Shown here one piece after another: positions 1 through 64,000 of a DNA stretch of 64,000 nt. The translations under genes and the position numbers were made by a program. This DNA is from Nitrospinota bacterium (lineage in GTDB: Bacteria; Nitrospinota_A; UBA7883; JACRGQ01): assembly GCA_016212275.1 (NCBI GenBank), contig JACRGR010000010.1, positions 5,593 through 69,592 of the forward strand, read 5' to 3'. Each line of letters opens with the position of its first letter. Within the stretch, counting starts at the first letter, position 1. A model generated the notes under the pieces. It did no database searches. It worked only from the letters and a program-made list of their open reading frames with translations, and was not told where the DNA came from.

Positions 1-1625
1 ACCACACTGCCGCCGCGGGCCTTTATTTCTTCAATGGAACTCATGGTCATCTTGTACAGTTCGTGTTCCTTTTCAGTGGGAACGAACACCAGGCATTTCA
101 GTTTTTCGTCGATAAGCGCGATGGTCCCGTGTTTTAAAAAGCCGGCGGGCATCCCCTCCGTGTGGAGATAGGCAACCTCCTTGACCTTGAGCGCCGCCTC
201 CAGCGCGATCGGGTAGTATTTGCCACGCCCCAAATACAGCCAGTTGTGGTGATGGGCCTGGCGCTTGGCGAGGTTGTGCACGAAGGCCGAATGCTCGTTG
301 AGGAAATCGGAGATGAGACCCGGTAGCGTTTCCAGTTGTTTCAGCTTCGCTTTCCTGTCGGCCGGGGTGAGTTTGCCGGTGATGATGCCCGCCTCGATGG
401 CGGTGCGGATGAGGATGACCATCTGGGCAAGCGCCGCCTTGGTGCTTATGACGCAAATCTCCGGCCCCGAACCCTGCATGACGGTGGTATCCACCAAGCG
501 CGCCATCGTGGAGCCGATCACGTTTACGATGGCCGCCGTTTTCGCTTTCCGGTTTTTCGCCTCGCGCAGGACGCGCAGGGTGTCGTAGGTCTCGCCCGAT
601 TGGGAAACGGCGAGCACAAAGTCCCCTTCACCCGCCGGGGTGCTTTCCAGGAACTCGTCGGAACTTATGGCGGGGATGCTTAGTCCCGCTTCCGACGCCA
701 GATAATACTGGCCGATCTGCGCCGCGTAGAAAGTGGTGCCGACCCCGGTGAGAAATGCCCGCCGGGAATCCACCAGTCCCCGCGCCAGGGAGATAATGGC
801 CTCCTGGCTGATCGCCAGCGCCTTATTCACCGTTTCCGGCTGTTCGTATATCTCCTTGAGCATATAATGGGGGAAGCCGCCCTTTTTGGACATTTCGGCG
901 TCCCACTCTATTTGCATTACTTTCTTGAGCACGGGACTTCCGTCCCCGATCCGTTTGATGGCGTATCCTTCGTTGCTGATGATCGCATACTCGCCGTCGT
1001 CCATCACCACCGCGTCCTTGGTGTATTCGATGAAAGCGTTGAAATCCGAGCCGAGGTAATTTTCATTGTTCCCCAGGCCGATGATGAGCGGGCTTTCGTG
1101 CTTTGCGCAGAAGATGCGGCCGGGTTCCTCGTATGCCACCATCGCCACGGCGAACGAACCCTCCAGTTCCTTGAGCGCGGCGGAAAAGGCGCTTTCCAGC
1201 GGCATCCCGCCCTTCCGGTATTCCTCTATGAGGTGGGGGATCACTTCCGAATCGGTTTCGGAAATGAAGTGGTGCCGCTTTTTTATCAGCGTTTGTTTCA
1301 GGTCCAGATAGTTTGAAATGATGCCGTTATGCACCACCGCGATGCTCCCGTCGCAATTGGCGTGCGGGTGCGCGTTGGCCGGGGTCACACCGCCGTGGGT
1401 CGCCCACCGGGTATGGGCGATTCCCACATACCCGTCCATCGACAGGAAGAGTTCCTTTTCGGCCACGTCCGCCACATGGCCGATATTCTTCCGTATCACC
1501 GGCCCGTGCGAATTGATGATGGCCATGCCGCAGGAATCATAGCCCCGGTACTCCAGGTTCTGGATGCTGTTAAGCAGTTTTTTGGTGATCGTATTGCTGG
1601 AAATGATCCCGCTAATGCCGCACAT
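1..1625 (-). CDS. glmS: Glutamine--fructose-6-phosphate aminotransferase (GlmS), partial; C-terminus lies beyond the left window edge
   Basis: Absent from the supplied ORF track because it runs off the edge. Manual minus-strand translation from the ATG at 1625 gives MCGISGIISSNTITKKLLNSIQNLEYRGYDSCGMAI...GIAHTRWATHG...VVHNGIISN, followed by SIS-domain strings (VSQSGETYDTL, GSGPEICVISTKA). It has the canonical Met-Cys N-terminal nucleophile. The start lies 3 nt after the stop of the upstream gene. Confidence 0.85.
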   Translation of the reverse strand, partial: MCGISGIISSNTITKKLLNSIQNLEYRGYDSCGMAIINSHGPVIRKNIGHVADVAEKELFLSMDGYVGIAHTRWATHGGVTPANAHPHANCDGSIAVVHNGIISNYLDLKQTLIKKRHHFISETDSEVIPHLIEEYRKGGMPLESAFSAALKELEGSFAVAMVAYEEPGRIFCAKHESPLIIGLGNNENYLGSDFNAFIEYTKDAVVMDDGEYAIISNEGYAIKRIGDGSPVLKKVMQIEWDAEMSKKGGFPHYMLKEIYEQPETVNKALAISQEAIISLARGLVDSRRAFLTGVGTTFYAAQIGQYYLASEAGLSIPAISSDEFLESTPAGEGDFVLAVSQSGETYDTLRVLREAKNRKAKTAAIVNVIGSTMARLVDTTVMQGSGPEICVISTKAALAQMVILIRTAIEAGIITGKLTPADRKAKLKQLETLPGLISDFLNEHSAFVHNLAKRQAHHHNWLYLGRGKYYPIALEAALKVKEVAYLHTEGMPAGFLKHGTIALIDEKLKCLVFVPTEKEHELYKMTMSSIEEIKARGGSV

Positions 1626-1628
1626 GGT

Positions 1629-2837
1629 TTACCTGCCGTTCTTCGGGAAGGTGAGGTTGTGCGGCACCGTCCGTCCCGCTTCCACCACCGAACCGGGGGC
1701 GATGGTGTGGCCGCTTCCCAGCGCGGCGCCGTCGCCGATGAACGCCCCCAGTTTCCCCATGTTGGAATCCACCAGCCGCCGGTTTATCCGCACCTTGACG
1801 GTTGATTCGTCCATGTGCCTGTTAATGGTCATGGTGCCGGAGCCGATGCTGACGCCCTCCCCTATGACGCTGTCGCCGATGAAGGAAAGGCGTCCGACGG
1901 TGGAGCGCCCGAACAAAACGCAGTTCTTCAGTTCAACTCCGAACCCCACCACCGATTCCGCGCCCAGCGAAGAGTATTGGCGGATGAGGACGTTGTTGCC
2001 GATGTAGCTTCCCCGTCCGATGAACGCCGGCCCCTGTATGACCGCGCCGGAGCGTATCTCCACGTCCTCTTCGATGTGCACCGGCCCCTTAATCTTGGCA
2101 TCCCGCATTTTCACCGATTCATGCACATTGGCGGAGTGCCAACTGTCCATGATCATTTTATTCGCGGCGAGTATGTCCCAGGGACAGGCGATGTCCAGCC
2201 AGCCCTTTTCCCAAATAGTGGCCTTCAGCCCTTCCGCTTTGATGAGCGTGGTGAGCGATTTTGCCATGTCGCCGCCGTTTTTCTCCAGGATGCCGAAGAA
2301 GGAGTAGGGAAGGATGTACATTCCAGCCAGTACATAGTTCCCCAGGTCCTTTCGTCCCGGCTTCTCCACGATTTTCGTGATGTTCATGGCGGTGTCCAGA
2401 TACACGTTGCCGAATGCCGCCGACTCCTTCGTCAGGCAGATGCTGGCCACCGGTTGCCCGGTGAGGCCGAAGACCTGCTGGATGTTCGCGGCCATGTTCT
2501 CGTCGGTCAGCACGTCGGAATAAACGAGCAGGAAATGCTCCCCCGGAACGAAACGGCTTTTCGCGGTCAGGATGGCGTCGCCGATCCCGCTGGTTTTTTT
2601 TTGCTGGAGGTAGGTTATGGAAAGGTTCATGGACTGGCCGGATCCGAAATAGTCCGTGACCGCCTTGCCGTTTTGACCGGTGACGAGGTACACCTCGCTG
2701 AAGCCCGATTCCCGGAGGGTGGAGAGTGCGCGGTACAGCACCGGCCTTCCGGCCACATGGACCATCGGTTTTGGCCGGGTGACGGAAAACGGGGCCATGT
2801 TCGTGCCGCCTCCGGCGGCGAGTATCAACGCTTTCAT
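1629..2837 (-). CDS. Sugar-1-phosphate nucleotidylyltransferase domain fused to a left-handed beta-helix acyltransferase domain (archaeal ST0452/GlmU-like architecture)
   Basis: 402 aa. The N-terminus MKALILAAGGGTNMAPFSVTRPKPM is a nucleotidyltransferase fold. The C-terminal hexapeptide repeats (IGRGSYIGNNVLI, IGDSVIGEGVSIGSG, IGDGAALGSG) are typical of LbH acetyltransferases. Confidence 0.7.
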   Translation of the reverse strand: MKALILAAGGGTNMAPFSVTRPKPMVHVAGRPVLYRALSTLRESGFSEVYLVTGQNGKAVTDYFGSGQSMNLSITYLQQKKTSGIGDAILTAKSRFVPGEHFLLVYSDVLTDENMAANIQQVFGLTGQPVASICLTKESAAFGNVYLDTAMNITKIVEKPGRKDLGNYVLAGMYILPYSFFGILEKNGGDMAKSLTTLIKAEGLKATIWEKGWLDIACPWDILAANKMIMDSWHSANVHESVKMRDAKIKGPVHIEEDVEIRSGAVIQGPAFIGRGSYIGNNVLIRQYSSLGAESVVGFGVELKNCVLFGRSTVGRLSFIGDSVIGEGVSIGSGTMTINRHMDESTVKVRINRRLVDSNMGKLGAFIGDGAALGSGHTIAPGSVVEAGRTVPHNLTFPKNGR

Positions 2838-2844
2838 ATTCCTC

Positions 2845-4665
2845 CTACACCGTCACGCTTTTTGCCACGTTGCGCGGACGGTCCACGTCTTTCTTGTTGT
2901 ACAAGGCCACATAATAGATGAAAAGCTGGGCCGGAACAATCGCCAGCAGGGGCGCCAACGCATCCGGGGCGGGCGGGACGGCGATATGTTCATCGCAATG
3001 GTTGCGCATTTCGGGGAAAGCCGAGGCGCCGGTGGCGATGAGGGTGGCGCCGCGGGCCCGCAGTTCGTCCATGTCATTCAGGATCTCGTGGGCGGGGGTT
3101 TCCTGGTTCGCCAGGTACATCACCGGGGTGTCCTTTTCCACCAGGCTTATAGGCCCGTGTTTGATCTCTCCTCCCACCAATCCCTCCGCGTGGATGTTCG
3201 CCACCTCTTTCATCATCAGGGCCGCGTAGAGGGCGGCGGGGTACTGAAGGCCGCGGCCCACGAAAAAGAAGGAACGGTGGTGCGCGAACTTTTCCGCCAG
3301 CCGCCGCAGGGTGGTTTCATAAGTGACCATCTGTTCCATCTGGCCGGGGAGGGCGTGGAGGGCGTTGAGGAGCTTTTCCTGTTCCTCCGGCGGAATGGTC
3401 TTCCTGCCCCTTCCCAGATGGAGTGTCAGCAGTACCATGGCCACCACCATCGTGGTGAAGGTCTTGCTGGAGGCGATGGATATTTCCGGGCCGGAGCGTG
3501 TGACGAACACGTCGTGCGCCATGCGCGCCAAAGTGCTGGATGCGTTGTTGGTGACCGCAAACAGGCGCGCCCCTTTCTGGAGCGCGATCCGGGCCGATTC
3601 CAATGTGTCGCGCGTTTCGCCGGACTGTGAGGCGGCAACGTAGAGGGTGTTGTTCTCGATGATGCGCTGGGCAAAATGGTGTTCTGAAGCGATGACGCGC
3701 GAGGCGGGGATCCCCGCGACCGATTCGCAGACCCATTGTCCCAACATCGCCGCGAAGTACGAGGAACCGCTTCCGGAAAAGATGACCTTTTTCACCTTTT
3801 CCAGGCCTGCGCAGGGAAACGAGAATTGTTCGGGCAGGAACCGCTCGCTTTTGGGCGGGAAACAGGCGGCGATGGTTTCCCGCGCCGCACGCGGGGATTC
3901 CACAATTTCCTTCAGTAAAAAGTGCCGGTAGCCGCGCTTTTCCGCCATCACGGGGTTCCACGCGATCTTCTGGGGCGTGTGCTCCACCGGCCTGCCCTGG
4001 AAATCCATGAACTGCGCCCCCTCGCGCGAAAGGAGCGCCACTTCGCCATCGCGCAAGAAAACCATCCGGTCGGTGTACGGCGCGATGGCGGTGGCATCCG
4101 ACGCGGCGAGGTATTCCCCCTCGCCCAGGCCGATCACCATCGGGTTTCCTTTGCAGACCACCACCAGCTGGTCGGGGTCGCGCCCCGAAACGGCGCAAAA
4201 GGTAAGCCCCCCCTCCACTTTTTTCAGAGCCGCCAACACCGATTCGAGAAGCGTGCCTTTCCAATGCAGGTTGATGAGGTGCGGGAGTATCTCGGTATCC
4301 GTCTCGGATTTGAAGCGCGCGCCTTTTTTCACCAGCGACTCCTTGAGCGCCACCGCGTTGTCTATGATGCCATTGTGCGCCACCGCGGTGGTATCGGCCA
4401 CCAGCGGGTGCGCGTTGCGGATGGACGGCTTGCCGTGCGAGGCCCAGCGGGTGTGGCCGATGCCCAGGTTGCCGGCTATCGGGCGGCCCCGCAGTTTTTC
4501 CACCAACCCGGCGGGCCGGCCCAACGTGCGGTGCAGGCGCACCCCGCCGCCGCTGATGATGGCGATGCCGGAAGAATCGTACCCGCGGTATTCCAGCCGG
4601 GCCAGCGCATCGAGGATGATCTCCTTCGCGTTGCGGTGGCCGATGTATCCCGCTATGCCGGACAC
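2845..4665 (-). CDS. GlmS paralogue (full-length glutaminase plus two SIS domains) with Ser instead of Cys after the initiator
   Basis: 606 aa: MSGIAGYIGHRNAKEIILDALARLEYRGYDSSGIAI...HTRWASHG...AHNGIIDN...ASQSGETRDT. The GTG start at 4665 directly abuts the TAA stop of the upstream gene. Codon 2 is TCC (4660-4662). Confidence 0.85.
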   Translation of the reverse strand: MSGIAGYIGHRNAKEIILDALARLEYRGYDSSGIAIISGGGVRLHRTLGRPAGLVEKLRGRPIAGNLGIGHTRWASHGKPSIRNAHPLVADTTAVAHNGIIDNAVALKESLVKKGARFKSETDTEILPHLINLHWKGTLLESVLAALKKVEGGLTFCAVSGRDPDQLVVVCKGNPMVIGLGEGEYLAASDATAIAPYTDRMVFLRDGEVALLSREGAQFMDFQGRPVEHTPQKIAWNPVMAEKRGYRHFLLKEIVESPRAARETIAACFPPKSERFLPEQFSFPCAGLEKVKKVIFSGSGSSYFAAMLGQWVCESVAGIPASRVIASEHHFAQRIIENNTLYVAASQSGETRDTLESARIALQKGARLFAVTNNASSTLARMAHDVFVTRSGPEISIASSKTFTTMVVAMVLLTLHLGRGRKTIPPEEQEKLLNALHALPGQMEQMVTYETTLRRLAEKFAHHRSFFFVGRGLQYPAALYAALMMKEVANIHAEGLVGGEIKHGPISLVEKDTPVMYLANQETPAHEILNDMDELRARGATLIATGASAFPEMRNHCDEHIAVPPAPDALAPLLAIVPAQLFIYYVALYNKKDVDRPRNVAKSVTV

Positions 4666-5427
4666 TTAACGGTCTCCCGCCACGGCGTGGCGATTCAACG
4701 CTTCCAGTTCTTCCGGCCGGTTCACGCCGAGGATCTGCCGGGAATCGTCCAGCTTCAGCGCCGCCACTTTCCGCCCTTCCGCCAGCGCTATTTTCACCAC
4801 GTCGGTAAGGTAGTATTCCTTTTGGTCGTTGTCGGCGGAGACCTTTTTCAGCGCGGCGAACAGATAGCCGCTGTCGAACGCATAGATGCCGCCGTTTATT
4901 TCCTTAATTAATTTTTGATCGGGCGTGGCGTCGCGTTCTTCAACGATGGCGGCCACTTTGCCATTTCCGCCGCGCAAAACGCGCCCGTACCCCGAGGGAT
5001 TCTCAACCTCCGTGGAAAGAAACGCCACGGGCGAGACCTCCCCGCGGGCCAGGGCGATAAGGGCCGCGATGGTTTCCGCCCGCACCAGCGGCACGTCGCC
5101 CGATAGCACCACCACCGTGCCCGCGAACCCGACAAGAGCGGTGTTTGCCTGCATTACAGCGTGGGCGGTGCCCAACTGCTCAGTTTGTTCCGCGAAGTGC
5201 GCTTCTTCCCCGGCCAGCGCCTGTTTGACCATCTCTCCTTTGTATCCCACTACCACCACGATGCGCTCCGGATTCAGCCGCTTGGCGGTGTGGACGACGT
5301 GGGACACCAATGGACGGCCTGCAAGCGGGTGGAGCACCTTCGGGATGTCCGAATTCATCCGGGTTCCTTTTCCGGCGGCAAGGATCACCACCGCCGTTCG
5401 CGCCCCGGTTTCTATTTCTTTTGTCAT
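4666..5427 (-). CDS. GlmU-like N-acetylglucosamine-1-phosphate uridyltransferase domain protein lacking the acetyltransferase (LbH) domain
   Basis: 253 aa: AVVILAAGKGTRMNSDIPKVLHPLAGRPLVSHVV...EQLGTAHAV. It carries the canonical G-x-G-T-R signature. The protein ends after the linker helix and has no hexapeptide repeats. Confidence 0.7.
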   Translation of the reverse strand: MTKEIETGARTAVVILAAGKGTRMNSDIPKVLHPLAGRPLVSHVVHTAKRLNPERIVVVVGYKGEMVKQALAGEEAHFAEQTEQLGTAHAVMQANTALVGFAGTVVVLSGDVPLVRAETIAALIALARGEVSPVAFLSTEVENPSGYGRVLRGGNGKVAAIVEERDATPDQKLIKEINGGIYAFDSGYLFAALKKVSADNDQKEYYLTDVVKIALAEGRKVAALKLDDSRQILGVNRPEELEALNRHAVAGDR

Positions 5428-5517
5428 GGCAGGGGTATTTTACCCTGAATGGGGCAATGGGAAAGCCGCAAAGGCGGTCGGATGGCGATGCCCGCCCGGA
5501 CAAGCTATTATTCCCCG

Positions 5518-6228
5518 ATGGAAACACCGCTGTTCAAAGACCCCGATTTCCGGCGTGGCTTCCGGGCGGGACTCGGCGCGGGTATAACTTTCATGGTTAT
5601 ATTCTTCGGGTTCGGCGTGTATGCGATGGACCGTGGTTTCCCGCCGCTTCTTATCCCGCTTTTCACCGCGCTGGTCTTCGCGGCTCCCGCGCAGTACGCG
5701 GTGGTGGATATGGCGGGTTCCGCCGCCGCGCTGTGGCAGTTCATCGCCGTGGGGTCGCTGGTGAACCTGCGGTTTTTCGTGTGGGGGTTGGCCATGTCGC
5801 ATTTCGTCCGGCATGTGCCGCCGCGGCGAATGCTCCCGTGGGCGCAGTTCGTGGCGGCCAGCACGTTTTTGCTCCCGCTGTTCGACAAGCGGAAAAACCC
5901 CTCCGCCGATTTTTTCTCGTATTACCGCGGGGTGGTATGCGCTTCGGTGCCGATGACGCTCGTGGGCACCGTGTTGGGGATGGCCGCGCACGGTGGCCTG
6001 CCGCCGGTGATTGCGTATGTCTCCACCTTGGTATTTCCGGTATTTTTCTGCGTTTTGCTGGTGGGAGACCTGAAGAAAAAGATAGAGGGGTTCACCGTTC
6101 TATGCGCGTTCGCCCTGGCCCCGTTTGCCGAGGTCGCCTTGCCGGGATGGGGGATACTGATGGCCGCCTTCCTTTCCGCCACCCTTTCATTGGGGGCGCA
6201 TATATGGATGCGGCGCACTGGCTGGTAG
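5518..6228 (+). CDS. azlC: AzlC family branched-chain amino acid exporter subunit
   Basis: The ORF opens at 5449; I prefer the ATG at 5518 (METPLFKDPDFRRGF...). It is polytopic, with an AzlC-like FTALVFAAPAQYAVVDM segment. The start is uncertain. Confidence 0.7.
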   Translation: METPLFKDPDFRRGFRAGLGAGITFMVIFFGFGVYAMDRGFPPLLIPLFTALVFAAPAQYAVVDMAGSAAALWQFIAVGSLVNLRFFVWGLAMSHFVRHVPPRRMLPWAQFVAASTFLLPLFDKRKNPSADFFSYYRGVVCASVPMTLVGTVLGMAAHGGLPPVIAYVSTLVFPVFFCVLLVGDLKKKIEGFTVLCAFALAPFAEVALPGWGILMAAFLSATLSLGAHIWMRRTGW

Positions 6229-6530
6229 TGGTGCTGGGCGTGGCGGCGGGGTCGTACCTGTTCCGCGCGGCTCCGTTCGTCATCGGCGCGCGGATGAAGT
6301 TCCACCCCTACTTCCTCGAATGGCTCGTGCTGATGGCTTTGGCGCTCATCGCCGCGCTGGTGGCAAAGGCGTTCTTCGTGAGCGGGGGCAAACTCTCGTT
6401 TGCCAACGCCCCGGCGCAATTGGCCTCGGTGGGGGTGGCTTGCGCCCTACAGCTCAAATTCCGCCAGATGCTCCTGTCGCTCGCGGGCGGCCTGATGGTG
6501 GCGTTTCTGCTCCGGCTGGTCATACAATGA
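6204..6530 (+). CDS. azlD: AzlD family small membrane protein
   Basis: The last 108 aa of the 5310..6530 ORF (MDAAHWLVVVLGVAAGSYLFRAAPFVIG...) form a 3-4 TM protein. It overlaps the azlC stop, which is the classic azlCD arrangement. Confidence 0.7.
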   Translation: MDAAHWLVVVLGVAAGSYLFRAAPFVIGARMKFHPYFLEWLVLMALALIAALVAKAFFVSGGKLSFANAPAQLASVGVACALQLKFRQMLLSLAGGLMVAFLLRLVIQ

Positions 6531-6534
6531 ACAG

Positions 6535-7575
6535 ATGAACACCGGGGCGGTATATTCCCTGCTTTCAGCGGCGCTTTTCGGGGTGTCGCCCGTTCTTGCC
6601 AAGCTGTGGATCGGCGACATGTCTCCCCTTTTGCTGGCGGGACTGCTTTACCTGGGTTCCGGCGCCGCCCTTCACTTTGTCCTGCTTGCGAAGAAACAAA
6701 GCCTCCTCGCCGAACTAAAAGCTCTTTCAAAGAACCACCGCTTCAAGCTCCTGGGTTCCATCGTTTCCGGCGGGATACTCGCCCCCCTTTGCCTCGCCTA
6801 CGGCATAAAATACGGCTCGGCTTTCGAGGTATCACTGCTCCTGAACCTTGAGACGGTCGCCACGACGCTGATCGCGTGGCTTGTGTTCAGGGAGCATGTG
6901 GGGGCGCGCGCGGGGGTGGGGATGGTGTTGCTTGTTCTTGGCGGGATCGTTATTTCCACCGCTCCACAAAACGGGTTCTCGTTTTCCCCGGCGGGCCTGT
7001 TTCTTTTGGGCACCTGTGTTTTCTGGGGGCTCGACAACAGCCTGACGCGCGACCTGGACGAAATTACCCCCTCGGCCCTTGGGAGCGTAAAAGGCTGGGC
7101 CGCGGGCCTCTTCAATACCGCGCTGGCATTTGTGCTGGGGCAATCTTCCGCGGGCTTATGGCAGGCGGCGGGAATGCTCGGCATCGGGGCCGTGAGTTAC
7201 GGTGTAAGCCTTGTCCTTTTCGTCAATGCCTTGCGGCTCATCGGGACATCGCGGACCGGGATGTATTTCGCCGTCGGGCCGTTCTTCGGCATGGCGTTCT
7301 CCGTGCTCCTGTTGGGTGATAGGCCCGCACTCCACCAATGGGGGGCCGCGCTTATCATGGCGGTGGGATTGTGGACGATAACCCGTGAACGCCATGCCCA
7401 CTCCCACACCCATGAACTGTTCCTCCATCGGCATCGGCATTCGTTCGACGAGCATCACCAGCACCTGCACGCGGGGACGGAGGGACCGGAACCGCACGAT
7501 CACATGCACACCCATGAACCGATGACCCATTCGCATTCGCATTGGCCGGACATCCACCACCGCCACATTCATTGA
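6535..7575 (+). CDS. EamA/DMT-family transporter with a C-terminal histidine-rich tail
   Basis: 346 aa with about 10 TM segments and two EamA-like halves. 22 of the last 64 residues are His (HAHSHTHELFLHRHRHSFDEHHQHLH...HDHMHTHEPMTHSHSHWPDIHHRHIH). Confidence 0.75.
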   Translation: MNTGAVYSLLSAALFGVSPVLAKLWIGDMSPLLLAGLLYLGSGAALHFVLLAKKQSLLAELKALSKNHRFKLLGSIVSGGILAPLCLAYGIKYGSAFEVSLLLNLETVATTLIAWLVFREHVGARAGVGMVLLVLGGIVISTAPQNGFSFSPAGLFLLGTCVFWGLDNSLTRDLDEITPSALGSVKGWAAGLFNTALAFVLGQSSAGLWQAAGMLGIGAVSYGVSLVLFVNALRLIGTSRTGMYFAVGPFFGMAFSVLLLGDRPALHQWGAALIMAVGLWTITRERHAHSHTHELFLHRHRHSFDEHHQHLHAGTEGPEPHDHMHTHEPMTHSHSHWPDIHHRHIH

Positions 7576-7623
7576 TCCCGGCGGCGGATGATTGCGGGCC
7601 GGTTTTATGGTAATATTGCGGCT

Positions 7624-8286
7624 ATGAAAAAGGTACTGATCACGCTTATTGCCGTTTGTCTTGCGGGAACCGCCTTCGCCGGGGAGCATGAAGGGCATGG
7701 GGAACACGGCAACTATCAGCACCAAGAGCCGCCGGAGATACCGTTGGGGCCGAAGGAAAAGCTGATACAGAAGTTCCGCAAACCGGACGCGAAACTCGTT
7801 AAAAAAGGGTATTTCCTGAACCAGAACGGCGAGAAGGCGACGCTGGCCGATTATCGCGGCAAGATCGTTTTGCTGGACTTCACCTACTCCGGGTGCCCGC
7901 ACGGCCTGTGCCAGTACCTCAACCAGAAGATGCAGTATGTGGCCCGCAAATATGCGGCCCGGCTGGGGATCGACATCCAGCTTGTGTCGGTGAGCTTCGA
8001 TGATACGGATAATCCCGAAAAGCTGAAGAAGTTTTCCGAACGGTTCGAAGTGACCGACGTGAAAAAGTGGGCGTACCTCGGCGGCGCGGCGGGGGACATC
8101 AAGGAAATCGCCACCGAGTATGGCGTTTCGTTTGAATGGAAACCCGGTGACGAGGCGTTCGTCCACACCGCGCGCACCGTGCTTCTGGACCGCGAGGGGA
8201 AAAAGGTGAACGCATACCGCGGCACCGATTACAAACTACAGCAGGTGACGGACGATATCGAAACCCTGTTAAAAGGGAACAAGTAG
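7624..8286 (+). CDS. SCO1/SenC family thioredoxin-fold copper chaperone (lipoprotein or secreted)
   Basis: Starts at the internal ATG with signal peptide MKKVLITLIAVCLAGTAFAG, followed by the His-rich stretch EHEGHGEHGNYQH. Contains the CxxxC motif FTYSGCPHGLC and a Sco-like C-terminal half. Confidence 0.75.
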   Translation: MKKVLITLIAVCLAGTAFAGEHEGHGEHGNYQHQEPPEIPLGPKEKLIQKFRKPDAKLVKKGYFLNQNGEKATLADYRGKIVLLDFTYSGCPHGLCQYLNQKMQYVARKYAARLGIDIQLVSVSFDDTDNPEKLKKFSERFEVTDVKKWAYLGGAAGDIKEIATEYGVSFEWKPGDEAFVHTARTVLLDREGKKVNAYRGTDYKLQQVTDDIETLLKGNK

Positions 8287-8290
8287 CGGC

Positions 8291-9652
8291 CTATTCCTTT
8301 TTCTTGGGCGGCATTTTCAGATCTTTCAGTCGCTCTTCAAACACCGCTTCGCGTCCGTGCGGCGAGGGGGAGTAAAACTTCACGTTTTCCATTTCTTCCG
8401 GCAGGTAGCTTTGCCGGACCCAGTGGCCGGGAAAGTCGTGCGGGTATTTGTACCCTTTGCCGTGGCCCCACTTTTTCGCGTCGCTATACGACGTATCCCG
8501 CAAGTGCGCGGGGACCTGTGGGGCGGTGCCGCTTTCGCGCAGGTGCCCCAACGCGGCGTCCACGGCGGTCACGGTGGCGTTCGATTTCGGCGCGCAGGCA
8601 ACGTATAAAACGGCCTGCGCCAGCGGGATTCGGCCCTCAGGCAGGCCGATTTTCTCCACCGCTTCGGCGGCGGCCACCGCCAGGATGAGCGCGGTGGGGT
8701 CGGCGTTTCCCACGTCTTCCGCGGAGGTCACGATAAGCCGCCGCGCGATGAAGCGCGGGTCCTCGCCCGCTTCGATCATCCGCGCCATCCAGTACAGCGC
8801 CGCGTCGGGATCGGAACCCCGTAGCGATTTTTGAAAGGCCGAGGCGTGATCGTAATGCGCCTGGCCGTCCCGGTCGTACAGCAAAGCCGCCTTTTGCGAG
8901 ATCTGCTCCACCAGAGTTTTGTCAATCGTGCCGCTTCCGATAGCAAGGGCGCAGGCCTCCAAAAGTCCCAGGGCCACCCGGCCATCACCGGCGGACAGGT
9001 GGGCGATCTGTTGGGTCGCTTCCTCGCCGATGGTCACGTCCCATTTGCCGAGGCCATGCTCGGCGTCTTCCGCCGCCATTTTCACGATCTGGACAACCTC
9101 GTCGAGCGAGAGCGGTTTTAATTCCACGATGGTGCACCGCGACCGCAGGGCGGGGATGATGCCGAACGCGGGGTTCTCGGTGGTGGCACCAATGAGTGTG
9201 ACAAGGCCGCTCTCCACATGCGGCAAAAGCTGATCCTGCTGGGTCTTGTTGTAGCGGTGCAATTCGTCAATGAACAGCACCGTTTTTTTTCCGTTGGCCG
9301 AATGGTATTTCGCGCCGCTGATGGCCTCTTTGAGTTCCTTCACGCCGCTTTCCACGGCGGAAAGCTGGACGAACATGCGGCCGCTCACGTTCGCGGCAAG
9401 GCGGGCAATCGTGGTCTTGCCGGTGCCGGGCGGCCCCCAGAGCAAAAGAGAGCCGAAACGGTCTTCCTCGATGAGTTTCCGTAAGGGTTTGCCTTTCCCG
9501 ACGGCGTGCGCCTGCCCCACGAACCGTGCGAATGTTTTGGGGCGCATCCGCTCCGCCAGCGGGCGCGATCCTTCCGGAACTTCGGGCTTTGGCTCCTCGC
9601 CGAAAAGGGAGGGGTTGTCTTTCACGATTGGGTCTCCCGCTGATCCATTCAC
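8291..9652 (-). CDS. rarA: Replication-associated recombination protein A (RarA/MgsA AAA+ ATPase)
   Basis: 453 aa with Walker A LLLWGPPGTGKTT, Walker B VLFIDELHR and the MgsA C-terminal domain (DGQAHYDHASAFQKSLRGSDPDAALYW). Confidence 0.85.
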   Translation of the reverse strand: MNGSAGDPIVKDNPSLFGEEPKPEVPEGSRPLAERMRPKTFARFVGQAHAVGKGKPLRKLIEEDRFGSLLLWGPPGTGKTTIARLAANVSGRMFVQLSAVESGVKELKEAISGAKYHSANGKKTVLFIDELHRYNKTQQDQLLPHVESGLVTLIGATTENPAFGIIPALRSRCTIVELKPLSLDEVVQIVKMAAEDAEHGLGKWDVTIGEEATQQIAHLSAGDGRVALGLLEACALAIGSGTIDKTLVEQISQKAALLYDRDGQAHYDHASAFQKSLRGSDPDAALYWMARMIEAGEDPRFIARRLIVTSAEDVGNADPTALILAVAAAEAVEKIGLPEGRIPLAQAVLYVACAPKSNATVTAVDAALGHLRESGTAPQVPAHLRDTSYSDAKKWGHGKGYKYPHDFPGHWVRQSYLPEEMENVKFYSPSPHGREAVFEERLKDLKMPPKKKE

Positions 9653-9703
9653 GCATTATACCAGCGGAAAGCGGAAGGGGAGACGACGGATGGTCGCTTT
9701 GCT

Positions 9704-10990
9704 TCAGGTCTTGAACTGGTCCACTAGTTTTTTCAGGTCGCCCGCCAACTGCGTGAGGTTCTGCGCCGAGTCGTAGGTCCTCTGCGTGTCCTGCGAGGTG
9801 GATTTGCTGATCTCCGCCACGCTGTGCATGTTCTTCGAGATCTCTTCCACGGTCTTTGACTGCTGTTCCGACGCGGTGGCGATATGGCTCACCATATCGG
9901 CGGAATTTTGCACCTGTTCCACTATGCTCTTGAGCGATTGGCCGGTCTCATCGGCGGAGCGCACGCCGGACTTCACTTCGTCCATGACGGTTTCCATGCT
10001 CATCACGGCGTCCTGCGTGTCCGCCTGTATCTTGCTGATCATCGTGGCGATCTCCTTGGTCGCCTTGGTGGTGCGCTCGGCCAGCTTGCGCACTTCGTCG
10101 GCCACCACGGCGAACCCGCGCCCCGCTTCGCCCGCGCGCGCCGCTTCGATGGCGGCGTTGAGCGCCAGCAGGTTCGTCTGGTCCGCGATGTCGTCGATCA
10201 CCGATACGATCTCGCTTATCTGGTCGGAGTTGTTCCCCAGCGCCTGTATCACCTTGCTGGATTGTTCCATCGAAGAAGATATCCGGTGGATGCCCGCGAT
10301 GGTCTCTTGCACCACCTTGGAACCCGCCAGCGCCGCTTCCTTGGCGGCGTTGCTGGATTCCAGCGCCTGGTTGGAGTTCTTGGCTATTTCCATGATGGTG
10401 GACGACATCTCCTCGACGGAGGCCGCCACATGGGTGGACTGTTCGTTCTGCTTTTCGCTTCCTTCCGCGATGTGGCGGGCGAGCACGGAAAGTTCCTCGG
10501 CGGAACGGGTCACGTCGGACGAGCTTCCATTGATCTTGTGGATCATCTCTTTCAGGTTTTCCTGCATTTTGAAGAGCGCCTGCGAAAGCCCGCCGATCTC
10601 GTCCTGCCGCGTGGTGTCTATCTGCGAGGTAAGGTCGCCGTTGGCGATCCGGTCGGCGGCTTCCGATATCTGGTTCACCGGCGTGACCACCGTGAACCGG
10701 AAGAACATGTTGAGGACTATAAGGTTGATGGCGATGAGCACCACAGCGGCGCCGATAGCGAGGTTGCGCGTATTCGAACTTTCCTGCTTGAGCCGTTCGA
10801 GTTCGTTATTCTTCCGTTGTTTATCGGCGGCTATCTGCTCTGGAGTGCCGGTGGAGGACTGGCCTTCGAGCACGGCGGCCAGTTCCGTCATGGCGGTATC
10901 GGCCTGCCTTACGTTTTGGTAAAGCTGGAACGAAGCCTGCGCCACGAGGAACGCAAGGAGGATAAGGAATATCTTTACCTGGATGGTCAT
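9704..10990 (-). CDS. Methyl-accepting chemotaxis protein (TM-HAMP-signalling domain)
   Basis: Highly conserved MCP hairpin region ([40 protein letters not shown]). The ORF opens at a TTG at 11038; the ATG at 10990 ([16 protein letters not shown] helix) is preferred. Confidence 0.85.
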
Positions 10991-11077
10991 GTGACCGCTT
11001 CCAAACAACCCTTTGCCTGAACTTTTTGCAGTATCCAAGAATGCCCCCCTAATTTTCCCCTACATTCGGTTAGATGT

Positions 11078-11107
11078 ACTTTAGGGAACCGGAACCGCTT
11101 CTGTCAA
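11078..11107 (-). promoter_or_regulatory. Candidate sigma70-type promoter for the MCP gene (TTGACA-N18-TAAAGT)
   Basis: The minus strand reads TTGACAgaagcggttccggttcccTAAAGT, about 90 nt upstream of the MCP start. Confidence 0.3.
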
Positions 11108-11162
11108 GTACTCTGTCATTATTTTATTGTCCCAATTTGAGCCAAGCCCTGTCCTCGGTGAA

Positions 11163-11696
11163 TCATTTTCGCTTGATCATTGAGTACAGTTCGTACCCGT
11201 TGAATTTTTCGGCCCCGCTCAAAAAGCACAATTCCACAACGAACGCGACTCCCACCACCTTCGCGCCCAGCTTTTCCGTCAGGCTTATCGCCGCGCGCAT
11301 GGTGCCGCCGGTGGCCAGCAGGTCGTCCACCAGCAAAACCCGCTCTCCGGGCTTGAAAGCGTCCTTGTGCATCTGAATCTCGTTCGTTCCGTATTCCAGC
11401 GCGTAGGATTCCGATATGGTGTCCGCGGGCAGTTTGCCCGGCTTGCGGATCATGGTCATGCCGCACCCCAGCCGGTACGCCAGAGCGGCGGCGATAACCA
11501 GCCCGCGCGCTTCCACACCCGCCACATGGTCTATTTTTTGCCCGGCGTATTTTTCCGCGAGGGTGTCAATAATGCTTTTGAACGCCTCGGCGTCGTTGAA
11601 CACAGTGGTCACATCGAGGAACAAAATCCCTTTTTTGGGAAAATCCGGCACCAGCCGTATTCTCCGTTCCAGTTCTTCCGCGGAAAGTTTTGCCAT
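11163..11696 (-). CDS. apt: Adenine phosphoribosyltransferase
   Basis: MAKLSAEELERRIRLVPDFPKKGILFLDVT... with PRPP-binding loop VLLVDDLLATGGT. The ATG at 11696 is preceded by GGGGAG. Confidence 0.9.
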   Translation of the reverse strand: MAKLSAEELERRIRLVPDFPKKGILFLDVTTVFNDAEAFKSIIDTLAEKYAGQKIDHVAGVEARGLVIAAALAYRLGCGMTMIRKPGKLPADTISESYALEYGTNEIQMHKDAFKPGERVLLVDDLLATGGTMRAAISLTEKLGAKVVGVAFVVELCFLSGAEKFNGYELYSMIKRK

Positions 11697-11975
11697 TGGC
11701 TCCCCCAAAAAATAAATGCCACGTTTTTTCCGCCCTTCCGGGCGGCGGATGACAGTGTACCAGACCCTGCCATATTTCAGCCAGTTCCAATCATCCCGCG
11801 ATTTGGGGTAAAGCGATTTTGCGGATTTTCCGAAAAGTAATCATTGACGGCGGAAAAATGCCGGAAGCGGTAAAGTTTTCCGGATTCGCGCCGATGAGAC
11901 TTGTGCCACAGCCTCATCCGCTTAAGGGTGGGGAAAAAGGAATTGACGTGGCATTGTAATTGAAGGGATGCAAAA

Positions 11976-12899
11976 GTGGGACTGTTACTGAATAATGCGC
12001 GGCTCACCGTAAACGCGGGGAAAAGTTATTCTCCGCCCGTGCAAAAAATAAAACCGGCGCGCACCAGCATTGCCGAGGACGCGGTGTTCATCCCCAAGCC
12101 GCACAAGCGGGTGGATTTTAAACTGCAATCCGGAGCGCCCGGCGAGACCGGTGCGGGCGGCGCGGGTGGCGGCGAGAATGTTTCGCTAAAGCCGCTTGGG
12201 TCGCACGGCGTTACCGCCGAGTTTGGCTCAAACGCGCAATTGGCCAATGGCGCGCCGAAGGTGGTTATGGAAGTTATCGCCAATCCGCAAAAGGACTTTT
12301 CCGTCATCTCCACGCAAGAAGAAGGGCGGCAAAGCCATAATGCCAGCACGGTGAATTTCACACAGGCCTACGATGCGTATGGCAGGCCGCGCATCGGGTT
12401 CAGCCGCGAGCCGTACGATTTCGCCTTCACCAAATGGATGATAAAGACCTCGCAACTGAAGTTCCAGCAGAACGTGGCGGAGTCACAGGCGCAATTCGAC
12501 AAGTATGCCTTTGACCCCAAGTCGTTGACCGACCCGAACGCCCAAAAAGTTCAGGATGCGGAGCAGGCGCTTGCCACCGGCACGGTGGAAAAGGGGATGG
12601 TGACGCCGGACCCGCAAAAGCTGGTGAACGGCAACGCCGTGGGAGAAACAAAAACCGTCGGCGCAAGCCCCGAAGAGGCCGCGAAAATGATGGGGATAGA
12701 CGCGCAATCCGTAATGGTGCCGAACGCGGTGAAAAAGGACGGGAAGGAATCGCAAAAAGACGGCGGTCAGGAACCTTCCGAGCTGACGAAGGACATTTTC
12801 AAGCCGCTCGACCAGTTGGGCGGATCGAAAGCGAAAAAAGAACTTTACGCCGACCCGGGCAAGCTTCCGGAATCGGGAACCATTTCCGTTTCCGCTTAA
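11976..12899 (+). CDS. Hypothetical protein (low-complexity, Gly/Lys/Gln/Pro-rich; no recognisable domain)
   Basis: 307-aa ORF with a GTG start. It is the only long ORF in this interval and its composition looks coding. I recognise no motif. The start is uncertain. Confidence 0.45.
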   Translation: MGLLLNNARLTVNAGKSYSPPVQKIKPARTSIAEDAVFIPKPHKRVDFKLQSGAPGETGAGGAGGGENVSLKPLGSHGVTAEFGSNAQLANGAPKVVMEVIANPQKDFSVISTQEEGRQSHNASTVNFTQAYDAYGRPRIGFSREPYDFAFTKWMIKTSQLKFQQNVAESQAQFDKYAFDPKSLTDPNAQKVQDAEQALATGTVEKGMVTPDPQKLVNGNAVGETKTVGASPEEAAKMMGIDAQSVMVPNAVKKDGKESQKDGGQEPSELTKDIFKPLDQLGGSKAKKELYADPGKLPESGTISVSA

Positions 12900-15800
12900 C
12901 CGGCCAGGCAGAATTCCGCGAACGCGCACCGGCGGTCCGGGCAGGCGGCACGCTCGGCGGTCGGCAGTGATTTCGCCCCGCGCAGTTCCTTTTCAAGCCC
13001 CGCGATCTCCCGGCAGGCCGTGTGCGCGTCTTTTTCCACCTGCGCCAGAAGTTGCGCATCCAGCGTCCAGCGGAGCAAAGCCGGTTTTCCTTTCAGGTAT
13101 GCGACGGCGCAATCAACCGTTTCCGCGCCGGTGAGGCGGGCCAGCGCCAAGCCATACAGGTTCACTTGCAAAGCGGCGGAGGCGGAGGGGGAGCCGCCGC
13201 TGTGCGTGGTGAACTTGTAATCCAGCACGCAGGGGATTCCGTCCTTGTCACGCAACAAAAGGTCGATTTTCCCCTCAAGGAAAAACGAATGACCGTTTGA
13301 TGGAAGCGCGCAGGTGAACGGAATTTCGCGACCCGACTCGCGCTCCCCCCGTTTATAAAGCGGCTGTAACAGATGGTACGCCGCGAGCACCGCCTTGTGC
13401 GCTTCCCCGGACCGGTCCACGCCCGAAAGGAGCGGCGTGAGCGTTTCCCGCGCTGATCTCGCAAATACGGTTTCCGTCTGGTTGAAATCCAGCTTTTCCA
13501 GCGCGGTATGGATCGCCGATCCCGCACGGGCGCTTTTCCCGGCGTTCCCCGCCGGGGAAAGGCCGAAGATGTGGCTCAAAAGGTATTCGCGCTTACACCG
13601 TTTGAAGGCGGTGATGGCGCTAATGCTCACGAACAGGTTTCCCGTTCCCGCCATGCCATCTATCGCGGCGGATTCCGGCGATTCAACGGGGACGACATCC
13701 GCTTCACCTTTCAATATGTCGTACGCGCGGGCGGAAGGGGCGGCCACTTCGGGTGCCATCGCGCAATCGGCGACGGCGATCAAACCAGGATGCCGTTCCG
13801 CCATGCTTTGCACCGCCTGCCAGCGATCCTGGGAATTCTTTTTCCGCGGAAAGCCGCTGAGCACCAGCCGGTCCTCCGCCCGTGTGCAGGCAACGTAAAA
13901 TATCCGCTGGTCGTCTTCCTTCCCGCGTTCCTTTTTCAGGTCCGTCACTTCCCCGAACACTTTCCCACCGTACGATCTGCGAACCGCCCGATCCACATAT
14001 TTCACGGCGATTCCCGCGCGCTGATCGAAGGCCACCGGGGTATTTTGTCCCCCTCCGCCGCTATCAATGTCCGGCACGAATACCACGGGGAACTCCAGTC
14101 CCTTCGATTGATGGATGGTCATGATGCGCACCACGTCCTCCTCCGGCCCGGCGGCCACGGCTTGAGGCTCATCCGTTTCGCCCTCCATCAGGCTGGCGAT
14201 GCGCCGCACGAAATTTTTTAGCGTGGCGGTGCCGCCTGCTTCCACGGCGCGGGCCATTTCGATGAGCTTGAGTACGTTCGCCACTTTCTGCATGCCGTTC
14301 GGTTGTGCCCCCAAAATGCCGGTGAACCCGCTATTTTCGATTATCCCTTCGATCACTTCCGAAACGGTCATCCGGTCTTTCGCATCCCGTAAGCGTCCGG
14401 CCCAGGAAAAGAAATCCTCCAGCTTGGCCCGCTCCGCCGCGTCCGGCACGATCTCCTTCAGCTGGCGCGCGTCCGGCATCAGATCGCTCCGTAGCGCGCC
14501 GTCATTCCCCCGGCGCAAGGCCAGCACTGTTTCATCGGAGCACCCGGCGAGCGGGGAACGCAATGCCCCCACCCACGCCAATAGGTCCGAAGGGTTTTCC
14601 ATACACGCAAGCACCGAAGCCACGTCCGCCACCTCCTGGCTTTGAAAAAAACCGGCGCCGCGGTGGACTACGGCCGGCACCCCCGCGCAACGGAAGGCGG
14701 ATTCGTAGAGCGGCAGGGCGGTAAATTTCCTGAAGAGCACGGCCATATCGCGGTAATGGAACCCTTCGCCCGCCAGTTGCCGCATTTTCGCCGCCACCAG
14801 CCGGGCCTCCTTGTATCGGCTGTCGTCGGTGCTCTCCAGCGGGGCGAAAGTGATCCATTCCACGCCCGGCGCGCCCGCGGCAGGCCGGTTGGATTCGCAT
14901 ACGTCCGGCATGGAAAATATTTCGGGTGCGTGTTCATTGAAAAACCCGTTCGCGAACGCCACCAGTTCCGGCGTGGAGCGGCGGTTGGTGGCTATGGGGA
15001 ACAACGCGCCGCCGTTTTTCTGGATGTCGTCCCGCGCCTCTTCGAAGACGCGCACTTCGCCGCCCCGGAAGCCGTAGATCGCCTGTTTCGGGTCCCCCAC
15101 GATGAACAGCTTTTTTTCCCCCGGCAGGGCGAGCGCATAGATGATCTCTTTCTGTAACCGGTTAACGTCCTGGAACTCGTCCACCAGCACCGCCAGGAAC
15201 TTGTTGCGGTAGCCGTCGCGGATGCGCGGATTGCGGGTAAGGAGCGCAAGGGCGGATTCCTGAAGGTCGTCGAAATCGAGCAGGGCGCGGTTTTTCACCG
15301 TCCGCGCGTACCATGCGGCGAACTCGCCAATGATCGCGGCCAATTGCCGCGCGAAGGGGCGCGCCAGTTGCGAGGCGAGGCATTTTGGTATCTCCGCAAG
15401 CGTTTCCTTTAACGCTTTTGCTTCGGGGTGTTTCCTGAAATTCTGGAGATTGAGGGTGGCGGGCAGTTGCGAGGCGATGTGGAGGGCCTTCTCGCCTCCC
15501 GCCCCGCCTTCAAGGAGACGAAGGCCGCCGCGCACCTCTTCCAGTATTTCTTTGGCTTTGCCGTTTTGGACGTTCGGCAAGAGCGTTTCGGTCTGATCGT
15601 TCGCCTTTTGCAGAAGGGAGCGGTAATGTTGTACCGCCCCGGCAAAAAATGTTTCGTAGCGCGCCATCAGCGATTGCTCGTTCATGTCGGCGGCGCGCAC
15701 CAGCGGAAACAGGCCGTTGACGATGGTAACAAGCGAACTCTCGAATCCGCCGCTCTTGGAGAATCCGTAGCGGTATGCCAGGTCGAGGAGCACGTGGTCT

Positions 15801-16273
15801 TTTTTCCGCAGGCGGGCGAGGAGGAACTGGTTAAGCGCGCGCGACATCAGTTCCGATGAGCGCGGTTCGTCCATGATCTCGAACTGCGGGTCGAGTCCCG
15901 CCTCCACCGGGTTTTCGCGCAGGATGCGGGCGCAGAAAGAATGGATGGTGGAGATGTAGGCGTGGGAAAGCCGCCGCCGGGCGCCAAGCAGGTGGTTCAG
16001 TAGCCGCCGATTGCCGGGGCCGCTCTCCTTTTGTTCCGTCTTCCCCGCCGCGGCGAAAATGCGTTTCGCGATGCGGCGGCGCATTTCATCCGCCGCTTTT
16101 TCCGTGAAGGTGATCGCCAGGATGCCGTCCACCTGCGGGTACTTTCCCTCGCGTTCGGCGGAAAGGACGCGGAAAAATTTTTCCACAAGAAGATAGGTCT
16201 TGCCCGTTCCCGCCGAAGCGTGGATGCAGGTATCGCCCCCGAAGGCGAGTATTTGTTCCGTGTTGTCACTCAT
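12896..16273 (-). CDS. addA: AddA-type UvrD-family helicase with C-terminal PD-(D/E)XK nuclease domain
   Basis: 1125 aa with Walker A HASAGTGKTY and UvrD motifs (VDEFQD, TIHQSKGLEF). The C-terminal nuclease has IDLLL...VLDYKFT, QVNLY and the Cys set KRC...CPDRRCAFAEFC. Confidence 0.8.
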   Translation of the reverse strand: MSDNTEQILAFGGDTCIHASAGTGKTYLLVEKFFRVLSAEREGKYPQVDGILAITFTEKAADEMRRRIAKRIFAAAGKTEQKESGPGNRRLLNHLLGARRRLSHAYISTIHSFCARILRENPVEAGLDPQFEIMDEPRSSELMSRALNQFLLARLRKKDHVLLDLAYRYGFSKSGGFESSLVTIVNGLFPLVRAADMNEQSLMARYETFFAGAVQHYRSLLQKANDQTETLLPNVQNGKAKEILEEVRGGLRLLEGGAGGEKALHIASQLPATLNLQNFRKHPEAKALKETLAEIPKCLASQLARPFARQLAAIIGEFAAWYARTVKNRALLDFDDLQESALALLTRNPRIRDGYRNKFLAVLVDEFQDVNRLQKEIIYALALPGEKKLFIVGDPKQAIYGFRGGEVRVFEEARDDIQKNGGALFPIATNRRSTPELVAFANGFFNEHAPEIFSMPDVCESNRPAAGAPGVEWITFAPLESTDDSRYKEARLVAAKMRQLAGEGFHYRDMAVLFRKFTALPLYESAFRCAGVPAVVHRGAGFFQSQEVADVASVLACMENPSDLLAWVGALRSPLAGCSDETVLALRRGNDGALRSDLMPDARQLKEIVPDAAERAKLEDFFSWAGRLRDAKDRMTVSEVIEGIIENSGFTGILGAQPNGMQKVANVLKLIEMARAVEAGGTATLKNFVRRIASLMEGETDEPQAVAAGPEEDVVRIMTIHQSKGLEFPVVFVPDIDSGGGGQNTPVAFDQRAGIAVKYVDRAVRRSYGGKVFGEVTDLKKERGKEDDQRIFYVACTRAEDRLVLSGFPRKKNSQDRWQAVQSMAERHPGLIAVADCAMAPEVAAPSARAYDILKGEADVVPVESPESAAIDGMAGTGNLFVSISAITAFKRCKREYLLSHIFGLSPAGNAGKSARAGSAIHTALEKLDFNQTETVFARSARETLTPLLSGVDRSGEAHKAVLAAYHLLQPLYKRGERESGREIPFTCALPSNGHSFFLEGKIDLLLRDKDGIPCVLDYKFTTHSGGSPSASAALQVNLYGLALARLTGAETVDCAVAYLKGKPALLRWTLDAQLLAQVEKDAHTACREIAGLEKELRGAKSLPTAERAACPDRRCAFAEFCLAG

Positions 16274-19200
16274 CGGCTTGCACCTCGCGCACTTCGATGA
16301 TTCGGCACACCCGCGGATAGGGGCAGAACACGCACCCGCCGGGGGTGACGGAAAAATCGCCCGATTCCATTTTTTTCACCAATGCGATGATTTTCCCGCC
16401 GAACCGCTCGTCCCCTTCCAGCGCGGCGAGCGCGGGCGGGGGCAAGGCGTCGAACATCGCGGGAATGTGCTTGGTGATGGCCGGTTCCTTTTTCAGGAGG
16501 CAATAGGCGGCGTATCCCCCCGCCGCGTTTCTCCCCAGATGCTTGAGCGCCGCGAAAAGGTACAGCGGCGCCTGGAAGCTGGTTTCGCAGAATGTTTCCG
16601 GCTTTAGCAGGGCGGCGTACACCGCCTTCCCGGACGAATATTTGTAGTCGATCACGCGCAGGAGCCGCGATTGCGGCAACCAGTCGACGCGGTCGATCTT
16701 GCCGGTCAGCCGCACGGTTTCACCGCCGCAGGCAAGCGTGGAGGGACGGTCCTTCCCGCCGAAGGCATACTCCGTCGCCAGCACCTCGAACGGCTCGTCG
16801 CCGTAGAAGGTTTCCTCGTCCGCCACCAATCGTTCAAGCGCGGTGAGAATCTGTTGTTTGGAAATTTCCCACAGTTCAGGTTCCACGGCCACCCCCTCTT
16901 TTTCCATGCGATGGAACACTTCATCGGCGCATTTCCCGAGCGCCGCCAGACGTTTGGCAAGGGGCGGCAGGGGGCGGGTGGTCTTAAATCCATGATAATA
17001 GTTTTGCAAAATATGGTGGGCCGCGTTCCCCTCTTCGGTGCGTTCGGTCTCGGCGGTGGGAATGGGGGCCGGCTCGCACTCCAGCACGCGCGACATGAAA
17101 TAGCGGAAGGGGCATTCCGCGTAGCGCTCGAGCGCGGTGGGGGAGTGTGTCCGCCGGACCTTGTTCCTCAGGTAGCCCATGAACGGGGCGCTGGATGGTC
17201 CGTCCAGTTTGCCGGTAAAGCGGTTGGCGGCCCGCGCGCGGATGGCGGGGTCGAACTCCGCGTAGAACTTTAGCCGCTCCCGTTCGATGTTGCTCCGTTC
17301 GCACGCCATCAGGAAACCGGGTTTTTGGGCGAAGTGGCGATACCACGAGCGGAGGGCGCCCGCCTCGTCCGCGCCGCGCGAAAAAAGGTCCGCCAGCAGT
17401 TTCGCCTCGCGCGCCGAGGCGTCCAGTTGCGAGGCGTACTCTTTTTCCAGCGCCACCGGTTTGGTTACTTGCGGCTTGATCTCCGGCCATGCGTCCATAA
17501 TCTCTTCCAGAAAAGGGGAGGGGAGCAGTTCCCTGCCCGCGAGATCGGTGGCGCTGTGGGTGAGGACGAGCTTGGTTTCCGCCGCGCGGGCGGCGAGGTA
17601 AAAGATGAACGCCTCCTCTTCCCACGATTCCCCCAGCCGCGAAAACACCATGCGGCCCGGCGCAAGGCGCGGCGTGCGGGCCAGCAGGGCCTCGGCATGG
17701 TTTTTGTTGAAGGCGCTTTTCTCCGCCTCGCCCAGGATGGAGCCGCGTTGCAAACGCAGGGGAAATTCGCCGTCGTGCAGGCCGCAAATGAAAACCGTCT
17801 TGAAGGTCCGTCCCGCCAGTTCATGCACATTCAAAGCGAACACATGGTTCCTGCCGGGCCACTCCGGCGTGTGCGCGTTTCCCAGCGAGTTCAGCAAAAG
17901 CCGCCGCATGGCCTGCCAACCGAAATGGGCGTTCGCCATCCCCAATTCACCGACGGATGTCTCCAGTTCGCTCCACGCTTCATCGAACGCCGATCTGCAC
18001 CATGCGTCGCGCAGGGAAAACGGAGCGCTGGCGGCAAGGGGGCGGGAGGCCAGCAGTTTAACCACCGCTTTGAATGCGGCGATGCAGGCGCCCGCGCGGG
18101 TGGCTTTTTCAAGTTTTTCAAGCGTGGCGACGAGTTTCAGGATTTTCGCAACGACCGTTTTTCCTTTTTTGCCGCGATGCGCCGATGAGAGCCGCTTTTT
18201 CCAGTACGCGGGGGGGCCATTGGTCACGCCCGCGGCGAACAGCAGATTCTCCGCTTCGTGGTCAGCCACGCCAGCGGGCAAAAACGCGAAGTAGGAAGAG
18301 GTTGCCAGTTTGGCGATCTCGTCCCGGTCGTACCCGGTCTCGATGGCGCCGAAAATCCCCAAGAGCGTCCGCACATACGGATTGGCGCGCACCGGCACGC
18401 CGCGCCGCAGGTACACCGGGATGCCAGCCCGGCGGAACACGTCCTCCACTATCTGGCCGTATTTTTCCAGGTCGCGGAACACGAGGCAAAAGTCGGACCA
18501 CTCCCGTCCTTCCTTCATCAGGAGTATTTTTTCCGCCACCTCTTCTATTTCGCGGTACCGTCCGGTATTTTTCAATATTTCCACGGCATCCGAAAGGCCC
18601 ACGATGGGGGCGGGGCGTTTCTCGCCGAACAGCGAAGCGCAAAACCCCGCCAGCGGGGTGGGGGCGGAAGAAGGTTCGTCGAACCTCAATTCGATATTTC
18701 CCGCATCGTCTTCCAGGCTCTGGAATTTCCGGATGTCGCGCTCGGCGAAATCGAACACGCGGCGGCGATCGTCCGGCAGGGGAAATTGGAGGATCACCGG
18801 TAATCTTTGCCCCAGCAGACGGATAAGCTCGAACCGGCTGGGCGCGAAATGAAAAACGCCGTGGATGTGTATTTCACCGAACCGCGACACACACCGCGGC
18901 GGGGCGGCAAGGGCGGCCATCCGCGCCAGAAGCTCCGCCATGATGTCCGCGCCGTCGCGTGCGCCGTTTTTCCGCAGGAGCCTCTCGTACCGGGCGAAGA
19001 CCTTTTTCAGCCATTCTTCTTTGCCGGGCGCAAACCCCTCGATATGTTCCAGTTCATCCGCGGTGACCAACCCCAGCTTGATCTGGTGTATCACCTCGCC
19101 CGTGGAGCGCACGAACCCTTCGGTATCCCCCGCCGGGGGGCGGTGCGGGGAGTAGCTGGCGGCCTCGTGCAAAAGGAGCCAGCGGCGCACGTCGCTCACC

Positions 19201-19361
19201 GGCTCCGCGCCCACCAGTTCGGCGGTGAGAAGGCGCTCGAACTGCCCGAAGCTGATGATGGAGCCGCCGAATGCCGCGCCGGTCCGGCTGGCGGCGAGGT
19301 GTTTGGCTATTTCTTCTTCGGCTTTCAGGCGCGTCGGATAGACGCGGAGTATTTCCCCCAT
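16266..19361 (-). CDS. addB: AddB-type nuclease subunit (inactive-helicase scaffold plus Fe-S PD-(D/E)XK nuclease)
   Basis: 1031 aa; overlaps addA by 8 nt. The C-terminus carries ECPFRYF...IDRVD...VIDYKYS...QAPLY...CVFCPYPRVC, a Cas4/AddB-type four-Cys nuclease. No Walker A is visible in the N-terminal 60 aa. Confidence 0.75.
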   Translation of the reverse strand: MGEILRVYPTRLKAEEEIAKHLAASRTGAAFGGSIISFGQFERLLTAELVGAEPVSDVRRWLLLHEAASYSPHRPPAGDTEGFVRSTGEVIHQIKLGLVTADELEHIEGFAPGKEEWLKKVFARYERLLRKNGARDGADIMAELLARMAALAAPPRCVSRFGEIHIHGVFHFAPSRFELIRLLGQRLPVILQFPLPDDRRRVFDFAERDIRKFQSLEDDAGNIELRFDEPSSAPTPLAGFCASLFGEKRPAPIVGLSDAVEILKNTGRYREIEEVAEKILLMKEGREWSDFCLVFRDLEKYGQIVEDVFRRAGIPVYLRRGVPVRANPYVRTLLGIFGAIETGYDRDEIAKLATSSYFAFLPAGVADHEAENLLFAAGVTNGPPAYWKKRLSSAHRGKKGKTVVAKILKLVATLEKLEKATRAGACIAAFKAVVKLLASRPLAASAPFSLRDAWCRSAFDEAWSELETSVGELGMANAHFGWQAMRRLLLNSLGNAHTPEWPGRNHVFALNVHELAGRTFKTVFICGLHDGEFPLRLQRGSILGEAEKSAFNKNHAEALLARTPRLAPGRMVFSRLGESWEEEAFIFYLAARAAETKLVLTHSATDLAGRELLPSPFLEEIMDAWPEIKPQVTKPVALEKEYASQLDASAREAKLLADLFSRGADEAGALRSWYRHFAQKPGFLMACERSNIERERLKFYAEFDPAIRARAANRFTGKLDGPSSAPFMGYLRNKVRRTHSPTALERYAECPFRYFMSRVLECEPAPIPTAETERTEEGNAAHHILQNYYHGFKTTRPLPPLAKRLAALGKCADEVFHRMEKEGVAVEPELWEISKQQILTALERLVADEETFYGDEPFEVLATEYAFGGKDRPSTLACGGETVRLTGKIDRVDWLPQSRLLRVIDYKYSSGKAVYAALLKPETFCETSFQAPLYLFAALKHLGRNAAGGYAAYCLLKKEPAITKHIPAMFDALPPPALAALEGDERFGGKIIALVKKMESGDFSVTPGGCVFCPYPRVCRIIEVREVQADE

Positions 19362-19406
19362 GGGCGTTATTGTAGCGCGTCCGGGAGGGGAGGGGGAAAG
19401 GTAAGG

Positions 19407-19796
19407 TTATTCTTTTAGATGATTGGGATTGCCGCCGGTGAAGCCGGTATAGGCGGTGATCATTTCAATGATGGCTTCCTTGGACGTTTTGCCTTCCAGT
19501 TTCAGCTTGTCCTGGAATGCCTTGAACAGTTCCTCGGTCATTTCCACGTTGAGGTTGTGGAATCCCCTTCGTGCGTGGGGGGCGGAGGGGGGCCGGTCGA
19601 ACGCCGCGCGGGGCTGAACGAACCCGCCGCCCTGCTGGTGGCGCGGCGCGCTTTGCTGGCTCTGGCCGGACGGGTTGTGGTGCATCATGTTCACCCGGTA
19701 ATTGGGCGACACATGTTTCGGCCCTTGCGGGTTTTGCTTGCGTCCTTTAGGGCTGAAGCGTGAGCGTCCGCCCTGCGATTGATTTTTATGAAACAT
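19407..19796 (-). CDS. Small protein: basic Gln/Gly/Pro-rich N-terminal region plus ribbon-helix-helix-like C-terminus
   Basis: 129 aa. The C-terminal FHNLNVEMTEELFKAFQDKLKLEGKTSKEAIIEMITAY has the strand-helix-helix pattern of CopG/Arc-type RHH domains (judged by eye). It is the first gene upstream of addB on the same strand. Confidence 0.5.
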   Translation of the reverse strand: MFHKNQSQGGRSRFSPKGRKQNPQGPKHVSPNYRVNMMHHNPSGQSQQSAPRHQQGGGFVQPRAAFDRPPSAPHARRGFHNLNVEMTEELFKAFQDKLKLEGKTSKEAIIEMITAYTGFTGGNPNHLKE

Positions 19797-19808
19797 TGAT
19801 TTGTGTTA

Positions 19809-19837
19809 ACCTTAACAAACGGTAACAGCGTTGTCAA
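19809..19837 (-). promoter_or_regulatory. Candidate promoter for the small RHH-like gene/addBA operon (TTGACA-N17-TAAGGT)
   Basis: The minus strand reads TTGACAacgctgttaccgtttgtTAAGGT, ending 12 nt before the ATG at 19796. Confidence 0.3.
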
Positions 19838-19873
19838 ACATTGCATATCTTTTGTCGGGTTTAGGGGGGAACT

Positions 19874-21022
19874 ATGCCAATCGTAGCGGAGATATCCCGT
19901 AGTCAGCGCTCGGTTCACCCAAGTGATGGCAAATCCAATGGCGTTCACATATTCAGGTTGGGAGAACTGTTTTGCGGTCCGGGTGGCATGGCCTTGGGTG
20001 CTCTTAACGCTGGGGTCAACCACGATGGGGAGCAGTATAAAATTGCCCACGCATGGGCGACCGATTACGACAGCGATACTTGCGAGACTTACATAAAAAA
20101 CATTTGTCCATCCAGTTCCGGTACTGTGATTTGCCGGGATGTCAGGACGCTCGATTGTTCCATCCTGCCGGAAATAGATGCATTTGCATACGGATTTCCA
20201 TGTAACGACTTTAGTATCGTTGGGGAAAAGAAAGGGGTAGAAGGAAAATTTGGCCCACTATATCAATATGGAGTCAAGGCCCTTAACAAGTTCAAACCGA
20301 AATTCTTTATCGCTGAAAATGTTGGTGGCATTACAAGCGCCAATGAGGGAAATGCATTCCAGCGGATAGTGCGGGAATTGGAGGCAAGCGGAAACGGATA
20401 CGACCTTTCCATAAACCTTTATAAATTTGAAGAATATGGCATCCCTCAAGCCCGTCACCGGGTAATTATTGTTGGTATGGAAAAACGGCTTGGCAGGATA
20501 TTCAAGGTTCCTCGCCCAACCACTCTCAATCATCCGGTGTCATGCAGAGTTGCCTTGGAACAACCTTCCATCCCTCCAAACGCCAACAACCAGGAGCGTA
20601 CGGCCCAATCTAAAAATGTTGTGGAACGCCTTAAATTCATCCGTCCTGGTGAAAACGCCTGGAACGCGCAACTGCCGCCGCACTTGAAGCTCAATGTTAA
20701 AGGAGCCAAACTTAGCCAAATCTATAAAAGGCTGGATCCTCAAAAGCCGGCATACACCATAACCGGTAGTGGCGGAGGTGGCACCCATGTTTATCACTGG
20801 GAAGAACCAAGAGCGCTCACCAACAGGGAAAGGGCAAGATTGCAGACTTTTCCAGATAATTTCGAATTTTGCGGCGCCAAGGAAAGCGTAAGGAAGCAGA
20901 TCGGAATGGCCGTTTCTCCCAAGATGGCGGAGATTATCTTCAATGCCGCATTAAAGACAATGGCGGGCATTGAATATCCGTGCGTTCCTTCATCATTGAG
21001 CAGTCAAAGCCGGCTTTTTTGA
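19874..21022 (+). CDS. DNA (cytosine-5)-methyltransferase
   Basis: 382 aa with motif I LFCGPGGMALG, motif IV GFPCNDFS, motif VI AENVGG, motif VIII QARHRVIIVG, and the C-terminal TNRERARLQTFPDNF...QIGMAVSP. It lies in an AT-richer block. Confidence 0.9.
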   Translation: MPIVAEISRSQRSVHPSDGKSNGVHIFRLGELFCGPGGMALGALNAGVNHDGEQYKIAHAWATDYDSDTCETYIKNICPSSSGTVICRDVRTLDCSILPEIDAFAYGFPCNDFSIVGEKKGVEGKFGPLYQYGVKALNKFKPKFFIAENVGGITSANEGNAFQRIVRELEASGNGYDLSINLYKFEEYGIPQARHRVIIVGMEKRLGRIFKVPRPTTLNHPVSCRVALEQPSIPPNANNQERTAQSKNVVERLKFIRPGENAWNAQLPPHLKLNVKGAKLSQIYKRLDPQKPAYTITGSGGGGTHVYHWEEPRALTNRERARLQTFPDNFEFCGAKESVRKQIGMAVSPKMAEIIFNAALKTMAGIEYPCVPSSLSSQSRLF

Positions 21023-21025
21023 ATT

Positions 21026-21976
21026 ATGAACCAATTCATCGAACAAGCTATGAAACAGCTCAACCTCGATGAAGGGGAATTTGCGCTAATCCTTTCAAAG
21101 GCGGTGGCAGGCGGGGAACTGGAAGATGAGAATGAGCCAGAAGAATGGATTACCCAACGCCTTTTGCCCAACACCGTTTTCATTGGAAAGGACGATTATG
21201 CCCGGATGTGTATCAATGCACTTAAAATATTATCAAACGTCGCCGCCACGGATTACGGGTCAAGTCGGCAAAGGGACATGGGGCAATTGTGGGCGGATAT
21301 GATGAGAGGCTATTTGGGGGAAATCGCATTCCTGAAATTTCTTGAAAAGTGGAATGTGAAGGCACGCCTCGACCATGAAAAGCGAACTCTGGAAGACTAT
21401 TTGCCTATGGATATTCATGAAGTCCAATTTGACGGGGTACCACCAAGGCCACCGAAACTTCGCATTAGTGTAAAAACGACGAAGTGGAACGGAATATGGC
21501 TCGATATTCCCGGCGGACAGTTCAATCATTCGGATATTCATGTGCTGGTAAAAGTGGGAGTGGGAAGGGATCATCTTTTTGCATTTTTCAAGGAGATAAG
21601 CGTCTTTCGTGACAAAATCCTCAAAATTGGCGAGGAAGCGGGAAGCCTGACCAAGGCAGAATCGGCTCGACTGTATGATGCCCTTCCTTCCTTTAAGGAA
21701 ATTCCCGCATATATTACCGGATTTGCCAAAAGGGACCTCCCTTATTCGGATTTGCCATACGTTGGAAAAAAGGGACGGAAAAACTACACCATCACGGGAT
21801 GGAACGGCCCCATTAGGCCTGGCGATTTGGAAGAAATCAAACGACGCGAAAAAATTGACGGAAAGATACAATTTACGGGAATCGGCGAATTCTCGCATGA
21901 CCAGGGATACTTATTTAATACCGGAACCCTGCTCTGGCAAAAGGAGGAATGGGATAGGGTTGTTTCTTCGATGTAG
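21026..21976 (+). CDS. Putative Type II restriction endonuclease partner of the adjacent methyltransferase
   Basis: 316 aa. It starts 3 nt after the methyltransferase stop and has the same low-GC composition. A possible PD-(D/E)XK-like core is LPMD-x19-SVKTTK. I recognise no other family. Confidence 0.45.
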   Translation: MNQFIEQAMKQLNLDEGEFALILSKAVAGGELEDENEPEEWITQRLLPNTVFIGKDDYARMCINALKILSNVAATDYGSSRQRDMGQLWADMMRGYLGEIAFLKFLEKWNVKARLDHEKRTLEDYLPMDIHEVQFDGVPPRPPKLRISVKTTKWNGIWLDIPGGQFNHSDIHVLVKVGVGRDHLFAFFKEISVFRDKILKIGEEAGSLTKAESARLYDALPSFKEIPAYITGFAKRDLPYSDLPYVGKKGRKNYTITGWNGPIRPGDLEEIKRREKIDGKIQFTGIGEFSHDQGYLFNTGTLLWQKEEWDRVVSSM

Positions 21977-21991
21977 CAGGGTCATCACACC

Positions 21992-22978
21992 ATGAGGTTT
22001 GCCGATCCGTACGCGCTCCTGCTTTTGCTTCTGCTACCGGTGTGGGCGTATGTCCACCTCGGCAGGAAAAAGAAGGCGCCCGCGCTTGTGTTCGCCTCAA
22101 TCGGCGAAATGAGGGACGCGCCGCCCCCCGCGTCGGTGAAATTCCGTCATGCCCCGTTTGTGCTCCGCCTTTGCGCCGTGGCGCTCCTCATCGTGGCGCT
22201 GGCCCGCCCGCAGTCCGGCGCGGGCACGCAGGAGATCACTGGCAAAGGGATAGACATCATGCTGGCGCTCGATACCTCCACCAGCATGGACATCATGGAC
22301 ATGCCCCCCACCCGGCTGGAGGCGGCGAAGAACGCCATCCTGCAGTTCGTCGAACGGCGGAAAAACGACCGCATCGGTCTCGTGGTATTCGCGGGCGCCA
22401 GTTTTACCAAATGCCCGCTCACGCTCGACTATGCCACACTCACCTCGTTCATCCGCCCCGTGACCAGCGGAATGGTGGAAGACGGCACGGCGATAGGGAT
22501 GGCGATAGCCACCTCCGTAAACCGCTTGAAACAGTCGGACGCGAAATCGCGCATCGTCATTCTGCTAACCGACGGCATGAACAACCGCGGGCTGATAGAC
22601 CCGGAGACGGCGGCGGGGCTGGCCGAAACGGAAAAGGTGAAGATATACACCATCGGCGTGGGGACACGCGGGATGTTTTACGCGCAGGTGGACGACCCGG
22701 TGTGGGGCAAACGCACCGTGCCGGTGCAAAGCGATATAGATGACGACCTGCTGAAGAAAATATCCGGGCGCACGGGCGGGCGGTATTTCGCCGCGACCGA
22801 CGCGCGCGAACTGGAGCGGATATACGAAGAGATCGACCGGCTGGAGAAAAGCGAGGTGAAAAGCACGGTGCATTTTGAATATGCCGAGCGGTTCATGCCG
22901 TTCGCGCTGGTGGGGCTATTCCTTTTGTGCGCCGAGTTCGTGGCCGCCAAAAAGTTCATCAGGAGCCTGCCGGAATGA
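21992..22978 (+). CDS. batA: BatA-type membrane-anchored von Willebrand factor A domain protein
   Basis: 328 aa with a typical BatA start (MRFADPYALLLLLLLPVWAY), the VWA MIDAS motif (DIMLALDTSTSM) and a C-terminal TM. Confidence 0.8.
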   Translation: MRFADPYALLLLLLLPVWAYVHLGRKKKAPALVFASIGEMRDAPPPASVKFRHAPFVLRLCAVALLIVALARPQSGAGTQEITGKGIDIMLALDTSTSMDIMDMPPTRLEAAKNAILQFVERRKNDRIGLVVFAGASFTKCPLTLDYATLTSFIRPVTSGMVEDGTAIGMAIATSVNRLKQSDAKSRIVILLTDGMNNRGLIDPETAAGLAETEKVKIYTIGVGTRGMFYAQVDDPVWGKRTVPVQSDIDDDLLKKISGRTGGRYFAATDARELERIYEEIDRLEKSEVKSTVHFEYAERFMPFALVGLFLLCAEFVAAKKFIRSLPE

Positions 22979-23946
22979 GGTGGGGCGCGGAACAGTATCT
23001 GCACCTGCTCTGGCTGGCGCCGGGTCTTCTCATGCTGTTCATTTGGTTTTCCCGGCAGGGGAGGGCGCGGCTTGACCGGTTTGGCGCATCGGTCCCCCGT
23101 TTGGTGACGGGAGAGCGGAGAGGAAAAGGGGCGTTTCGTTTGTTCCTTTTCCTCGCGGCAATCGCATTGATCGCCGTTACCCTTGCCCGCCCGCAGATAG
23201 GGACGAAAGAGGTGCGGATGAAACGCTCCGGGTTCGACGTGATGATCGCGCTGGATACTTCGTACAGCATGGCGGCGGAGGATGCCGCGCCGAACCGGTT
23301 GGCGCGCGCGAAGAAGGAGGTTGAGCGCATCACGGAATCGCTGGCCGGGAACCGGGTGGGACTTTTGCTCTTCGCGGGGGACAGCGTGGTGGAATGCCCG
23401 CTCACCACCGATGTTTCGACGATGAAGATGATCCTATCGGCGGTGGGTTACAACGCCGTTTCACGCGGGGGGACGGATATTTCGGGCGCGATACGCAAAT
23501 CGGCGGCGGCATTGAGGTCATCCGGCACCGGGGCGAAGGTCATTGTGCTTTTGACGGACGGCGAGGATCTTGAGGGGAATCCGCTGGAGGAGGCGAAGAA
23601 AGCGGCGAAGGACGGCGTGATGATCTACGCCGTCGGGGTTGGCTCGAAAGCGGGCGCGCCGATCCCATTGCGGGACGAAAAGGGAAAGCTGACGGGGTAC
23701 AAGAAGGACGGCAACGGGCAGGTGGTAATGACGAAGCAGGACGATTCCGCGCTCCACGCGATTGCCGAAACGACCGGCGGAATGTTTGTCTCTTTGCAGG
23801 ACGGGGATATTTCTCCGGTCATCGAGTCCATCCTCAAGCAGGAAAAAGGGGAGTTCGGCGAACAGAAGTCCACGGTTTATGAGGAACGCTTCCAGATACC
23901 GCTGGTGGTCGCGCTGGTTCTGCTGGTAGTTGAGTTTTTTATTTAA
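22975..23946 (+). CDS. batB: BatB-type VWA domain membrane protein
   Basis: The ATG at 22975 overlaps the batA stop (ATGA). Sequence runs MRWGAEQYLHLLWLAPGLLMLF...DVMIALDTSYSM... and ends in a C-terminal TM. Confidence 0.75.
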   Translation: MRWGAEQYLHLLWLAPGLLMLFIWFSRQGRARLDRFGASVPRLVTGERRGKGAFRLFLFLAAIALIAVTLARPQIGTKEVRMKRSGFDVMIALDTSYSMAAEDAAPNRLARAKKEVERITESLAGNRVGLLLFAGDSVVECPLTTDVSTMKMILSAVGYNAVSRGGTDISGAIRKSAAALRSSGTGAKVIVLLTDGEDLEGNPLEEAKKAAKDGVMIYAVGVGSKAGAPIPLRDEKGKLTGYKKDGNGQVVMTKQDDSALHAIAETTGGMFVSLQDGDISPVIESILKQEKGEFGEQKSTVYEERFQIPLVVALVLLVVEFFI

Positions 23947-24589
23947 CGCTTCGGGTGCGCTCGATCCACAGTCCCCACAGCGGGAAGAGCCACGCAAGTG
24001 GCGCGAACCACATCAACGCCGTTTCGCTGGGCGGGGGCGGACCGAACAGGTTCCCGAAATAGGATGCCACGCAAAAGAGAACAAACGACCACAGCGAGAT
24101 GATCCCCATTTTTCCGGTGGGCGCGGCGGTTTTCGTGTAAAGCCAGACTCCGGCGGCAAACAGCGCCCCTTCCACCAACAAAGTGGCGGGGAGCGAGTTC
24201 CAAAGGCCCAGCCCCACCTTCCACCCGTTCCACGGGAGCAGAGGCATATCCGCCCGGTGTGAAATAAAATCCAGCACCCAATGGCTCACCACCAAAGCAA
24301 ATACCGCGATGCCTCCCGTTCGGTAGGCCGTGATGCGGAAGTAGGCGTACCCGAACAATGCGCCATAGGCCAACGACATCACAAGGCTGTGCGAATAGGG
24401 ATAGCTGATGAATTCCAGCGGCGTGACCACCGTATCGCCTGGCGCGATGCGCACCGTTTCCAGGCCCAGTATGAGGAGGATGGGCCACAAAAGATCCAAC
24501 AGCGATGCCGCGATGATAAGAATGCCCAGATTCGTTTTTGGCGCGCATTTTTTCGCGGCGAGCGCCACACCGTAATGTCCGATGAACAT
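23939..24589 (-). CDS. Conserved polytopic membrane protein (possibly YdjM/DUF457-like membrane-bound hydrolase)
   Basis: The internal ATG gives MFIGHYGVALAAKKCAPKTNLGILIIAASLLDLLWPILLILGLE..., with 6-7 TM segments. The family assignment is from memory and is tentative. Confidence 0.55.
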   Translation of the reverse strand: MFIGHYGVALAAKKCAPKTNLGILIIAASLLDLLWPILLILGLETVRIAPGDTVVTPLEFISYPYSHSLVMSLAYGALFGYAYFRITAYRTGGIAVFALVVSHWVLDFISHRADMPLLPWNGWKVGLGLWNSLPATLLVEGALFAAGVWLYTKTAAPTGKMGIISLWSFVLFCVASYFGNLFGPPPPSETALMWFAPLAWLFPLWGLWIERTRSVK

Positions 24590-24660
24590 GTTGCAATTAT
24601 ATCGCGTCCGGAGAGGGTGGTAACTACCCGCAATGCGGGGGGAGGTATATAATTTAAGGA

Positions 24661-25356
24661 ATGGAAAACGGAACGGTGTTATCCGCAAGCGGAATAGAAA
24701 AAAGTTTCACCGCCCCCGGCGCGGCCCGGCTGGACATCTTGCGCGGGCTTGACCTCACCGTCCCGGCGGGGAAGCTTGTGGGGATCGTCGGCGCATCCGG
24801 CACCGGCAAATCCACATTGCTCCACATCCTCGGCGGGCTGGACCATCCTTCCGCCGGAACCGTGGCCATAGGCGGGCAGGACATTTTCGGGCTGGATGAC
24901 AACAAGCGTTCGCTGTTCCGCGGGAACACCATAGGGTTCGTGTTTCAGTTCCACCACCTTTTGCCGGAGTTTTCCGCGCTGGAAAACGTGGTGATTCCCT
25001 CGATGATAACGAAGAGGGACCAAACCGCCGCGCGAAAAAAGGCTGAGGAACTGTTCAAGTCGGTGGGGATTGCCGAAAGGATGTCGCACCGCCCCGGCAA
25101 GCTATCCGGCGGCGAACAGCAGAGGGTGGCCATCATCCGCGCGCTGATGAACGAACCGCGGCTTTTGCTGGCGGACGAGCCGACCGGCAATCTGGACGAG
25201 CACACCGCCGAAGAGGTGTTCGCGCTCATCCGCGGGTTGGTAACGGAAAAGAACATCGCCTCGGTCATTGTGACGCACAACATGAAACTTGCCGCCATGA
25301 TGGACACCGTGTACGAGCTTCATGAGGGTCGCTTGCATGTCCGAGAAGAAAAATAA
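24661..25356 (+). CDS. lolD: LolD-like ABC transporter ATP-binding protein
   Basis: 231 aa with Walker A GASGTGKST, the LolD-type IGFVFQFHHLLPEFSALENV, the signature LSGGEQQRV and Walker B LLLADEPTGNLD. Confidence 0.8.
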   Translation: MENGTVLSASGIEKSFTAPGAARLDILRGLDLTVPAGKLVGIVGASGTGKSTLLHILGGLDHPSAGTVAIGGQDIFGLDDNKRSLFRGNTIGFVFQFHHLLPEFSALENVVIPSMITKRDQTAARKKAEELFKSVGIAERMSHRPGKLSGGEQQRVAIIRALMNEPRLLLADEPTGNLDEHTAEEVFALIRGLVTEKNIASVIVTHNMKLAAMMDTVYELHEGRLHVREEK

Positions 25357-25648
25357 AAAAGGCCAAGACAAGCCATCGGCTGTTGCCGAGACCGAGGTGG
25401 TGCCTCCCTACCGGGTGATCCTGCATAACGACGACACGACCCCGATGGACTTTGTGGTGGATACGCTGGTGCGCCATTTCATCCCGGACCACAACCGCGC
25501 GGTGGATGTGATGATGGAGGCGCATCGAGAGGGGCGGGCGCTGGCGGCGGTCCTGCCGCTGGAGCATGCCGAGTTCAAGGTGTCACAGGCGCACGAGCGG
25601 GCGCGGGCGAACGGCTTTCCACTCACGTTCACCATCGAACCGGGCTAG
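25337..25648 (+). CDS. clpS: ATP-dependent Clp protease adaptor ClpS
   Basis: PPYRVILHNDDTTPMDFVVDTLVRHF...VMMEAHREGRALAAVLPLEHAEFKVSQAHERARANGFPLTFTIEP. The ATG at 25337 is preferred. Confidence 0.85.
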   Translation: MSEKKNKKGQDKPSAVAETEVVPPYRVILHNDDTTPMDFVVDTLVRHFIPDHNRAVDVMMEAHREGRALAAVLPLEHAEFKVSQAHERARANGFPLTFTIEPG

Positions 25649-25784
25649 AGCATTTTAAATTATCTCGCAAGCGCCACAGTGTCATTCTGAGCGAAGCGAA
25701 GAATCTCTACGGTGAGATTCTTCAGTCGCTAACGCTCTTTCAGAATGACAGGGTGCTGTATCAATATTCAGTTAAAATGCTCTA
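25646..25784. repeat. Nested palindromic intergenic element (MITE/REP-like)
   Basis: A perfect 13-bp inverted repeat, TAGAGCATTTTAA (25646-25658) / TTAAAATGCTCTA (25772-25784), encloses an imperfect long hairpin at 25681-25749. The hairpin arms are GTCATTCTGA...GAAGAATCTC and GAGATTCTTC...TCAGAATGAC. Confidence 0.6.
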
Positions 25785-25830
25785 ACAGTAGCCAATTGCG
25801 GCGAAGTTAATCTTGGATTGGTTGCAATAT

Positions 25831-25851
25831 CCCCTCCTTTCCAAGGAGGGG
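25831..25851. terminator. GC-rich hairpin CCCCTCCTT-tcc-AAGGAGGGG between convergent clpS and MCP genes
   Basis: A perfect 9-bp stem followed by an A-run on the plus strand (a T-run precedes it on the minus strand). Terminator function is uncertain. Confidence 0.25.
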
Positions 25852-25884
25852 GAAAAAAGGGGAGGCTTACCAAAACCCCGCCTG

Positions 25885-25911
25885 CATCCTCCCCTTGAAA
25901 AGGGGAGGATG
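25885..25911. terminator. GC-rich hairpin CATCCTCCCCTT-gaa-AAGGGGAGGATG, 16 nt downstream of the MCP stop
   Basis: A perfect 12-bp stem. A short TTTG follows on the plus strand. There is no strong U-tract for the minus-strand MCP transcript. Confidence 0.3.
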
Positions 25912-25926
25912 TTTGAGAGAGTTACT

Positions 25927-27402
25927 TTACGCCTTTACTGCTTTCAGGAGCTTGCGGGCCGGGCCGGCGGAAACCGTCGCCGTCCGCGATTCCTGGAGTC
26001 CCACGAATTGGGAAAGTTCTTCCGCCACTTGCCGCAGTGTTTCCGCTTGCGCGTTCAGTTCTTCGCCCGCGGCGGCGGTCTCTTCGGCGCTGGAGGCGTT
26101 TTGTTGGGTGGTCTCGTTCATCTGGCGCACGGCGGTATTCACCTGCTCCACCCCTTTTGCCTGCTCGTGCGAGGCGCTCAATACGTCCGCCACCACTTGC
26201 GTGAGTTTGTTCATTTTGTCGTAGATGCCCTGGAATGCGTCCGCCGCCTTATGCACCATCACCGACCCCTCGTCCGCTTTGCGCGCGGCGGAGGTGATGA
26301 GTTCGTTGGTATCTTTTGCCGCCACCGACGACCGGCGGGCCAGGTTGCGCACTTCTTCGGCGACCACCGCGAACCCTTTTCCCTGCTCTCCCGCGCGGGC
26401 CGCTTCCACGGCGGCGTTGAGCGCCAGCAGGTTCGTCTGGAACGCGATCTCCTCGATTGTCTTGATGATCTTCAGCACTTCGGCGGACGACGCGTTGATG
26501 GAATCTATCGCGGCCACCATCCCTTTAACATACTCGGCGCCGCCCACCACGGCCTGCATGCTCGCCACGGCCAGCTTTTCCGCTTCTTCGGTGCCGGTGG
26601 CGTTCTTTGCCGCCATCGAGGAAATCTCGTCCATCGTGGCGGAAGTCTCTTCAAGCGACGATGCCTGCTGGCTGGTCGCCCCCGCCAGCGATTGGCTGGT
26701 GTCCGAAAGCTGTCCGGCGGCGGAGTTCACCTGCCCGGAACTGGACACCAACTCCTCGGTTATGGCGGTGAGTTTGTTCTTGATGCTGGTGGCGATATAC
26801 ACGGCAACGCCCACGCCGAGGATGAACCCGATGACCGCCACCGTGATGCCCAACACCTTGTTCAACTGGCTGGACGAAAGCAGTCCGTCCAGTGTGCCGG
26901 TGAATTCCGTGTTCACTTCGCGCACCACCACTTCCAGCGAATTGGTCATTTCTTCGGCGATGGGGTCGAATTTCTCCATCATCTTGTTCCCTTCGCCCGG
27001 CCCCTCCTTGATGTACACGGCGGCCATCTGCTTGCCGAAGGTGTAGAAATTATCGAACGCTCCGTCGAGCTTTTTCAGCTTGTCTTCGGTTTCAGTCCCG
27101 GCGAACAGCTTTTTCAGCTTGCCGTTGTGTTCCTTGAAAAGCGCGGCGAACTTTTCCGCCTCTTTGTAGCCGTCGTCGAACCCTTCGGCCCCCCGCGTGG
27201 CGGAAATATCGGTGAGCCATTGCTGGACCTGTACCACATCCAGCTTCAGGTCGTCGCCCAGTTCGCGTTTTTCGGCGGCGATGTACAAGGTTTTCACCTG
27301 TGCCGATTCCTCGAACGCCTGGTACACCATGATGCAACTGAGAACAACGAGAAGCCCTAACAGCGATGCGAAGCCAACATAAATTTTCTTTATCGCATTC
27401 AT
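25927..27402 (-). CDS. Methyl-accepting chemotaxis protein (periplasmic sensor, HAMP, signalling domain)
   Basis: 491 aa: MNAIKKIYVGFASLLGLLVVL (TM), ...[40 protein letters not shown]. Confidence 0.85.
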   Translation of the reverse strand: MNAIKKIYVGFASLLGLLVVLSCIMVYQAFEESAQVKTLYIAAEKRELGDDLKLDVVQVQQWLTDISATRGAEGFDDGYKEAEKFAALFKEHNGKLKKLFAGTETEDKLKKLDGAFDNFYTFGKQMAAVYIKEGPGEGNKMMEKFDPIAEEMTNSLEVVVREVNTEFTGTLDGLLSSSQLNKVLGITVAVIGFILGVGVAVYIATSIKNKLTAITEELVSSSGQVNSAAGQLSDTSQSLAGATSQQASSLEETSATMDEISSMAAKNATGTEEAEKLAVASMQAVVGGAEYVKGMVAAIDSINASSAEVLKIIKTIEEIAFQTNLLALNAAVEAARAGEQGKGFAVVAEEVRNLARRSSVAAKDTNELITSAARKADEGSVMVHKAADAFQGIYDKMNKLTQVVADVLSASHEQAKGVEQVNTAVRQMNETTQQNASSAEETAAAGEELNAQAETLRQVAEELSQFVGLQESRTATVSAGPARKLLKAVKA

Positions 27403-27424
27403 CCCTATCCCTCCGGTTGGGCTA

Positions 27425-27454
27425 ATTCTACTTTATTATGGAAATAAAGTCTAA
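27425..27454 (-). promoter_or_regulatory. Candidate sigma70-type promoter (TTAGAC-N18-TAGAAT) with an AT-rich palindrome in the spacer
   Basis: The minus strand reads TTAGACtttatttccataataaagTAGAATtagcccaaccGGAGGgatagggATG. The spacer contains ACTTTATT/AATAAAGT. Confidence 0.35.
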
Positions 27455-27500
27455 AATTGCGGGTTTTCCGCGCGCCCGGCGGTGTTCGGGAGCGGAAGTC

Positions 27501-29309
27501 TCACCGGTTATGCGGGCGGCGGGGGGCGGTGCGGAATTTGTGCAGAACCTCCCTGCTCTTTTCCCGGTGCGGCTGTAAAAGCGCCTGCTGAATCTTCCGG
27601 TCCATGGCCCCTTTCGCCACGAAGAGCGGTTCGCGCGTGGCGGGGTCCAGCCCCGTCCAGTACATAGCGGTGGCGAGCGTCATTGGGGTGGGGATGAACG
27701 CCTGCACCTGTTGCAGGTTCCACCTCCGGCTTTTGAGGTACTCCTGCACTTGCACCATTTTCTCGTGCGTGCTTCCCGGAAAGCCGCTGATGAAATACGG
27801 CACCACATACTGCTCCTTTTTCACTTCCCTCGACGTGCGTTCGAATATTTCCAAAAACTCCTCGAAACTTTCTATGGGCGGCTTTTTCATCAGGCGCAGG
27901 ACTTCGGGGTCGGTGTGTTCCGGCGCCACCTTCAGGTGTCCCCCCACATGGTGGGCGATGAGGTCGCGCAGGTATTTGCGCCCCGATCTCTCGTCCGCCA
28001 ACGCGATGTCGTACCGCACGCCGGAGCCGAGGCCGATCTTCTTCACGCCGGGGAGGTGGCGGGCCTTTTCCAGCAGGCGTACCTGCAATGCGTGGTCGTG
28101 GACGAGGTGCGGGCAGACCTTCGGATGAACGCAGGAGAATTTCCTGCAGACGCTTTGCACCGCGTGGCTCTCGCACCGCATCCCGTACATGTTCGCGGTG
28201 GGGCCGCCCACGTCGGTGATCTGCCCCGTGTAGCCGGGCACGTCCTTCAGCCGATTTATCTCGTTCAGGATGCTGTGTTCGGAGCGTGACTGCAAAACGC
28301 GCCCTTGATGGAGCGTTATCGCGCAGAAGGTGCATCCGCCAAAGCATCCCCGCGTGGCGGTGATGGAAAACTTTATCATTTCCGCCGCCGGTATCTTTTG
28401 GCGGTACATCGGGTGCGGCTCTTTGGTGAACGGCAGTTCGTAGATGGCGTCGAATTCCGCCGTGGCAAGCGGGAGCGGCGGCGGGTTAACCACCACTGCT
28501 TTGGAGCCGTGGTACTGCACCAGCAGTTTGCCGTTGTACGGGCTGGCCTCCTGTTCGATGAAGAAAGCGGTCTTGGCGAACTTCGCCTTGTCGCCGCGCA
28601 CCTCCTCAAATGCCGGAAGTGTGAGGCGCGGCTCCAGTTCGCGCGCGTGCGCCTTGGTGGTCAGGTAGGCCAGGCCGCGTTGCGATCTCAGGTTTTCCAA
28701 CGCCCGTTGGGTCGCCTCATGCGTCCGTAGCGCGGGGCCGTTTGCCACTTTTGCGGCCGTATCCAGTTCCTGGGCGATAGCAGAAACGGATTTTTCCCCC
28801 ATGCCGAACGCCAGCAGATCCGCATCCGCCGTGAGCAGGAACGAGGGGCGCACCTTGTTCTGCCAGTAGTCGTAGTGTGCCAGCCGCCGCAAGCTCGCCT
28901 CCACCCCCCCCGCGATGATGACCGATTCAGGGAACGCCTTGCGGGCAAGTTGGGTGTAAACGGTGGCGGCGTAGTCGGGCCGTTTGCCGCCTTGCCCCCC
29001 TTCGGAATATTGGTCGTCAGAGCGTTTGCGGCGGTTCGCGGTGTAATTGTTTATCATGCTGTCCACCGTGCCGGACGATACGCCGACGAACAGGCGCGGG
29101 GTTCCCATGCGCGCGATGTCATCGGTATTGTCCCACCTCGGTTGCGGGATGATGCCCACCCGGTAGCCAAGTTTTTCCAGCCAGCGGCCCAGGAGCGGGA
29201 CGCCGAAACTGGGGTGGTCCACATACGCGTCACCGCTGATAAGCAGTACATCCAATGCGTCCCACCCGCGCCATTCCATCTCCCGCCGCGTGACGGGAAG
29301 AAAGCGCAT
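27501..29309 (-). CDS. ygiQ: YgiQ family (UPF0313) radical SAM protein
   Basis: MRFLPVTRREMEWRGWDALDVLLISGDAYVDHPSFGVPLLGRWLE..., with radical SAM cluster motif CFGGCTFC. The ORF extends to 29489, but the upstream extension is atypical for the family. Confidence 0.85.
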   Translation of the reverse strand: MRFLPVTRREMEWRGWDALDVLLISGDAYVDHPSFGVPLLGRWLEKLGYRVGIIPQPRWDNTDDIARMGTPRLFVGVSSGTVDSMINNYTANRRKRSDDQYSEGGQGGKRPDYAATVYTQLARKAFPESVIIAGGVEASLRRLAHYDYWQNKVRPSFLLTADADLLAFGMGEKSVSAIAQELDTAAKVANGPALRTHEATQRALENLRSQRGLAYLTTKAHARELEPRLTLPAFEEVRGDKAKFAKTAFFIEQEASPYNGKLLVQYHGSKAVVVNPPPLPLATAEFDAIYELPFTKEPHPMYRQKIPAAEMIKFSITATRGCFGGCTFCAITLHQGRVLQSRSEHSILNEINRLKDVPGYTGQITDVGGPTANMYGMRCESHAVQSVCRKFSCVHPKVCPHLVHDHALQVRLLEKARHLPGVKKIGLGSGVRYDIALADERSGRKYLRDLIAHHVGGHLKVAPEHTDPEVLRLMKKPPIESFEEFLEIFERTSREVKKEQYVVPYFISGFPGSTHEKMVQVQEYLKSRRWNLQQVQAFIPTPMTLATAMYWTGLDPATREPLFVAKGAMDRKIQQALLQPHREKSREVLHKFRTAPRRPHNR

Positions 29310-29425
29310 GGCCTCCTCGCGGAAGGAGGTGTCGCCGTGTGATAGGTGTTTATCTGTGTTCATGCCTGATTTCAGGGTATCAGAAATTCCGGGTGAGGGG
29401 GACGGGTGAAGGGGCGCATGGGAAA

Positions 29426-30682
29426 TTATTTCGCCGCGGCCAGCGCGGCTTCGCAGGCTTCCAGCGCCTTGCGGGCGGATGCGGGCCAATTGAATTGTTC
29501 TTCCACCGATCTGCGGGCATTTTCCCCAACTTTATCGAGCCTATCGGGGTCTTTCAGCGCGGCGACGATCTTTTGGGCGTATTCGTTCGGGCTGTCCGTA
29601 TAAACCAAAATTCCGTTCACGCAATCCGTGATGCACCCGTTAATTTCTCCCACCGCGCGGGCTACCACCGGTTTCCCGGCGCACAGGTACTCGTACACTT
29701 TTATGGGCGATTTCGCCAGCGTGATCACGTTCACCGGGAACAGGGCGAGGCAAATGTCCGCCCGCTCCAACAGTGCGGGCATTTGGCGGTGCGGGATGTC
29801 GCCGGTGAACTCCACGCTGTCCGCCACGCCAAGTTTTTGGGCCAGCCATGGAAGCGGGCCGGGCTTGACTCCGCTTCCAATCAAGTCTCCGCCGCCGACC
29901 ACTAAAAGGCGCGCGCCGGGGACACTCATTTTCACGAGGGCGAAGGTTTCAATCAGGAGTTCCATGTTCAGGCCGTTATCCGAGCGCAGGTTCCCGGCGT
30001 AAAACAGGGTGGGTGAATCGGTGCTCGTTGAACGTCCGTTCGGGGTGAACATTTTATGGTCGCCGAAAGTGGGTGCGTAAAAGAGTTTTTGCTGTTGCAC
30101 CCCCACATCGCGCGCGTATTCGCATAAAAATGCGCTGGCCGCGACCACGGCGTTTGCGCGTTTGGCGAAGAAAGTTTCGCAAAAGGTGTAGAGGTACTGC
30201 ATCCACAGCGGCAAACGCATTTTCGAGGAAAATCCCATCAGCCCTTCCACGTCGTCCCAGTCCACCACGACCGGGATGCCGGTGAAAAGGCGGATGATGA
30301 AGCAGGCCAGCGCGGTTTCCGGGAACGTCCGCCCCAGGTAGATGACCTCGATGTTCTCCTTCCGGCATATCTTGCGGATGGCCGCCACACGTTTGACGGT
30401 GAGCCAGAGAACGCGCGGAAGGAAAAACGGTTTCCAGCGCGCCATTATTTTTTCGCGGACGCCGTCATCATACGGGTAACGGTGGAACGGCGCGGTGGGC
30501 AGATGCGCGAACGGCACGCCGTCCAACGCTTCTGCTTTTTGGCCGGTGTACGGCTCGCCCCCCGCGAGGATGGCGATATGCCCCATCGCTCGAAACTCTT
30601 TGGCTAGTGCATGGAGACGCGCGGTTGGCCCCCACAGCCTTTGCGGCACGAGGTCGAACGGCGAAACGAAGAGGATGTTCAT
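29426..30682 (-). CDS. GT-B fold glycosyltransferase (family 4 / group 1)
   Basis: 418 aa. It has an N-terminal GT4-like domain and a C-terminal E-x7-E-type region (ALFPVNVITLAKSPIKVYEYLCAGKPVVA). Confidence 0.8.
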   Translation of the reverse strand: MNILFVSPFDLVPQRLWGPTARLHALAKEFRAMGHIAILAGGEPYTGQKAEALDGVPFAHLPTAPFHRYPYDDGVREKIMARWKPFFLPRVLWLTVKRVAAIRKICRKENIEVIYLGRTFPETALACFIIRLFTGIPVVVDWDDVEGLMGFSSKMRLPLWMQYLYTFCETFFAKRANAVVAASAFLCEYARDVGVQQQKLFYAPTFGDHKMFTPNGRSTSTDSPTLFYAGNLRSDNGLNMELLIETFALVKMSVPGARLLVVGGGDLIGSGVKPGPLPWLAQKLGVADSVEFTGDIPHRQMPALLERADICLALFPVNVITLAKSPIKVYEYLCAGKPVVARAVGEINGCITDCVNGILVYTDSPNEYAQKIVAALKDPDRLDKVGENARRSVEEQFNWPASARKALEACEAALAAAK

Positions 30683-30694
30683 TACGGATGAATC

Positions 30695-30753
30695 GTCATT
30701 CCGCGCTCCAACACGGAATCCAGAATCTGGATTCCCGCCTTCGCGGGAATGAC
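30695..30753. repeat. Palindromic intergenic element with GTCATTCC...GGAATGAC termini
   Basis: GTCATTCCGCG (30695-30705) pairs with CGCGGGAATGAC (30742-30753). The inner palindrome is GGAATCCAGA / TCTGGATTCC (30715-30735). It lies between the GT4 start and the accD stop. Confidence 0.5.
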
Positions 30754-30767
30754 AGTTCTGGAGAAAT

Positions 30768-31664
30768 TCACGCTTGCTTCTCCTCCGCGGGTTTCGGGGG
30801 GCGGTTGTGGTCCGGGATTTTCGTGCTCATGTGCTTGATGAACGTGGTGAGGGTGTTTTTCAACTCGTCCCGTTTCACGATTACGTCCACAAACCCGTGC
30901 TCCAGCAAAAATTCAGAGCGCTGAAACCCCTCCGGCAGTTTCTGGCGGATGGTCTGCTCTATGACGCGCGGCCCGGCGAAGCAGATGAGCGCGTCCGGTT
31001 CCGCGATGATGACGTCACCCAGCATGGCGAACGACGCGGTGACGCCCCCCGCCGTGGGGTGCGCCAGCACGGAGAAGTAGGGAAGCCCCGCCTCGTTCAT
31101 TTCCGCGATGGCGGCGGAGGTTTTCGCCATTTGCATCAGCGAAAAGGTCCCTTCCTGCATCCGCGCGCCGCCGGAGCAGGATACGACGATAAGCGGACAC
31201 TTGCGCTTCCGGGCGCGTTCAGCGGCGCGGGTGATTTTTTCGCCCACCACCACGCCCATGCTCCCGCCCATGAATCCGAATTCGAACGCGGCTATTTCCA
31301 CTTCCCATCCGTTCAATTTTCCGCCGCCGCACACTATGGCGTCGTACTCGCCGGATTCCTTTTGGGCGGACTTGATGCGGTCGCGGTATTTTTTCGTATC
31401 GCGGAATTTCAGCGTGTCCAGCGCCTGTATGGCCACGTCCTGCTCATTGAAGGTGTTCTCGTCTATCAGGAGCAGGATGCGCCGGCGCGAGGGGAGCGTG
31501 TGGTGCTTGCCGCACTTTTTGCACACGCGCCACGCGGCCTCGAACTCGCCCGCGTACACCATTTCGCCGCACCCCTCGCATTTGAGGAACAGCCCTTCCG
31601 GCACGCCGCCGCGTTTTTTTCCGCCTTGGCTCAGCGGCGTTTTTTCTTTTTTAAACCAGCTCAT
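30768..31664 (-). CDS. accD: Acetyl-CoA carboxylase carboxyltransferase beta subunit
   Basis: The C-terminal 298 aa of the 733-aa ORF: MSWFKKEKTPL...CEGCGEMVY...CKKCGKH (zinc ribbon), ...GGSMGVVVGEKI...SGGARMQEG. The ATG at 31664 overlaps the leuA stop by 4 nt. Confidence 0.9.
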   Translation of the reverse strand: MSWFKKEKTPLSQGGKKRGGVPEGLFLKCEGCGEMVYAGEFEAAWRVCKKCGKHHTLPSRRRILLLIDENTFNEQDVAIQALDTLKFRDTKKYRDRIKSAQKESGEYDAIVCGGGKLNGWEVEIAAFEFGFMGGSMGVVVGEKITRAAERARKRKCPLIVVSCSGGARMQEGTFSLMQMAKTSAAIAEMNEAGLPYFSVLAHPTAGGVTASFAMLGDVIIAEPDALICFAGPRVIEQTIRQKLPEGFQRSEFLLEHGFVDVIVKRDELKNTLTTFIKHMSTKIPDHNRPPKPAEEKQA

Positions 31665-33175
31665 CTTCCCCTCTCCGCCAACATGCGGTTGAGCGCGCTT
31701 ATGTACGCCCGCGTGCTGGCCTCCACGGTGTCGGTGGAGGCGCTCCGCCCGCGCACCGACGATCCTTTGCCGAACGCCACCTGCACGGTCACTTCGCCCA
31801 CCGCGTCCTTGTCGCCGCTCACCGCGCGCACCTGATAGTTGAGCAGTTTTCCTTTCACGCCGGTGATGGCGTCTATCGCGTTGTACACCGCGTCTATCGG
31901 CCCGTCGCCATTGGCCGCGGCGGTGAGCACGTCGTTTCCTTTTTTCAGTTTCACCGTGGCGGTGGGCACGGTGGCGTTGCCCGTGGTGGAATGGAAGTAG
32001 GCCAATTCGTAGGTCTGGCGCCCCTGGGTTATCTCGTCCCCCACCACGGCCTCCAAGTCGTCCTCGTATACTTCCTTCTTTTTGTCCGCCAGCGCCTTGA
32101 AGCGCGTGAAGGCCGCGTCGAGTTGGTCCTTGGAGAGCTTGAAGCCAAGCTCTTCCATCTTTTTTCCGAAGGCGTGCCTGCCGGAATGCTTGCCCAGCAC
32201 CATCCGGTTTTCGTGCAGGCCGATGGATCGCGGCGTCATGATCTCGTACGTCTCGCGCCGTTTCAGCACACCGTCCTGATGGATGCCGCTTTCGTGCGCG
32301 AAGGCGTTTGCCCCCACGATCGCCTTGTTCGGCTGGACGGCGATGCCGGTGATGGCGGTGAGCAGTTTGCTCGTTTTGTAAATCTCCTTCGTGCGGATGC
32401 CGGTGCCATGGCGGAACAGGTCCTTGCGCGTTTTTATCGCCATCACCACCTCTTCCATGCTGGCGTTCCCCGCGCGTTCGCCGATGCCGTTCACGGTGCA
32501 CTCCACCTGCCGCGCGCCGTGCTGGATGGCGGTTAGCGAATTGGCCACGGCCAACCCCAAATCGTCGTGGCAGTGCACGCTTATCACCGCATTCTTGATG
32601 TTCGGCACGTTGGCGAAGATGCCGTCCAACAGCCCGCCGTACTCGTCCGGGATGGTGTAGCCCACCGTGTCCGGTATGTTCACGGTGGTGGCGCCCGCCT
32701 TTATCGCCTCGGTGATCACCTCGTACATGAACGCCGGGTTCGAGCGGGTGGCGTCCTCGCACGAGAATTCCACGTCCTTCGTGAATGTGAGCGCCAGCTT
32801 CACCCCCGCTTTGGTCATTTCGATGACTTCGGCGGGCGTTTTGCGGAGCTTGTGCTTCATGTGTATCGCGGAGGTGCTGATGAACACATGAATGCGCTTT
32901 TTCTTCGCCGGTTTCAGCGCGCGGCCCGCGGCCACGATGTCGCGCTCCACCATGCGCGCCAGTCCGCAAATCACCGGCCCCTTCACCTTTTTGGCGATCA
33001 GGTTCACGGACGCAAAGTCCCCGTCGGAGGAGGCGGGGAACCCGGCCTCGATAACGTCCACGTTCAGCGCGGCCAACTGGTGGGCCATCTGGAGCTTTTC
33101 CTCCATGTTCATGGAAAAGCCCGGCGATTGCTCGCCATCGCGCAACGTGGTGTCGAAAATAACAATGTTTGCCAT
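31661..33175 (-). CDS. leuA: 2-isopropylmalate synthase
   Basis: 504 aa: MANIVIFDTTLRDGEQSPGFSMNMEEKLQMAHQL...HCHDDLGLAVANSL...HESGIHQDG, plus the LeuA C-terminal regulatory domain. Confidence 0.9.
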   Translation of the reverse strand: MANIVIFDTTLRDGEQSPGFSMNMEEKLQMAHQLAALNVDVIEAGFPASSDGDFASVNLIAKKVKGPVICGLARMVERDIVAAGRALKPAKKKRIHVFISTSAIHMKHKLRKTPAEVIEMTKAGVKLALTFTKDVEFSCEDATRSNPAFMYEVITEAIKAGATTVNIPDTVGYTIPDEYGGLLDGIFANVPNIKNAVISVHCHDDLGLAVANSLTAIQHGARQVECTVNGIGERAGNASMEEVVMAIKTRKDLFRHGTGIRTKEIYKTSKLLTAITGIAVQPNKAIVGANAFAHESGIHQDGVLKRRETYEIMTPRSIGLHENRMVLGKHSGRHAFGKKMEELGFKLSKDQLDAAFTRFKALADKKKEVYEDDLEAVVGDEITQGRQTYELAYFHSTTGNATVPTATVKLKKGNDVLTAAANGDGPIDAVYNAIDAITGVKGKLLNYQVRAVSGDKDAVGEVTVQVAFGKGSSVRGRSASTDTVEASTRAYISALNRMLAERGR

Positions 33176-33248
33176 TGCAATTACCTCAAATACAAAGGTT
33201 ATCTTAAACGATTCAATCGTTAAAAGCTAAATGTGGAGTGAATGAATG

Positions 33249-33347
33249 TTATTCGGCCTGGCGGCCGAGCAGGAGGAGGGAAAGCGGGCGCGCGGGGCGG
33301 ACGGAGGATTCCTCCGTAACCGTTAAGGCAATGCGCTTCGTTTCCAT
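33249..33347 (-). promoter_or_regulatory. Candidate leuA leader peptide ORF (32 aa) containing LSLLLL
   Basis: The minus strand ATG at 33347 gives METKRIALTVTEESSVRPARPLSLLLLGRQAE*. Four consecutive Leu codons, CTC CTC CTG CTC (33278-33267), lie 73 nt upstream of leuA. The palindrome ACGGAGGAaTCCTCCGT lies inside the ORF. Confidence 0.4.
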
Positions 33348-33356
33348 GAAGGCGAT

Positions 33357-33384
33357 TTTATACCAGCGGCCCCGCATTGTGCAA
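33357..33384 (-). promoter_or_regulatory. Candidate promoter TTGCAC-N16-TATAAA for the leu leader/leuA
   Basis: The minus strand reads TTGCACaatgcggggccgctggTATAAAatcgccttcATG. The -10 hexamer ends 9 nt before the leader ATG. Confidence 0.35.
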
Positions 33385-33479
33385 GTGTTGCTCCGCCGCT
33401 TGCCATGCGCCCCTTTTCCACTTTTGTCCCAGGCCGGAGCCTTTTGATTTCCCATCGCTTCATTGTTACTATTGCGCCG

Positions 33480-34745
33480 ATGAACAACTCGTCGCCTCCG
33501 GAAAGCATTGACACCGGCGCGGGAAAAGGAAAAATGGGGACCGACCGGCTGATCGGATGGGTATTCATAGCCGCGATATTGCTCTTGCCGGTTTTGCCCC
33601 ATTTTTCACCTCTCAACCCGTACGGCGCCTACACGGCATACCATAACGGCACCCTGATGATAATGAGCGGCGAGGATCCCTACCCATCCCGGCTATGGAT
33701 GGACCTGCCTGCCTTTGCCATACAGGACCGTTTTCCCTATAGCCCCACGTTCGCCTTCTTTTTTTATCCTTTTGCGCTGTTCAACAATGCCGCGGGCGTT
33801 TTTGCCTGGATGTTTCTGGGGGCGGTTTTCTTTTGGCACGGCGTGGCCTTTGCACTGTCGAAAATGGAGGGGGAGGCGCTTGTTCGGGGGAAATGGCTTT
33901 TTTTAGGCGCCGTGATGATGTTCAACGAAACCCTAAAAAGCATCGCGTGCCTCCAGGTAAACGCGCTGATCCTCGGGATGGTGCTAATGGGGGTAGGGCT
34001 ATTTTTCTCACGACGGTATGTTGGGGCGGCGTTTCTTCTCGCCTTGGCCACCAATTTCAAGATATATCCCGTGGCCATAGCGCTGTTGATTATGGTGAGC
34101 CTTGATTGGCGGTTCATCGGCTGGTATTTGGCGTTTCTTGGGGGGGCGTTCGCACTGCCCCTTCTGGTGTTCGAGCCATCCTTTTACCGCGAATTGTTGC
34201 GGAGCTGGTGGATAACCATATCGCATAATACGCTGTCCCCGGAACGCTATCTTTCACTGGAACCCTCCCTCCATTTTTTCGGGGTGGGCGTGTCCGGCCG
34301 GCTGTTCTCCGTCTTCACGCTAGCCAATGCGCTGGCCATCGCGGTTGCCGCCCGGTTCGTATTTTTAAGGGACAGGAACGCGTTCATAGGTATTGTGATG
34401 CCTATCGCGCTTGGTTTCGTTTGGCTTTTCAACAACCGGGCCGATAACGCCACCGTCGTTGCGGCCCTGCCCGCGTTCGTGTTCATGCTCCACGCCTTCC
34501 TGGATGCGCGCCGCCGCGGGGAATCGGGGGTGGCGAGGTTCCATCTCGTCTCGATGCTGGCCGCGTGGTGGCTACTATCCCTTTCATATTCCGACCTGAC
34601 CCCCAAGCCAATCAGGCATATCGCGCACGATTACCGGTTCATGTTTTGGGGAGTATTGGCCATGTATTTCTGGGCGTGGGCAAACGCGATCATCTTTGCG
34701 CGGTCGGCCCGCGCCGGAAAGGCCGTGGCTCCCGCCGCGCGCTGA
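33480..34745 (+). CDS. GT-C fold integral membrane glycosyltransferase, DUF2029/GT87-like (paralogue 1)
   Basis: Polytopic, with about 11 TM segments. It has YTAYHNGTLMIMSGEDPYP in the first loop and LLALATNFKIYPVAIALL, and it is clearly similar to the 38538..39755 product. The start is uncertain (33405, 33480 or 33534). Confidence 0.6.
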   Translation: MNNSSPPESIDTGAGKGKMGTDRLIGWVFIAAILLLPVLPHFSPLNPYGAYTAYHNGTLMIMSGEDPYPSRLWMDLPAFAIQDRFPYSPTFAFFFYPFALFNNAAGVFAWMFLGAVFFWHGVAFALSKMEGEALVRGKWLFLGAVMMFNETLKSIACLQVNALILGMVLMGVGLFFSRRYVGAAFLLALATNFKIYPVAIALLIMVSLDWRFIGWYLAFLGGAFALPLLVFEPSFYRELLRSWWITISHNTLSPERYLSLEPSLHFFGVGVSGRLFSVFTLANALAIAVAARFVFLRDRNAFIGIVMPIALGFVWLFNNRADNATVVAALPAFVFMLHAFLDARRRGESGVARFHLVSMLAAWWLLSLSYSDLTPKPIRHIAHDYRFMFWGVLAMYFWAWANAIIFARSARAGKAVAPAAR

Positions 34746-34842
34746 GACCGCGTCACGGGGGAAAAAAAGGTTCGCCCCTGAATCCAAGCGTATATAATTG
34801 CCACCTATGGGATTTGTGACGCCGGTTCGGCGGAGGTGAGGG

Positions 34843-36123
34843 GTGAGCACGATGTTTAGGGAAATTACCCGGTGCCGGATATGCGGCAACCAACGCCTTG
34901 TGGAAGTGCTCTCCCTCGGCACCCAATACCTTACCGGGGTGTTCCCCCGGCGCAAGGACCAGAAAATCGCCGCTGTTCCGCTGGAACTGGTGCGGTGCGA
35001 CGATGGCGGCGGGGCAAACAACGGGTGCGGCCTGCTTCAACTGAAACACAGCTACGACCTGGGACAAATGTACGGCGAGAATTACGGCTACCGTTCCGGC
35101 CTCAACCGGTCCATGGTGAAACACCTGAATGGCAAGGTGCAAAAGATCCTTTCCCGTGTCAGCCTGAACGAAGGGGACCTGGTGATCGATATTGGGAGCA
35201 ACGACAGCACGTTGTTGCGGGCCTACCCGGAGAATGGGCCGGTGCTCGCGGGCATCGACCCCTCCGGAAGCAAGTTCAAGGAATTTTATCCGCCGCACAT
35301 CGCCCTGATCCCGGAATTTTTCACCGCCGGGGCCGTCCGCAAACATTTCCCCGGCAAGAAGGCGAAGGTAATCACCTCCATCGCCATGTTTTACGACCTC
35401 GAGGATCCGCTGAACTTCATGCGTGAAGTGCACGAGGTGCTGGCGGACGACGGCCTTTGGGTCTTTGAGCAAAGCTACATGCCCGCCATGCTGGCGATGA
35501 ATTCGTACGACACCGTGTGCCACGAACATCTGGAATACTACGCGCTCAAACAGATCAAATGGATGGCCGACAAAGCGGGGTTCAAGATCGTGAACGTGGA
35601 GTTCAATGCCATAAACGGCGGAAGTTTTTCCGTGATGATGGCGAAGGCGGGCGCGAACTACAAGGCAAAGGACGCGGTGGTCGCGCAGATACTGAAGGAA
35701 GAAGAAGCTCACGGATTGGACACTATGACGCCGTACCGCGCCTTCGCGGAGCGGGTATCCGCCCATCGCGGGGAATTGCGCCGTGCCATCGAAGGGATAT
35801 GGGCCGAAGGGAAAAAGGTCTTTGGCTACGGAGCTTCCACCAAGGGGAATGTGATCCTCCAGTACTGCGGGATCACCGAAAAAGAGTTGCCGTTCATCGC
35901 CGATGTGAACCGGGAAAAATTCGGGGCGCTCACACCCGGCACCCTCATTCCGATCATCAGTGAAGAAGAGGCCGCCGCTAAAAACCCCGACTGCTACCTG
36001 GTGTTGGTGTGGCACTTCCGCGATTTCATTTTGAACAAGGAGCGGCCTTTTTGCGAACGGGGAGGGAAACTCCTGTTTCCGTTGCCGGCAATCGAGTTTG
36101 TCGACGGGTCGAATCTGAAGTAG
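34843..36123 (+). CDS. NDP-hexose C-methyltransferase (TylC3/EvaC-type; zinc-ribbon, SAM and C-methyltransferase C-terminal domains)
   Basis: 426 aa with an N-terminal four-Cys ribbon (CRICGNQRL...LVRCDDGGGANNGCGLLQL), YGENYGYRSGLN, and SAM motif DLVIDIGSNDSTLL. The C-terminal domain contains VFGYGASTKGN. Confidence 0.8.
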   Translation: MSTMFREITRCRICGNQRLVEVLSLGTQYLTGVFPRRKDQKIAAVPLELVRCDDGGGANNGCGLLQLKHSYDLGQMYGENYGYRSGLNRSMVKHLNGKVQKILSRVSLNEGDLVIDIGSNDSTLLRAYPENGPVLAGIDPSGSKFKEFYPPHIALIPEFFTAGAVRKHFPGKKAKVITSIAMFYDLEDPLNFMREVHEVLADDGLWVFEQSYMPAMLAMNSYDTVCHEHLEYYALKQIKWMADKAGFKIVNVEFNAINGGSFSVMMAKAGANYKAKDAVVAQILKEEEAHGLDTMTPYRAFAERVSAHRGELRRAIEGIWAEGKKVFGYGASTKGNVILQYCGITEKELPFIADVNREKFGALTPGTLIPIISEEEAAAKNPDCYLVLVWHFRDFILNKERPFCERGGKLLFPLPAIEFVDGSNLK

Positions 36124-36141
36124 CGGGACGAAAAGGCGCCT

Positions 36142-37089
36142 TTGGGCAAAAAAAAAGCGGTTATCGTCGGTCTTTCCGGGCAGGACGGGCATTACCTCAA
36201 CGCCCTGCTTTCGGGCAAGGGATATGAGGTCACGGGCCTTTCCAGCACCCGGGCTATCGCCCCGGATGGGAGGATGCTTCCCCCGGTCGATATAACGAAC
36301 CCCGGCGAGGTGGAAACCCTTGTCCGCGCGGTTCGGCCCGACGAGGTGTATTACCTCGCCGCCGTCCACCAGTCGTCGCAGGACCGGATGGCGAACGGCG
36401 ACGGGGATCTTTTCATTAAAAGCATGGCGGTGAACGTGGTGGGGCTGGTCAACTTCCTGAACGCGGCGAAAAAGAACGCGCCCGGCACCCGGCTGTTTTA
36501 CGCCGCCTCTTCCCATGTGTTTGGCGCCCCGGAAGGGGAAATGCAGGACGAACGCACTCCCTTCGATCCCGTGTGCATTTACGGCATCAGCAAAACCGCG
36601 GGCGTGCGGGCGTGCCGTTTTTTCCATGCGGAGCACGGCGTATTCGCTTCCGCCGGGATACTGTTCAATCACGAGTCGCCGGTCCGGAAACCGCAATTCG
36701 TTTCGCGCAAGATCGTGGATACCGCAAAAGCGATCAAGGAAGGCCGGGAGGAAAAACTGGTGTTGGGAAACCTCGATTCGCGCGTGGATTGGGGCTACGC
36801 GCCCGACTTCGCGGACGCGATGCACCGGATACTCCAGGCGGACGGGCCTGACTCCTTTGTGGTGGCCACCGGGGAACTCCATTCGATCCGCGAGTTCGTG
36901 GAAGAGGTCTTTGGTCTATTGGGTCTGGATTGGCAAAAGCATGTGACCGTGGATCCCTCGATTGTCACCAAAAAGCCGCGGCACCCCCTCGCCGGCAAGG
37001 CCCACAAATTGCGCTCCGTCACCGGTTGGCGGCCGTCGGTGGATTTTCCGGGGTTGATCCGTAAGCTGGTTGAAGGAGAAGCGCGGTGA
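36142..37089 (+). CDS. GDP-mannose 4,6-dehydratase-family short-chain dehydrogenase (Gmd/Rmd-like)
   Basis: 315 aa: KKAVIVGLSGQDGHYLNALLSGKGYEVTGL, YGISKTAG (YxxxK), ILFNHESPVRKPQFVSRKI, LGNLDSRVDWGYAPDF. The TTG start is followed by an A9 run. Confidence 0.8.
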   Translation: MGKKKAVIVGLSGQDGHYLNALLSGKGYEVTGLSSTRAIAPDGRMLPPVDITNPGEVETLVRAVRPDEVYYLAAVHQSSQDRMANGDGDLFIKSMAVNVVGLVNFLNAAKKNAPGTRLFYAASSHVFGAPEGEMQDERTPFDPVCIYGISKTAGVRACRFFHAEHGVFASAGILFNHESPVRKPQFVSRKIVDTAKAIKEGREEKLVLGNLDSRVDWGYAPDFADAMHRILQADGPDSFVVATGELHSIREFVEEVFGLLGLDWQKHVTVDPSIVTKKPRHPLAGKAHKLRSVTGWRPSVDFPGLIRKLVEGEAR

Positions 37090-38522
37090 ACGAAACGGTC
37101 CGCCGTCCCATCGTCATCATCCCCACCTACAACGAGGCGGAAAACGTGGAACTGATCTGCCGTCGGATACTGGAGCAAAAGACGCCGGTGGATCTTCTGT
37201 TCGTGGACGACAATTCGCCGGACGGCACCGGAAAGATCGCCGACGCGCTGGCGGAAAAGGACGGGCGGATACACGCGCTCCACCGGGCGGGAAAGTTGGG
37301 GTTGGGCACCGCGCACGTCCACGGCCTTCAATGGGCGTATGACCGCGGCTACCGGGTCGCCATCACCATGGACTGCGACGGGACCCACTCCCCGGACGAC
37401 ATCGCGGCGTTTGCGCAACACGCGGAAGAATACGATGTGGTCGTCGGCTCCCGTTTCATGCGGGACACGAGCCTGCGGGGCTGGACCCTCCACCGGAAGT
37501 TCCTCACCCGGCTCGGCCATTTGTTCACCGGATTTTTCCTCCGCATCCCGTACGACGCCACCGGCGCCTTTCGGCTCTACCGGCTGGACCGGATCCCGCC
37601 GGGGCTGTTTTCGCTGGTGCATTCCCCCGGCTACTCGTTTTTTTTCGAGAGCCTTTTCGTGATCTGCCAAAACGGGTTCCGCGTGAAAGAGGTGGCCATA
37701 GACCTGCCCGCGCGCACCTATGGTCATTCGAAGATGCGGTTTTCCGACGCGAGCTACAGCTTTATGCTCCTCGTGCATACCTGGCTGAAAATGTTGTTGC
37801 ATGAGGAATCGTTCACCTATGCCCCGCCGTACATTCCCTCCGATGTGGACGCGGAAAAATTCAAGACCGAGTGGGACGGCTATTGGAGCGCGAAGAGCGA
37901 CGCGAAAGGGCTGGTGTACGACCTGATCGCCGCCTTCTACCGCAAATTCATCATCAAGCGCACCCTCAACCATTTTCTCGGCAAACATTGTGCGCCGGGG
38001 GCTTTGTTGCTCCACGCCGGGTGCGGGAGCGGGCAGGTGGATACCGGGGTCGCCACGGCATACCGCGTGGACGCGCTGGACATTTCCGCCGCCGCGCTGA
38101 GCCTGTACGCCAAGCACAACCCCAATCACCGGAAACTGGTCCACGCAAGCCTTTTCGAAATGCCGCCCGCGGACCAGGCGTACGACTGCATTTACAACCT
38201 TGGCGTAATGGAGCACTTCGCCGAGGAGGAGATCGGACGCATTCTCCGGCAGTTCCACGGACAATTGAAGGCCGACGGACGGCTGGTGCTTTTCTGGCCT
38301 CCGTCGAAGGGGCTGACCGTTTTATTTTTGGGGATGGTCCATTTCATCTTGAACCGTCTTTTGAAAAAAGGGGTCAAACTGCATCCGGACGAAATTTCCA
38401 AGCTGAGATCGAAACGGCACGCGCGGGAACTGCTGGAAAAGGCCGGCTTCGCGCTGGTGGAGTATTCGTTCGGCCCGCGCGACTTCTTCACTTACGCCAT
38501 CGTGGTGGCCAAGAAAAAATAG
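37086..38522 (+). CDS. Fusion protein: Dpm1/Ppm1-like polyprenol-phosphate glycosyltransferase (GT2) plus class I SAM-dependent methyltransferase
   Basis: 478 aa. The N-terminal part is PIVIIPTYNEAENV...LLFVDDNSPDGT...ITMDCDGTHSP. The C-terminal part is LLLHAGCGSGQVD...VDALDIS...IYNLGVMEHF...DGRLVLFWP. The GTG start overlaps the upstream stop. Confidence 0.75.
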   Translation: MNETVRRPIVIIPTYNEAENVELICRRILEQKTPVDLLFVDDNSPDGTGKIADALAEKDGRIHALHRAGKLGLGTAHVHGLQWAYDRGYRVAITMDCDGTHSPDDIAAFAQHAEEYDVVVGSRFMRDTSLRGWTLHRKFLTRLGHLFTGFFLRIPYDATGAFRLYRLDRIPPGLFSLVHSPGYSFFFESLFVICQNGFRVKEVAIDLPARTYGHSKMRFSDASYSFMLLVHTWLKMLLHEESFTYAPPYIPSDVDAEKFKTEWDGYWSAKSDAKGLVYDLIAAFYRKFIIKRTLNHFLGKHCAPGALLLHAGCGSGQVDTGVATAYRVDALDISAAALSLYAKHNPNHRKLVHASLFEMPPADQAYDCIYNLGVMEHFAEEEIGRILRQFHGQLKADGRLVLFWPPSKGLTVLFLGMVHFILNRLLKKGVKLHPDEISKLRSKRHARELLEKAGFALVEYSFGPRDFFTYAIVVAKKK

Positions 38523-38537
38523 GTCTGCCGCGCGGGT

Positions 38538-39755
38538 TCAAGCCGGTTCCAGCGGGACAACGATCGCGTCGCGCCGCGTGCCGAAGAAAAACTGCACCGC
38601 CTGCACCCACGCCCAACAGTACACCAATAGCGCCCCGAACGTCTTGAAGCGCCATTCGTCGGCGATATGCCGCACCATTTTCGGGAAGAGGTCCGAGTGG
38701 GCGAGCGAGATCAAAAACCACGCGGCGACCATCACGGCAAGGTGCGCGCGGAAAAGGGCGTCGTCGCCGTTGTGCCGCTCGTACAGCGCCTCGTGCAGGA
38801 TGAACGCCAACGCCGGGACCAAAAGGACGAACGTGGGGCTTTCGGTGCGTTTGTTGAACAGCAGGATGAACGCCAACGCCAGCGGCGCCAAAAGCCGGAT
38901 GAATTGGGAGCGTTCCCTTTGGAACACGGCAAATGCCACTATGGCGATGGCAAGCGCGTTAATGGAAATGAAGGCGAGGAACTGGGGAATGCCCGGATGC
39001 AGGCCGAAGTGCGCAAGCGTAGGCTCCAGCCCCAAGAACACCGGATGCAAAGGGTCGCTCATGAATATCCCCAGCCAGTGCGCCAGCAGGGAGAACAGGA
39101 AGTCCATCCCCACGAGCGGCGCGGGGGCCAGCAAGATCAGTGAAAAGAAGACGGCGAAACTCAGCAAAAAGGCGGCGTTCAGCTCCATCGCCATCAGGAG
39201 CGCCGCCACCACCGGATATATTTTGAAATTCGTACCCAGCGCCAAAAGGAGCGCGGAAACCACATACCGCTTTTCGAAATAGGCCGCCATCCCCGCCATC
39301 ATCAGGCCGCCGATAAAGGCGTTAGATTGAAGGTTGGTAAGCGACCCCATCATTTCGTTGGCGCAGAGCAAAAGGGCAAGGAAGTGCCACCAGCGGGAAA
39401 AAAGGCCGGTGGGGTCGAGGTGGCGCACAACCCCCTTGAACCCGTACCAGAACGCAAAAAGATTCAGCAGGTACCACGCCAGCGTCCCCATATGAAGCCC
39501 CAGCCCGCTCTTGGAAAACGGCATGAAAAACACGCCGAACGACGGGCTGTACATGAACCAGTTACGGAAGTTCTCGCTTGTCTGCCAGTCCTGCGGATAC
39601 GGGTCGCGGCCCGATACGATGTCCAGCGCGCCATTATTGAATGCCGTGTAGTTGTTGTGCGGGGCGTGCATGAGGGGAGAGATGGAAAGCAGGATGAAGA
39701 AAAGCAGAAAGCAGAAGTCCGCTTTCCGTTTGAATGGATGATCGCCGAGCCTCAT
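38538..39755 (-). CDS. GT-C fold integral membrane glycosyltransferase, DUF2029/GT87-like (paralogue 2)
   Basis: 405 aa, polytopic: YTAFNNGALDIVSGRDPYP, LLALGTNFKIYPVVAALL. It is a paralogue of the 33480..34745 product and is convergent with the cluster. Confidence 0.6.
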   Translation of the reverse strand: MRLGDHPFKRKADFCFLLFFILLSISPLMHAPHNNYTAFNNGALDIVSGRDPYPQDWQTSENFRNWFMYSPSFGVFFMPFSKSGLGLHMGTLAWYLLNLFAFWYGFKGVVRHLDPTGLFSRWWHFLALLLCANEMMGSLTNLQSNAFIGGLMMAGMAAYFEKRYVVSALLLALGTNFKIYPVVAALLMAMELNAAFLLSFAVFFSLILLAPAPLVGMDFLFSLLAHWLGIFMSDPLHPVFLGLEPTLAHFGLHPGIPQFLAFISINALAIAIVAFAVFQRERSQFIRLLAPLALAFILLFNKRTESPTFVLLVPALAFILHEALYERHNGDDALFRAHLAVMVAAWFLISLAHSDLFPKMVRHIADEWRFKTFGALLVYCWAWVQAVQFFFGTRRDAIVVPLEPA

Positions 39756-39819
39756 GGGTTACGGACGATTATAGCAGGGGACGAACGTCTCCCGCCACGG
39801 AAAGGCGGCTAAGCCGGAA

Positions 39820-39859
39820 CGCGAAACGGCGGAGGATCTTCCGTTCCGCCCGTTTCGCG
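39820..39859 (-). terminator. Strong GC-rich hairpin immediately downstream of rpsT
   Basis: The minus strand CGCGAAACGG(G)CGG pairs with CCGCCGTTTCGCG, a 13-bp stem with one bulge. It starts 2 nt after the S20 stop. The tail TTCCGGCTT is only weakly U-rich. Confidence 0.4.
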
Positions 39860-39861
39860 GG

Positions 39862-40128
39862 TTACTTGCCGAGCTTGGCCACGCCCGCCGCGATGCGCGA
39901 TACGCGCCGCGACGCGGTGTTGGCGTGCAGGATGCCCTTCGTGACCCCTGCGTCTATCAGCGCCTGGGCGGCTTTCAGTTCCTGGGCGGCCTTGGCCTTG
40001 TCCCCGGCGGCCACCGCGGTCTGCACCCGCTTGGCTACCGTTGCCATCGCGCTCTTGTAACTCACGTTGCGCTCGTGCCGCTTAACGTCCTGCCGTGCCG
40101 CTTTGACCGGCGATCTGTGTTTTTTCAA
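39862..40128 (-). CDS. rpsT: 30S ribosomal protein S20
   Basis: LKKHRSPVKAARQDVKRHERNVSYKSAMATVAKRV...GILHANTASRRVSRI. The ORF opens at a TTG at 40140, but the GGAGGA there looks like the RBS for the TTG at 40128. Confidence 0.85.
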   Translation of the reverse strand: MKKHRSPVKAARQDVKRHERNVSYKSAMATVAKRVQTAVAAGDKAKAAQELKAAQALIDAGVTKGILHANTASRRVSRIAAGVAKLGK

Positions 40129-40180
40129 ATCTTCCTCCAAAAGAGGGGCATTCTAACCGAATTTCCCCGAATGTCAACTG

Positions 40181-41938
40181 TTACAGACGCACCGAGGTGC
40201 TACCGGGGGAGGCTCCGGGTTTCGATTCGCGCCAGTCTATCTGCGATATCTGGTAGCGCACCCCCACTTTCCCTTTCAATTCGGCCCAGCCCACCTCGCC
40301 GCATTTGATCGCCGTGGCGTCGCCCAGCATGGTGATCACTTTCGCGCTGGCGAATATCCGGTTCTTTTCCGGGAAGGTTTCTTTCACCCCCGGCGCAAGC
40401 TCCACGAACGATTCCGTCATCAGCCCCTCGATCCGCTTGGCCACGTTAGCGGCGTCGCCTATCCGGTCGCTGTCCGCCTCTTTCACTATCACCTGTCCGC
40501 AGTCCATCCCTATACGCAGGTCAATTATTTGCGCGGGGTCGTCGGTGGAATCATTGTGCGCCCGCACCGAATGCAGAAGCGATATGCCCAGGTTCACCGC
40601 GCTGGCGCAATCGTTGAATGTGAGCATGTAGCCGTCGCCCGTGCTTTTTTCAAACTGGCAGTGGTACTGCTTTTTCAGGTCCGTCAGCGGCTTGTCTATC
40701 ACCGCGAACACTTTTTGGAAGTAGTGCAGTTCGCCGAAGCTGTCTATCATGTTCGTGGACTTGCAGATGTCTATGAACATGATCGCCTCGAACTTCTGCT
40801 CCTTGATGCCTTCTTCCTGCGCGCGGACCGAGGCGGTTTTCAGAGAATCCGTTTCCTCTTTTATCGCGTCTATTGTCATGGTTTCCTCGGCGATCTTGCC
40901 CACCGCCGCCGTCCCCATGCTTTTGATGGACTCAAGGTGCTTTATCGCCTCTTCGCGTATCTTGGCGGAGCCTGCCACGGCGTTCTCCGTCATTTGCACG
41001 AATATCTCCAGGTCCTTCGTCCCCTTTTCGCGCTCGCCCGCCAGCATCCGCGCCGCGCTCCGGCTGTAGTACGCCCATGCCAGGGTGGAGTCCAGTTTCA
41101 GCGCCCTGCTGTAGTCCTTTATCGCCTCTTCATATTTCCCCAGCGCGAAGTAGCCGTTCCCCCGGTTGTAGTACGCCATTGCGTTGGCGGGGGCGAGCTT
41201 TATCGCCTCGTCGTAATCGAGGATCGCCTCTTCCTTCATCCCCAGCTTGCCGCGCGCGGTGGCGCGGTTGAAATACGCGCCGGAGTTTCCGGGGGAAAGC
41301 GCGATTGACTTGTCGAAATCCGCCAGCGCGTCCTTTGGGTTCCCCAGCGCCATTTTCAGGGTGCCGCGCCGGGCCAGCGCTTTCGGGTTTTTCGGATCCA
41401 GCTTTATCGCCTCGTTGAAATCGTTTATCGCCTCTTCTTTTTTTCCGAGCGCCGCCTTGGTCTTGCCGCCGGCGTACCACGAGGGGGCGTGGTTGGGGTT
41501 CAGTTTCACCGCCTGCGCGTAAGCGTTCGCCGCCTCTTCGTACTGGTTCAGTTTGAAGCGCGCGCTTCCCAGGTTGTAGTACAAAAGGGCCGATTGCGGG
41601 TTGATCCGCAACGCCTCGCTGAAATCGGCCACGGCCTCGGCCAGCTTTCCCGCCTGCACCCGCAATAGGCCGCGTTCGCCGAACGCCTTTGGGTGGTTGG
41701 GATCCAGCTTCACCGCTTCGGAAAGGTCCTTTAACGCTTCTTCCTTTTTGCCGAGTTGGATCTTTGCTTTGGCGCGGTGAAAGTGGGGGTCGGCGCTTTT
41801 CGGGTCGAGTTTCAGCGCCTCGTCGAAACAGGGAATGGCGTCTTTGGCGTTGCCGCCTTCGAGCAGGGCCAGCCCCTCGTCGAGCTTTTGTTTTCCTTTT
41901 TTCGCCCCGCCGCCGGTCAGCGCGTCAAACACACCCAT
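40181..41938 (-). CDS. TPR-repeat protein with C-terminal class III adenylate/guanylate cyclase domain
   Basis: 585 aa. About 9 TPR units (AxxxFxxALxLxPxxA pattern) are followed by AIMFIDICKST...KSTGDGYMLTF...RIGMDCGQVIV...GDAANVAKRIEG. Confidence 0.75.
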   Translation of the reverse strand: MGVFDALTGGGAKKGKQKLDEGLALLEGGNAKDAIPCFDEALKLDPKSADPHFHRAKAKIQLGKKEEALKDLSEAVKLDPNHPKAFGERGLLRVQAGKLAEAVADFSEALRINPQSALLYYNLGSARFKLNQYEEAANAYAQAVKLNPNHAPSWYAGGKTKAALGKKEEAINDFNEAIKLDPKNPKALARRGTLKMALGNPKDALADFDKSIALSPGNSGAYFNRATARGKLGMKEEAILDYDEAIKLAPANAMAYYNRGNGYFALGKYEEAIKDYSRALKLDSTLAWAYYSRSAARMLAGEREKGTKDLEIFVQMTENAVAGSAKIREEAIKHLESIKSMGTAAVGKIAEETMTIDAIKEETDSLKTASVRAQEEGIKEQKFEAIMFIDICKSTNMIDSFGELHYFQKVFAVIDKPLTDLKKQYHCQFEKSTGDGYMLTFNDCASAVNLGISLLHSVRAHNDSTDDPAQIIDLRIGMDCGQVIVKEADSDRIGDAANVAKRIEGLMTESFVELAPGVKETFPEKNRIFASAKVITMLGDATAIKCGEVGWAELKGKVGVRYQISQIDWRESKPGASPGSTSVRL

Positions 41939-41967
41939 ACTGGGAATTTTAGCAGGTTTGAGGGGTT

Positions 41968-44376
41968 TTAGGGTGTATGGCCTGAGAGGTAGAAAAAGGT
42001 GCGGACTTTTATTTTGCCGTCCCGCACGGTCAGCGATACGTCGCCGTCGTACTGCGTTTGGTACACCGGCCTGCCCATGAGCGTAGCCAGCGTTTTGCGC
42101 GAGGGCATGTGGAACCGGTTCATTCTTCCCACCGAAATGACGGCGATCTTCGGCCCCACCTCCGCAACGAACTCCGGTGTGCTGGAGGTTGCCGACCCGT
42201 GGTGCGGCACCTTCAGCACGTCCGCCTTCAGCGCCGCCCCTTCGGCCACAAGATATTTTTCCGCTTCCTTTTCGTTGTCGGCGGGCAGGAGCACTTTCGC
42301 CCCATCAATTTCGAGCATGAGCATGAGCGCGAGGTTGTTGTTTTTGGTCCCGGCATGTTCGGCGGCGAATTTGCCCGACGGGTGAAGCACGGAAATGTTT
42401 GGAAGGCCGGGAACCGTATCCCCGCCGCGCAGGACGGCGTACTCTATCCCCTTATTCCGGGCGATGGCGCGCAGGCCGTCCAGCGCCTTGCTCTCTTCGC
42501 CGTTGTCCATGTACCGTTTCACCGCTATCCGGTTCATCACCGCGAAAAGGCCACCCACATGATCGCTATCTCCGTGGGTGGCTATCACCGCGTCCAACCG
42601 CCGCACCCCCAGCCGCCGCAGTTCGGGGATGACCGCCAGTTCCCCCGCGTCGAACTCGCCGAACCGTAGGCCGCCGTCCACAAGGATGTTCGTACCGTCC
42701 CGCATCATGATGAGCGTGGCATCCCCTTGCCCCACATCTATGAACCGAACTTCGCTAAAGGTGCGCTTTTGCGGCCAATAAAAAACAGCCGCCGCCAGGC
42801 ACAGCAGGGCGATGCCGGGCAACATCAGGCGCGAACGGAAAACCCACAGCGCATACACCGCATAAACAAGTGCCACCAGCCACCACGCGGGGGCCGGGCC
42901 GGAAAAGGAAAGGAGGGGGTTGTTCCCGAACAGGTGGGCCACAAAACCGATTCCGCCATACGCCAGCGATGATACCCACGCCGCCGTTTCCCCCAGCGGC
43001 GGCCAAAGCCAACCCAGTCCCGCCGCCGCGAGTACGGATGGCACCGCGAACGCTCCCAATGGGATCGCCACCAAGTTCGCCAGAACCCCGCCGCCGTGCA
43101 GTTCATTGAAGATGGACATGACCACCGGCGCGCTGGCGGCCCCGACCGCGAGCGATATTTTCACGGTGACCAGGAAAAAATCCCCCATACGCGATAAAGG
43201 AGTGGGAGGAGTGAGGGATTCCAGCGGGTCCGGCTTATCCGGCGCCCGCGCCACGAGCAGGATGATGGCAAGCACCGCTGTGTAGGACAGGATGAACGAA
43301 ACGCTGAACAGCGCGGGGGGATCGAGCAGGAGGACGATGATGGCGGAGAGCGCCAGCGAATTGAGCAGTTCCCCCTCGCGTCCAACAATGACGGAAAGGA
43401 AAAAGACCGCCGCCATGATCCCCGCCCGCTGGGCCGGAACGCTGGCCCCGGTCATCAGCACGAACCCGAACACCGCGCCGATGCATAAAAGCGCCGAGAG
43501 TTTGCGGTGCCATCCCGCCTCCACCCAGCGGGGCTTGAGCCACCAAAGAAGGTAAAACGCCATGAAGTAAAAAACCGCATACGCCCCCCCGCTCACAAAT
43601 CCCACATGCAGGCCGGACACCGAAAGAAGATGCACGAGGCCGGAAACCGCCCATTCGCGCCACTCCTGCCGGGTGATGCCGCCGGTCACGCCTACGGTCA
43701 TGGCGGCAACCGCCGCCGATTGATTGCGCGGGTAGTTTTGAAGGATGAACGAATGGATGTTGCGCCGCAGTTTTTCGCACGCGGCGAACAGGTTCCACTC
43801 GCCCGCGGGGAGCGTGACGCGCATTGCCGCCTCGCCACGAAGGTTGGCGCGTGCGGCGATCCCCTTGTCGCGCATGAACTGCTCGTAATCGAACCCGTCG
43901 AGATTGTGGAAGCCGGTTATCGGCCGCACTGAAATGTTTTGCAGTTCCACGCGGTCGCCGGGCAGGGGAGGCGCGTCCCCTTTTTGCACCCCTATCTGCA
44001 CCGATCCGGTCACCGGCGCTCCGTTGAGCCGTTCCGCTGAAAGCGCGAACCGGTAGCCATGCGGGAAATACTCTATCGGCGTTCGCACGGTCCCTTCCAG
44101 CGCCGCACGGGAAACCGGGACGAGCCGTCCAACGTGGTTCGCGGCGTCCATCGCGGCGTCGGCGCGCCACATCCCGAAGAACCCGGCGGCGGCGAAAAGA
44201 GGGATAAGCGTCCGCCAAGTAAGCGGCATTTTTGAAACGGCGATGAGCGCCAGCGCAACGGCGGTCAGGGCGAGCAAGGCGGTGGGAAAGCCCCACGGCT
44301 GGCGGTAGATGAGGATGCCTCCGGCAAGCGCAAGCGCGAGGTCCACCGACGGATAGCGGAGGTTTTTCATCCCCAT
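41968..44376 (-). CDS. comEC: DNA internalisation competence protein ComEC/Rec2 (with metallo-beta-lactamase domain)
   Basis: 802 aa with a polytopic competence domain ([13 protein letters not shown]). The C-terminal MBL motif is [12 protein letters not shown]...[10 protein letters not shown]...VPHHGS. Confidence 0.85.
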
Positions 44377-44398
44377 AAACAGTTCGATTCTACCCCTG

Positions 44399-44427
44399 TT
44401 GACGGAACGCCTTTACAAGTTTATAAA
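44399..44427 (+). promoter_or_regulatory. Candidate sigma70-type promoter for gap-pgk (TTGACG-N17-TATAAA)
   Basis: TTGACGgaacgcctttacaagttTATAAA lies 39 nt upstream of the gap ATG, with GGGAG as the RBS. Confidence 0.4.
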
Positions 44428-44466
44428 GGAGGGACGGAATCAATTCATTTTAACGGGAGAAACCTC

Positions 44467-45474
44467 ATGGCAATTAAAGTGGCAATCAATGGATTCGGAC
44501 GCATCGGACGCAACATTCTCCGCGCCGCCCTTCACGACAAGGAAATAGACTTTGTCGCGGTGAACGACCTTACCGACCCCAAGACGCTGGGGCATCTTTT
44601 GAAATACGACTCCGTGCTGGGGAACCTGCCGGACGACGTGACGGTGGATGGGGACACCATCAAGGTGGCGGGCCGGAGCGTGAAAGTGTTCAGCGCGAAG
44701 GATCCGGCCACACTGCCGTGGAAAGACCTGGGAGTGGAGATCGTGGTGGAATCCACCGGCCACTTCACCAAGCGCGATGGCGCGGCCAAGCACCTGACCG
44801 CCGGCGCGAAAAAGGTCATCATCTCCGCCCCGGCCACGGACGAGGACGTGACAGTGGTGCTGGGCGTGAATGAAGACAAGTACGACGCGGCGAAACACCA
44901 TGTCGTCTCGAACGCTTCCTGCACCACCAACTGCCTCGCGCCGGTGGTGAAGGTCCTTATCGAGAGCTTCGGGTTCGTCAACGGTCAGATGACCACCATC
45001 CACTCATATACCAACGACCAGGTGGTGCTGGACTTCCCGCACAAGGACCTGCGCCGCGCCCGTGCCGCGGGGCTTTCCATGATCCCCACCACCACTGGCG
45101 CGGCCAAGGCGGTGGGGCTGGTACTCCCGCAGGTGAAGGGCAAGTTGGACGGGCTGTCCATCCGCGTGCCCACCCCGAACGTATCGCTGGTGGACCTCGT
45201 ATGCAACGTGGAAAAGGAAACGACCGCCGAAGAGGTGAACGCCGCGCTGAAAGCCGCCGCGAACGGCAAGCTGAAAGGGATATTGGCCTATTGCGAAATG
45301 CCGCTCGTTTCGTCCGATTTCAAGGGCGTCGCCGTCTCCAGCACCGTGGATTCGCTCTGCACGAAAGTGATAGACAAAAAGCTGGTGAAGGTGCTGGCCT
45401 GGTATGACAACGAGTGGGGCTATTCCAACCGCGTGAACGACCTGGCGAAATTCATGGCGAAAAAAGGGTTCTGA
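44467..45474 (+). CDS. gap: Type I glyceraldehyde-3-phosphate dehydrogenase
   Basis: [22 protein letters not shown]...[12 protein letters not shown]...[11 protein letters not shown]. Confidence 0.95.
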
Positions 45475-45477
45475 ACA

Positions 45478-46668
45478 ATGCTGAACAAGCTGTGCATCAA
45501 CAACATGGATGTCGCGGGGAAGCGGTGCTTCGTGCGCGTGGACTTCAACGTCCCGTTCGACGAGTTCCAGAAGATCACCGACGATACCCGCATCCGCGGG
45601 GCGCTTCCCACCATCAACGACCTCATTGACCGCGGCGCAAAGGTCATCCTGGCCTCGCACCTCGGCAGGCCGGATGGCGAGCGTAAAATGAAGTACAGCC
45701 TCCAGCTCGTCCAGCAACGGCTCGCGCGGCTTTTGAACCGCGAGGTGCGGTTCGCCACCGATTGCGTGGGGCCGGATGTGGAAAAGATGGCCGCGGAACT
45801 GAAGGCCGGTGACATCCTGTTGCTGGAAAACCTCCGCTTCCACAAGGAAGAAGAGGAGAACGACCCCGAATTTTCCAAACAGCTAGCGAATCTGGCCGAT
45901 GTCTATATCAACGACGCGTTTGGCACCGCGCACCGCGCCCACGCCAGCACCGAGGGGATCACCCACCATGTAAAGCAGGCGGGGTGCGGCTACCTGATGA
46001 AAAAGGAGATCGAGTATTTCAACCGCTCGGTGGCCAACCCGGTGCGTCCGGTGGTGGCCATCGTGGGCGGCGCGAAAGCCTCCACGAAGATAAAGGTCTT
46101 TATGAACCTGATAGACCGCGTGGACAAGATCATCGTGGGCGGCGGCCTTGCCTTCACGTTCTACAAGGCGTTGGGGTACAACGTCGGCAAGAACAAAGTG
46201 GAAGAGAACATGCTCCAGGCGGTCACGGAGATCAAACAAAAGGCGCGCGACAAAGGGGTGAAGTTCTACCTCCCCGTTGATTTCGTTGTGGCGGAAAAAC
46301 TGGACCCGCGCGCGACCACCAAGGTGGTGCCCGCCAAGGAAGTGCCGACCGACTGGGTGGCGCCGGACATCGGCCCTGCCAGCGTCATGTTGTTCAGCGA
46401 AGTTCTGCACGACGCGAAAACGATCATCTGGAACGGCCCGATGGGAGTGTTCGAGATGGACCAGTTCTCGCGCGGCACAATGGCGATGGTGCGCGCCGTG
46501 GCGAACGCCTACGCGCTGACCATCGCGGGTGGCGGCGATACCGACGTTGCCATCCACCGCGCGGGGGAATCGGACAAATTTTCGTTCATCTCCACCGGCG
46601 GCGGCGCGTTTTTGGAACTGCTGGAAGGAAAAACCCTCCCGGCCATCGCGGCCCTCACCGACGCCTGA
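45478..46668 (+). CDS. pgk: Phosphoglycerate kinase
   Basis: 396 aa: VRVDFNVP...ILASHLGRP...NDAFGTAHRAHAS...GGGDT...STGGGAFLE. Confidence 0.95.
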   Translation: MLNKLCINNMDVAGKRCFVRVDFNVPFDEFQKITDDTRIRGALPTINDLIDRGAKVILASHLGRPDGERKMKYSLQLVQQRLARLLNREVRFATDCVGPDVEKMAAELKAGDILLLENLRFHKEEEENDPEFSKQLANLADVYINDAFGTAHRAHASTEGITHHVKQAGCGYLMKKEIEYFNRSVANPVRPVVAIVGGAKASTKIKVFMNLIDRVDKIIVGGGLAFTFYKALGYNVGKNKVEENMLQAVTEIKQKARDKGVKFYLPVDFVVAEKLDPRATTKVVPAKEVPTDWVAPDIGPASVMLFSEVLHDAKTIIWNGPMGVFEMDQFSRGTMAMVRAVANAYALTIAGGGDTDVAIHRAGESDKFSFISTGGGAFLELLEGKTLPAIAALTDA

Positions 46669-46686
46669 AATAACCTGTTGGGGGCG

Positions 46687-46704
46687 CCTTTTCCGAAGAA
46701 AAGG
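46687..46704. terminator. Short hairpin between convergent pgk and rpe (CCTTTTC-cgaa-GAAAAGG)
   Basis: A perfect 7-bp stem with a 4-nt loop. There is no adjacent U-tract on either strand. Confidence 0.2.
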
Positions 46705-46721
46705 GTCACTCAATGGATATT

Positions 46722-47378
46722 TCAGATGTCTTGGAGCGTTTTTAGGCCTTTGATGACTTCCGTGTAGTTATCCGAGCCGAACACGGCGGAACCGGCCACC
46801 AGCACGGTCACACCGGCGGATACGATGCTCCGGCAGTTGTTCAGGCCAACGCCGCCGTCAATCTCCAGTTCGGCGCTGGAATCGGCTTCTTTGATCATGG
46901 TGCGCGCCTGTTCCGCTTTTTTCAGCGAATTTTGGATGAATGATTGTCCGCCAAACCCCGGGTTTACGGACATGATGAGGAGCAGGTCGATCTCCTGCAC
47001 GATATCGCGCAGGGTATCCACCGGCGTGGCCGGATTGATCGCCACGCCCGCCTCTTTGCCGAGCGAGCGGATGAGCGAAACGGTGCGGTGCAGGTGTGTG
47101 CATGCTTCCTGATGCACGGTGATGATGTCGGCCCCCGCTTTGGCGAATTCGGGAATGTACTGGTCGGGGTTCTCAATCATCAGGTGCACATCCAGCGTCA
47201 ACCGCGTGGCCTTGCGGAGGGAGGCGACCACCGGCGGCCCGATGGTGATGTTTGGCACGAAATGGCCGTCCATCACGTCCACATGTATCCAGTCGGCCCC
47301 CGCCTGTTCCACCGCCTTTATCTCTTCGCCCAAGCGGGAGAAGTCGGCGGAAAGGATGGACGGCGCTATCAACGGCAT
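46722..47378 (-). CDS. rpe: Ribulose-phosphate 3-epimerase
   Basis: MPLIAPSILSADFSRLGEEIKAVEQAGADWIHVDVMDGHFVPNITIGP...MSVNPGFGGQSF. Confidence 0.9.
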   Translation of the reverse strand: MPLIAPSILSADFSRLGEEIKAVEQAGADWIHVDVMDGHFVPNITIGPPVVASLRKATRLTLDVHLMIENPDQYIPEFAKAGADIITVHQEACTHLHRTVSLIRSLGKEAGVAINPATPVDTLRDIVQEIDLLLIMSVNPGFGGQSFIQNSLKKAEQARTMIKEADSSAELEIDGGVGLNNCRSIVSAGVTVLVAGSAVFGSDNYTEVIKGLKTLQDI

Positions 47379-47408
47379 TACGGGCGGCTCCTTGCTAACA
47401 TCGGATAG

Positions 47409-47436
47409 ATACTACCGCAAACCCCGCTTTTTGTAA
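47409..47436 (-). promoter_or_regulatory. Candidate promoter for rpe (TTACAA-N16-TAGTAT)
   Basis: The minus strand reads TTACAAaaagcggggtttgcggTAGTATctatccgatgttagcaAGGAGccgcccgtaATG. Confidence 0.3.
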
Positions 47437-47511
47437 GCGCAAAAATCTTCCCAAAATTTATTGCGGGCGGAAAATCGCCAAGGAAAAGAGAAAAAAGTTA
47501 AGTCGGGAATA

Positions 47512-48468
47512 TCAAAATTGTTTGAGTTCCGCCAGTCTGTCGTTCAGGTACACGCGCACCGTTGTGGGGCCGCTGGTCTCCACCATCAGTGCCACGGTAT
47601 CGCCGCCGTTGTGCAAGTGGTTGTAAATTTCCTTTTGCGCTCCAGCGTTTTCCTGCATGACCTTGACGGTCGCCTGTCCCGCGTTGGCGGGCAGGGTGAA
47701 GTTGTACAGTGTATAGGCGGCGGGCTTGCCCGCCGATTGCGAAAGCTTCAGGATGGTGAGCGATGCCAGGGTTCCGGCGGGGGAGGGCATTCCCGCGGGC
47801 GGAGTCTGGCCGATGACGGCGCCCGCCACGCCGTCGGGCCGGTTTTCAAACGAGACGGTTTTTACCTTGAGTCCGCTCCGTTCCATTTCGCGTTTCGCCT
47901 GGTCGGCGGACATTCCCGAAACGTCGGGGGAAAGGGCCACGCGTTCGGGCTTTCCCATGCTCACCAGCAGTTCCACCTGCTGAAGATCGCTGATATGGGC
48001 GGAGGCCGGTGGGAATTGGGCTATCACCTCTCCTTCCTCCACGCTCTCGGAGTGCGCCTTCCCCATCGCGGCGAGAGATACCCCCTTTTCGTGAAGAAGG
48101 TTCGTCGCCTGCCGTATCGAAAGTCCCGCAAGGGCTGGCATGTCGAATTCGCGCGGGCCTCGGCTGATGACCACGCGCACGTCGCGTCCGCGTTTGATGG
48201 AACCGCCGGCTTTCGGCATTTGGCTGATGATGGTGTTGCGCGGTTTTTCGTCGTCGTACTCCAGCGCGGCGATTTTCAGGTTCAGGCCCGCCTTGGTGAC
48301 TTTTTCCAGCGCGTTCACCACTTCATCCCCTTCTATGGAGGGGGTGGTCGCGTCCGCCGTGCCGCGGAGAGCGACTTGCATAACGATAAGGCCGCTAACG
48401 GTGCCCGCCGCCACTACCGCGCCGAGCAGGAGAAGGTAGCGGGCGAAAGTCTTCAATGAAGACTTCAT
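47512..48468 (-). CDS. Membrane-anchored protein with three PASTA domains (no kinase or PBP domain)
   Basis: 318 aa with an N-terminal TM. Three repeats of about 65 aa follow the PASTA pattern (for example FDMPALAGLSIRQATNLLHEKGVSL...GEVIAQFPPA...VELLVSMG). Confidence 0.7.
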   Translation of the reverse strand: MKSSLKTFARYLLLLGAVVAAGTVSGLIVMQVALRGTADATTPSIEGDEVVNALEKVTKAGLNLKIAALEYDDEKPRNTIISQMPKAGGSIKRGRDVRVVISRGPREFDMPALAGLSIRQATNLLHEKGVSLAAMGKAHSESVEEGEVIAQFPPASAHISDLQQVELLVSMGKPERVALSPDVSGMSADQAKREMERSGLKVKTVSFENRPDGVAGAVIGQTPPAGMPSPAGTLASLTILKLSQSAGKPAAYTLYNFTLPANAGQATVKVMQENAGAQKEIYNHLHNGGDTVALMVETSGPTTVRVYLNDRLAELKQF

Positions 48469-48957
48469 TTAATCCCGCAAATTCCCGGAAGGGGTGTAAG
48501 TGGCGCCGTTCCACGAGAATATCACCGCGTCCTTTACCGCGCCTTGGCACACCGAGATAACGATGTACACGGTGTCCGGGTAAACCGGCTCCCCGAACAT
48601 CACCGCGCCCGCGTGGTCCTCTTGCGAGAAGTAGCATTCGTGGTCGGGATGTGAATGATAGAAGGCCAGTAATTTTTTGCCTTCCTTTTGGGCTTTGCTG
48701 ACGAGGGTGAACACCTCTTTGGGGTCAACGAAGTAGCCGGTGCGCGCGTCCCGGGTAAACCGTCTGGGGTCCTCGCGGTGTACCTGGTCTTGCACGTTGG
48801 TCAGGGGGATGAGCTCCGCGTTTGCCGGATCGGCGCCGACGATTGCGCCGATGCACTCGCGCGGATACGCCTCCAGCGCGTGGGATCTCATTTGGGCGAT
48901 CTGTTGCGCGGTGAATGTCATGCCGGTATTTTCGGGCTTTGGCGTGTCTAAAAGCAA
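48469..48957 (-). CDS. Mov34/MPN/JAMM-family metalloprotease
   Basis: 162 aa with catalytic Glu (YPRECIG) and the JAMM motif FYHSHPDHECYFSQED. The start may be the ATG at 48921. The stop abuts the PASTA gene start. Confidence 0.75.
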   Translation of the reverse strand: MLLDTPKPENTGMTFTAQQIAQMRSHALEAYPRECIGAIVGADPANAELIPLTNVQDQVHREDPRRFTRDARTGYFVDPKEVFTLVSKAQKEGKKLLAFYHSHPDHECYFSQEDHAGAVMFGEPVYPDTVYIVISVCQGAVKDAVIFSWNGATYTPSGNLRD

Positions 48958-48963
48958 ATCCGC

Positions 48964-50361
48964 TTATTTTCTGTACAAGCCGGGGGAGGTGAGCCGCTTG
49001 GGATCGAGAATTTTTTTCAGCTCAGCTTGCGTCAATATCCCTTCTTCCAGCACCACTTGCGGCACCGTCATTTTTTCCTTGAGCGCCTTTTTGACCACCG
49101 CCGCCGCGCGGTCGTAGCCGATGACGGGGTTCAAAAAAGTGGCTATGCTGGGGCTTTCCATCGCGTACTTCCGGCATTGTTCCGCGTTCACCTCGATCCC
49201 CACTACGCATTTTTCGTCCAACACGCGGATAGCGGCGGAAAGGATATTTAGGGATTCCAGAAGGGCGTAGCCGGTGACCGGCATGGTGACGTTCAACTCC
49301 AGTTGCGCCGCCAGCGCCGCCAGCGTGATGGTCTGGTGGTTGCCGAACACCTTGAGGCAGGTCATGTTCGCCGCCTCGCAGATGGAGGGGTTTATCTTTC
49401 CCGGCATGATGGAGGAGCCGGGTTCCACGGCGGGAAGCCGAATTTCGTTGAACCCGGTCAGCGGGCCGGAAGCCATCAGCCGCAGGTCGTTGCAGATGCG
49501 CGCCACGTCCACCGCCAGCGTTTGCGCGGCGGCCGACAGGTCCGCCAGGTCGTTCGTGCCGTGGGTGGCCTCGATGCCGTTTTTGGTGACGCGGAATGTC
49601 AGCCCGGTCTCGCGGTTAAGGTGCTTGATGATGAGCGCGCGGAACCGCGGGTGGGTGTTGATGCCGGTGCCCACCGCGTTCCCTCCCACCCCCAGTTCGG
49701 ATATGTGCGGGATTTTCGATTTCAACCGCTCGACGTCCTTTTCTATCGCGTAAGCGAATGCGGAAAACACCTGCCCCATCCGAATGGGCACGGCGTCCTG
49801 CAAATGGGTCCTTCCCGACTTGATGATACGGTCGAACTTTCTTCCATTGCGCGCCAGCGTTTTGCGGAACGCCTCGGCAGACGCGATGAGCGCGAACAGG
49901 CGGGGAAGGGCGGCCACCCGGATGGATGATGGAAACACGTTGTTGGTGGACTGCCCCATGTTCACATGGTCGTTCGGATGCACCAGGCCGCGCGCTCCCC
50001 GCTTGCCGCCCAGCAATTCGTCGGCCCGGTTGGCGATCACCTCGTTCACGTTCATATTGGTGGAGGTGCCGGAGCCTGCCTGAAAAATATCGATCGGAAA
50101 TTGACCGGGAAATTTTCCCTCCGCCACTTCACGCGCCGCTTTCACGATGGCGTTTCCTTTGGTCATCGGCAAAAGACCCAGTTCCATATTCGCCTTGGCG
50201 CAGGCGAGTTTCAAAAGGGCGATGGCGCGGATCTGTTCCGGCGGCACCGTTAAGCCGCTGATAGGGAAGTTGTGGATGGAGCGGGTGGTATGCACCCCGT
50301 AGTATGCATCGGCGGGCACTTCCATTTGCCCCAGCGAATCGCTTTCGGTGCGGTATTTCAT
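48964..50361 (-). CDS. Fumarate-lyase superfamily enzyme (aspartate ammonia-lyase-like; class II fumarase not excluded)
   Basis: 465 aa with SS-loop GSSIMPGKINP. The N-terminus VPADAYYGVHTTRSIHNFPISG resembles aspartases (fumarases usually have WGAQTQRS). The CEA after the SS loop is more fumarase-like. Confidence 0.8.
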   Translation of the reverse strand: MKYRTESDSLGQMEVPADAYYGVHTTRSIHNFPISGLTVPPEQIRAIALLKLACAKANMELGLLPMTKGNAIVKAAREVAEGKFPGQFPIDIFQAGSGTSTNMNVNEVIANRADELLGGKRGARGLVHPNDHVNMGQSTNNVFPSSIRVAALPRLFALIASAEAFRKTLARNGRKFDRIIKSGRTHLQDAVPIRMGQVFSAFAYAIEKDVERLKSKIPHISELGVGGNAVGTGINTHPRFRALIIKHLNRETGLTFRVTKNGIEATHGTNDLADLSAAAQTLAVDVARICNDLRLMASGPLTGFNEIRLPAVEPGSSIMPGKINPSICEAANMTCLKVFGNHQTITLAALAAQLELNVTMPVTGYALLESLNILSAAIRVLDEKCVVGIEVNAEQCRKYAMESPSIATFLNPVIGYDRAAAVVKKALKEKMTVPQVVLEEGILTQAELKKILDPKRLTSPGLYRK

Positions 50362-51518
50362 TGCCGGTCCTCCTTTTTCCAGCGGCCCAGGTCGTGGCGC
50401 ACCACCACTTCGGTGATGATGCCATCGGCGAACAGCCGCTCTTTTATGCAGGCCGCGATGGCCTTCGCGTCGGATACATTAAGGTTATCGCCCGAATCGA
50501 GCGTCACCTCGGCCACGAGGCGCTGAAGGAAATAATGAATGACCACGCCGTCGGTCAGGCGCAGGGTAGGGAAGTCCGCCAGCGCGTCGTTCACGATCTT
50601 TTCCACCTGCGCCCTCCGGTCGCGGTACAGCCGCCCTTCGGTGTCGTCCTCGGCGTCAATGTGGATCATGGCGTCGGTCAGGTGCCGGGCCTTGCGCTTG
50701 AGTTCATGCCGCGCGGTTTCCGCTATGTTGTGCGCCTCGGAAATGCTGATGCGCGGTTCCACCTGGATGTGTATGTCCACGAAGGTGTCGCGCCCCGCCT
50801 TGCGGCTCCTCACGCCGTGGTAATGCACCACGCCGGGCGTTTGCGCGACGATCGTTTCTATTTCCATTAATTCTTCCGGCCCCAGTCCGGGATCCATCAG
50901 GTTTTGCATCGCGCCCCAGCCGATCTGCCCCCCCATGTGCAGGATCATCAGGCCAACGATCACCGCCGCCAGCGGGTCCATCGCGCGGTAGCCCATCATC
51001 GCGCCGCCGATGCCGACGAGCGCCGCGAGCGAGGAGAGGGAATCGGAGCGGTGGTGCCAGGCGTTGGCGATAACCGATTCGCTCCGCGCCTTATTGCCGA
51101 CGCGCAGGGTATAGACGAAAAGGAATTCCTTTATGACCAGCGAAACGGCGGCGCCCCAAACCGCGATGGAAGTGGGCGGCGTTATCTGGCCCGTTCCCAT
51201 GAAGTGTTTTTGTTCTTCCCACATGATCCCCGCGCCAACCGCCATGACGATGATGCCGATGATGGCGGTGCCGATGGTTTCCGCCTTTCCGTGTCCGTAA
51301 GGGTGGTCCTCATCCGGTTCGAGGTGGGAGACCTTGAGGGAGATGAAGGATACCGCGTCGGTGGCGAGGTCGGTGACGGAGTGCACGGCGTCGGCGATGA
51401 GCGCGGAGGAATTGCCCAGCGTGCCCGCGATGAATTTGGCGATGGCCAGCAGGATGTCGGAGGCCGTGCTGATGGCCGTGGCTTTGTAACCGAGCGCTAG
51501 GGTGGATTTGTCTTCCAT
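50358..51518 (-). CDS. Cation diffusion facilitator (CDF) family metal efflux transporter with extended C-terminus
   Basis: 386 aa with 6 TM segments and HSVTDL / HHRSDS metal-site motifs. It has a cytoplasmic CTD plus about 90 extra C-terminal residues. Confidence 0.85.
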   Translation of the reverse strand: MEDKSTLALGYKATAISTASDILLAIAKFIAGTLGNSSALIADAVHSVTDLATDAVSFISLKVSHLEPDEDHPYGHGKAETIGTAIIGIIVMAVGAGIMWEEQKHFMGTGQITPPTSIAVWGAAVSLVIKEFLFVYTLRVGNKARSESVIANAWHHRSDSLSSLAALVGIGGAMMGYRAMDPLAAVIVGLMILHMGGQIGWGAMQNLMDPGLGPEELMEIETIVAQTPGVVHYHGVRSRKAGRDTFVDIHIQVEPRISISEAHNIAETARHELKRKARHLTDAMIHIDAEDDTEGRLYRDRRAQVEKIVNDALADFPTLRLTDGVVIHYFLQRLVAEVTLDSGDNLNVSDAKAIAACIKERLFADGIITEVVVRHDLGRWKKEDRQ

Positions 51519-51673
51519 GTTGATTTTCCGTTAATTCCGGTGATGGAAACAGATTACCCCCGCCCGGCGAAAAAGGGAACCGCAAAATGTTCCTCCATTC
51601 GATTTTGGAAGATTGCTACGGCGCGATGTCCGCATCCGGGCGTGCGCCTTCTTCCCTCTTACTTTGGAGGGAT

Positions 51674-52117
51674 TTACTTTTTCCCCACCGCCGCGGTGTC
51701 GGTTCCCTTCATCTTGTCAAACGAGCGAAGCCCCGCGATGCCGAGCATACCGGTAATAAGGGTCATAAGGGTGCTGGAGTCAAGCGGCGCGGGCGGTTTT
51801 TCTATGGGCAACCACAGCAGGATGGGGTAAGCGACAAACTGGTAAAACAGCGAAAGCGCCCCGATCCAGCCGATGGCCGGCCGCCATCCCGCGACGAAGA
51901 TGTTGGCGCTCTTCGCTTCCTCTTTATTGACTTCCGTCTGGGCGATATTCAAGTCGGCGACAAGTTTCGATTCAAGGTAGTCGTACTCCCGTTGCGCTTT
52001 CATCAGTTCCGCCTGCTTTTCCAGGCGTTCCTCGTCGGATGTGAACAGGTTGTCGAGCGAGTCGCCCACCGCTTTTATCGTATCGCCGCCGCCGAACAGA
52101 CTTGCCAGGAAATTCAT
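51674..52117 (-). CDS. Putative three-TM holin (resembles the gene-transfer-agent-type 3TM holin family)
   Basis: 147 aa: MNFLASLFGGGDTIKAVGDSLDNLFTSDEERLEKQAEL..., followed by hydrophobic segments (AGWRPAIGWIGALSLFYQFVAYPILLWL, LMTLITGMLGIAGL). The ATG overlaps the muramidase stop (ATGA). The family call is from memory. Confidence 0.55.
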   Translation of the reverse strand: MNFLASLFGGGDTIKAVGDSLDNLFTSDEERLEKQAELMKAQREYDYLESKLVADLNIAQTEVNKEEAKSANIFVAGWRPAIGWIGALSLFYQFVAYPILLWLPIEKPPAPLDSSTLMTLITGMLGIAGLRSFDKMKGTDTAAVGKK

Positions 52118-52602
52118 ACCTTCCCCCCCAATGCCCGGTTTATCCAGCCAAGCAGAAACTGCTTTTGATCCTTATTGTTATTGCATATATAAGCGTACCG
52201 CGCGATCTTCGCGATGGTGTAATGGGCGATGAACAATTCCTCGTTCACGCTGTTTATAGCCGTCAGCGATTGGCCGCCGATCACGCCGTCGGCGGGTTGA
52301 ATGCCCAGCGCCAGTTGGGCCAGCTTGCCCCCGGTCACTGTGCCCATGTTTACGCAGGTGTCGAACATATTTTCCGCGATCACCTGTGATTTGATCTCAT
52401 CCCCCCGGATGCGGTCCCAATAATCCGTTTTGTATATCTCGCGCGCCCGTTGCTCGGTCAGGTTTTTAATGTCCTCTTTCGGGTACGCGCGCTGTGAAAT
52501 GCCGTATTTCGTGGCGCCCCCTTTGTCGGATGGATTGTCCGTGAACCGCGCCCCTCCCTCGTTGGCAAGGGTTTTCAAGATAGCACTGTTGAAATCAGCC
52601 AT
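52114..52602 (-). CDS. GH108-family N-acetylmuramidase with C-terminal peptidoglycan-binding (PG_binding_3-like) region
   Basis: MADFNSAILKTLANEGGARFTDNPSDKGGATKYGISQRAYP...IYKTDYWD. The EGG...D.GG.T..GI signature marks the GH108 family. The ATG at 52602 is preceded by GAGGGAGG. Confidence 0.75.
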   Translation of the reverse strand: MADFNSAILKTLANEGGARFTDNPSDKGGATKYGISQRAYPKEDIKNLTEQRAREIYKTDYWDRIRGDEIKSQVIAENMFDTCVNMGTVTGGKLAQLALGIQPADGVIGGQSLTAINSVNEELFIAHYTIAKIARYAYICNNNKDQKQFLLGWINRALGGKV

Positions 52603-52698
52603 GGAATAAACCTCCCTCAAGTTCTCCCGTTAGGCCGGATTATTACATGACAGAGATAATATTTCAACTGGCGCGCGCGCCGGTTTGACCGCCCGCGG

Positions 52699-54093
52699 TT
52701 AAGGCGTTGGGCCGTCGCTTTGAGGGTCGTTCATCCGGCTGTGCTTGCGCCCGTATAGCGCGTAGACCGCCAGCCCCACCAGCGTCCACACGCCGAAACG
52801 GAGCCAGGTGACGCCGGGCAGTCCCACCATGATGAAGATAAGCATGAGAAGGTTCAGCGGGAGCAGGATGCCCGCCAGCGGTATGGTGAACCGCGGGCTG
52901 GCGTCGTGATATTTGCGCACGGCGATGGCGGCCAGCCCCACCATGAAGTAGGCGAACAGCGTGCCGATGTTGATAAGCTCCGCGAGGACGCCCAGCGGCA
53001 CCATGCCCGCCATGAAGCTCAGCAGGGCGCCGCCGAGGATGGACGCCTTGTACGGCGTTTTCAGCGTGGGGTGTATGTCCGCCAGGTTCTTGAACAGCAG
53101 GCCGTCGCGCGCCAGCGCATAGCAGATGCGCGTGAAGCCTATCCCCATCACCATCATCACGCTGGTGATGGTGATGACCGCCCCCAGCGCGATGATGCTG
53201 GCGGCGAACGGCTCGCCGTTTTGGTACATGGCGAATGCCAGCGCGTCCGGCACGTCTAGCCGGTCATACGGCATCATGGCGCACAGCACCACCGCCACCA
53301 CGATGTACAGCGCGGTGCTGATGACCAGCGAAAGCACGAGTCCCAGCGGCACGGTGCGGGTGGGGTCTTTGGTCTCTTCCGCCACGGTGGATACCGCGTC
53401 GAACCCCAGATAGGCGAACACGATGAGCGAGGTCCCTTTCCACACGCCGTCCCACCCGAACGGGAGGAAGGGGGAAAGGTTTTCGAACTTCACATGCTTG
53501 ATCCCGTAATAGATGAACACGCCCAAGACCACGAACTTGATGGCGACGATAACGATATTGACCGACGCGCTTTCCTTTATGCCGATGGTCAGCAGGGCGA
53601 AGATGATGGCGACGGCGAGGAAGGCGCAGATGTCTATGTAGGTTCCCGAAGACGGATCGAACGAGCCGGAGAGCGCCTGCGGAATGACGAGGTGGAACTG
53701 TTCTTCGATGAAACGGCGGAAGTAGCCGCTCCACCCGACCGCGACCGCGGCGGTGGCGATGCCGTATTCGAGCAATAGTTCCCAGCCCACGATCCACGCG
53801 ATCCCTTCGCCGAGCGAGAGGTAGGTGTAGCTGTACGCGCTCCCGGAGATCGGGTAGGCGGAGCTGAGTTCCGCGTACACCAGCGCGGAAAGGCCGATGG
53901 CGACCGCCGCCACGAGGAACGAGACGATGACCCCCGGCCCGGCGAGCGTGGCCGCCGCCTTGCCGGTGATGACGAATATGCCCGCGCCGATAACGGCGCC
54001 GATGCCGAGCGCGGTGAGGTCTATCACGCCGAGCTTTCGCTCGAATTTCCCCTCCTGCGCGGAGTAATCCTTCTTCCGGAAGAAGTTTTTCAT
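52699..54093 (-). CDS. APC-superfamily amino acid permease (cationic amino acid transporter-like)
   Basis: 464 aa, 12 TM segments: LGVIDLTALGIGAVIGAGIFVITG...FAYLGFDAVSTVAEETKDP. Confidence 0.85.
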   Translation of the reverse strand: MKNFFRKKDYSAQEGKFERKLGVIDLTALGIGAVIGAGIFVITGKAAATLAGPGVIVSFLVAAVAIGLSALVYAELSSAYPISGSAYSYTYLSLGEGIAWIVGWELLLEYGIATAAVAVGWSGYFRRFIEEQFHLVIPQALSGSFDPSSGTYIDICAFLAVAIIFALLTIGIKESASVNIVIVAIKFVVLGVFIYYGIKHVKFENLSPFLPFGWDGVWKGTSLIVFAYLGFDAVSTVAEETKDPTRTVPLGLVLSLVISTALYIVVAVVLCAMMPYDRLDVPDALAFAMYQNGEPFAASIIALGAVITITSVMMVMGIGFTRICYALARDGLLFKNLADIHPTLKTPYKASILGGALLSFMAGMVPLGVLAELINIGTLFAYFMVGLAAIAVRKYHDASPRFTIPLAGILLPLNLLMLIFIMVGLPGVTWLRFGVWTLVGLAVYALYGRKHSRMNDPQSDGPTP

Positions 54094-54231
54094 GCCGAAG
54101 GGGAGTATACCATTTGCCGCCGTGGCGGGACAGGCCGCAAAAGGAGGGGTTGAACGTCTGTTGCGGGTTCTTCGAATACGTTTGCGAAAAGTGGAAAGAA
54201 TTTATTCCCGATAAACCGAATGGCTGAGCGG

Positions 54232-54606
54232 CTATTTTATGAATTGTTCAACGGCGGTGATGAACTCTTTGGCCCACTCGCACACTGACCGGGCCTGCTC
54301 TTCCGTGACTTCTACCCCAATACCGTAATCGCCGACATTGCGCATATCCTGAGCGTCCAATAGCCAGCGGTGGAACTTCGGATCCAACCTTCCCTGTTTG
54401 GCGAATTCGCGGCCAAAGGCGGAGTGAATGGCTGAATGGCTGGAAAATGACTGGCCTAAGGATGAAAGGCACGCCTCGGCGACATAGAACATCGCATAAT
54501 AGGCGCGGGATACCGCGAAGTCATTGTACCCTTGGCCAAGCAACAGTTCCGCCGCCGAAACGCTTTCCTTGGCCTATTCTATCAATTCCGCGGCGTCTTT
54601 GGTCAT
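54232..54606 (-). pseudogene. HEPN-domain toxin gene of an MNT-HEPN pair, interrupted by an in-frame TAG at codon 11
   Basis: The ATG at 54606 overlaps the MNT stop (ATGA). The reading frame gives MTKDAAELIE-TAG(54576-54574)-AKESVSAAELLLGQGYNDFAVSRAYYAMFYVAEACL.... The ORF track only reports the 103-aa remainder, which restarts at a TTG (54543). Confidence 0.6.
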
Positions 54607-54926
54607 ACCGTCACATGGTCTTTCCGCACGTTCATGTAGAAGGGAAGCTGGCGGTTATCGAAATCCGCCTTGGTCACAAATGTGCGCGAAAGAATAACGT
54701 CGTATTTCAGGCTGAGGGACGAGGTGAGTTCCGAAGACCTTTTTATCAATTCCCCATAGTTTTGCGGCACTTTCATCAGGCAAAGCACATCAATATCCGA
54801 TCCGGGATGGGAAGTGCCGCGGGCCTGGGAGCCATACAGGAACACATCCAATAAATCATCGCCCAAAAGGCGCTGGAGGCCTTCTTTGTACTCCTTGACG
54901 ATTTGGATGGCGATTTTACTTTCCAT
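54603..54926 (-). CDS. Minimal nucleotidyltransferase (MNT) antitoxin-type protein
   Basis: 107 aa: MESKIAIQIVKEYKEGLQRLLGDDLLDVFLYGSQARGTSHPGSDIDVLCL..., carrying the GS-x-RG...D-x-D pol-beta-superfamily motif. Confidence 0.8.
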   Translation of the reverse strand: MESKIAIQIVKEYKEGLQRLLGDDLLDVFLYGSQARGTSHPGSDIDVLCLMKVPQNYGELIKRSSELTSSLSLKYDVILSRTFVTKADFDNRQLPFYMNVRKDHVTV

Positions 54927-54979
54927 ATGAAGTTTATAGCACTTTTTGCCTCGGGAATGCCAAACTCCCGGAAGAGCGG

Positions 54980-55315
54980 CTATTTGCCGACGGTCTTGTC
55001 TATCCAGTCCAGATAGGCGGGCAGGCCCATCGTGATGGGCAGGGCGATGATCTCCGGCACGTCGTAACCGTGGAGCTTTTTCACTTCGGCCATCAGTTGC
55101 GGGAAAAGCGCGCTCCGGGTTTTGGCAAATATCTGGCACTCTTCGGCCCTGTTCATTTTTCCCTCCCACTCGTAGATGCTCGTGACCCCCTTGATGATGG
55201 TGCAACAGGCGGCCAGCTTTTTCTCCACCAGCGCGGTGGCTATTTTCTCGGCCTCCTCGAACGTGGGGGTGGTGATAAGGCAAACGATGTGGTCACTCAC
55301 CGCGCAGTCCATCAT
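54980..55315 (-). CDS. cutA: Divalent-cation tolerance protein CutA
   Basis: 111 aa: IVCLITTPTFEEAEKIATALVEKKLAACCTIIKGVTSIYEWEGKMNRAEECQIFAKT...YDVPEIIALPI. Confidence 0.85.
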   Translation of the reverse strand: MMDCAVSDHIVCLITTPTFEEAEKIATALVEKKLAACCTIIKGVTSIYEWEGKMNRAEECQIFAKTRSALFPQLMAEVKKLHGYDVPEIIALPITMGLPAYLDWIDKTVGK

Positions 55316-55333
55316 CCCTCCTTGGTATAAGGA

Positions 55334-55406
55334 ATAATCCGCAGATTGCACAGATGCCGCAGATGCTTTGAGGATAATCCGCGTCAATCGGCGAAATCTG
55401 TGGATT
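55334..55406. repeat. Short intergenic repeat cluster (direct ATAATCCGC x2, CAGAT(T)GC x3, inverted AATCCGCAGAT / ATCTGTGGATT)
   Basis: ATAATCCGC occurs at 55334-55342 and 55374-55382. There are three tandem CGCAGATTG / CACAGATGC / CGCAGATGC units. The inverted pair lies at 55337-55347 and 55396-55406, with one mismatch. Confidence 0.45.
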
Positions 55407-55413
55407 CTCCCCG

Positions 55414-55641
55414 TTACGTTTCTCCGCCGTCCTGTTTCAGGTCGGGGGCGGCGTCCTTCACCTTTTCCCCCGTTTTGCTCACGATGAAATTGCCGATATA
55501 AAACTCCACCAGCCCGATGCCGGTCGCTTTCAGCATCCCTCCCATATCCGGCGTGGTGAAGAAACTGACGAACGCGATGAGCACCGTCCCCATCCCCACT
55601 ATCTGCATCGTGCGTCCGACGATGTACAGCGCTCCCTTCAT
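55414..55641 (-). CDS. Small two-TM membrane protein, hypothetical
   Basis: 75 aa from the ATG at 55641, which overlaps the rimO stop (ATGA): MKGALYIVGRTMQIVGMGTVLIAFVSFF...GIGLVEFYIGNFIV. Confidence 0.5.
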   Translation of the reverse strand: MKGALYIVGRTMQIVGMGTVLIAFVSFFTTPDMGGMLKATGIGLVEFYIGNFIVSKTGEKVKDAAPDLKQDGGET

Positions 55642-56918
55642 GCGGGCACCCCCACCAGGTCGTACTCCATCGCGGCCTTGATTTTCACTTTGATGATCTC
55701 CCCCGGCTTCGCCTCGCACTCGTCCAATATCACTTCGCCGTCCACTTCCGGCGCTTGCGTTTTCAGCCGTCCCAGCAAAAGACCGTTTTCGGGGTCGTAC
55801 CGCTCCACCAGCGCGTCGAACGTTTTTCCCGCTTTCGCCTTGTTCTTCTTCAGCGATATTTTCTGCTGTATCTCCAGGATGCGCGCGGCGCGTTCTTCTT
55901 TGACATTTTCCGGCACATCGTCATCCATGTCCGCCGCTTTGGTCCCTTCCTCGGCGGAATAGGTGAACACCCCCACATGGTCAAGCTCCGCCTCCTTGAC
56001 GAAGGATTCAAGCGCCTTGTACTCCGCTTCCGTTTCGCCGGGAAAACCGACGATGAAGCTGGTGCGTATTGCTCCTTCCGGCATGGCGCGGCGTAACTTC
56101 GCCACCAGTTCCACGATCTCCTTTTTCGTTTCGTTGCGCCCCATCCGTTTCAGCGCCGCGTCGTGTATGTGCTGAAACGGCACGTCAATGTACGGGCAGA
56201 GGGATGGCTCATGCGCGATGAGGTCTATCATCTCGTCCGTTATCAAGGTGGGGTAGAGGTACATGATGCGGAGCCACGCTGGTTTAGCGGTGGCGAGTAT
56301 TTCCTTTGCCAGCGTCACCAGTCCGTTCTTCATTTTCAGGTCGGCCCCGTAGCGGGTGGTGTCTTGCGCCACCAGCACCAGTTCTTTCACCCCCACGGCC
56401 ACCAGTTCCTTAGCCTCGGCCACCACAGCGTTCAGCGGCCTGCTCTTCAGCGGGCCGCGTATCATCGGGATGGAGCAGAACGAGCAGGCGTTGCCGCACC
56501 CCTCCGCGATTTTGAGATACGCGGATACCACTCCCGGCTCCAGCATGCGCTTCACGTTTTCGGGGCGGTACACCTCTTGCGTCGAAGAGTCGGAGAGCGC
56601 CAGCAGGTAATCTATCTCCGGCATCTCCTCCCCCATCTCCTTGCCGAAGCGTTCCACCATGCACCCCATCACCGCCAGCTTGGCGTTTGGATTCGCTTTC
56701 TTGAATTCGGCCAGTTCCAGGATGGTGTCCACGCTTTCGCGCCGCGCGTCGCCGATGAACCCGCAGGTGTTTATCAACAGGCAGTCGGCCTCTTCGGGAT
56801 TGTCGGTGATGGTACACCCTTGGCTTTGCAAAAGGGCCAGCGTTTTCTCGCTGTCCACGCGGTTCTTGGCGCACCCCAGCGAGACCATGTGCAGGCGCAT
56901 GTCGCGCAGGCGTTTCAT
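55638..56918 (-). CDS. rimO: Ribosomal protein S12 methylthiotransferase RimO
   Basis: MKRLRDMRLHMVSLGCAKNRVDSEKTL...LINTCGFI..., with radical SAM motif CGNACSFCSIP and a C-terminal TRAM domain. The ATG at 56918 overlaps the upstream stop by 4 nt. Confidence 0.9.
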   Translation of the reverse strand: MKRLRDMRLHMVSLGCAKNRVDSEKTLALLQSQGCTITDNPEEADCLLINTCGFIGDARRESVDTILELAEFKKANPNAKLAVMGCMVERFGKEMGEEMPEIDYLLALSDSSTQEVYRPENVKRMLEPGVVSAYLKIAEGCGNACSFCSIPMIRGPLKSRPLNAVVAEAKELVAVGVKELVLVAQDTTRYGADLKMKNGLVTLAKEILATAKPAWLRIMYLYPTLITDEMIDLIAHEPSLCPYIDVPFQHIHDAALKRMGRNETKKEIVELVAKLRRAMPEGAIRTSFIVGFPGETEAEYKALESFVKEAELDHVGVFTYSAEEGTKAADMDDDVPENVKEERAARILEIQQKISLKKNKAKAGKTFDALVERYDPENGLLLGRLKTQAPEVDGEVILDECEAKPGEIIKVKIKAAMEYDLVGVPA

Positions 56919-58018
56919 GGCCGTTCCGTCCCGCCCAAGCCCGCTTCGCGGCCGATCCACAGCTTGAACAGCGGGTCGGTGAACGCCCATCGCTTTCCGC
57001 GCTTGTGCAATATGTTTTTGTGGTCCAGCGCGCGCAGGGCCGCTTGCAGGTTGGTGGCGGTGTTGAACCCGTATTGCTTGATGAACGATTCGGCGTAGAT
57101 GTTCTTCACGTCTTCGGCGCACAGCCCGTAGAGCACCGACTTTTGGCGCGGGTTGAGCAGGTCCCAAATCGCGCGGTACGCGGTGGCGGTATTTTGGATG
57201 ACCTCTTCCATCGCCGCCGTCAGCGCCGCGCCATCCTTGCCCCCGCGCCGCAGAGCCGCGTTCGCGAGGATCACCGCCGTTTCGGCGCGCCCGTCCGCGG
57301 CGTCATATATCTTTCCGGTCAGGCCGTCCGGGGGCGTGAGGCCCGCTTGCGCCCAGCCGCTCGCGAGGTAGGTTTTCACCGCTTCCGGCGTTAACAGTTC
57401 CTCTTCACGGATGACGCGCACCTGATTGAGCATCGGCCCGCCCATTTCCCCCGCCGCCTTCGCCACGGAGCGGCCGATGAGCACATGGGAGGTGATGGCG
57501 TGGCCGCGGGCCTTGCCGGTGAACTGGCGCAGGGCGTCGCTCCCCATCGTCCCTTCCAGGTTGTCGAACCCCTCCCACAGCACCACCGCGCGCTTGTTGT
57601 CCTCCGTCCCCATCATTTCCGGCACGTCCAGCAGGTTGGCGAACAGGCGGTTCATGTCGGTGCCGTACTGGATGTCTATGTACGGCGTATCGGCCATCAC
57701 GATCTTCGCGGTGGCGGTGGGGATGAGCTTTTTGAGCACCGATTCCATTTTCTTGCGGTCCCCCGCGAAGGCGGAGATGAACAGGCGCGAGAGGTTCTTC
57801 ACCAGATGTTCCGCGTTGGTGGCCATCCGCAGGCAGGGGCGGAACACGAGGATCGGCTCCCGCTCCAGCCGCCGGGCCAATGAGTCCGCCAGCGCCGTTT
57901 CGCCGCCCGAAAGCTCGAACGCGAAGTGCAGGTTGTTCTTCAGCCCTTCCACCACCTCCCGCAGGATGCCGTCCGGCGCGGCGGCGGAATAGATGTTTTC
58001 CGGGAAATATCTGGGCAT
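56915..58018 (-). CDS. Arch_ATPase/DUF234-like protein with degenerate P-loop and a C-terminal winged-helix-like region
   Basis: 367 aa. Its overall layout resembles the ATPase_2 plus DUF234 families (C-terminal ...NILHKRGKRWAFTDPLFKLWI). The Walker A position reads ELSGGETALADS and the Walker B position reads VVLWEGF. Confidence 0.5.
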   Translation of the reverse strand: MPRYFPENIYSAAAPDGILREVVEGLKNNLHFAFELSGGETALADSLARRLEREPILVFRPCLRMATNAEHLVKNLSRLFISAFAGDRKKMESVLKKLIPTATAKIVMADTPYIDIQYGTDMNRLFANLLDVPEMMGTEDNKRAVVLWEGFDNLEGTMGSDALRQFTGKARGHAITSHVLIGRSVAKAAGEMGGPMLNQVRVIREEELLTPEAVKTYLASGWAQAGLTPPDGLTGKIYDAADGRAETAVILANAALRRGGKDGAALTAAMEEVIQNTATAYRAIWDLLNPRQKSVLYGLCAEDVKNIYAESFIKQYGFNTATNLQAALRALDHKNILHKRGKRWAFTDPLFKLWIGREAGLGGTERP

Positions 58019-58029
58019 GGGGGGCCTTG

Positions 58030-58794
58030 TCAGCTTTGCGTTTTTTCGATGTAGCGGATCAGATCGCGCTGTGACACCACGCCATAATGATGCCCATCGC
58101 TGTCCGCCACCACGATCTCGCGGTTGTTCGCCTTCGTCATATTGATCACCGCTTCGCGCACCGAGGAATCCGGCAGGGCCGCGGTGAATTTTTTGGCCAT
58201 CTTCTGTCCGGCGGCGGATTTAAGGAGGTTGCCCCCCTTCGCGGCCAGCTTCACCAGCAGTCCCTCGTCAATAACTCCCACCGGCTTCTTGTTTTTCACG
58301 ATCACCACGCAACTTTTCCGGCTCTCAGCCATCATCCGCACGATCTTCTTGAGCGGCGTGGCGGGCGAGGCGGCAAGCCCCTTGTCGGCCAAGGCCGCCA
58401 GCATCACATCATAAGGGAAAGCGCGCGTGGCGAAAGTGCGCACGATGTCGGTCTCGGTCACGATGCCGGAAAGAAGGTTGTGCGCGTCCACTATCACGAA
58501 GCGCCGCACGTCCATCCGCCCCATCTGCCGCGCGGTGGCGAACAGGTCGTCCGACTCTTCAATCGGCATCACGGGGGTGTGCATCACTATCTCAATGGCG
58601 GTTTTGGCGAAGTTCACGCCGGAATCCAGCGCGGCCACGAGGTCGTGTTTGGTGAATATCCCTATCGGCAGTTTCTTTTCCACCACCACCACGCAACTCA
58701 CCCCTTTTTTCGCCATTTTGGCTACGGCCTCTTTCACGGTGGTTTTACGGGTTACGGTAACGGCGGGACGGCTCATGATCGCTTTAACTTCCAA
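58030..58794 (-). CDS. Protein with four CBS domains
   Basis: 254 aa. It contains four repeats of the CBS pattern (for example IMSRPAVTVTRKTTVKEAVAKMAKKGVSCVVVV...GIFTKHDLV). Confidence 0.8.
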   Translation of the reverse strand: MEVKAIMSRPAVTVTRKTTVKEAVAKMAKKGVSCVVVVEKKLPIGIFTKHDLVAALDSGVNFAKTAIEIVMHTPVMPIEESDDLFATARQMGRMDVRRFVIVDAHNLLSGIVTETDIVRTFATRAFPYDVMLAALADKGLAASPATPLKKIVRMMAESRKSCVVIVKNKKPVGVIDEGLLVKLAAKGGNLLKSAAGQKMAKKFTAALPDSSVREAVINMTKANNREIVVADSDGHHYGVVSQRDLIRYIEKTQS

Positions 58795-58955
58795 CGCATT
58801 CCTCCTCGCACGAAGTTATATATATCTGCATGATGTCCCATCCCGCCCCAACTTTCAAGACGATATTTTGCTCACCGTCCGCAACATGGGGATTGAAAAG
58901 GAAAAATTCGGCTTTGCCGTTGTCCGGTTTTGGGTAAGCCAAGTATAATGCCCCG

Positions 58956-59630
58956 GTGATAATTACAAAACAAAAGCAATTCGACGACCTTATCAAGGCC
59001 TGCCGGGGGGCGAAGACCCTGTTCCTCTTCGGATGCGGGGATTGCGCCACGCTGTGCCGGACCGGCGGCGAAGAGCAGTTGGCGGAGCTTTCGGAACAAC
59101 TCAAGGCGGAAGGCATCGCCGTCGCGGGCACGGCGGTTGTCCATGCCACCTGTCACGAGCTGGACGTTCAACGCGTCCTGCGGCAGGAAAAGGAAAAAGT
59201 GGCCGCCAGCGACGCGGTACTGGTGATGACCTGCGGCGCGGGAGTGCAGTCGGTGGGGGACTCCACCGAGAAGCCGGTGATAAGCGGGTGCGATTCGCTG
59301 TTCATCGGCAACTCGAAACGGCAAATGCACTTTTACGAAAAATGCTCCGCGTGCGGCGAGTGCGTGCTGAACGAAACCGGCGGCCTGTGCCCCGAAACGC
59401 GGTGCCCCAAGGGATTGCTGAACGGCCCGTGCGGCGGCGCGGTGCGCGGTCAGTGCGAGGTGGATCCCACCAATCCATGCGTGTGGATCGCCATCTATGA
59501 GAGAATGAAGAAACTCGGCAGGCTGGACGAAATGATGACCGTCGCGGCTCCGAAAGACCGGACCGCCGCGAGCAAGCCGCAAAAGATCGAAGAGAAACTG
59601 CCGCCGAAAAAACGGGAAGAAGCGAAATGA
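58956..59630 (+). CDS. metV: MetV-type (MTHFR C-terminal-like, Cys-rich) small subunit of methylenetetrahydrofolate reductase
   Basis: 224 aa with a GTG start. Cys clusters are FGCGDCATLC, MTCGAG, CSACGECVLNETGGLCPETRCPKGLLNGPCGG and QCEVDPTNPCVW. Confidence 0.7.
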   Translation: MIITKQKQFDDLIKACRGAKTLFLFGCGDCATLCRTGGEEQLAELSEQLKAEGIAVAGTAVVHATCHELDVQRVLRQEKEKVAASDAVLVMTCGAGVQSVGDSTEKPVISGCDSLFIGNSKRQMHFYEKCSACGECVLNETGGLCPETRCPKGLLNGPCGGAVRGQCEVDPTNPCVWIAIYERMKKLGRLDEMMTVAAPKDRTAASKPQKIEEKLPPKKREEAK

Positions 59631-60505
59631 GCAAGCTACAGCAAAACCTTGAATCCGGCTTCACCATCACGGTGGAGATCCCCCCGCCGAAAGGCTCCGA
59701 CGTCGCCCCCGCTTTGGCCGTGGCGGAAAAGATAGCCTCCCGCGTGGCCGGGGTGAACGTCACCGACAACCAGCGCGGCATGGTACGCATGTCGTCGCTC
59801 GCGTTTTCCCACCGCCTGCTGGACGTGGGGGCCGAGCCGATATGGCAATTGAGTTGCCGCGACCGCAACCGGCTCGCGCTCCAATCCGACATGCTGGGCG
59901 CGTGGGCGCTGGGGGTGGAGAACCTGTGCATCATGACCGGCGATTTTCCCACGCTGGGGGATATGCCGCAGGCCAAGCCGGTGTACGACCTGGACGCGGT
60001 GCAACTCATCCAGGCGGCGGCGGAGCTTTCGCGCGGGGTGGGCATGAACAAAAAAGAGATAAAAGACCACAAGGAATTTTTCATCGGCGCGGTGATAAAC
60101 CCGTTCTACGAGCCGATGGAATTGGAGATAATGAAGACGCGCAAGAAAATAGCGGCGGGCGCGAAGTATTTCCAGACCCAGCCGTTCTTCGACGAAGAAT
60201 CGCTGGACCGCTTTTTGGCGTTGGTGAAAGGGATGGAGGCGAAGTTCCTCATCGGCATCACCCCGCTGAAAGGGGAAAAGATGGTCCACTTCCTGAACAA
60301 CAACGTGCTCACCACCCCGATACCCGAAAAAGTGGCGCACCGCATCGCGCGCGCGGGCGACCCGGTGATGGAGGGGCTGAAGATCGCCGCGGAGTTCATC
60401 AACTCCGTGCGTGGCCGGGTGGACGGTGTGCATATCATGCCGATAGGGCAGATAGACAACGTGCCTCTCCTGCTCGACATGGTGGATAGCGGGATGAAGG
60501 CATGA
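59627..60505 (+). CDS. metF: Methylenetetrahydrofolate reductase (MetF, MetVF type)
   Basis: 292 aa: FTITVEIPPPKG...VNVTDNQRGMVRMSSL...WQLSCRDRNRLALQSD...IMTGD...FQTQPFFD. The start overlaps the metV stop. Confidence 0.85.
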   Translation: MSKLQQNLESGFTITVEIPPPKGSDVAPALAVAEKIASRVAGVNVTDNQRGMVRMSSLAFSHRLLDVGAEPIWQLSCRDRNRLALQSDMLGAWALGVENLCIMTGDFPTLGDMPQAKPVYDLDAVQLIQAAAELSRGVGMNKKEIKDHKEFFIGAVINPFYEPMELEIMKTRKKIAAGAKYFQTQPFFDEESLDRFLALVKGMEAKFLIGITPLKGEKMVHFLNNNVLTTPIPEKVAHRIARAGDPVMEGLKIAAEFINSVRGRVDGVHIMPIGQIDNVPLLLDMVDSGMKA

Positions 60506-61377
60506 GCGTCCCCGGCAACCCCCAGAGCAATGTGGCGCTGGTGAAAAAGCCGGCGTGGTTGCGCAAGAAGATCGGCTTCTCCGCCGTTGGCGCTTTGAAA
60601 GGCGAACTGCGGCAAAAACATTTGCATACCGTGTGCGAATCGGCCAAATGCCCGAACATCGGCGAATGTTTCTCGCACGGCACGGCAACCTTTTTGATAT
60701 TGGGAAACGCTTGCACGCGCACCTGCGCGTTTTGCGCGGTGGACAAGGGGGCAACCGCCATGCCCGACCCGCATGAGCCGGAAAATGTGGCGGCGATGTC
60801 GGCCCGCCTGAACCTGCGGCATGTGGTGATAACGTCGGTGACGCGCGACGACCTGCCGGACGGCGGCGCGCTCCATTACGTCCGCACGGTCGAAGCCGTG
60901 CGCGCCAAACTGCCCGGCGCGGTGGTGGAACTGCTCATCCCCGATTTCGACGGCAATACCGCCGCGTTGGACGCGGTGCTTTCAATAAGGCCGGAGATAC
61001 TGAACCACAATGTCGAGACGGTTCCCTCGCTCTATCCGCGGGTGCGTCCGCAGGCCGATTTCGCGCGGTCGCTGGATGTCTTGCGCCGGGCCGCCGGATG
61101 CGGGATTATTGCGAAGTCGGGTATGATGGCGGGCCTTGGCGAGACCGATGATGAATTGGTCAACGCAATGGAACGGCTGAAGGACACGGGCGTGAAAATA
61201 TTCACGCTGGGGCAGTACCTCGCCCCGTCGCGGCGGCACGCCCCGGTGGTGGAATATAAAGAAGAAGCGTGGTTTGAAAATATGGCGCGCGCGGCGCGGA
61301 GCATCGGCATCGAAAAAGTGATGGCCGGGCCGTTCGTGCGGAGTTCGTACTTGGCGGAAAAGGCAGGTGCATTGTGA
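60502..61377 (+). CDS. lipA: Lipoyl synthase
   Basis: KPAWLRKK...[17 protein letters not shown]...[19 protein letters not shown]...[14 protein letters not shown]. Confidence 0.9.
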
Positions 61378-62546
61378 ATTTTAATTTCCAGCGGATCAAG
61401 CGGCTCCCGCCGTACATGCTGGCGGAGATCACCCGGCTGAAAACCGAGGCGCGCCAGCGGGGCGAGGACATCATAGACTTCGGCATGGGGAACCCGGACC
61501 AGCCGACCCCGGACTTCATCGTCCAAAAAATGGTGGAGGCCACCCAAAAGTCGGTGAACCACCGCTACTCCGCCTCGAAGGGGATAAAGAAACTGCGTTA
61601 CGCGATAGCTGATTGGTACAAACGGCGCTACGACGTGACGATAGACCCGGACCAGGAGGCGGTGGTGACCATCGGCTCCAAGGAAGGCATCTCGCACCTT
61701 GCGCTGGCGATATTCGGCCCCGGCGACAACGTGCTGGTGCCCACCCCAACGTACTCCATCCACACCTACGCGGTAGTGATTGCGAACGCGGACGTGATAA
61801 GCGTGCCGCTGACCGGCGAGAAGGATTTTTTCGAGGCGGCGCTGGAGGCGTACAACCGCACCTGGCCGCGCCCGAAGGCGCTGGTCATCAACTTCCCGCA
61901 TAACCCGACCTCGGCATGCGTGGAGCAGGACTTTTTCGAGAAGGTGGTGAAGTTCGCCAAGGAGAACGAGGTGATGATCATCCACGATCTCGCCTACGCC
62001 GATATCGTGTTCGACGGGTACAAGGCGCCCAGCTTCCTCGCCACGCCCGGCGCGAAAGACGTGGGGGTGGAGATATTCACCCTCTCGAAGAGCTACAACA
62101 TGCCCGGCTGGCGCGTGGGATTCGTGTGCGGCAACCGCGAGATGGTGCAGGCGCTCACGCACCTCAAAGGGTATCTGGACTACGGCATGTTCCAGCCGAT
62201 CCAGATCGCCAGCATCATCGCCCTCAACCAGGGGGACGAGGTGACGAAAGAGATCGCCGCCTTGTACCAGTCGCGCCGCGACGTGCTGGTGGACGGATTG
62301 AACCGCATCGGGTGGGCGGTGGAAAAGCCGAAAGCCACCATGTTCCTGTGGGCGCGCATCCCGGAAAAATTCCAGGCGATGGGATCCATCGAGTTCTGCA
62401 AGCTCCTTTTGAAGGACGCGAAAGTCGCCGTCACCCCCGGCATCGGGTTCGGGCGCGAGGGGGACGGATTCGTCCGTTTCGCGCTGGTGGAAAACGAGCA
62501 CCGCACCCGGCAGGCCATCCGCGGCATCAAGGGGGTCATCTCGTGA
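61374..62546 (+). CDS. Class I/II PLP-dependent aminotransferase (AlaC/aspartate aminotransferase-like)
   Basis: 390 aa: [36 protein letters not shown]...YSASKGI...[14 protein letters not shown]. Confidence 0.85.
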
Positions 62547-63844
62547 AAAAGATCGGCGTCGCCCTGTTGGGGTGCGGCGTGGTGGGGCAGGCGGTGTACC
62601 GCGCGCTCGCCGGGCAGTCCGCGTCCATCGCGGCGCGGTGCGGCGCGGTGTTCGAGGTGAAAAAGATCGCCGTGCGTAATCCGAAGAAAAAGCGGGACGG
62701 CATCCCCGCGCATCTGTTCACCAAGAGCATTGCCGAAGCGGTGGCCGCCCCCGGGGTGGATATCGTGGTGGAACTGATGGGGGGCGAGGAGGCGGCGCAC
62801 AAGGCGTTGCTTGCCGCCATCCGCGGGAAAAAGCATGTGGTGACCGCCAACAAGCTTTTGCTGGCGAAGCGGGGCGAGGAGATATTCGCCGAAGCGGTGA
62901 AGGCCGGCGTGGACATCGGGTTCGAGGCCAGCGTGGCGGGGGCCGTGCCGGTCATACGCACGCTCAAGGAGGCGGTGGCGTCCGGCAAGGTGAACTCTCT
63001 GTTCGGCATCATCAACGGCACCTCGAACTACATCCTGACGAACATGATGGAAAAAGGGGTTCGGTTCGCCGACGCGCTGGAAGAAGCGCAGGCACTGGGC
63101 TACGCCGAGGCGGACCCCACGTTCGACGTGGAAGGAATTGACGCGGCGCACAAGCTGACGATACTGGCGAGCCTTGCGTTCGGCACGCCGGTGAGCCTGC
63201 GGAACGTATATGTGGAAGGCATCAGCCGCCTCGCGCCGGACGATTTCCGGTTCGCGCGGCAGTTCGGGCGGGTGATAAAACTTTTGGCCACCGCGCGGAT
63301 GGACGGCGGCAAGCTGGACGTGCGGGTACACCCCGCGATGGTGAACGTCAACCGCCCGATAGCGCGGGTGGACGGCGTGACCAACGCCGTGGAGCTGGAC
63401 GTTTCGGACGCGGGACGGCTGATGCTCATCGGCCCCGGCGCGGGGGGCGATGCTACCGCCAGCGCGGTGGTGGCGGACTTGGCGGACATCGCGCGCGACA
63501 TGCTCTCAAACAGCGTGGGGCGGATCGGCCCGCAAGGGTTCCTGCCGCAAAAAAGAAAAAAGCTGGCGTTCAAGCCGATTGGCGACGTGAGCGGTGGGTA
63601 CTACCTTCGCTTTACGGTGGACGACAAGCCGGGCGTGCTTGCGCGCATGGCCGGGATACTGGGCGCGAACGGCATCAGCATTGATTCGGTCATACAAAAA
63701 GGACGCTCCGGCGATCCGGTGCCGCTCGTCATCCTCACGCACGAGGCGAAGGAAAAGAACATCCAAACCGCGATACGCAAGATAAACCAACTGCCGTCCA
63801 CCCGCGCGAAAACCATGCTGATACGGCTGGAGAACGGCGGCTGA
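62543..63844 (+). CDS. hom: Homoserine dehydrogenase (with C-terminal ACT domain)
   Basis: The GTG at 62543 overlaps the upstream stop. Sequence: [18 protein letters not shown]...ANKLLLA...[12 protein letters not shown]...[20 protein letters not shown]...[15 protein letters not shown]. Confidence 0.9.
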
Positions 63845-63846
63845 CA

Positions 63847-64000
63847 ATGGGCATCAAGCGGGTCATCCTGCTCGGCGACGGAATGCCGGACGAGCCGATC
63901 GAGGCGCTGGGCGGCAAAACGCCGCTGATGGCGGCACACACCCCGAACATGGACCGCATGGCGCGCGAAGGCACGGTGGGGTATGTGAAGACCACGCCGG
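63847..64000 (+). CDS. Cofactor-independent phosphoglycerate mutase (ApgM)-family protein, partial (N-terminal 51 aa); matches the proposed alternative homoserine kinase context
   Basis: MGIKRVILLGDGMPDEPIEALGGKTPLMAAHTPNMDRMAREGTVGYVKTTP. It starts 3 nt after the hom stop and runs off the right window edge. Confidence 0.65.
   Translation, partial: MGIKRVILLGDGMPDEPIEALGGKTPLMAAHTPNMDRMAREGTVGYVKTTP

What the first reader, a model, noticed from the sequence alone, without database searches (positions are those of the whole stretch)
33480..39755. Five-gene envelope glycosylation module: two GT-C (GT87-like) paralogues bracketing a sugar C-methyltransferase, a Gmd-like enzyme and a polyprenol-P-sugar synthase-methyltransferase fusion
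The gene order is GT87-like(+), TylC3/EvaC-type NDP-hexose C-methyltransferase(+), Gmd-family enzyme(+), Dpm1/Ppm1-like GT2 fused to a SAM methyltransferase(+), GT87-like(-). The three central genes are separated by 18 nt and a 4-nt overlap. TylC3-type enzymes C-methylate NDP-4-keto-6-deoxyhexoses, and Gmd makes GDP-4-keto-6-deoxymannose. Ppm1/Dpm1-type enzymes load a sugar from a nucleotide donor onto polyprenol phosphate. GT87/GT-C enzymes use polyprenol-P-sugars on the outer face of the membrane. Taken together, the cluster reads as a self-contained route from GDP-mannose to a methyl-branched and possibly O-methylated deoxyhexose. That sugar would be carried on polyprenol phosphate and installed by two dedicated periplasmic transferases. 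Branched-chain sugars are known as nucleotide-linked donors for cytoplasmic GT-B enzymes. I am not aware of a described system delivering one through a polyprenol-phosphate carrier to GT-C transferases. No 4-ketoreductase or epimerase is obvious unless the Gmd-like protein fills that role.
Basis: inference. Interest (0 to 1): 0.7.

Follow-up and report, generated by a model that had tools for sequence, protein, structure and literature searches.

The report
Lipid-linked C-methyl sugar glycosylation gene cassette
Five adjacent genes in an uncultured Nitrospinota bacterium probably build a methyl-branched sugar, load it onto a membrane lipid carrier and attach it to the cell envelope from the outside; the three central genes recur as a cassette in many phyla and I found no description of it in the literature I could search.

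Summary
The five genes are real, at the stated coordinates and spacing, and every domain call passes its Pfam threshold. The reading is partly right.

Confirmed:
- Both membrane proteins are GT87. The model of the second has the GT-C fold, and its best structural match is the mycobacterial mannosyltransferase PimE.
- The C-methyltransferase is TylC3/MtmC-type.
- The GT2 domain most resembles polyprenyl-phosphate sugar synthases (GtrB, DPMS, ArnC) and is fused to a SAM methyltransferase.
- The C-methyltransferase, Gmd-like and GT2-methyltransferase genes form a cassette. A C-methyltransferase lies beside 18 of 22 fusion-type loci, against 2 of 141 ordinary Dpm1-like loci. Carriers include Planctomycetota, Verrucomicrobiota, Acidobacteriota, Proteobacteria, Bacteroidota, Myxococcota and an archaeon.
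- The cassette usually abuts a large polytopic membrane protein, a GT-C family wherever Pfam recognises it.

Corrected:
- The Gmd-like protein lacks the catalytic Glu of 4,6-dehydratases (His here, Leu in two relatives). It scores below the Gmd equivalog cut-off. In four or five other loci it sits beside a canonical gmd.
- It is therefore most likely the 4-ketoreductase, so the module is not self-contained. No gmd lies in the 64 kb window.
- The GT87 pairing is lineage-specific, and no flippase gene is nearby.

Verdict: a new variant of the known three-component extracytoplasmic glycosylation scheme. The chemistry is inferred, not shown.

The parts
33405..34745 (+). Predicted periplasm-facing transferase that uses the lipid-linked sugar.
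   Evidence: Pfam PF09594 68.8 bits against GA 25. 38-40% identical to GT87b. Carries the GEDPYP, YSP, NE, QVN and NFKIYP motifs shared with the GT87b family. A 61%-identical homologue lies directly upstream of GT2-MT in L089. Not modelled itself.
34843..36123 (+). NDP-hexose C-methyltransferase (TylC3/EvaC/TcaB9/MtmC type), 426 aa. Predicted to C-methylate a GDP-4-keto-hexose.
   Evidence: Pfam PF08421, PF13489 and PF08484. PDB best match MtmC 4rv9 at 203 bits, then KijD1 and TcaB9. Four Cys (C11, C14, C52, C62) and the HEH motif (H227-E228-H229) are present. Homologues 42-68% identical lie next to the fusion gene in 18 of 22 loci.
36142..37089 (+). Gmd-derived short-chain dehydrogenase paralogue, 315 aa, lacking the dehydratase Glu (S123-S124-H125). 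Predicted GDP-4-keto-sugar 4-ketoreductase.
   Evidence: PF16363 229 bits. TIGR01472 199 bits against cut-off 415. 191 bits to P. aeruginosa Gmd 1rpn against 64 bits to Rmd 2pk3. Gmd E128 aligns to H125, while Y147/K151 and the NHESP motif are kept. Cassette-linked copies read SSH (8) or SCL/SSL (2); the second copies in four loci read SSSE.
37086..38522 (+). GT2-MT fusion, 478 aa. N-terminal Dpm1/GtrB/ArnC-like polyprenyl-phosphate glycosyltransferase domain (about 1-245). C-terminal class I SAM methyltransferase domain (about 255-478). No transmembrane anchor.
   Evidence: PF00535 97 bits plus Methyltransf_11/25. Best NCBIfam and PDB sequence hits are PpgS, PgfS, ArnC and DPMS 5mlz. AF2 model pLDDT 83; Foldseek top hits GtrB, DPMS and ArnC at E about 1e-13. 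More than 120 full-length homologues. Invariant DDNSPDGT and MDCD..H.P motifs. Only one weakly hydrophobic segment, residues 400-418.
38538..39755 (-). GT87b: polytopic GT87 glycosyltransferase, 405 aa, convergent with GT2-MT. Second predicted periplasmic transferase.
   Evidence: PF09594 49.3 bits. AF2 model pLDDT 90, pTM 0.90. Foldseek best match PimE 9dm5 (E 1.4e-5, TM 0.63/0.66), then GPI-mannosyltransferase I, ALG6, ArnT and ALG3. The family profile hits PimE only (E 3.4e-4), with PimE Y92/E153/Q163/N165/K195/P198 aligned to Y69/E134/Q143/N145/K178/P181. The same convergent arrangement occurs in L088 and L089.

Best explanation
This is a dedicated extracytoplasmic glycosylation module of the three-component type: a lipid-phosphate-sugar synthase plus GT-C transferase(s). 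Its donor sugar is made by a conserved three-gene cassette.

Proposed steps:
1. GDP-mannose is converted to GDP-4-keto-6-deoxy-mannose by a canonical Gmd encoded elsewhere in the genome. This step is inferred; the gene is not in the window.
2. The TylC3-type enzyme uses SAM to add a methyl branch next to the 4-keto group, at C3 or less likely C5. This is inferred from the family.
3. The Gmd-derived paralogue has lost the dehydration base but keeps the Ser/Tyr/Lys redox triad and the Gmd-type sugar-nucleotide site. It reduces the 4-keto group to give a GDP-6-deoxy-C-methyl-hexose. This is inferred from sequence and context.
4. The GT2 domain of the fusion protein transfers the sugar from GDP to polyprenyl (undecaprenyl) phosphate at the cytoplasmic face. 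The fused SAM methyltransferase adds a further methyl group, probably an O-methyl, before or after this transfer. This is inferred.
5. An unidentified flippase moves the lipid-linked sugar across the membrane.
6. The two GT87 (GT-C) paralogues transfer the sugar to one or two acceptor positions on an envelope glycoconjugate of this diderm bacterium. LPS core or O-chain is the leading guess; the acceptor is unknown.

What is shown: the gene anatomy, the family and fold assignments, the loss of the Gmd catalytic Glu, and the cross-phylum linkage of the cassette with each other and with GT-C-like membrane proteins. What is inferred: every chemical step.
For: Family and fold assignments.

Linkage: the C-methyltransferase, Gmd-like and GT2-MT genes are contiguous or within a few kb in L001-L016, L090 and L091. 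These loci come from Planctomycetota, Verrucomicrobiota, Acidobacteriota, Beta- and Gammaproteobacteria, Bacteroidota, Myxococcota and Methanoregula. A C-methyltransferase is present in 18 of 22 fusion-type loci against 2 of 141 loci with an ordinary Dpm1-like GT2 (Fisher p = 3e-18).

GDP link: the Gmd-like protein is 33-41% identical to the canonical Gmd copies of those loci and keeps the NHESP and GNLDS..DWG motifs. Canonical gmd (SSSE) lies in or beside the locus in L001, L003, L013 and L016; a further fragment in L014 could not be typed.

Reductase role: the catalytic Glu is replaced in all ten cassette-linked copies, eight by His and two by Leu.

GT-C link: 15 of 22 loci have a polytopic ORF (at least 300 aa, at least 6 hydrophobic segments) within 250 bp of the cassette. 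Pfam recognises it as GT87 (window, L088, L089), PMT (L009 scanned; its L012 and L015 homologues are 68% identical) or PMT_2 (L091). Weaker, sub-threshold matches are GT87 (L016), GtrII (L010) and YfhO (L007). The archaeal locus also carries two small EamA-family half-transporters (each just above Pfam's gathering score) between the methyltransferase gene and the weakly GT87-like gene. They recall the ArnE/F flippase pair, which is my own recollection. The 4-nt overlap and 18-nt gap in the window suggest co-translation of the central genes.
Against: - No biochemical data exist for any member.
- All characterised TylC3-type enzymes act on dTDP-sugars, so GDP use is inferred only from neighbours.
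- The window has no gmd, manC or flippase gene.
- The GT2 domain has no transmembrane anchor and is only about 20% identical to solved polyprenyl-phosphate glycosyltransferases.
- In L088 and L089 the GT87 pair flanks GT2-MT with no C-methyltransferase or Gmd-like gene in between. The GT2-MT/GT87 unit may therefore work without the branched sugar; those contigs are under 5 kb, so the genes could lie just outside.
- Most partner membrane proteins in other phyla have no detectable family. Profile comparisons to GT87 or to the PDB gave nothing.
- The catalytic Asp of PimE (D58) could not be mapped. The candidate D51 is not invariant in the family.
Confidence: 0.55

Rival explanations
1. Two pathways share one address. 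GT2-MT makes ordinary polyprenyl-phosphate mannose, or an O-methyl-mannose, for the GT87 enzymes. The C-methyltransferase and Gmd-like enzyme make a separate GDP-linked branched sugar used by cytoplasmic glycosyltransferases on the same glycan. The genes are linked because they decorate one polymer, not because the branched sugar is lipid-loaded.
For: L088 and L089 show GT87a, GT2-MT and GT87b contiguous with no C-methyltransferase or Gmd-like gene between them. In L005 and L008 the C-methyltransferase lies 3-7 kb from GT2-MT. A GT4 gene lies 4 kb upstream in the window. The GT2 domain's best solved relative is a GDP-mannose-using DPMS. All known branched sugars are delivered as nucleotide sugars.
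Against: The association with the C-methyltransferase is specific to the fusion-type GT2 and nearly absent from ordinary Dpm1-like loci (18 of 22 against 2 of 141). The usual order is C-methyltransferase, Gmd-like, GT2-MT, with overlapping or near-abutting genes. Most loci show no candidate cytoplasmic GT as a conserved neighbour.
Confidence: 0.17
2. The Gmd-like protein is still a GDP-mannose 4,6-dehydratase that uses His instead of Glu as the base. The 4-keto group is reduced by the C-methyltransferase itself. Its best solved relative, MtmC, is reported to have 4-ketoreductase activity as well. The module would then be self-contained from GDP-mannose.
For: The protein is much closer to true Gmd (191 bits) than to Rmd (64 bits). 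It keeps the Ser, Tyr and Lys residues and the NHESP motif. The best PDB hit of the C-methyltransferase is MtmC. A 4-ketoreductase activity of the S. argillaceus enzyme is cited in PMC3539893. No other gmd is in the window.
Against: Two cassette-linked homologues have Leu, which cannot act as a base, at this position. Four loci carry a canonical SSSE gmd as well as the Gmd-like gene, which argues for non-redundant functions. The score is below half the Gmd equivalog cut-off.
Confidence: 0.13
3. The Gmd-like protein is a non-dehydrating C4 oxidoreductase. It oxidises GDP-mannose at C4 without removing the 6-OH, hands the 4-keto sugar to the C-methyltransferase, and then reduces the product with the same bound cofactor. 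The result would be a 3-C-methyl-hexose that is not 6-deoxy. The cassette would be redox-neutral and would need no gmd.
For: The dehydration base is lost while the redox triad and the GxxGxxG motif are kept. Most cassette loci, including the window, have no adjacent canonical gmd. 3-C-methyl-D-mannose is a known rare natural sugar (PMC12961483, listed). Its occurrence in bacterial O-chains is my own recollection.
Against: Four or five loci do carry canonical gmd in or beside the locus. No precedent was tested here. The idea rests on analogy with non-dehydrating Gmd-like heptose dehydrogenases, recalled from memory and not checked.
Confidence: 0.1
4. The cassette does not serve envelope glycosylation. 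It might glycosylate a lipid such as a hopanoid or a secondary metabolite, and the adjacent polytopic proteins might be transporters rather than transferases.
For: Many partner proteins have no recognisable family. One neighbour is an MMPL transporter. There is a weak NCBIfam hit to the hopene-associated HpnB.
Against: Wherever the partner is recognisable it is a GT-C family: GT87, PMT or PMT_2. The GT87b model matches PimE. The GT2 domain's best structural matches are all polyprenyl-phosphate glycosyltransferases.
Confidence: 0.05

Closest known systems
Three-component extracytoplasmic glycosylation systems (GtrA/GtrB/Gtr* of Shigella and Salmonella; ArnC/ArnEF/ArnT; the pentofuranose systems of Kelly et al. 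2024, PMC11127046)
   Same: A GT2 enzyme charges polyprenyl phosphate with one sugar, and a GT-C enzyme transfers it outside the cytoplasm. The GT2 domain's best structural matches are GtrB, DPMS and ArnC. As with Gtr*, the GT-C partner is interchangeable between lineages.
   Different: The donor sugar appears to be made by a dedicated C-methyltransferase and reductase. The synthase has no transmembrane helices and is fused to a SAM methyltransferase. No flippase gene is in the window. There are two GT-C paralogues.
Mycobacterial Ppm1 with GT87 mannosyltransferases (PimE, MptA/B/C)
   Same: A GT87 GT-C enzyme uses a polyprenyl-phosphate hexose made by a soluble Dpm1-like catalytic domain. PimE is the best structural and only sequence-profile match of GT87b, and PimE's essential Y92/Q163/K195 align to invariant residues (PMC12041525).
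   Different: The organism is a diderm Nitrospinota bacterium, not an actinobacterium. Identity to PimE is about 18%. The PimE catalytic Asp was not mapped. The donor is predicted not to be mannose, and the acceptor is unknown.
TylC3/EryBIII/EvaC/TcaB9/KijD1/MtmC NDP-hexose C-3-methyltransferases
   Same: The same three-domain architecture (zinc ribbon, Rossmann methyltransferase, C-terminal domain). 157-203 bits to the solved members. The HEH motif is conserved.
   Different: All characterised members use dTDP-2,6-dideoxy or amino sugars for antibiotics delivered by GT-B enzymes. Here the neighbours point to a GDP-sugar and a lipid-phosphate carrier. TcaB9 H181 aligns to Asp.
Proposed GDP-mannose route to virenose (6-deoxy-3-C-methyl-gulose) in Coxiella burnetii LPS (PMC3539893)
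   Same: The concept is the same: GDP-mannose is dehydrated by Gmd, C-3 methylated by a TylCIII-like enzyme and then 4-keto reduced to give an envelope sugar.
   Different: That pathway is itself only an in-silico proposal. It has no polyprenyl-phosphate synthase or GT-C step, and its reductase candidates are Rmd- or Fcl-type rather than a Gmd paralogue.
[quoted passage not shown]
   Same: SDR fold, the Ser/Tyr/Lys triad and Gmd-type sugar-nucleotide motifs. The predicted function is that of Rmd.
   Different: The catalytic Glu of Gmd is replaced by His. The protein scores below the Gmd equivalog cut-off and is only distantly related to canonical Rmd (64 bits). It looks like an independent Gmd-derived clade.
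M. tuberculosis methylthioxylose capping locus (Rv0539 Dpm1-like GT2 with Rv0541c GT-C). Recalled from memory; only citations were seen, and the source was not read.
   Same: A small locus pairs a Dpm1-like synthase with a GT-C enzyme to install an unusual methylated sugar through a polyprenyl-phosphate donor.
   Different: A different sugar (a pentofuranose thioether), a different sugar-making chemistry, and an actinobacterial lipoglycan as acceptor.

Membership tests
GT87 / GT-C(A) glycosyltransferases (PimE-like) | Match to the family model PF09594 above its gathering score | tested here: met
   68.8 bits (GT87a) and 49.3 bits (GT87b) against GA 25.
GT87 / GT-C(A) glycosyltransferases (PimE-like) | Polytopic GT-C fold resembling solved members | tested here: met
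   GT87b AF2 model pLDDT 90, pTM 0.90. Foldseek top hit PimE 9dm5 (TM 0.63/0.66), followed by other GT-C enzymes. GT87a was not modelled; it is 38-40% identical to GT87b.
GT87 / GT-C(A) glycosyltransferases (PimE-like) | Residues that bind the donor phosphate and are essential in PimE (Y92, Q163, K195) | tested here: met
   The A2 profile against PimE aligns them to Y69, Q143 and K178, which are invariant or nearly invariant in the family (PMC12041525).
GT87 / GT-C(A) glycosyltransferases (PimE-like) | Catalytic Asp at the tip of the first juxtamembrane helix (PimE D58) | tested here: inconclusive
   The candidate is D51 in GRDPYP (GEDPYP in GT87a), present in 12 of 17 family members. The region lies outside the HMMER alignment to PimE, and no residue-level superposition was available.
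GT87 / GT-C(A) glycosyltransferases (PimE-like) | Use of a polyprenyl-phosphate sugar donor | not testable with these tools
   Needs an enzyme assay.
TylC3-type NDP-hexose C-methyltransferases | Three-domain architecture: PF08421 zinc ribbon, class I methyltransferase, PF08484 C-terminal domain | tested here: met
   All three are above GA. End-to-end alignment to MtmC, KijD1 and TcaB9.
TylC3-type NDP-hexose C-methyltransferases | Four zinc-binding Cys and the Glu-His pair of the active site | tested here: met
   C11, C14, C52 and C62. E228-H229 align to the E-H of TcaB9 and MtmC. The catalytic role of that pair is recalled from the TcaB9 literature and was not checked here.
TylC3-type NDP-hexose C-methyltransferases | Substrate is an NDP-4-keto-hexose (dTDP in all characterised members) | not testable with these tools
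   GDP is inferred only from the Gmd-type neighbours.
GDP-mannose 4,6-dehydratase (Gmd, TIGR01472) | Score at or above the equivalog cut-off | tested here: not met
   199.2 bits against a cut-off of 415.
GDP-mannose 4,6-dehydratase (Gmd, TIGR01472) | Catalytic Glu two residues after the catalytic Thr/Ser (T-S-E) | tested here: not met
   The motif reads S123-S124-H125; P. aeruginosa Gmd E128 aligns to H125. The ten cassette-linked copies have His (8) or Leu (2), while the canonical second copies keep Glu.
GDP-mannose 4,6-dehydratase (Gmd, TIGR01472) | SDR Tyr-x3-Lys, GxxGxxG and the NHESP sugar-nucleotide motif | tested here: met
   Y147/K151, G10-G13-G16 and N176-H-E-S-P.
[quoted passage not shown] | Sequence membership in the characterised Rmd group | tested here: not met
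   Only 64 and 52 bits to the solved Rmd structures 2pk3 and 6x3b, against 191 bits to Gmd. The reductase function is inferred, not membership.
Polyprenyl-phosphate glycosyltransferases (DPM1/Ppm1/GtrB/ArnC-type GT2) | GT-A domain with a DxD motif, closest to this subgroup of GT2 | tested here: met
   D96-C-D98 and DDNSPDGT are invariant. The best NCBIfam hits are PpgS, PgfS, ArnC, AglJ and a dolichyl-P hexose transferase, all far below their cut-offs. The top 12 Foldseek hits are GtrB, DPMS and ArnC.
Polyprenyl-phosphate glycosyltransferases (DPM1/Ppm1/GtrB/ArnC-type GT2) | C-terminal transmembrane helices anchoring the enzyme (GtrB, ArnC, archaeal DPMS) | tested here: not met
   No transmembrane segment follows the GT2 domain; a methyltransferase domain follows instead. 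That human DPM1 and the mycobacterial Ppm1 catalytic domain also lack transmembrane helices is my own knowledge.
Polyprenyl-phosphate glycosyltransferases (DPM1/Ppm1/GtrB/ArnC-type GT2) | Transfer of a sugar to polyprenyl phosphate | not testable with these tools
   Needs an assay. It is supported indirectly by the adjacency of GT-C proteins.
Three-component periplasmic glycosylation system | Lipid-phosphate-sugar synthase and GT-C transferase encoded together | tested here: met
   GT2-MT is flanked by GT87a and GT87b. The same pairing with various GT-C families occurs in other loci.
Three-component periplasmic glycosylation system | Dedicated flippase (GtrA-, ArnE/F- or MATE-type) in the locus | tested here: not met
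   No credible small multi-TM ORF was found anywhere in the 64 kb window. Only the archaeal locus L016 has two small EamA-type genes, each just above Pfam's gathering score.

The most novel reading that the evidence does not exclude
A cassette found in at least six bacterial phyla and in methanogenic archaea synthesises a polyprenyl-phosphate-linked, C-methyl-branched and additionally methylated hexose. This would be a class of lipid-linked glycosyl donor not described before. Lineage-specific GT-C enzymes would plug into the cassette to decorate envelope glycans. Its Gmd-derived paralogue, with His or Leu replacing the catalytic Glu, would be a new clade of GDP-4-keto-sugar reductase or oxidoreductase. 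Its soluble GT2-methyltransferase fusion would be a new architecture of polyprenyl-phosphate sugar synthase.
Probability: 0.4. Interest if true: 0.75.

Novelty: new variant of a known kind. Interest (0 to 1): 0.6.

Why it matters
Branched-chain (C-methyl) sugars are known almost only from antibiotic pathways and a few LPS O-chains, where they are delivered as nucleotide sugars by cytoplasmic enzymes.

- **New donor type.** If this cassette loads such a sugar onto polyprenyl phosphate, it widens the known donor repertoire of extracytoplasmic (GT-C) glycosylation.
- **Orphan families.** It would give a testable function to several families with no curated assignment: the GT2-methyltransferase fusion, the Glu-less Gmd paralogue, and many unannotated polytopic partner proteins.
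- **Unexamined envelopes.** It predicts an unusual methylated sugar in the envelopes of abundant, poorly studied environmental lineages such as Nitrospinota, Verrucomicrobiota, Planctomycetota, Acidobacteriota and Methanoregula.
- **Annotation.** It shows that automatic calls of "GDP-mannose 4,6-dehydratase" and "dolichol-phosphate mannosyltransferase" for these genes are probably wrong in detail.

Tried and rejected
- **Single-sequence PDB searches.** phmmer of GT87a and GT87b against PDB sequences gave no hits. Only the 17-sequence profile reached PimE.
- **Partner families against GT87 and the PDB.** hhalign of the unassigned partner families (A3, A5) against the GT87 alignment gave probability below 1%. 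hmmsearch of A3 and A4 against the PDB gave nothing meaningful. Their GT-C nature therefore stays inferred.
- **Canonical gmd in the window.** tblastn with three SSSE-type Gmd proteins found only the Gmd-like gene.
- **Flippase in the window.** Two hydrophobicity scans for a GtrA-like small membrane protein found nothing credible.
- **GT87b-family context elsewhere.** I tested whether its members are generally paired with Dpm1-like synthases or with the fusion's methyltransferase. The neighbouring 253-aa GT2 (L085) and 256-aa methyltransferase (L087) show no similarity to GT2-MT at E below 1e-3.
- **Metagenome scan.** I reused those loci as a negative control.
- **Signals and composition.** The promoter and terminator scan of 33.0-40.3 kb gave counts near shuffled expectation. 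The Rfam scan of the window gave no hits. The module shows no compositional anomaly, so there is no sign of recent horizontal acquisition.
- **His125 as an epimerase-type base.** I considered this by analogy with the Cys at the equivalent position of GDP-fucose synthase. I dropped it because two orthologues have Leu there.
- **Literature.** Searches for the cassette (C-methyltransferase with polyprenol or GT-C; branched-chain sugar with undecaprenyl phosphate; Nitrospina glycans) found no description.

Full report
**1. Observation**

- 33405 (or 33480) to 34745, plus strand
- 34843-36123, plus strand
- 36142-37089, plus strand
- 37086-38522, plus strand
- 38538-39755, minus strand

Third-position GC is 0.70-0.80, as in the other real genes of the window. 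The 18-nt gap and the 4-nt overlap between the central genes are as stated. The two stop codons of the convergent pair are 15 nt apart.

No NCBIfam model reaches its cut-off for any of the five proteins, so none belongs to a curated equivalog.

The flanks are housekeeping genes: accD (about 30768-31640, minus strand, read from the translation), leuA and rpsT. GC content is unremarkable across the module.

The phosphoglycerate kinase in the window is 87% identical to proteins of Nitrospinota MAGs. The host is therefore an uncultured diderm of that phylum, and the source contig is 80 kb.

**2. The two membrane proteins**

They are paralogues, 38-40% identical. Single sequences find nothing in the PDB.

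An AlphaFold model of GT87b, built on 17 family members, has pLDDT 90 and pTM 0.90. Its best Foldseek match is the mycobacterial mannosyltransferase PimE (E 1.4e-5, TM 0.63/0.66). The next matches are GPI-mannosyltransferase I, ALG6, ArnT and ALG3, all GT-C enzymes.

A profile of the family hits PimE and nothing else in the PDB (E 3.4e-4). It aligns PimE Y92, E153, Q163, N165, K195 and P198 to GT87b Y69, E134, Q143, N145, K178 and P181. Of these, Y69, N145, K178 and P181 are invariant in the family and E134 and Q143 nearly so. Y92, Q163 and K195 are essential in PimE, and K195 holds the donor phosphate (PMC12041525).

The catalytic Asp of PimE (D58) lies outside the aligned stretch. The candidate, D51 of the DPYP motif, is conserved in 12 of 17 members, so that one feature stays open. 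The refutation criterion "not GT-C" is not met.

**3. The C-methyltransferase**

It aligns end to end with MtmC (203 bits), KijD1 and TcaB9. It has four Cys in the N-terminal ribbon. It keeps the Glu-His of the HEH motif that aligns with the TcaB9 and MtmC active-site pair. The catalytic role of that pair is my recollection of the TcaB9 literature.

TcaB9 H181 aligns to Asp. This is compatible with a different substrate but proves nothing.

**4. The Gmd-like protein is probably not Gmd**

- It is far closer to true Gmd (191 bits to 1rpn) than to solved Rmd (64 and 52 bits).
- It reaches only 199 bits against the 415-bit cut-off of the Gmd equivalog.
- In the alignment to P. aeruginosa Gmd, the catalytic Glu128 of the T-S-E motif is His125.
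- I extracted the homologues from related loci. The ten copies that sit inside the cassette read SSH (eight) or SCL/SSL (two).
- The second copies in L001, L003, L013 and L016 read SSSE and carry the canonical ITGITGQDGSYL N-terminus.

A lineage that keeps a canonical gmd in or beside the locus, and that tolerates Leu at the base position, has most likely converted this paralogue to another role. The Tyr/Lys/Ser triad, the GxxGxxG motif and the NHESP sugar-nucleotide motif are kept. The obvious role is reduction of the 4-keto group, the function of Rmd.

No canonical gmd is in the 64 kb window.

**5. The fusion protein**

For the GT2 domain (about residues 1-245), the best NCBIfam, PDB-sequence and Foldseek matches are all polyprenyl- or dolichyl-phosphate glycosyltransferases: PpgS, PgfS, ArnC, AglJ, Pyrococcus DPMS and GtrB. 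The model has pLDDT 83.

There is no transmembrane anchor. A class I SAM methyltransferase domain follows, and its structural neighbours are generic.

More than 120 clusters at 90% identity share the full architecture at 51-56% identity. Both domains have many invariant residues.

The methyltransferase domain alone defines a modest family: 94 representatives at E up to 1e-30 and 258 at E up to 1e-10. It occurs both fused and as a free-standing protein of about 220-240 aa.

**6. Synteny**

This is the strongest evidence. Look-ups and scans gave 22 loci with a fusion-type gene.

- Eighteen carry a C-methyltransferase homologue (42-68% identical). Fourteen carry a Gmd-like gene, usually in the order C-methyltransferase, Gmd-like, GT2-MT.
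- The four loci without a C-methyltransferase are contigs under 5 kb.
- The named loci come from Scalindua and Planctomycetaceae; Spartobacteria, Chthoniobacterales and Verrucomicrobiae; Bryobacterales; Sulfuriferula and Gammaproteobacteria; a Bacteroidetes MAG; Myxococcales; and Methanoregula. In Methanoregula the GT2 and methyltransferase are separate genes.
- As a control, 141 loci retrieved by the same scans carry only an ordinary Dpm1-like GT2. A C-methyltransferase is present in two of them (Fisher p = 3e-18).

The refutation criterion "genes not co-occurring in other genomes" fails for the three central genes.

**7. The GT-C partner is interchangeable**

Fifteen of the 22 loci have a polytopic ORF (at least 300 aa, at least 6 hydrophobic segments) within 250 bp of the cassette. 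What these partners are:
- GT87 only in the window and its close relatives L088 and L089.
- PMT (33.5 bits against GA 22.7) in the L009 protein that was scanned. Its L012 and L015 homologues are 68% identical.
- PMT_2 (35.3 bits against GA 26.1) in L091.
- Sub-threshold GT87, GtrII and YfhO matches in L016, L010 and L007.
- DUF7657/DUF7654 in L005.
- Nothing in the others.

Profile comparisons of the unassigned families to GT87 or to the PDB gave nothing.

The archaeal locus also has two small EamA-family genes, each just above Pfam's gathering score, between the methyltransferase gene and the weakly GT87-like gene. That arrangement recalls the ArnE/ArnF flippase pair, which is my own recollection.

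More distant GT87b homologues (43-45% identical) sit elsewhere:
- beside a GT9 heptosyltransferase and an MsbA-like ABC transporter (L084);
- beside other glycosyltransferases in a Nitrospinae MAG (L085);
- beside flagellar genes (L087).

In L088 and L089, whose fusion protein is about 75% identical to the window's, GT87a, GT2-MT and GT87b are contiguous. No C-methyltransferase or Gmd-like gene lies between them. In L002 (GT2-MT 83-84% identical) the cassette has a 574-aa unassigned partner instead. The system is modular, and the bracketing by two GT87 genes is a local arrangement.

**8. Mechanism**

The best-supported reading is a three-component-type extracytoplasmic glycosylation system with a custom donor.
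1. A canonical Gmd encoded elsewhere supplies GDP-4-keto-6-deoxy-mannose.
2. The C-methyltransferase adds the branch.
3. The Gmd-derived paralogue reduces C4.
4. The GT2 domain loads the sugar on polyprenyl phosphate.
5. The fused methyltransferase adds another methyl group.
6. An unidentified flippase exports the lipid-linked sugar.
7. The GT87 pair transfers it to an envelope acceptor.

The LPS-core-like context of a GT87b homologue is the only hint to the acceptor.

The gene anatomy, folds, residue changes and linkage are shown. All the chemistry is inferred. I put this reading at 0.55.

The rivals are:
- two pathways sharing one address (0.17);
- a non-dehydrating C4 oxidoreductase giving a 3-C-methyl sugar that is not 6-deoxy (0.10);
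- a function other than envelope glycosylation (0.05).

**9. Comparison with what is known**

The scheme of a Dpm1-like synthase plus a GT-C enzyme is well known. Examples are Gtr, Arn, Ppm1 with PimE/Mpt, and the pentofuranose systems of PMC11127046.

A GDP-mannose route to a 3-C-methyl-6-deoxyhexose has been proposed in silico for Coxiella virenose (PMC3539893). That proposal has no lipid-phosphate step.

I found no paper describing the cassette or a lipid-phosphate-linked branched sugar. The searchable library is incomplete, so this is absence of evidence only.

The finding is therefore a new variant of a known kind. It adds three family-level novelties: the Glu-less Gmd paralogue, the soluble GT2-methyltransferase fusion, and the interchangeable and largely unannotated GT-C partners.

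**10. Verdict**

Interest is 0.6. The hypothesis is well supported by context and directly testable, and it concerns a widespread cassette, but no chemistry has been demonstrated.

Noticed in passing
window 19874-21976: A low-GC island (GC 0.47 against about 0.60) carries a 382-aa ORF with DNA cytosine-5 methyltransferase motifs (FCGPGG, ENV). A 316-aa ORF of unknown function follows. This is probably a horizontally acquired type II restriction-modification pair between the addAB-like genes and the batA/VWA genes.
   Followed up: no
L016 (Methanoregula MAG) 2271-9617: An archaeal version of the cassette. It has a canonical gmd (minus strand), C-methyltransferase, Gmd-like gene (SSH) and GT2 as one gene. 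The methyltransferase is a separate gene on the opposite strand. Two small EamA-family genes (150 and 110 aa) and a weakly GT87-like 439-aa protein follow. It is the only locus with flippase candidates.
   Followed up: partly
L088 1-3245 and L089 1-4369: Close relatives (GT2-MT about 75% identical, GT87b 77%) have GT87a, GT2-MT and GT87b contiguous, with no C-methyltransferase or Gmd-like gene between them. The contigs are too short to say whether those genes lie just outside.
   Followed up: partly
L084 8947-14588: A GT87b homologue (45% identical) sits among a GT2, a GT9 heptosyltransferase-family gene and an MsbA-like ABC transporter, downstream of tol/exb genes. This hints that the GT87 subfamily acts on LPS core or lipid A.
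   Followed up: no
L003 8682-12526: In this long ENA contig the C-methyltransferase and the downstream Gmd-like gene are split into several called fragments. These may be frameshifts from assembly errors or pseudogenes.
   Followed up: no
window 37848-38519 (methyltransferase domain of the fusion): The methyltransferase domain is a distinct family of moderate size: 94 representatives at E up to 1e-30. It occurs both fused to the GT2 domain and as free-standing proteins of 215-240 aa. One homologue, P0004, is 774 aa with extra methyltransferase-type domains.
   Followed up: partly
window 40150-40177 (minus strand) and 38538-40140: A near-consensus sigma-70-like site (TTGACA, 16 nt, TAGAAT) lies upstream of rpsT. 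GT87b follows rpsT on the same strand after 106 nt, so it may be co-transcribed with a ribosomal protein gene.
   Followed up: no
window 30768-32969 (minus strand): The mechanical 733-aa ORF is an artefact. Only its C-terminal part (about 30768-31640) is a gene, accD, recognised from the zinc-ribbon N-terminus MSWFKKEK...CEGCGE...CKKCG. The rest overlaps leuA in another frame.
   Followed up: no
window 40181-41938 (minus strand): A 585-aa protein with about seven TPR repeats is fused to an adenylate/guanylate cyclase catalytic domain. It lies next to comEC.
   Followed up: no
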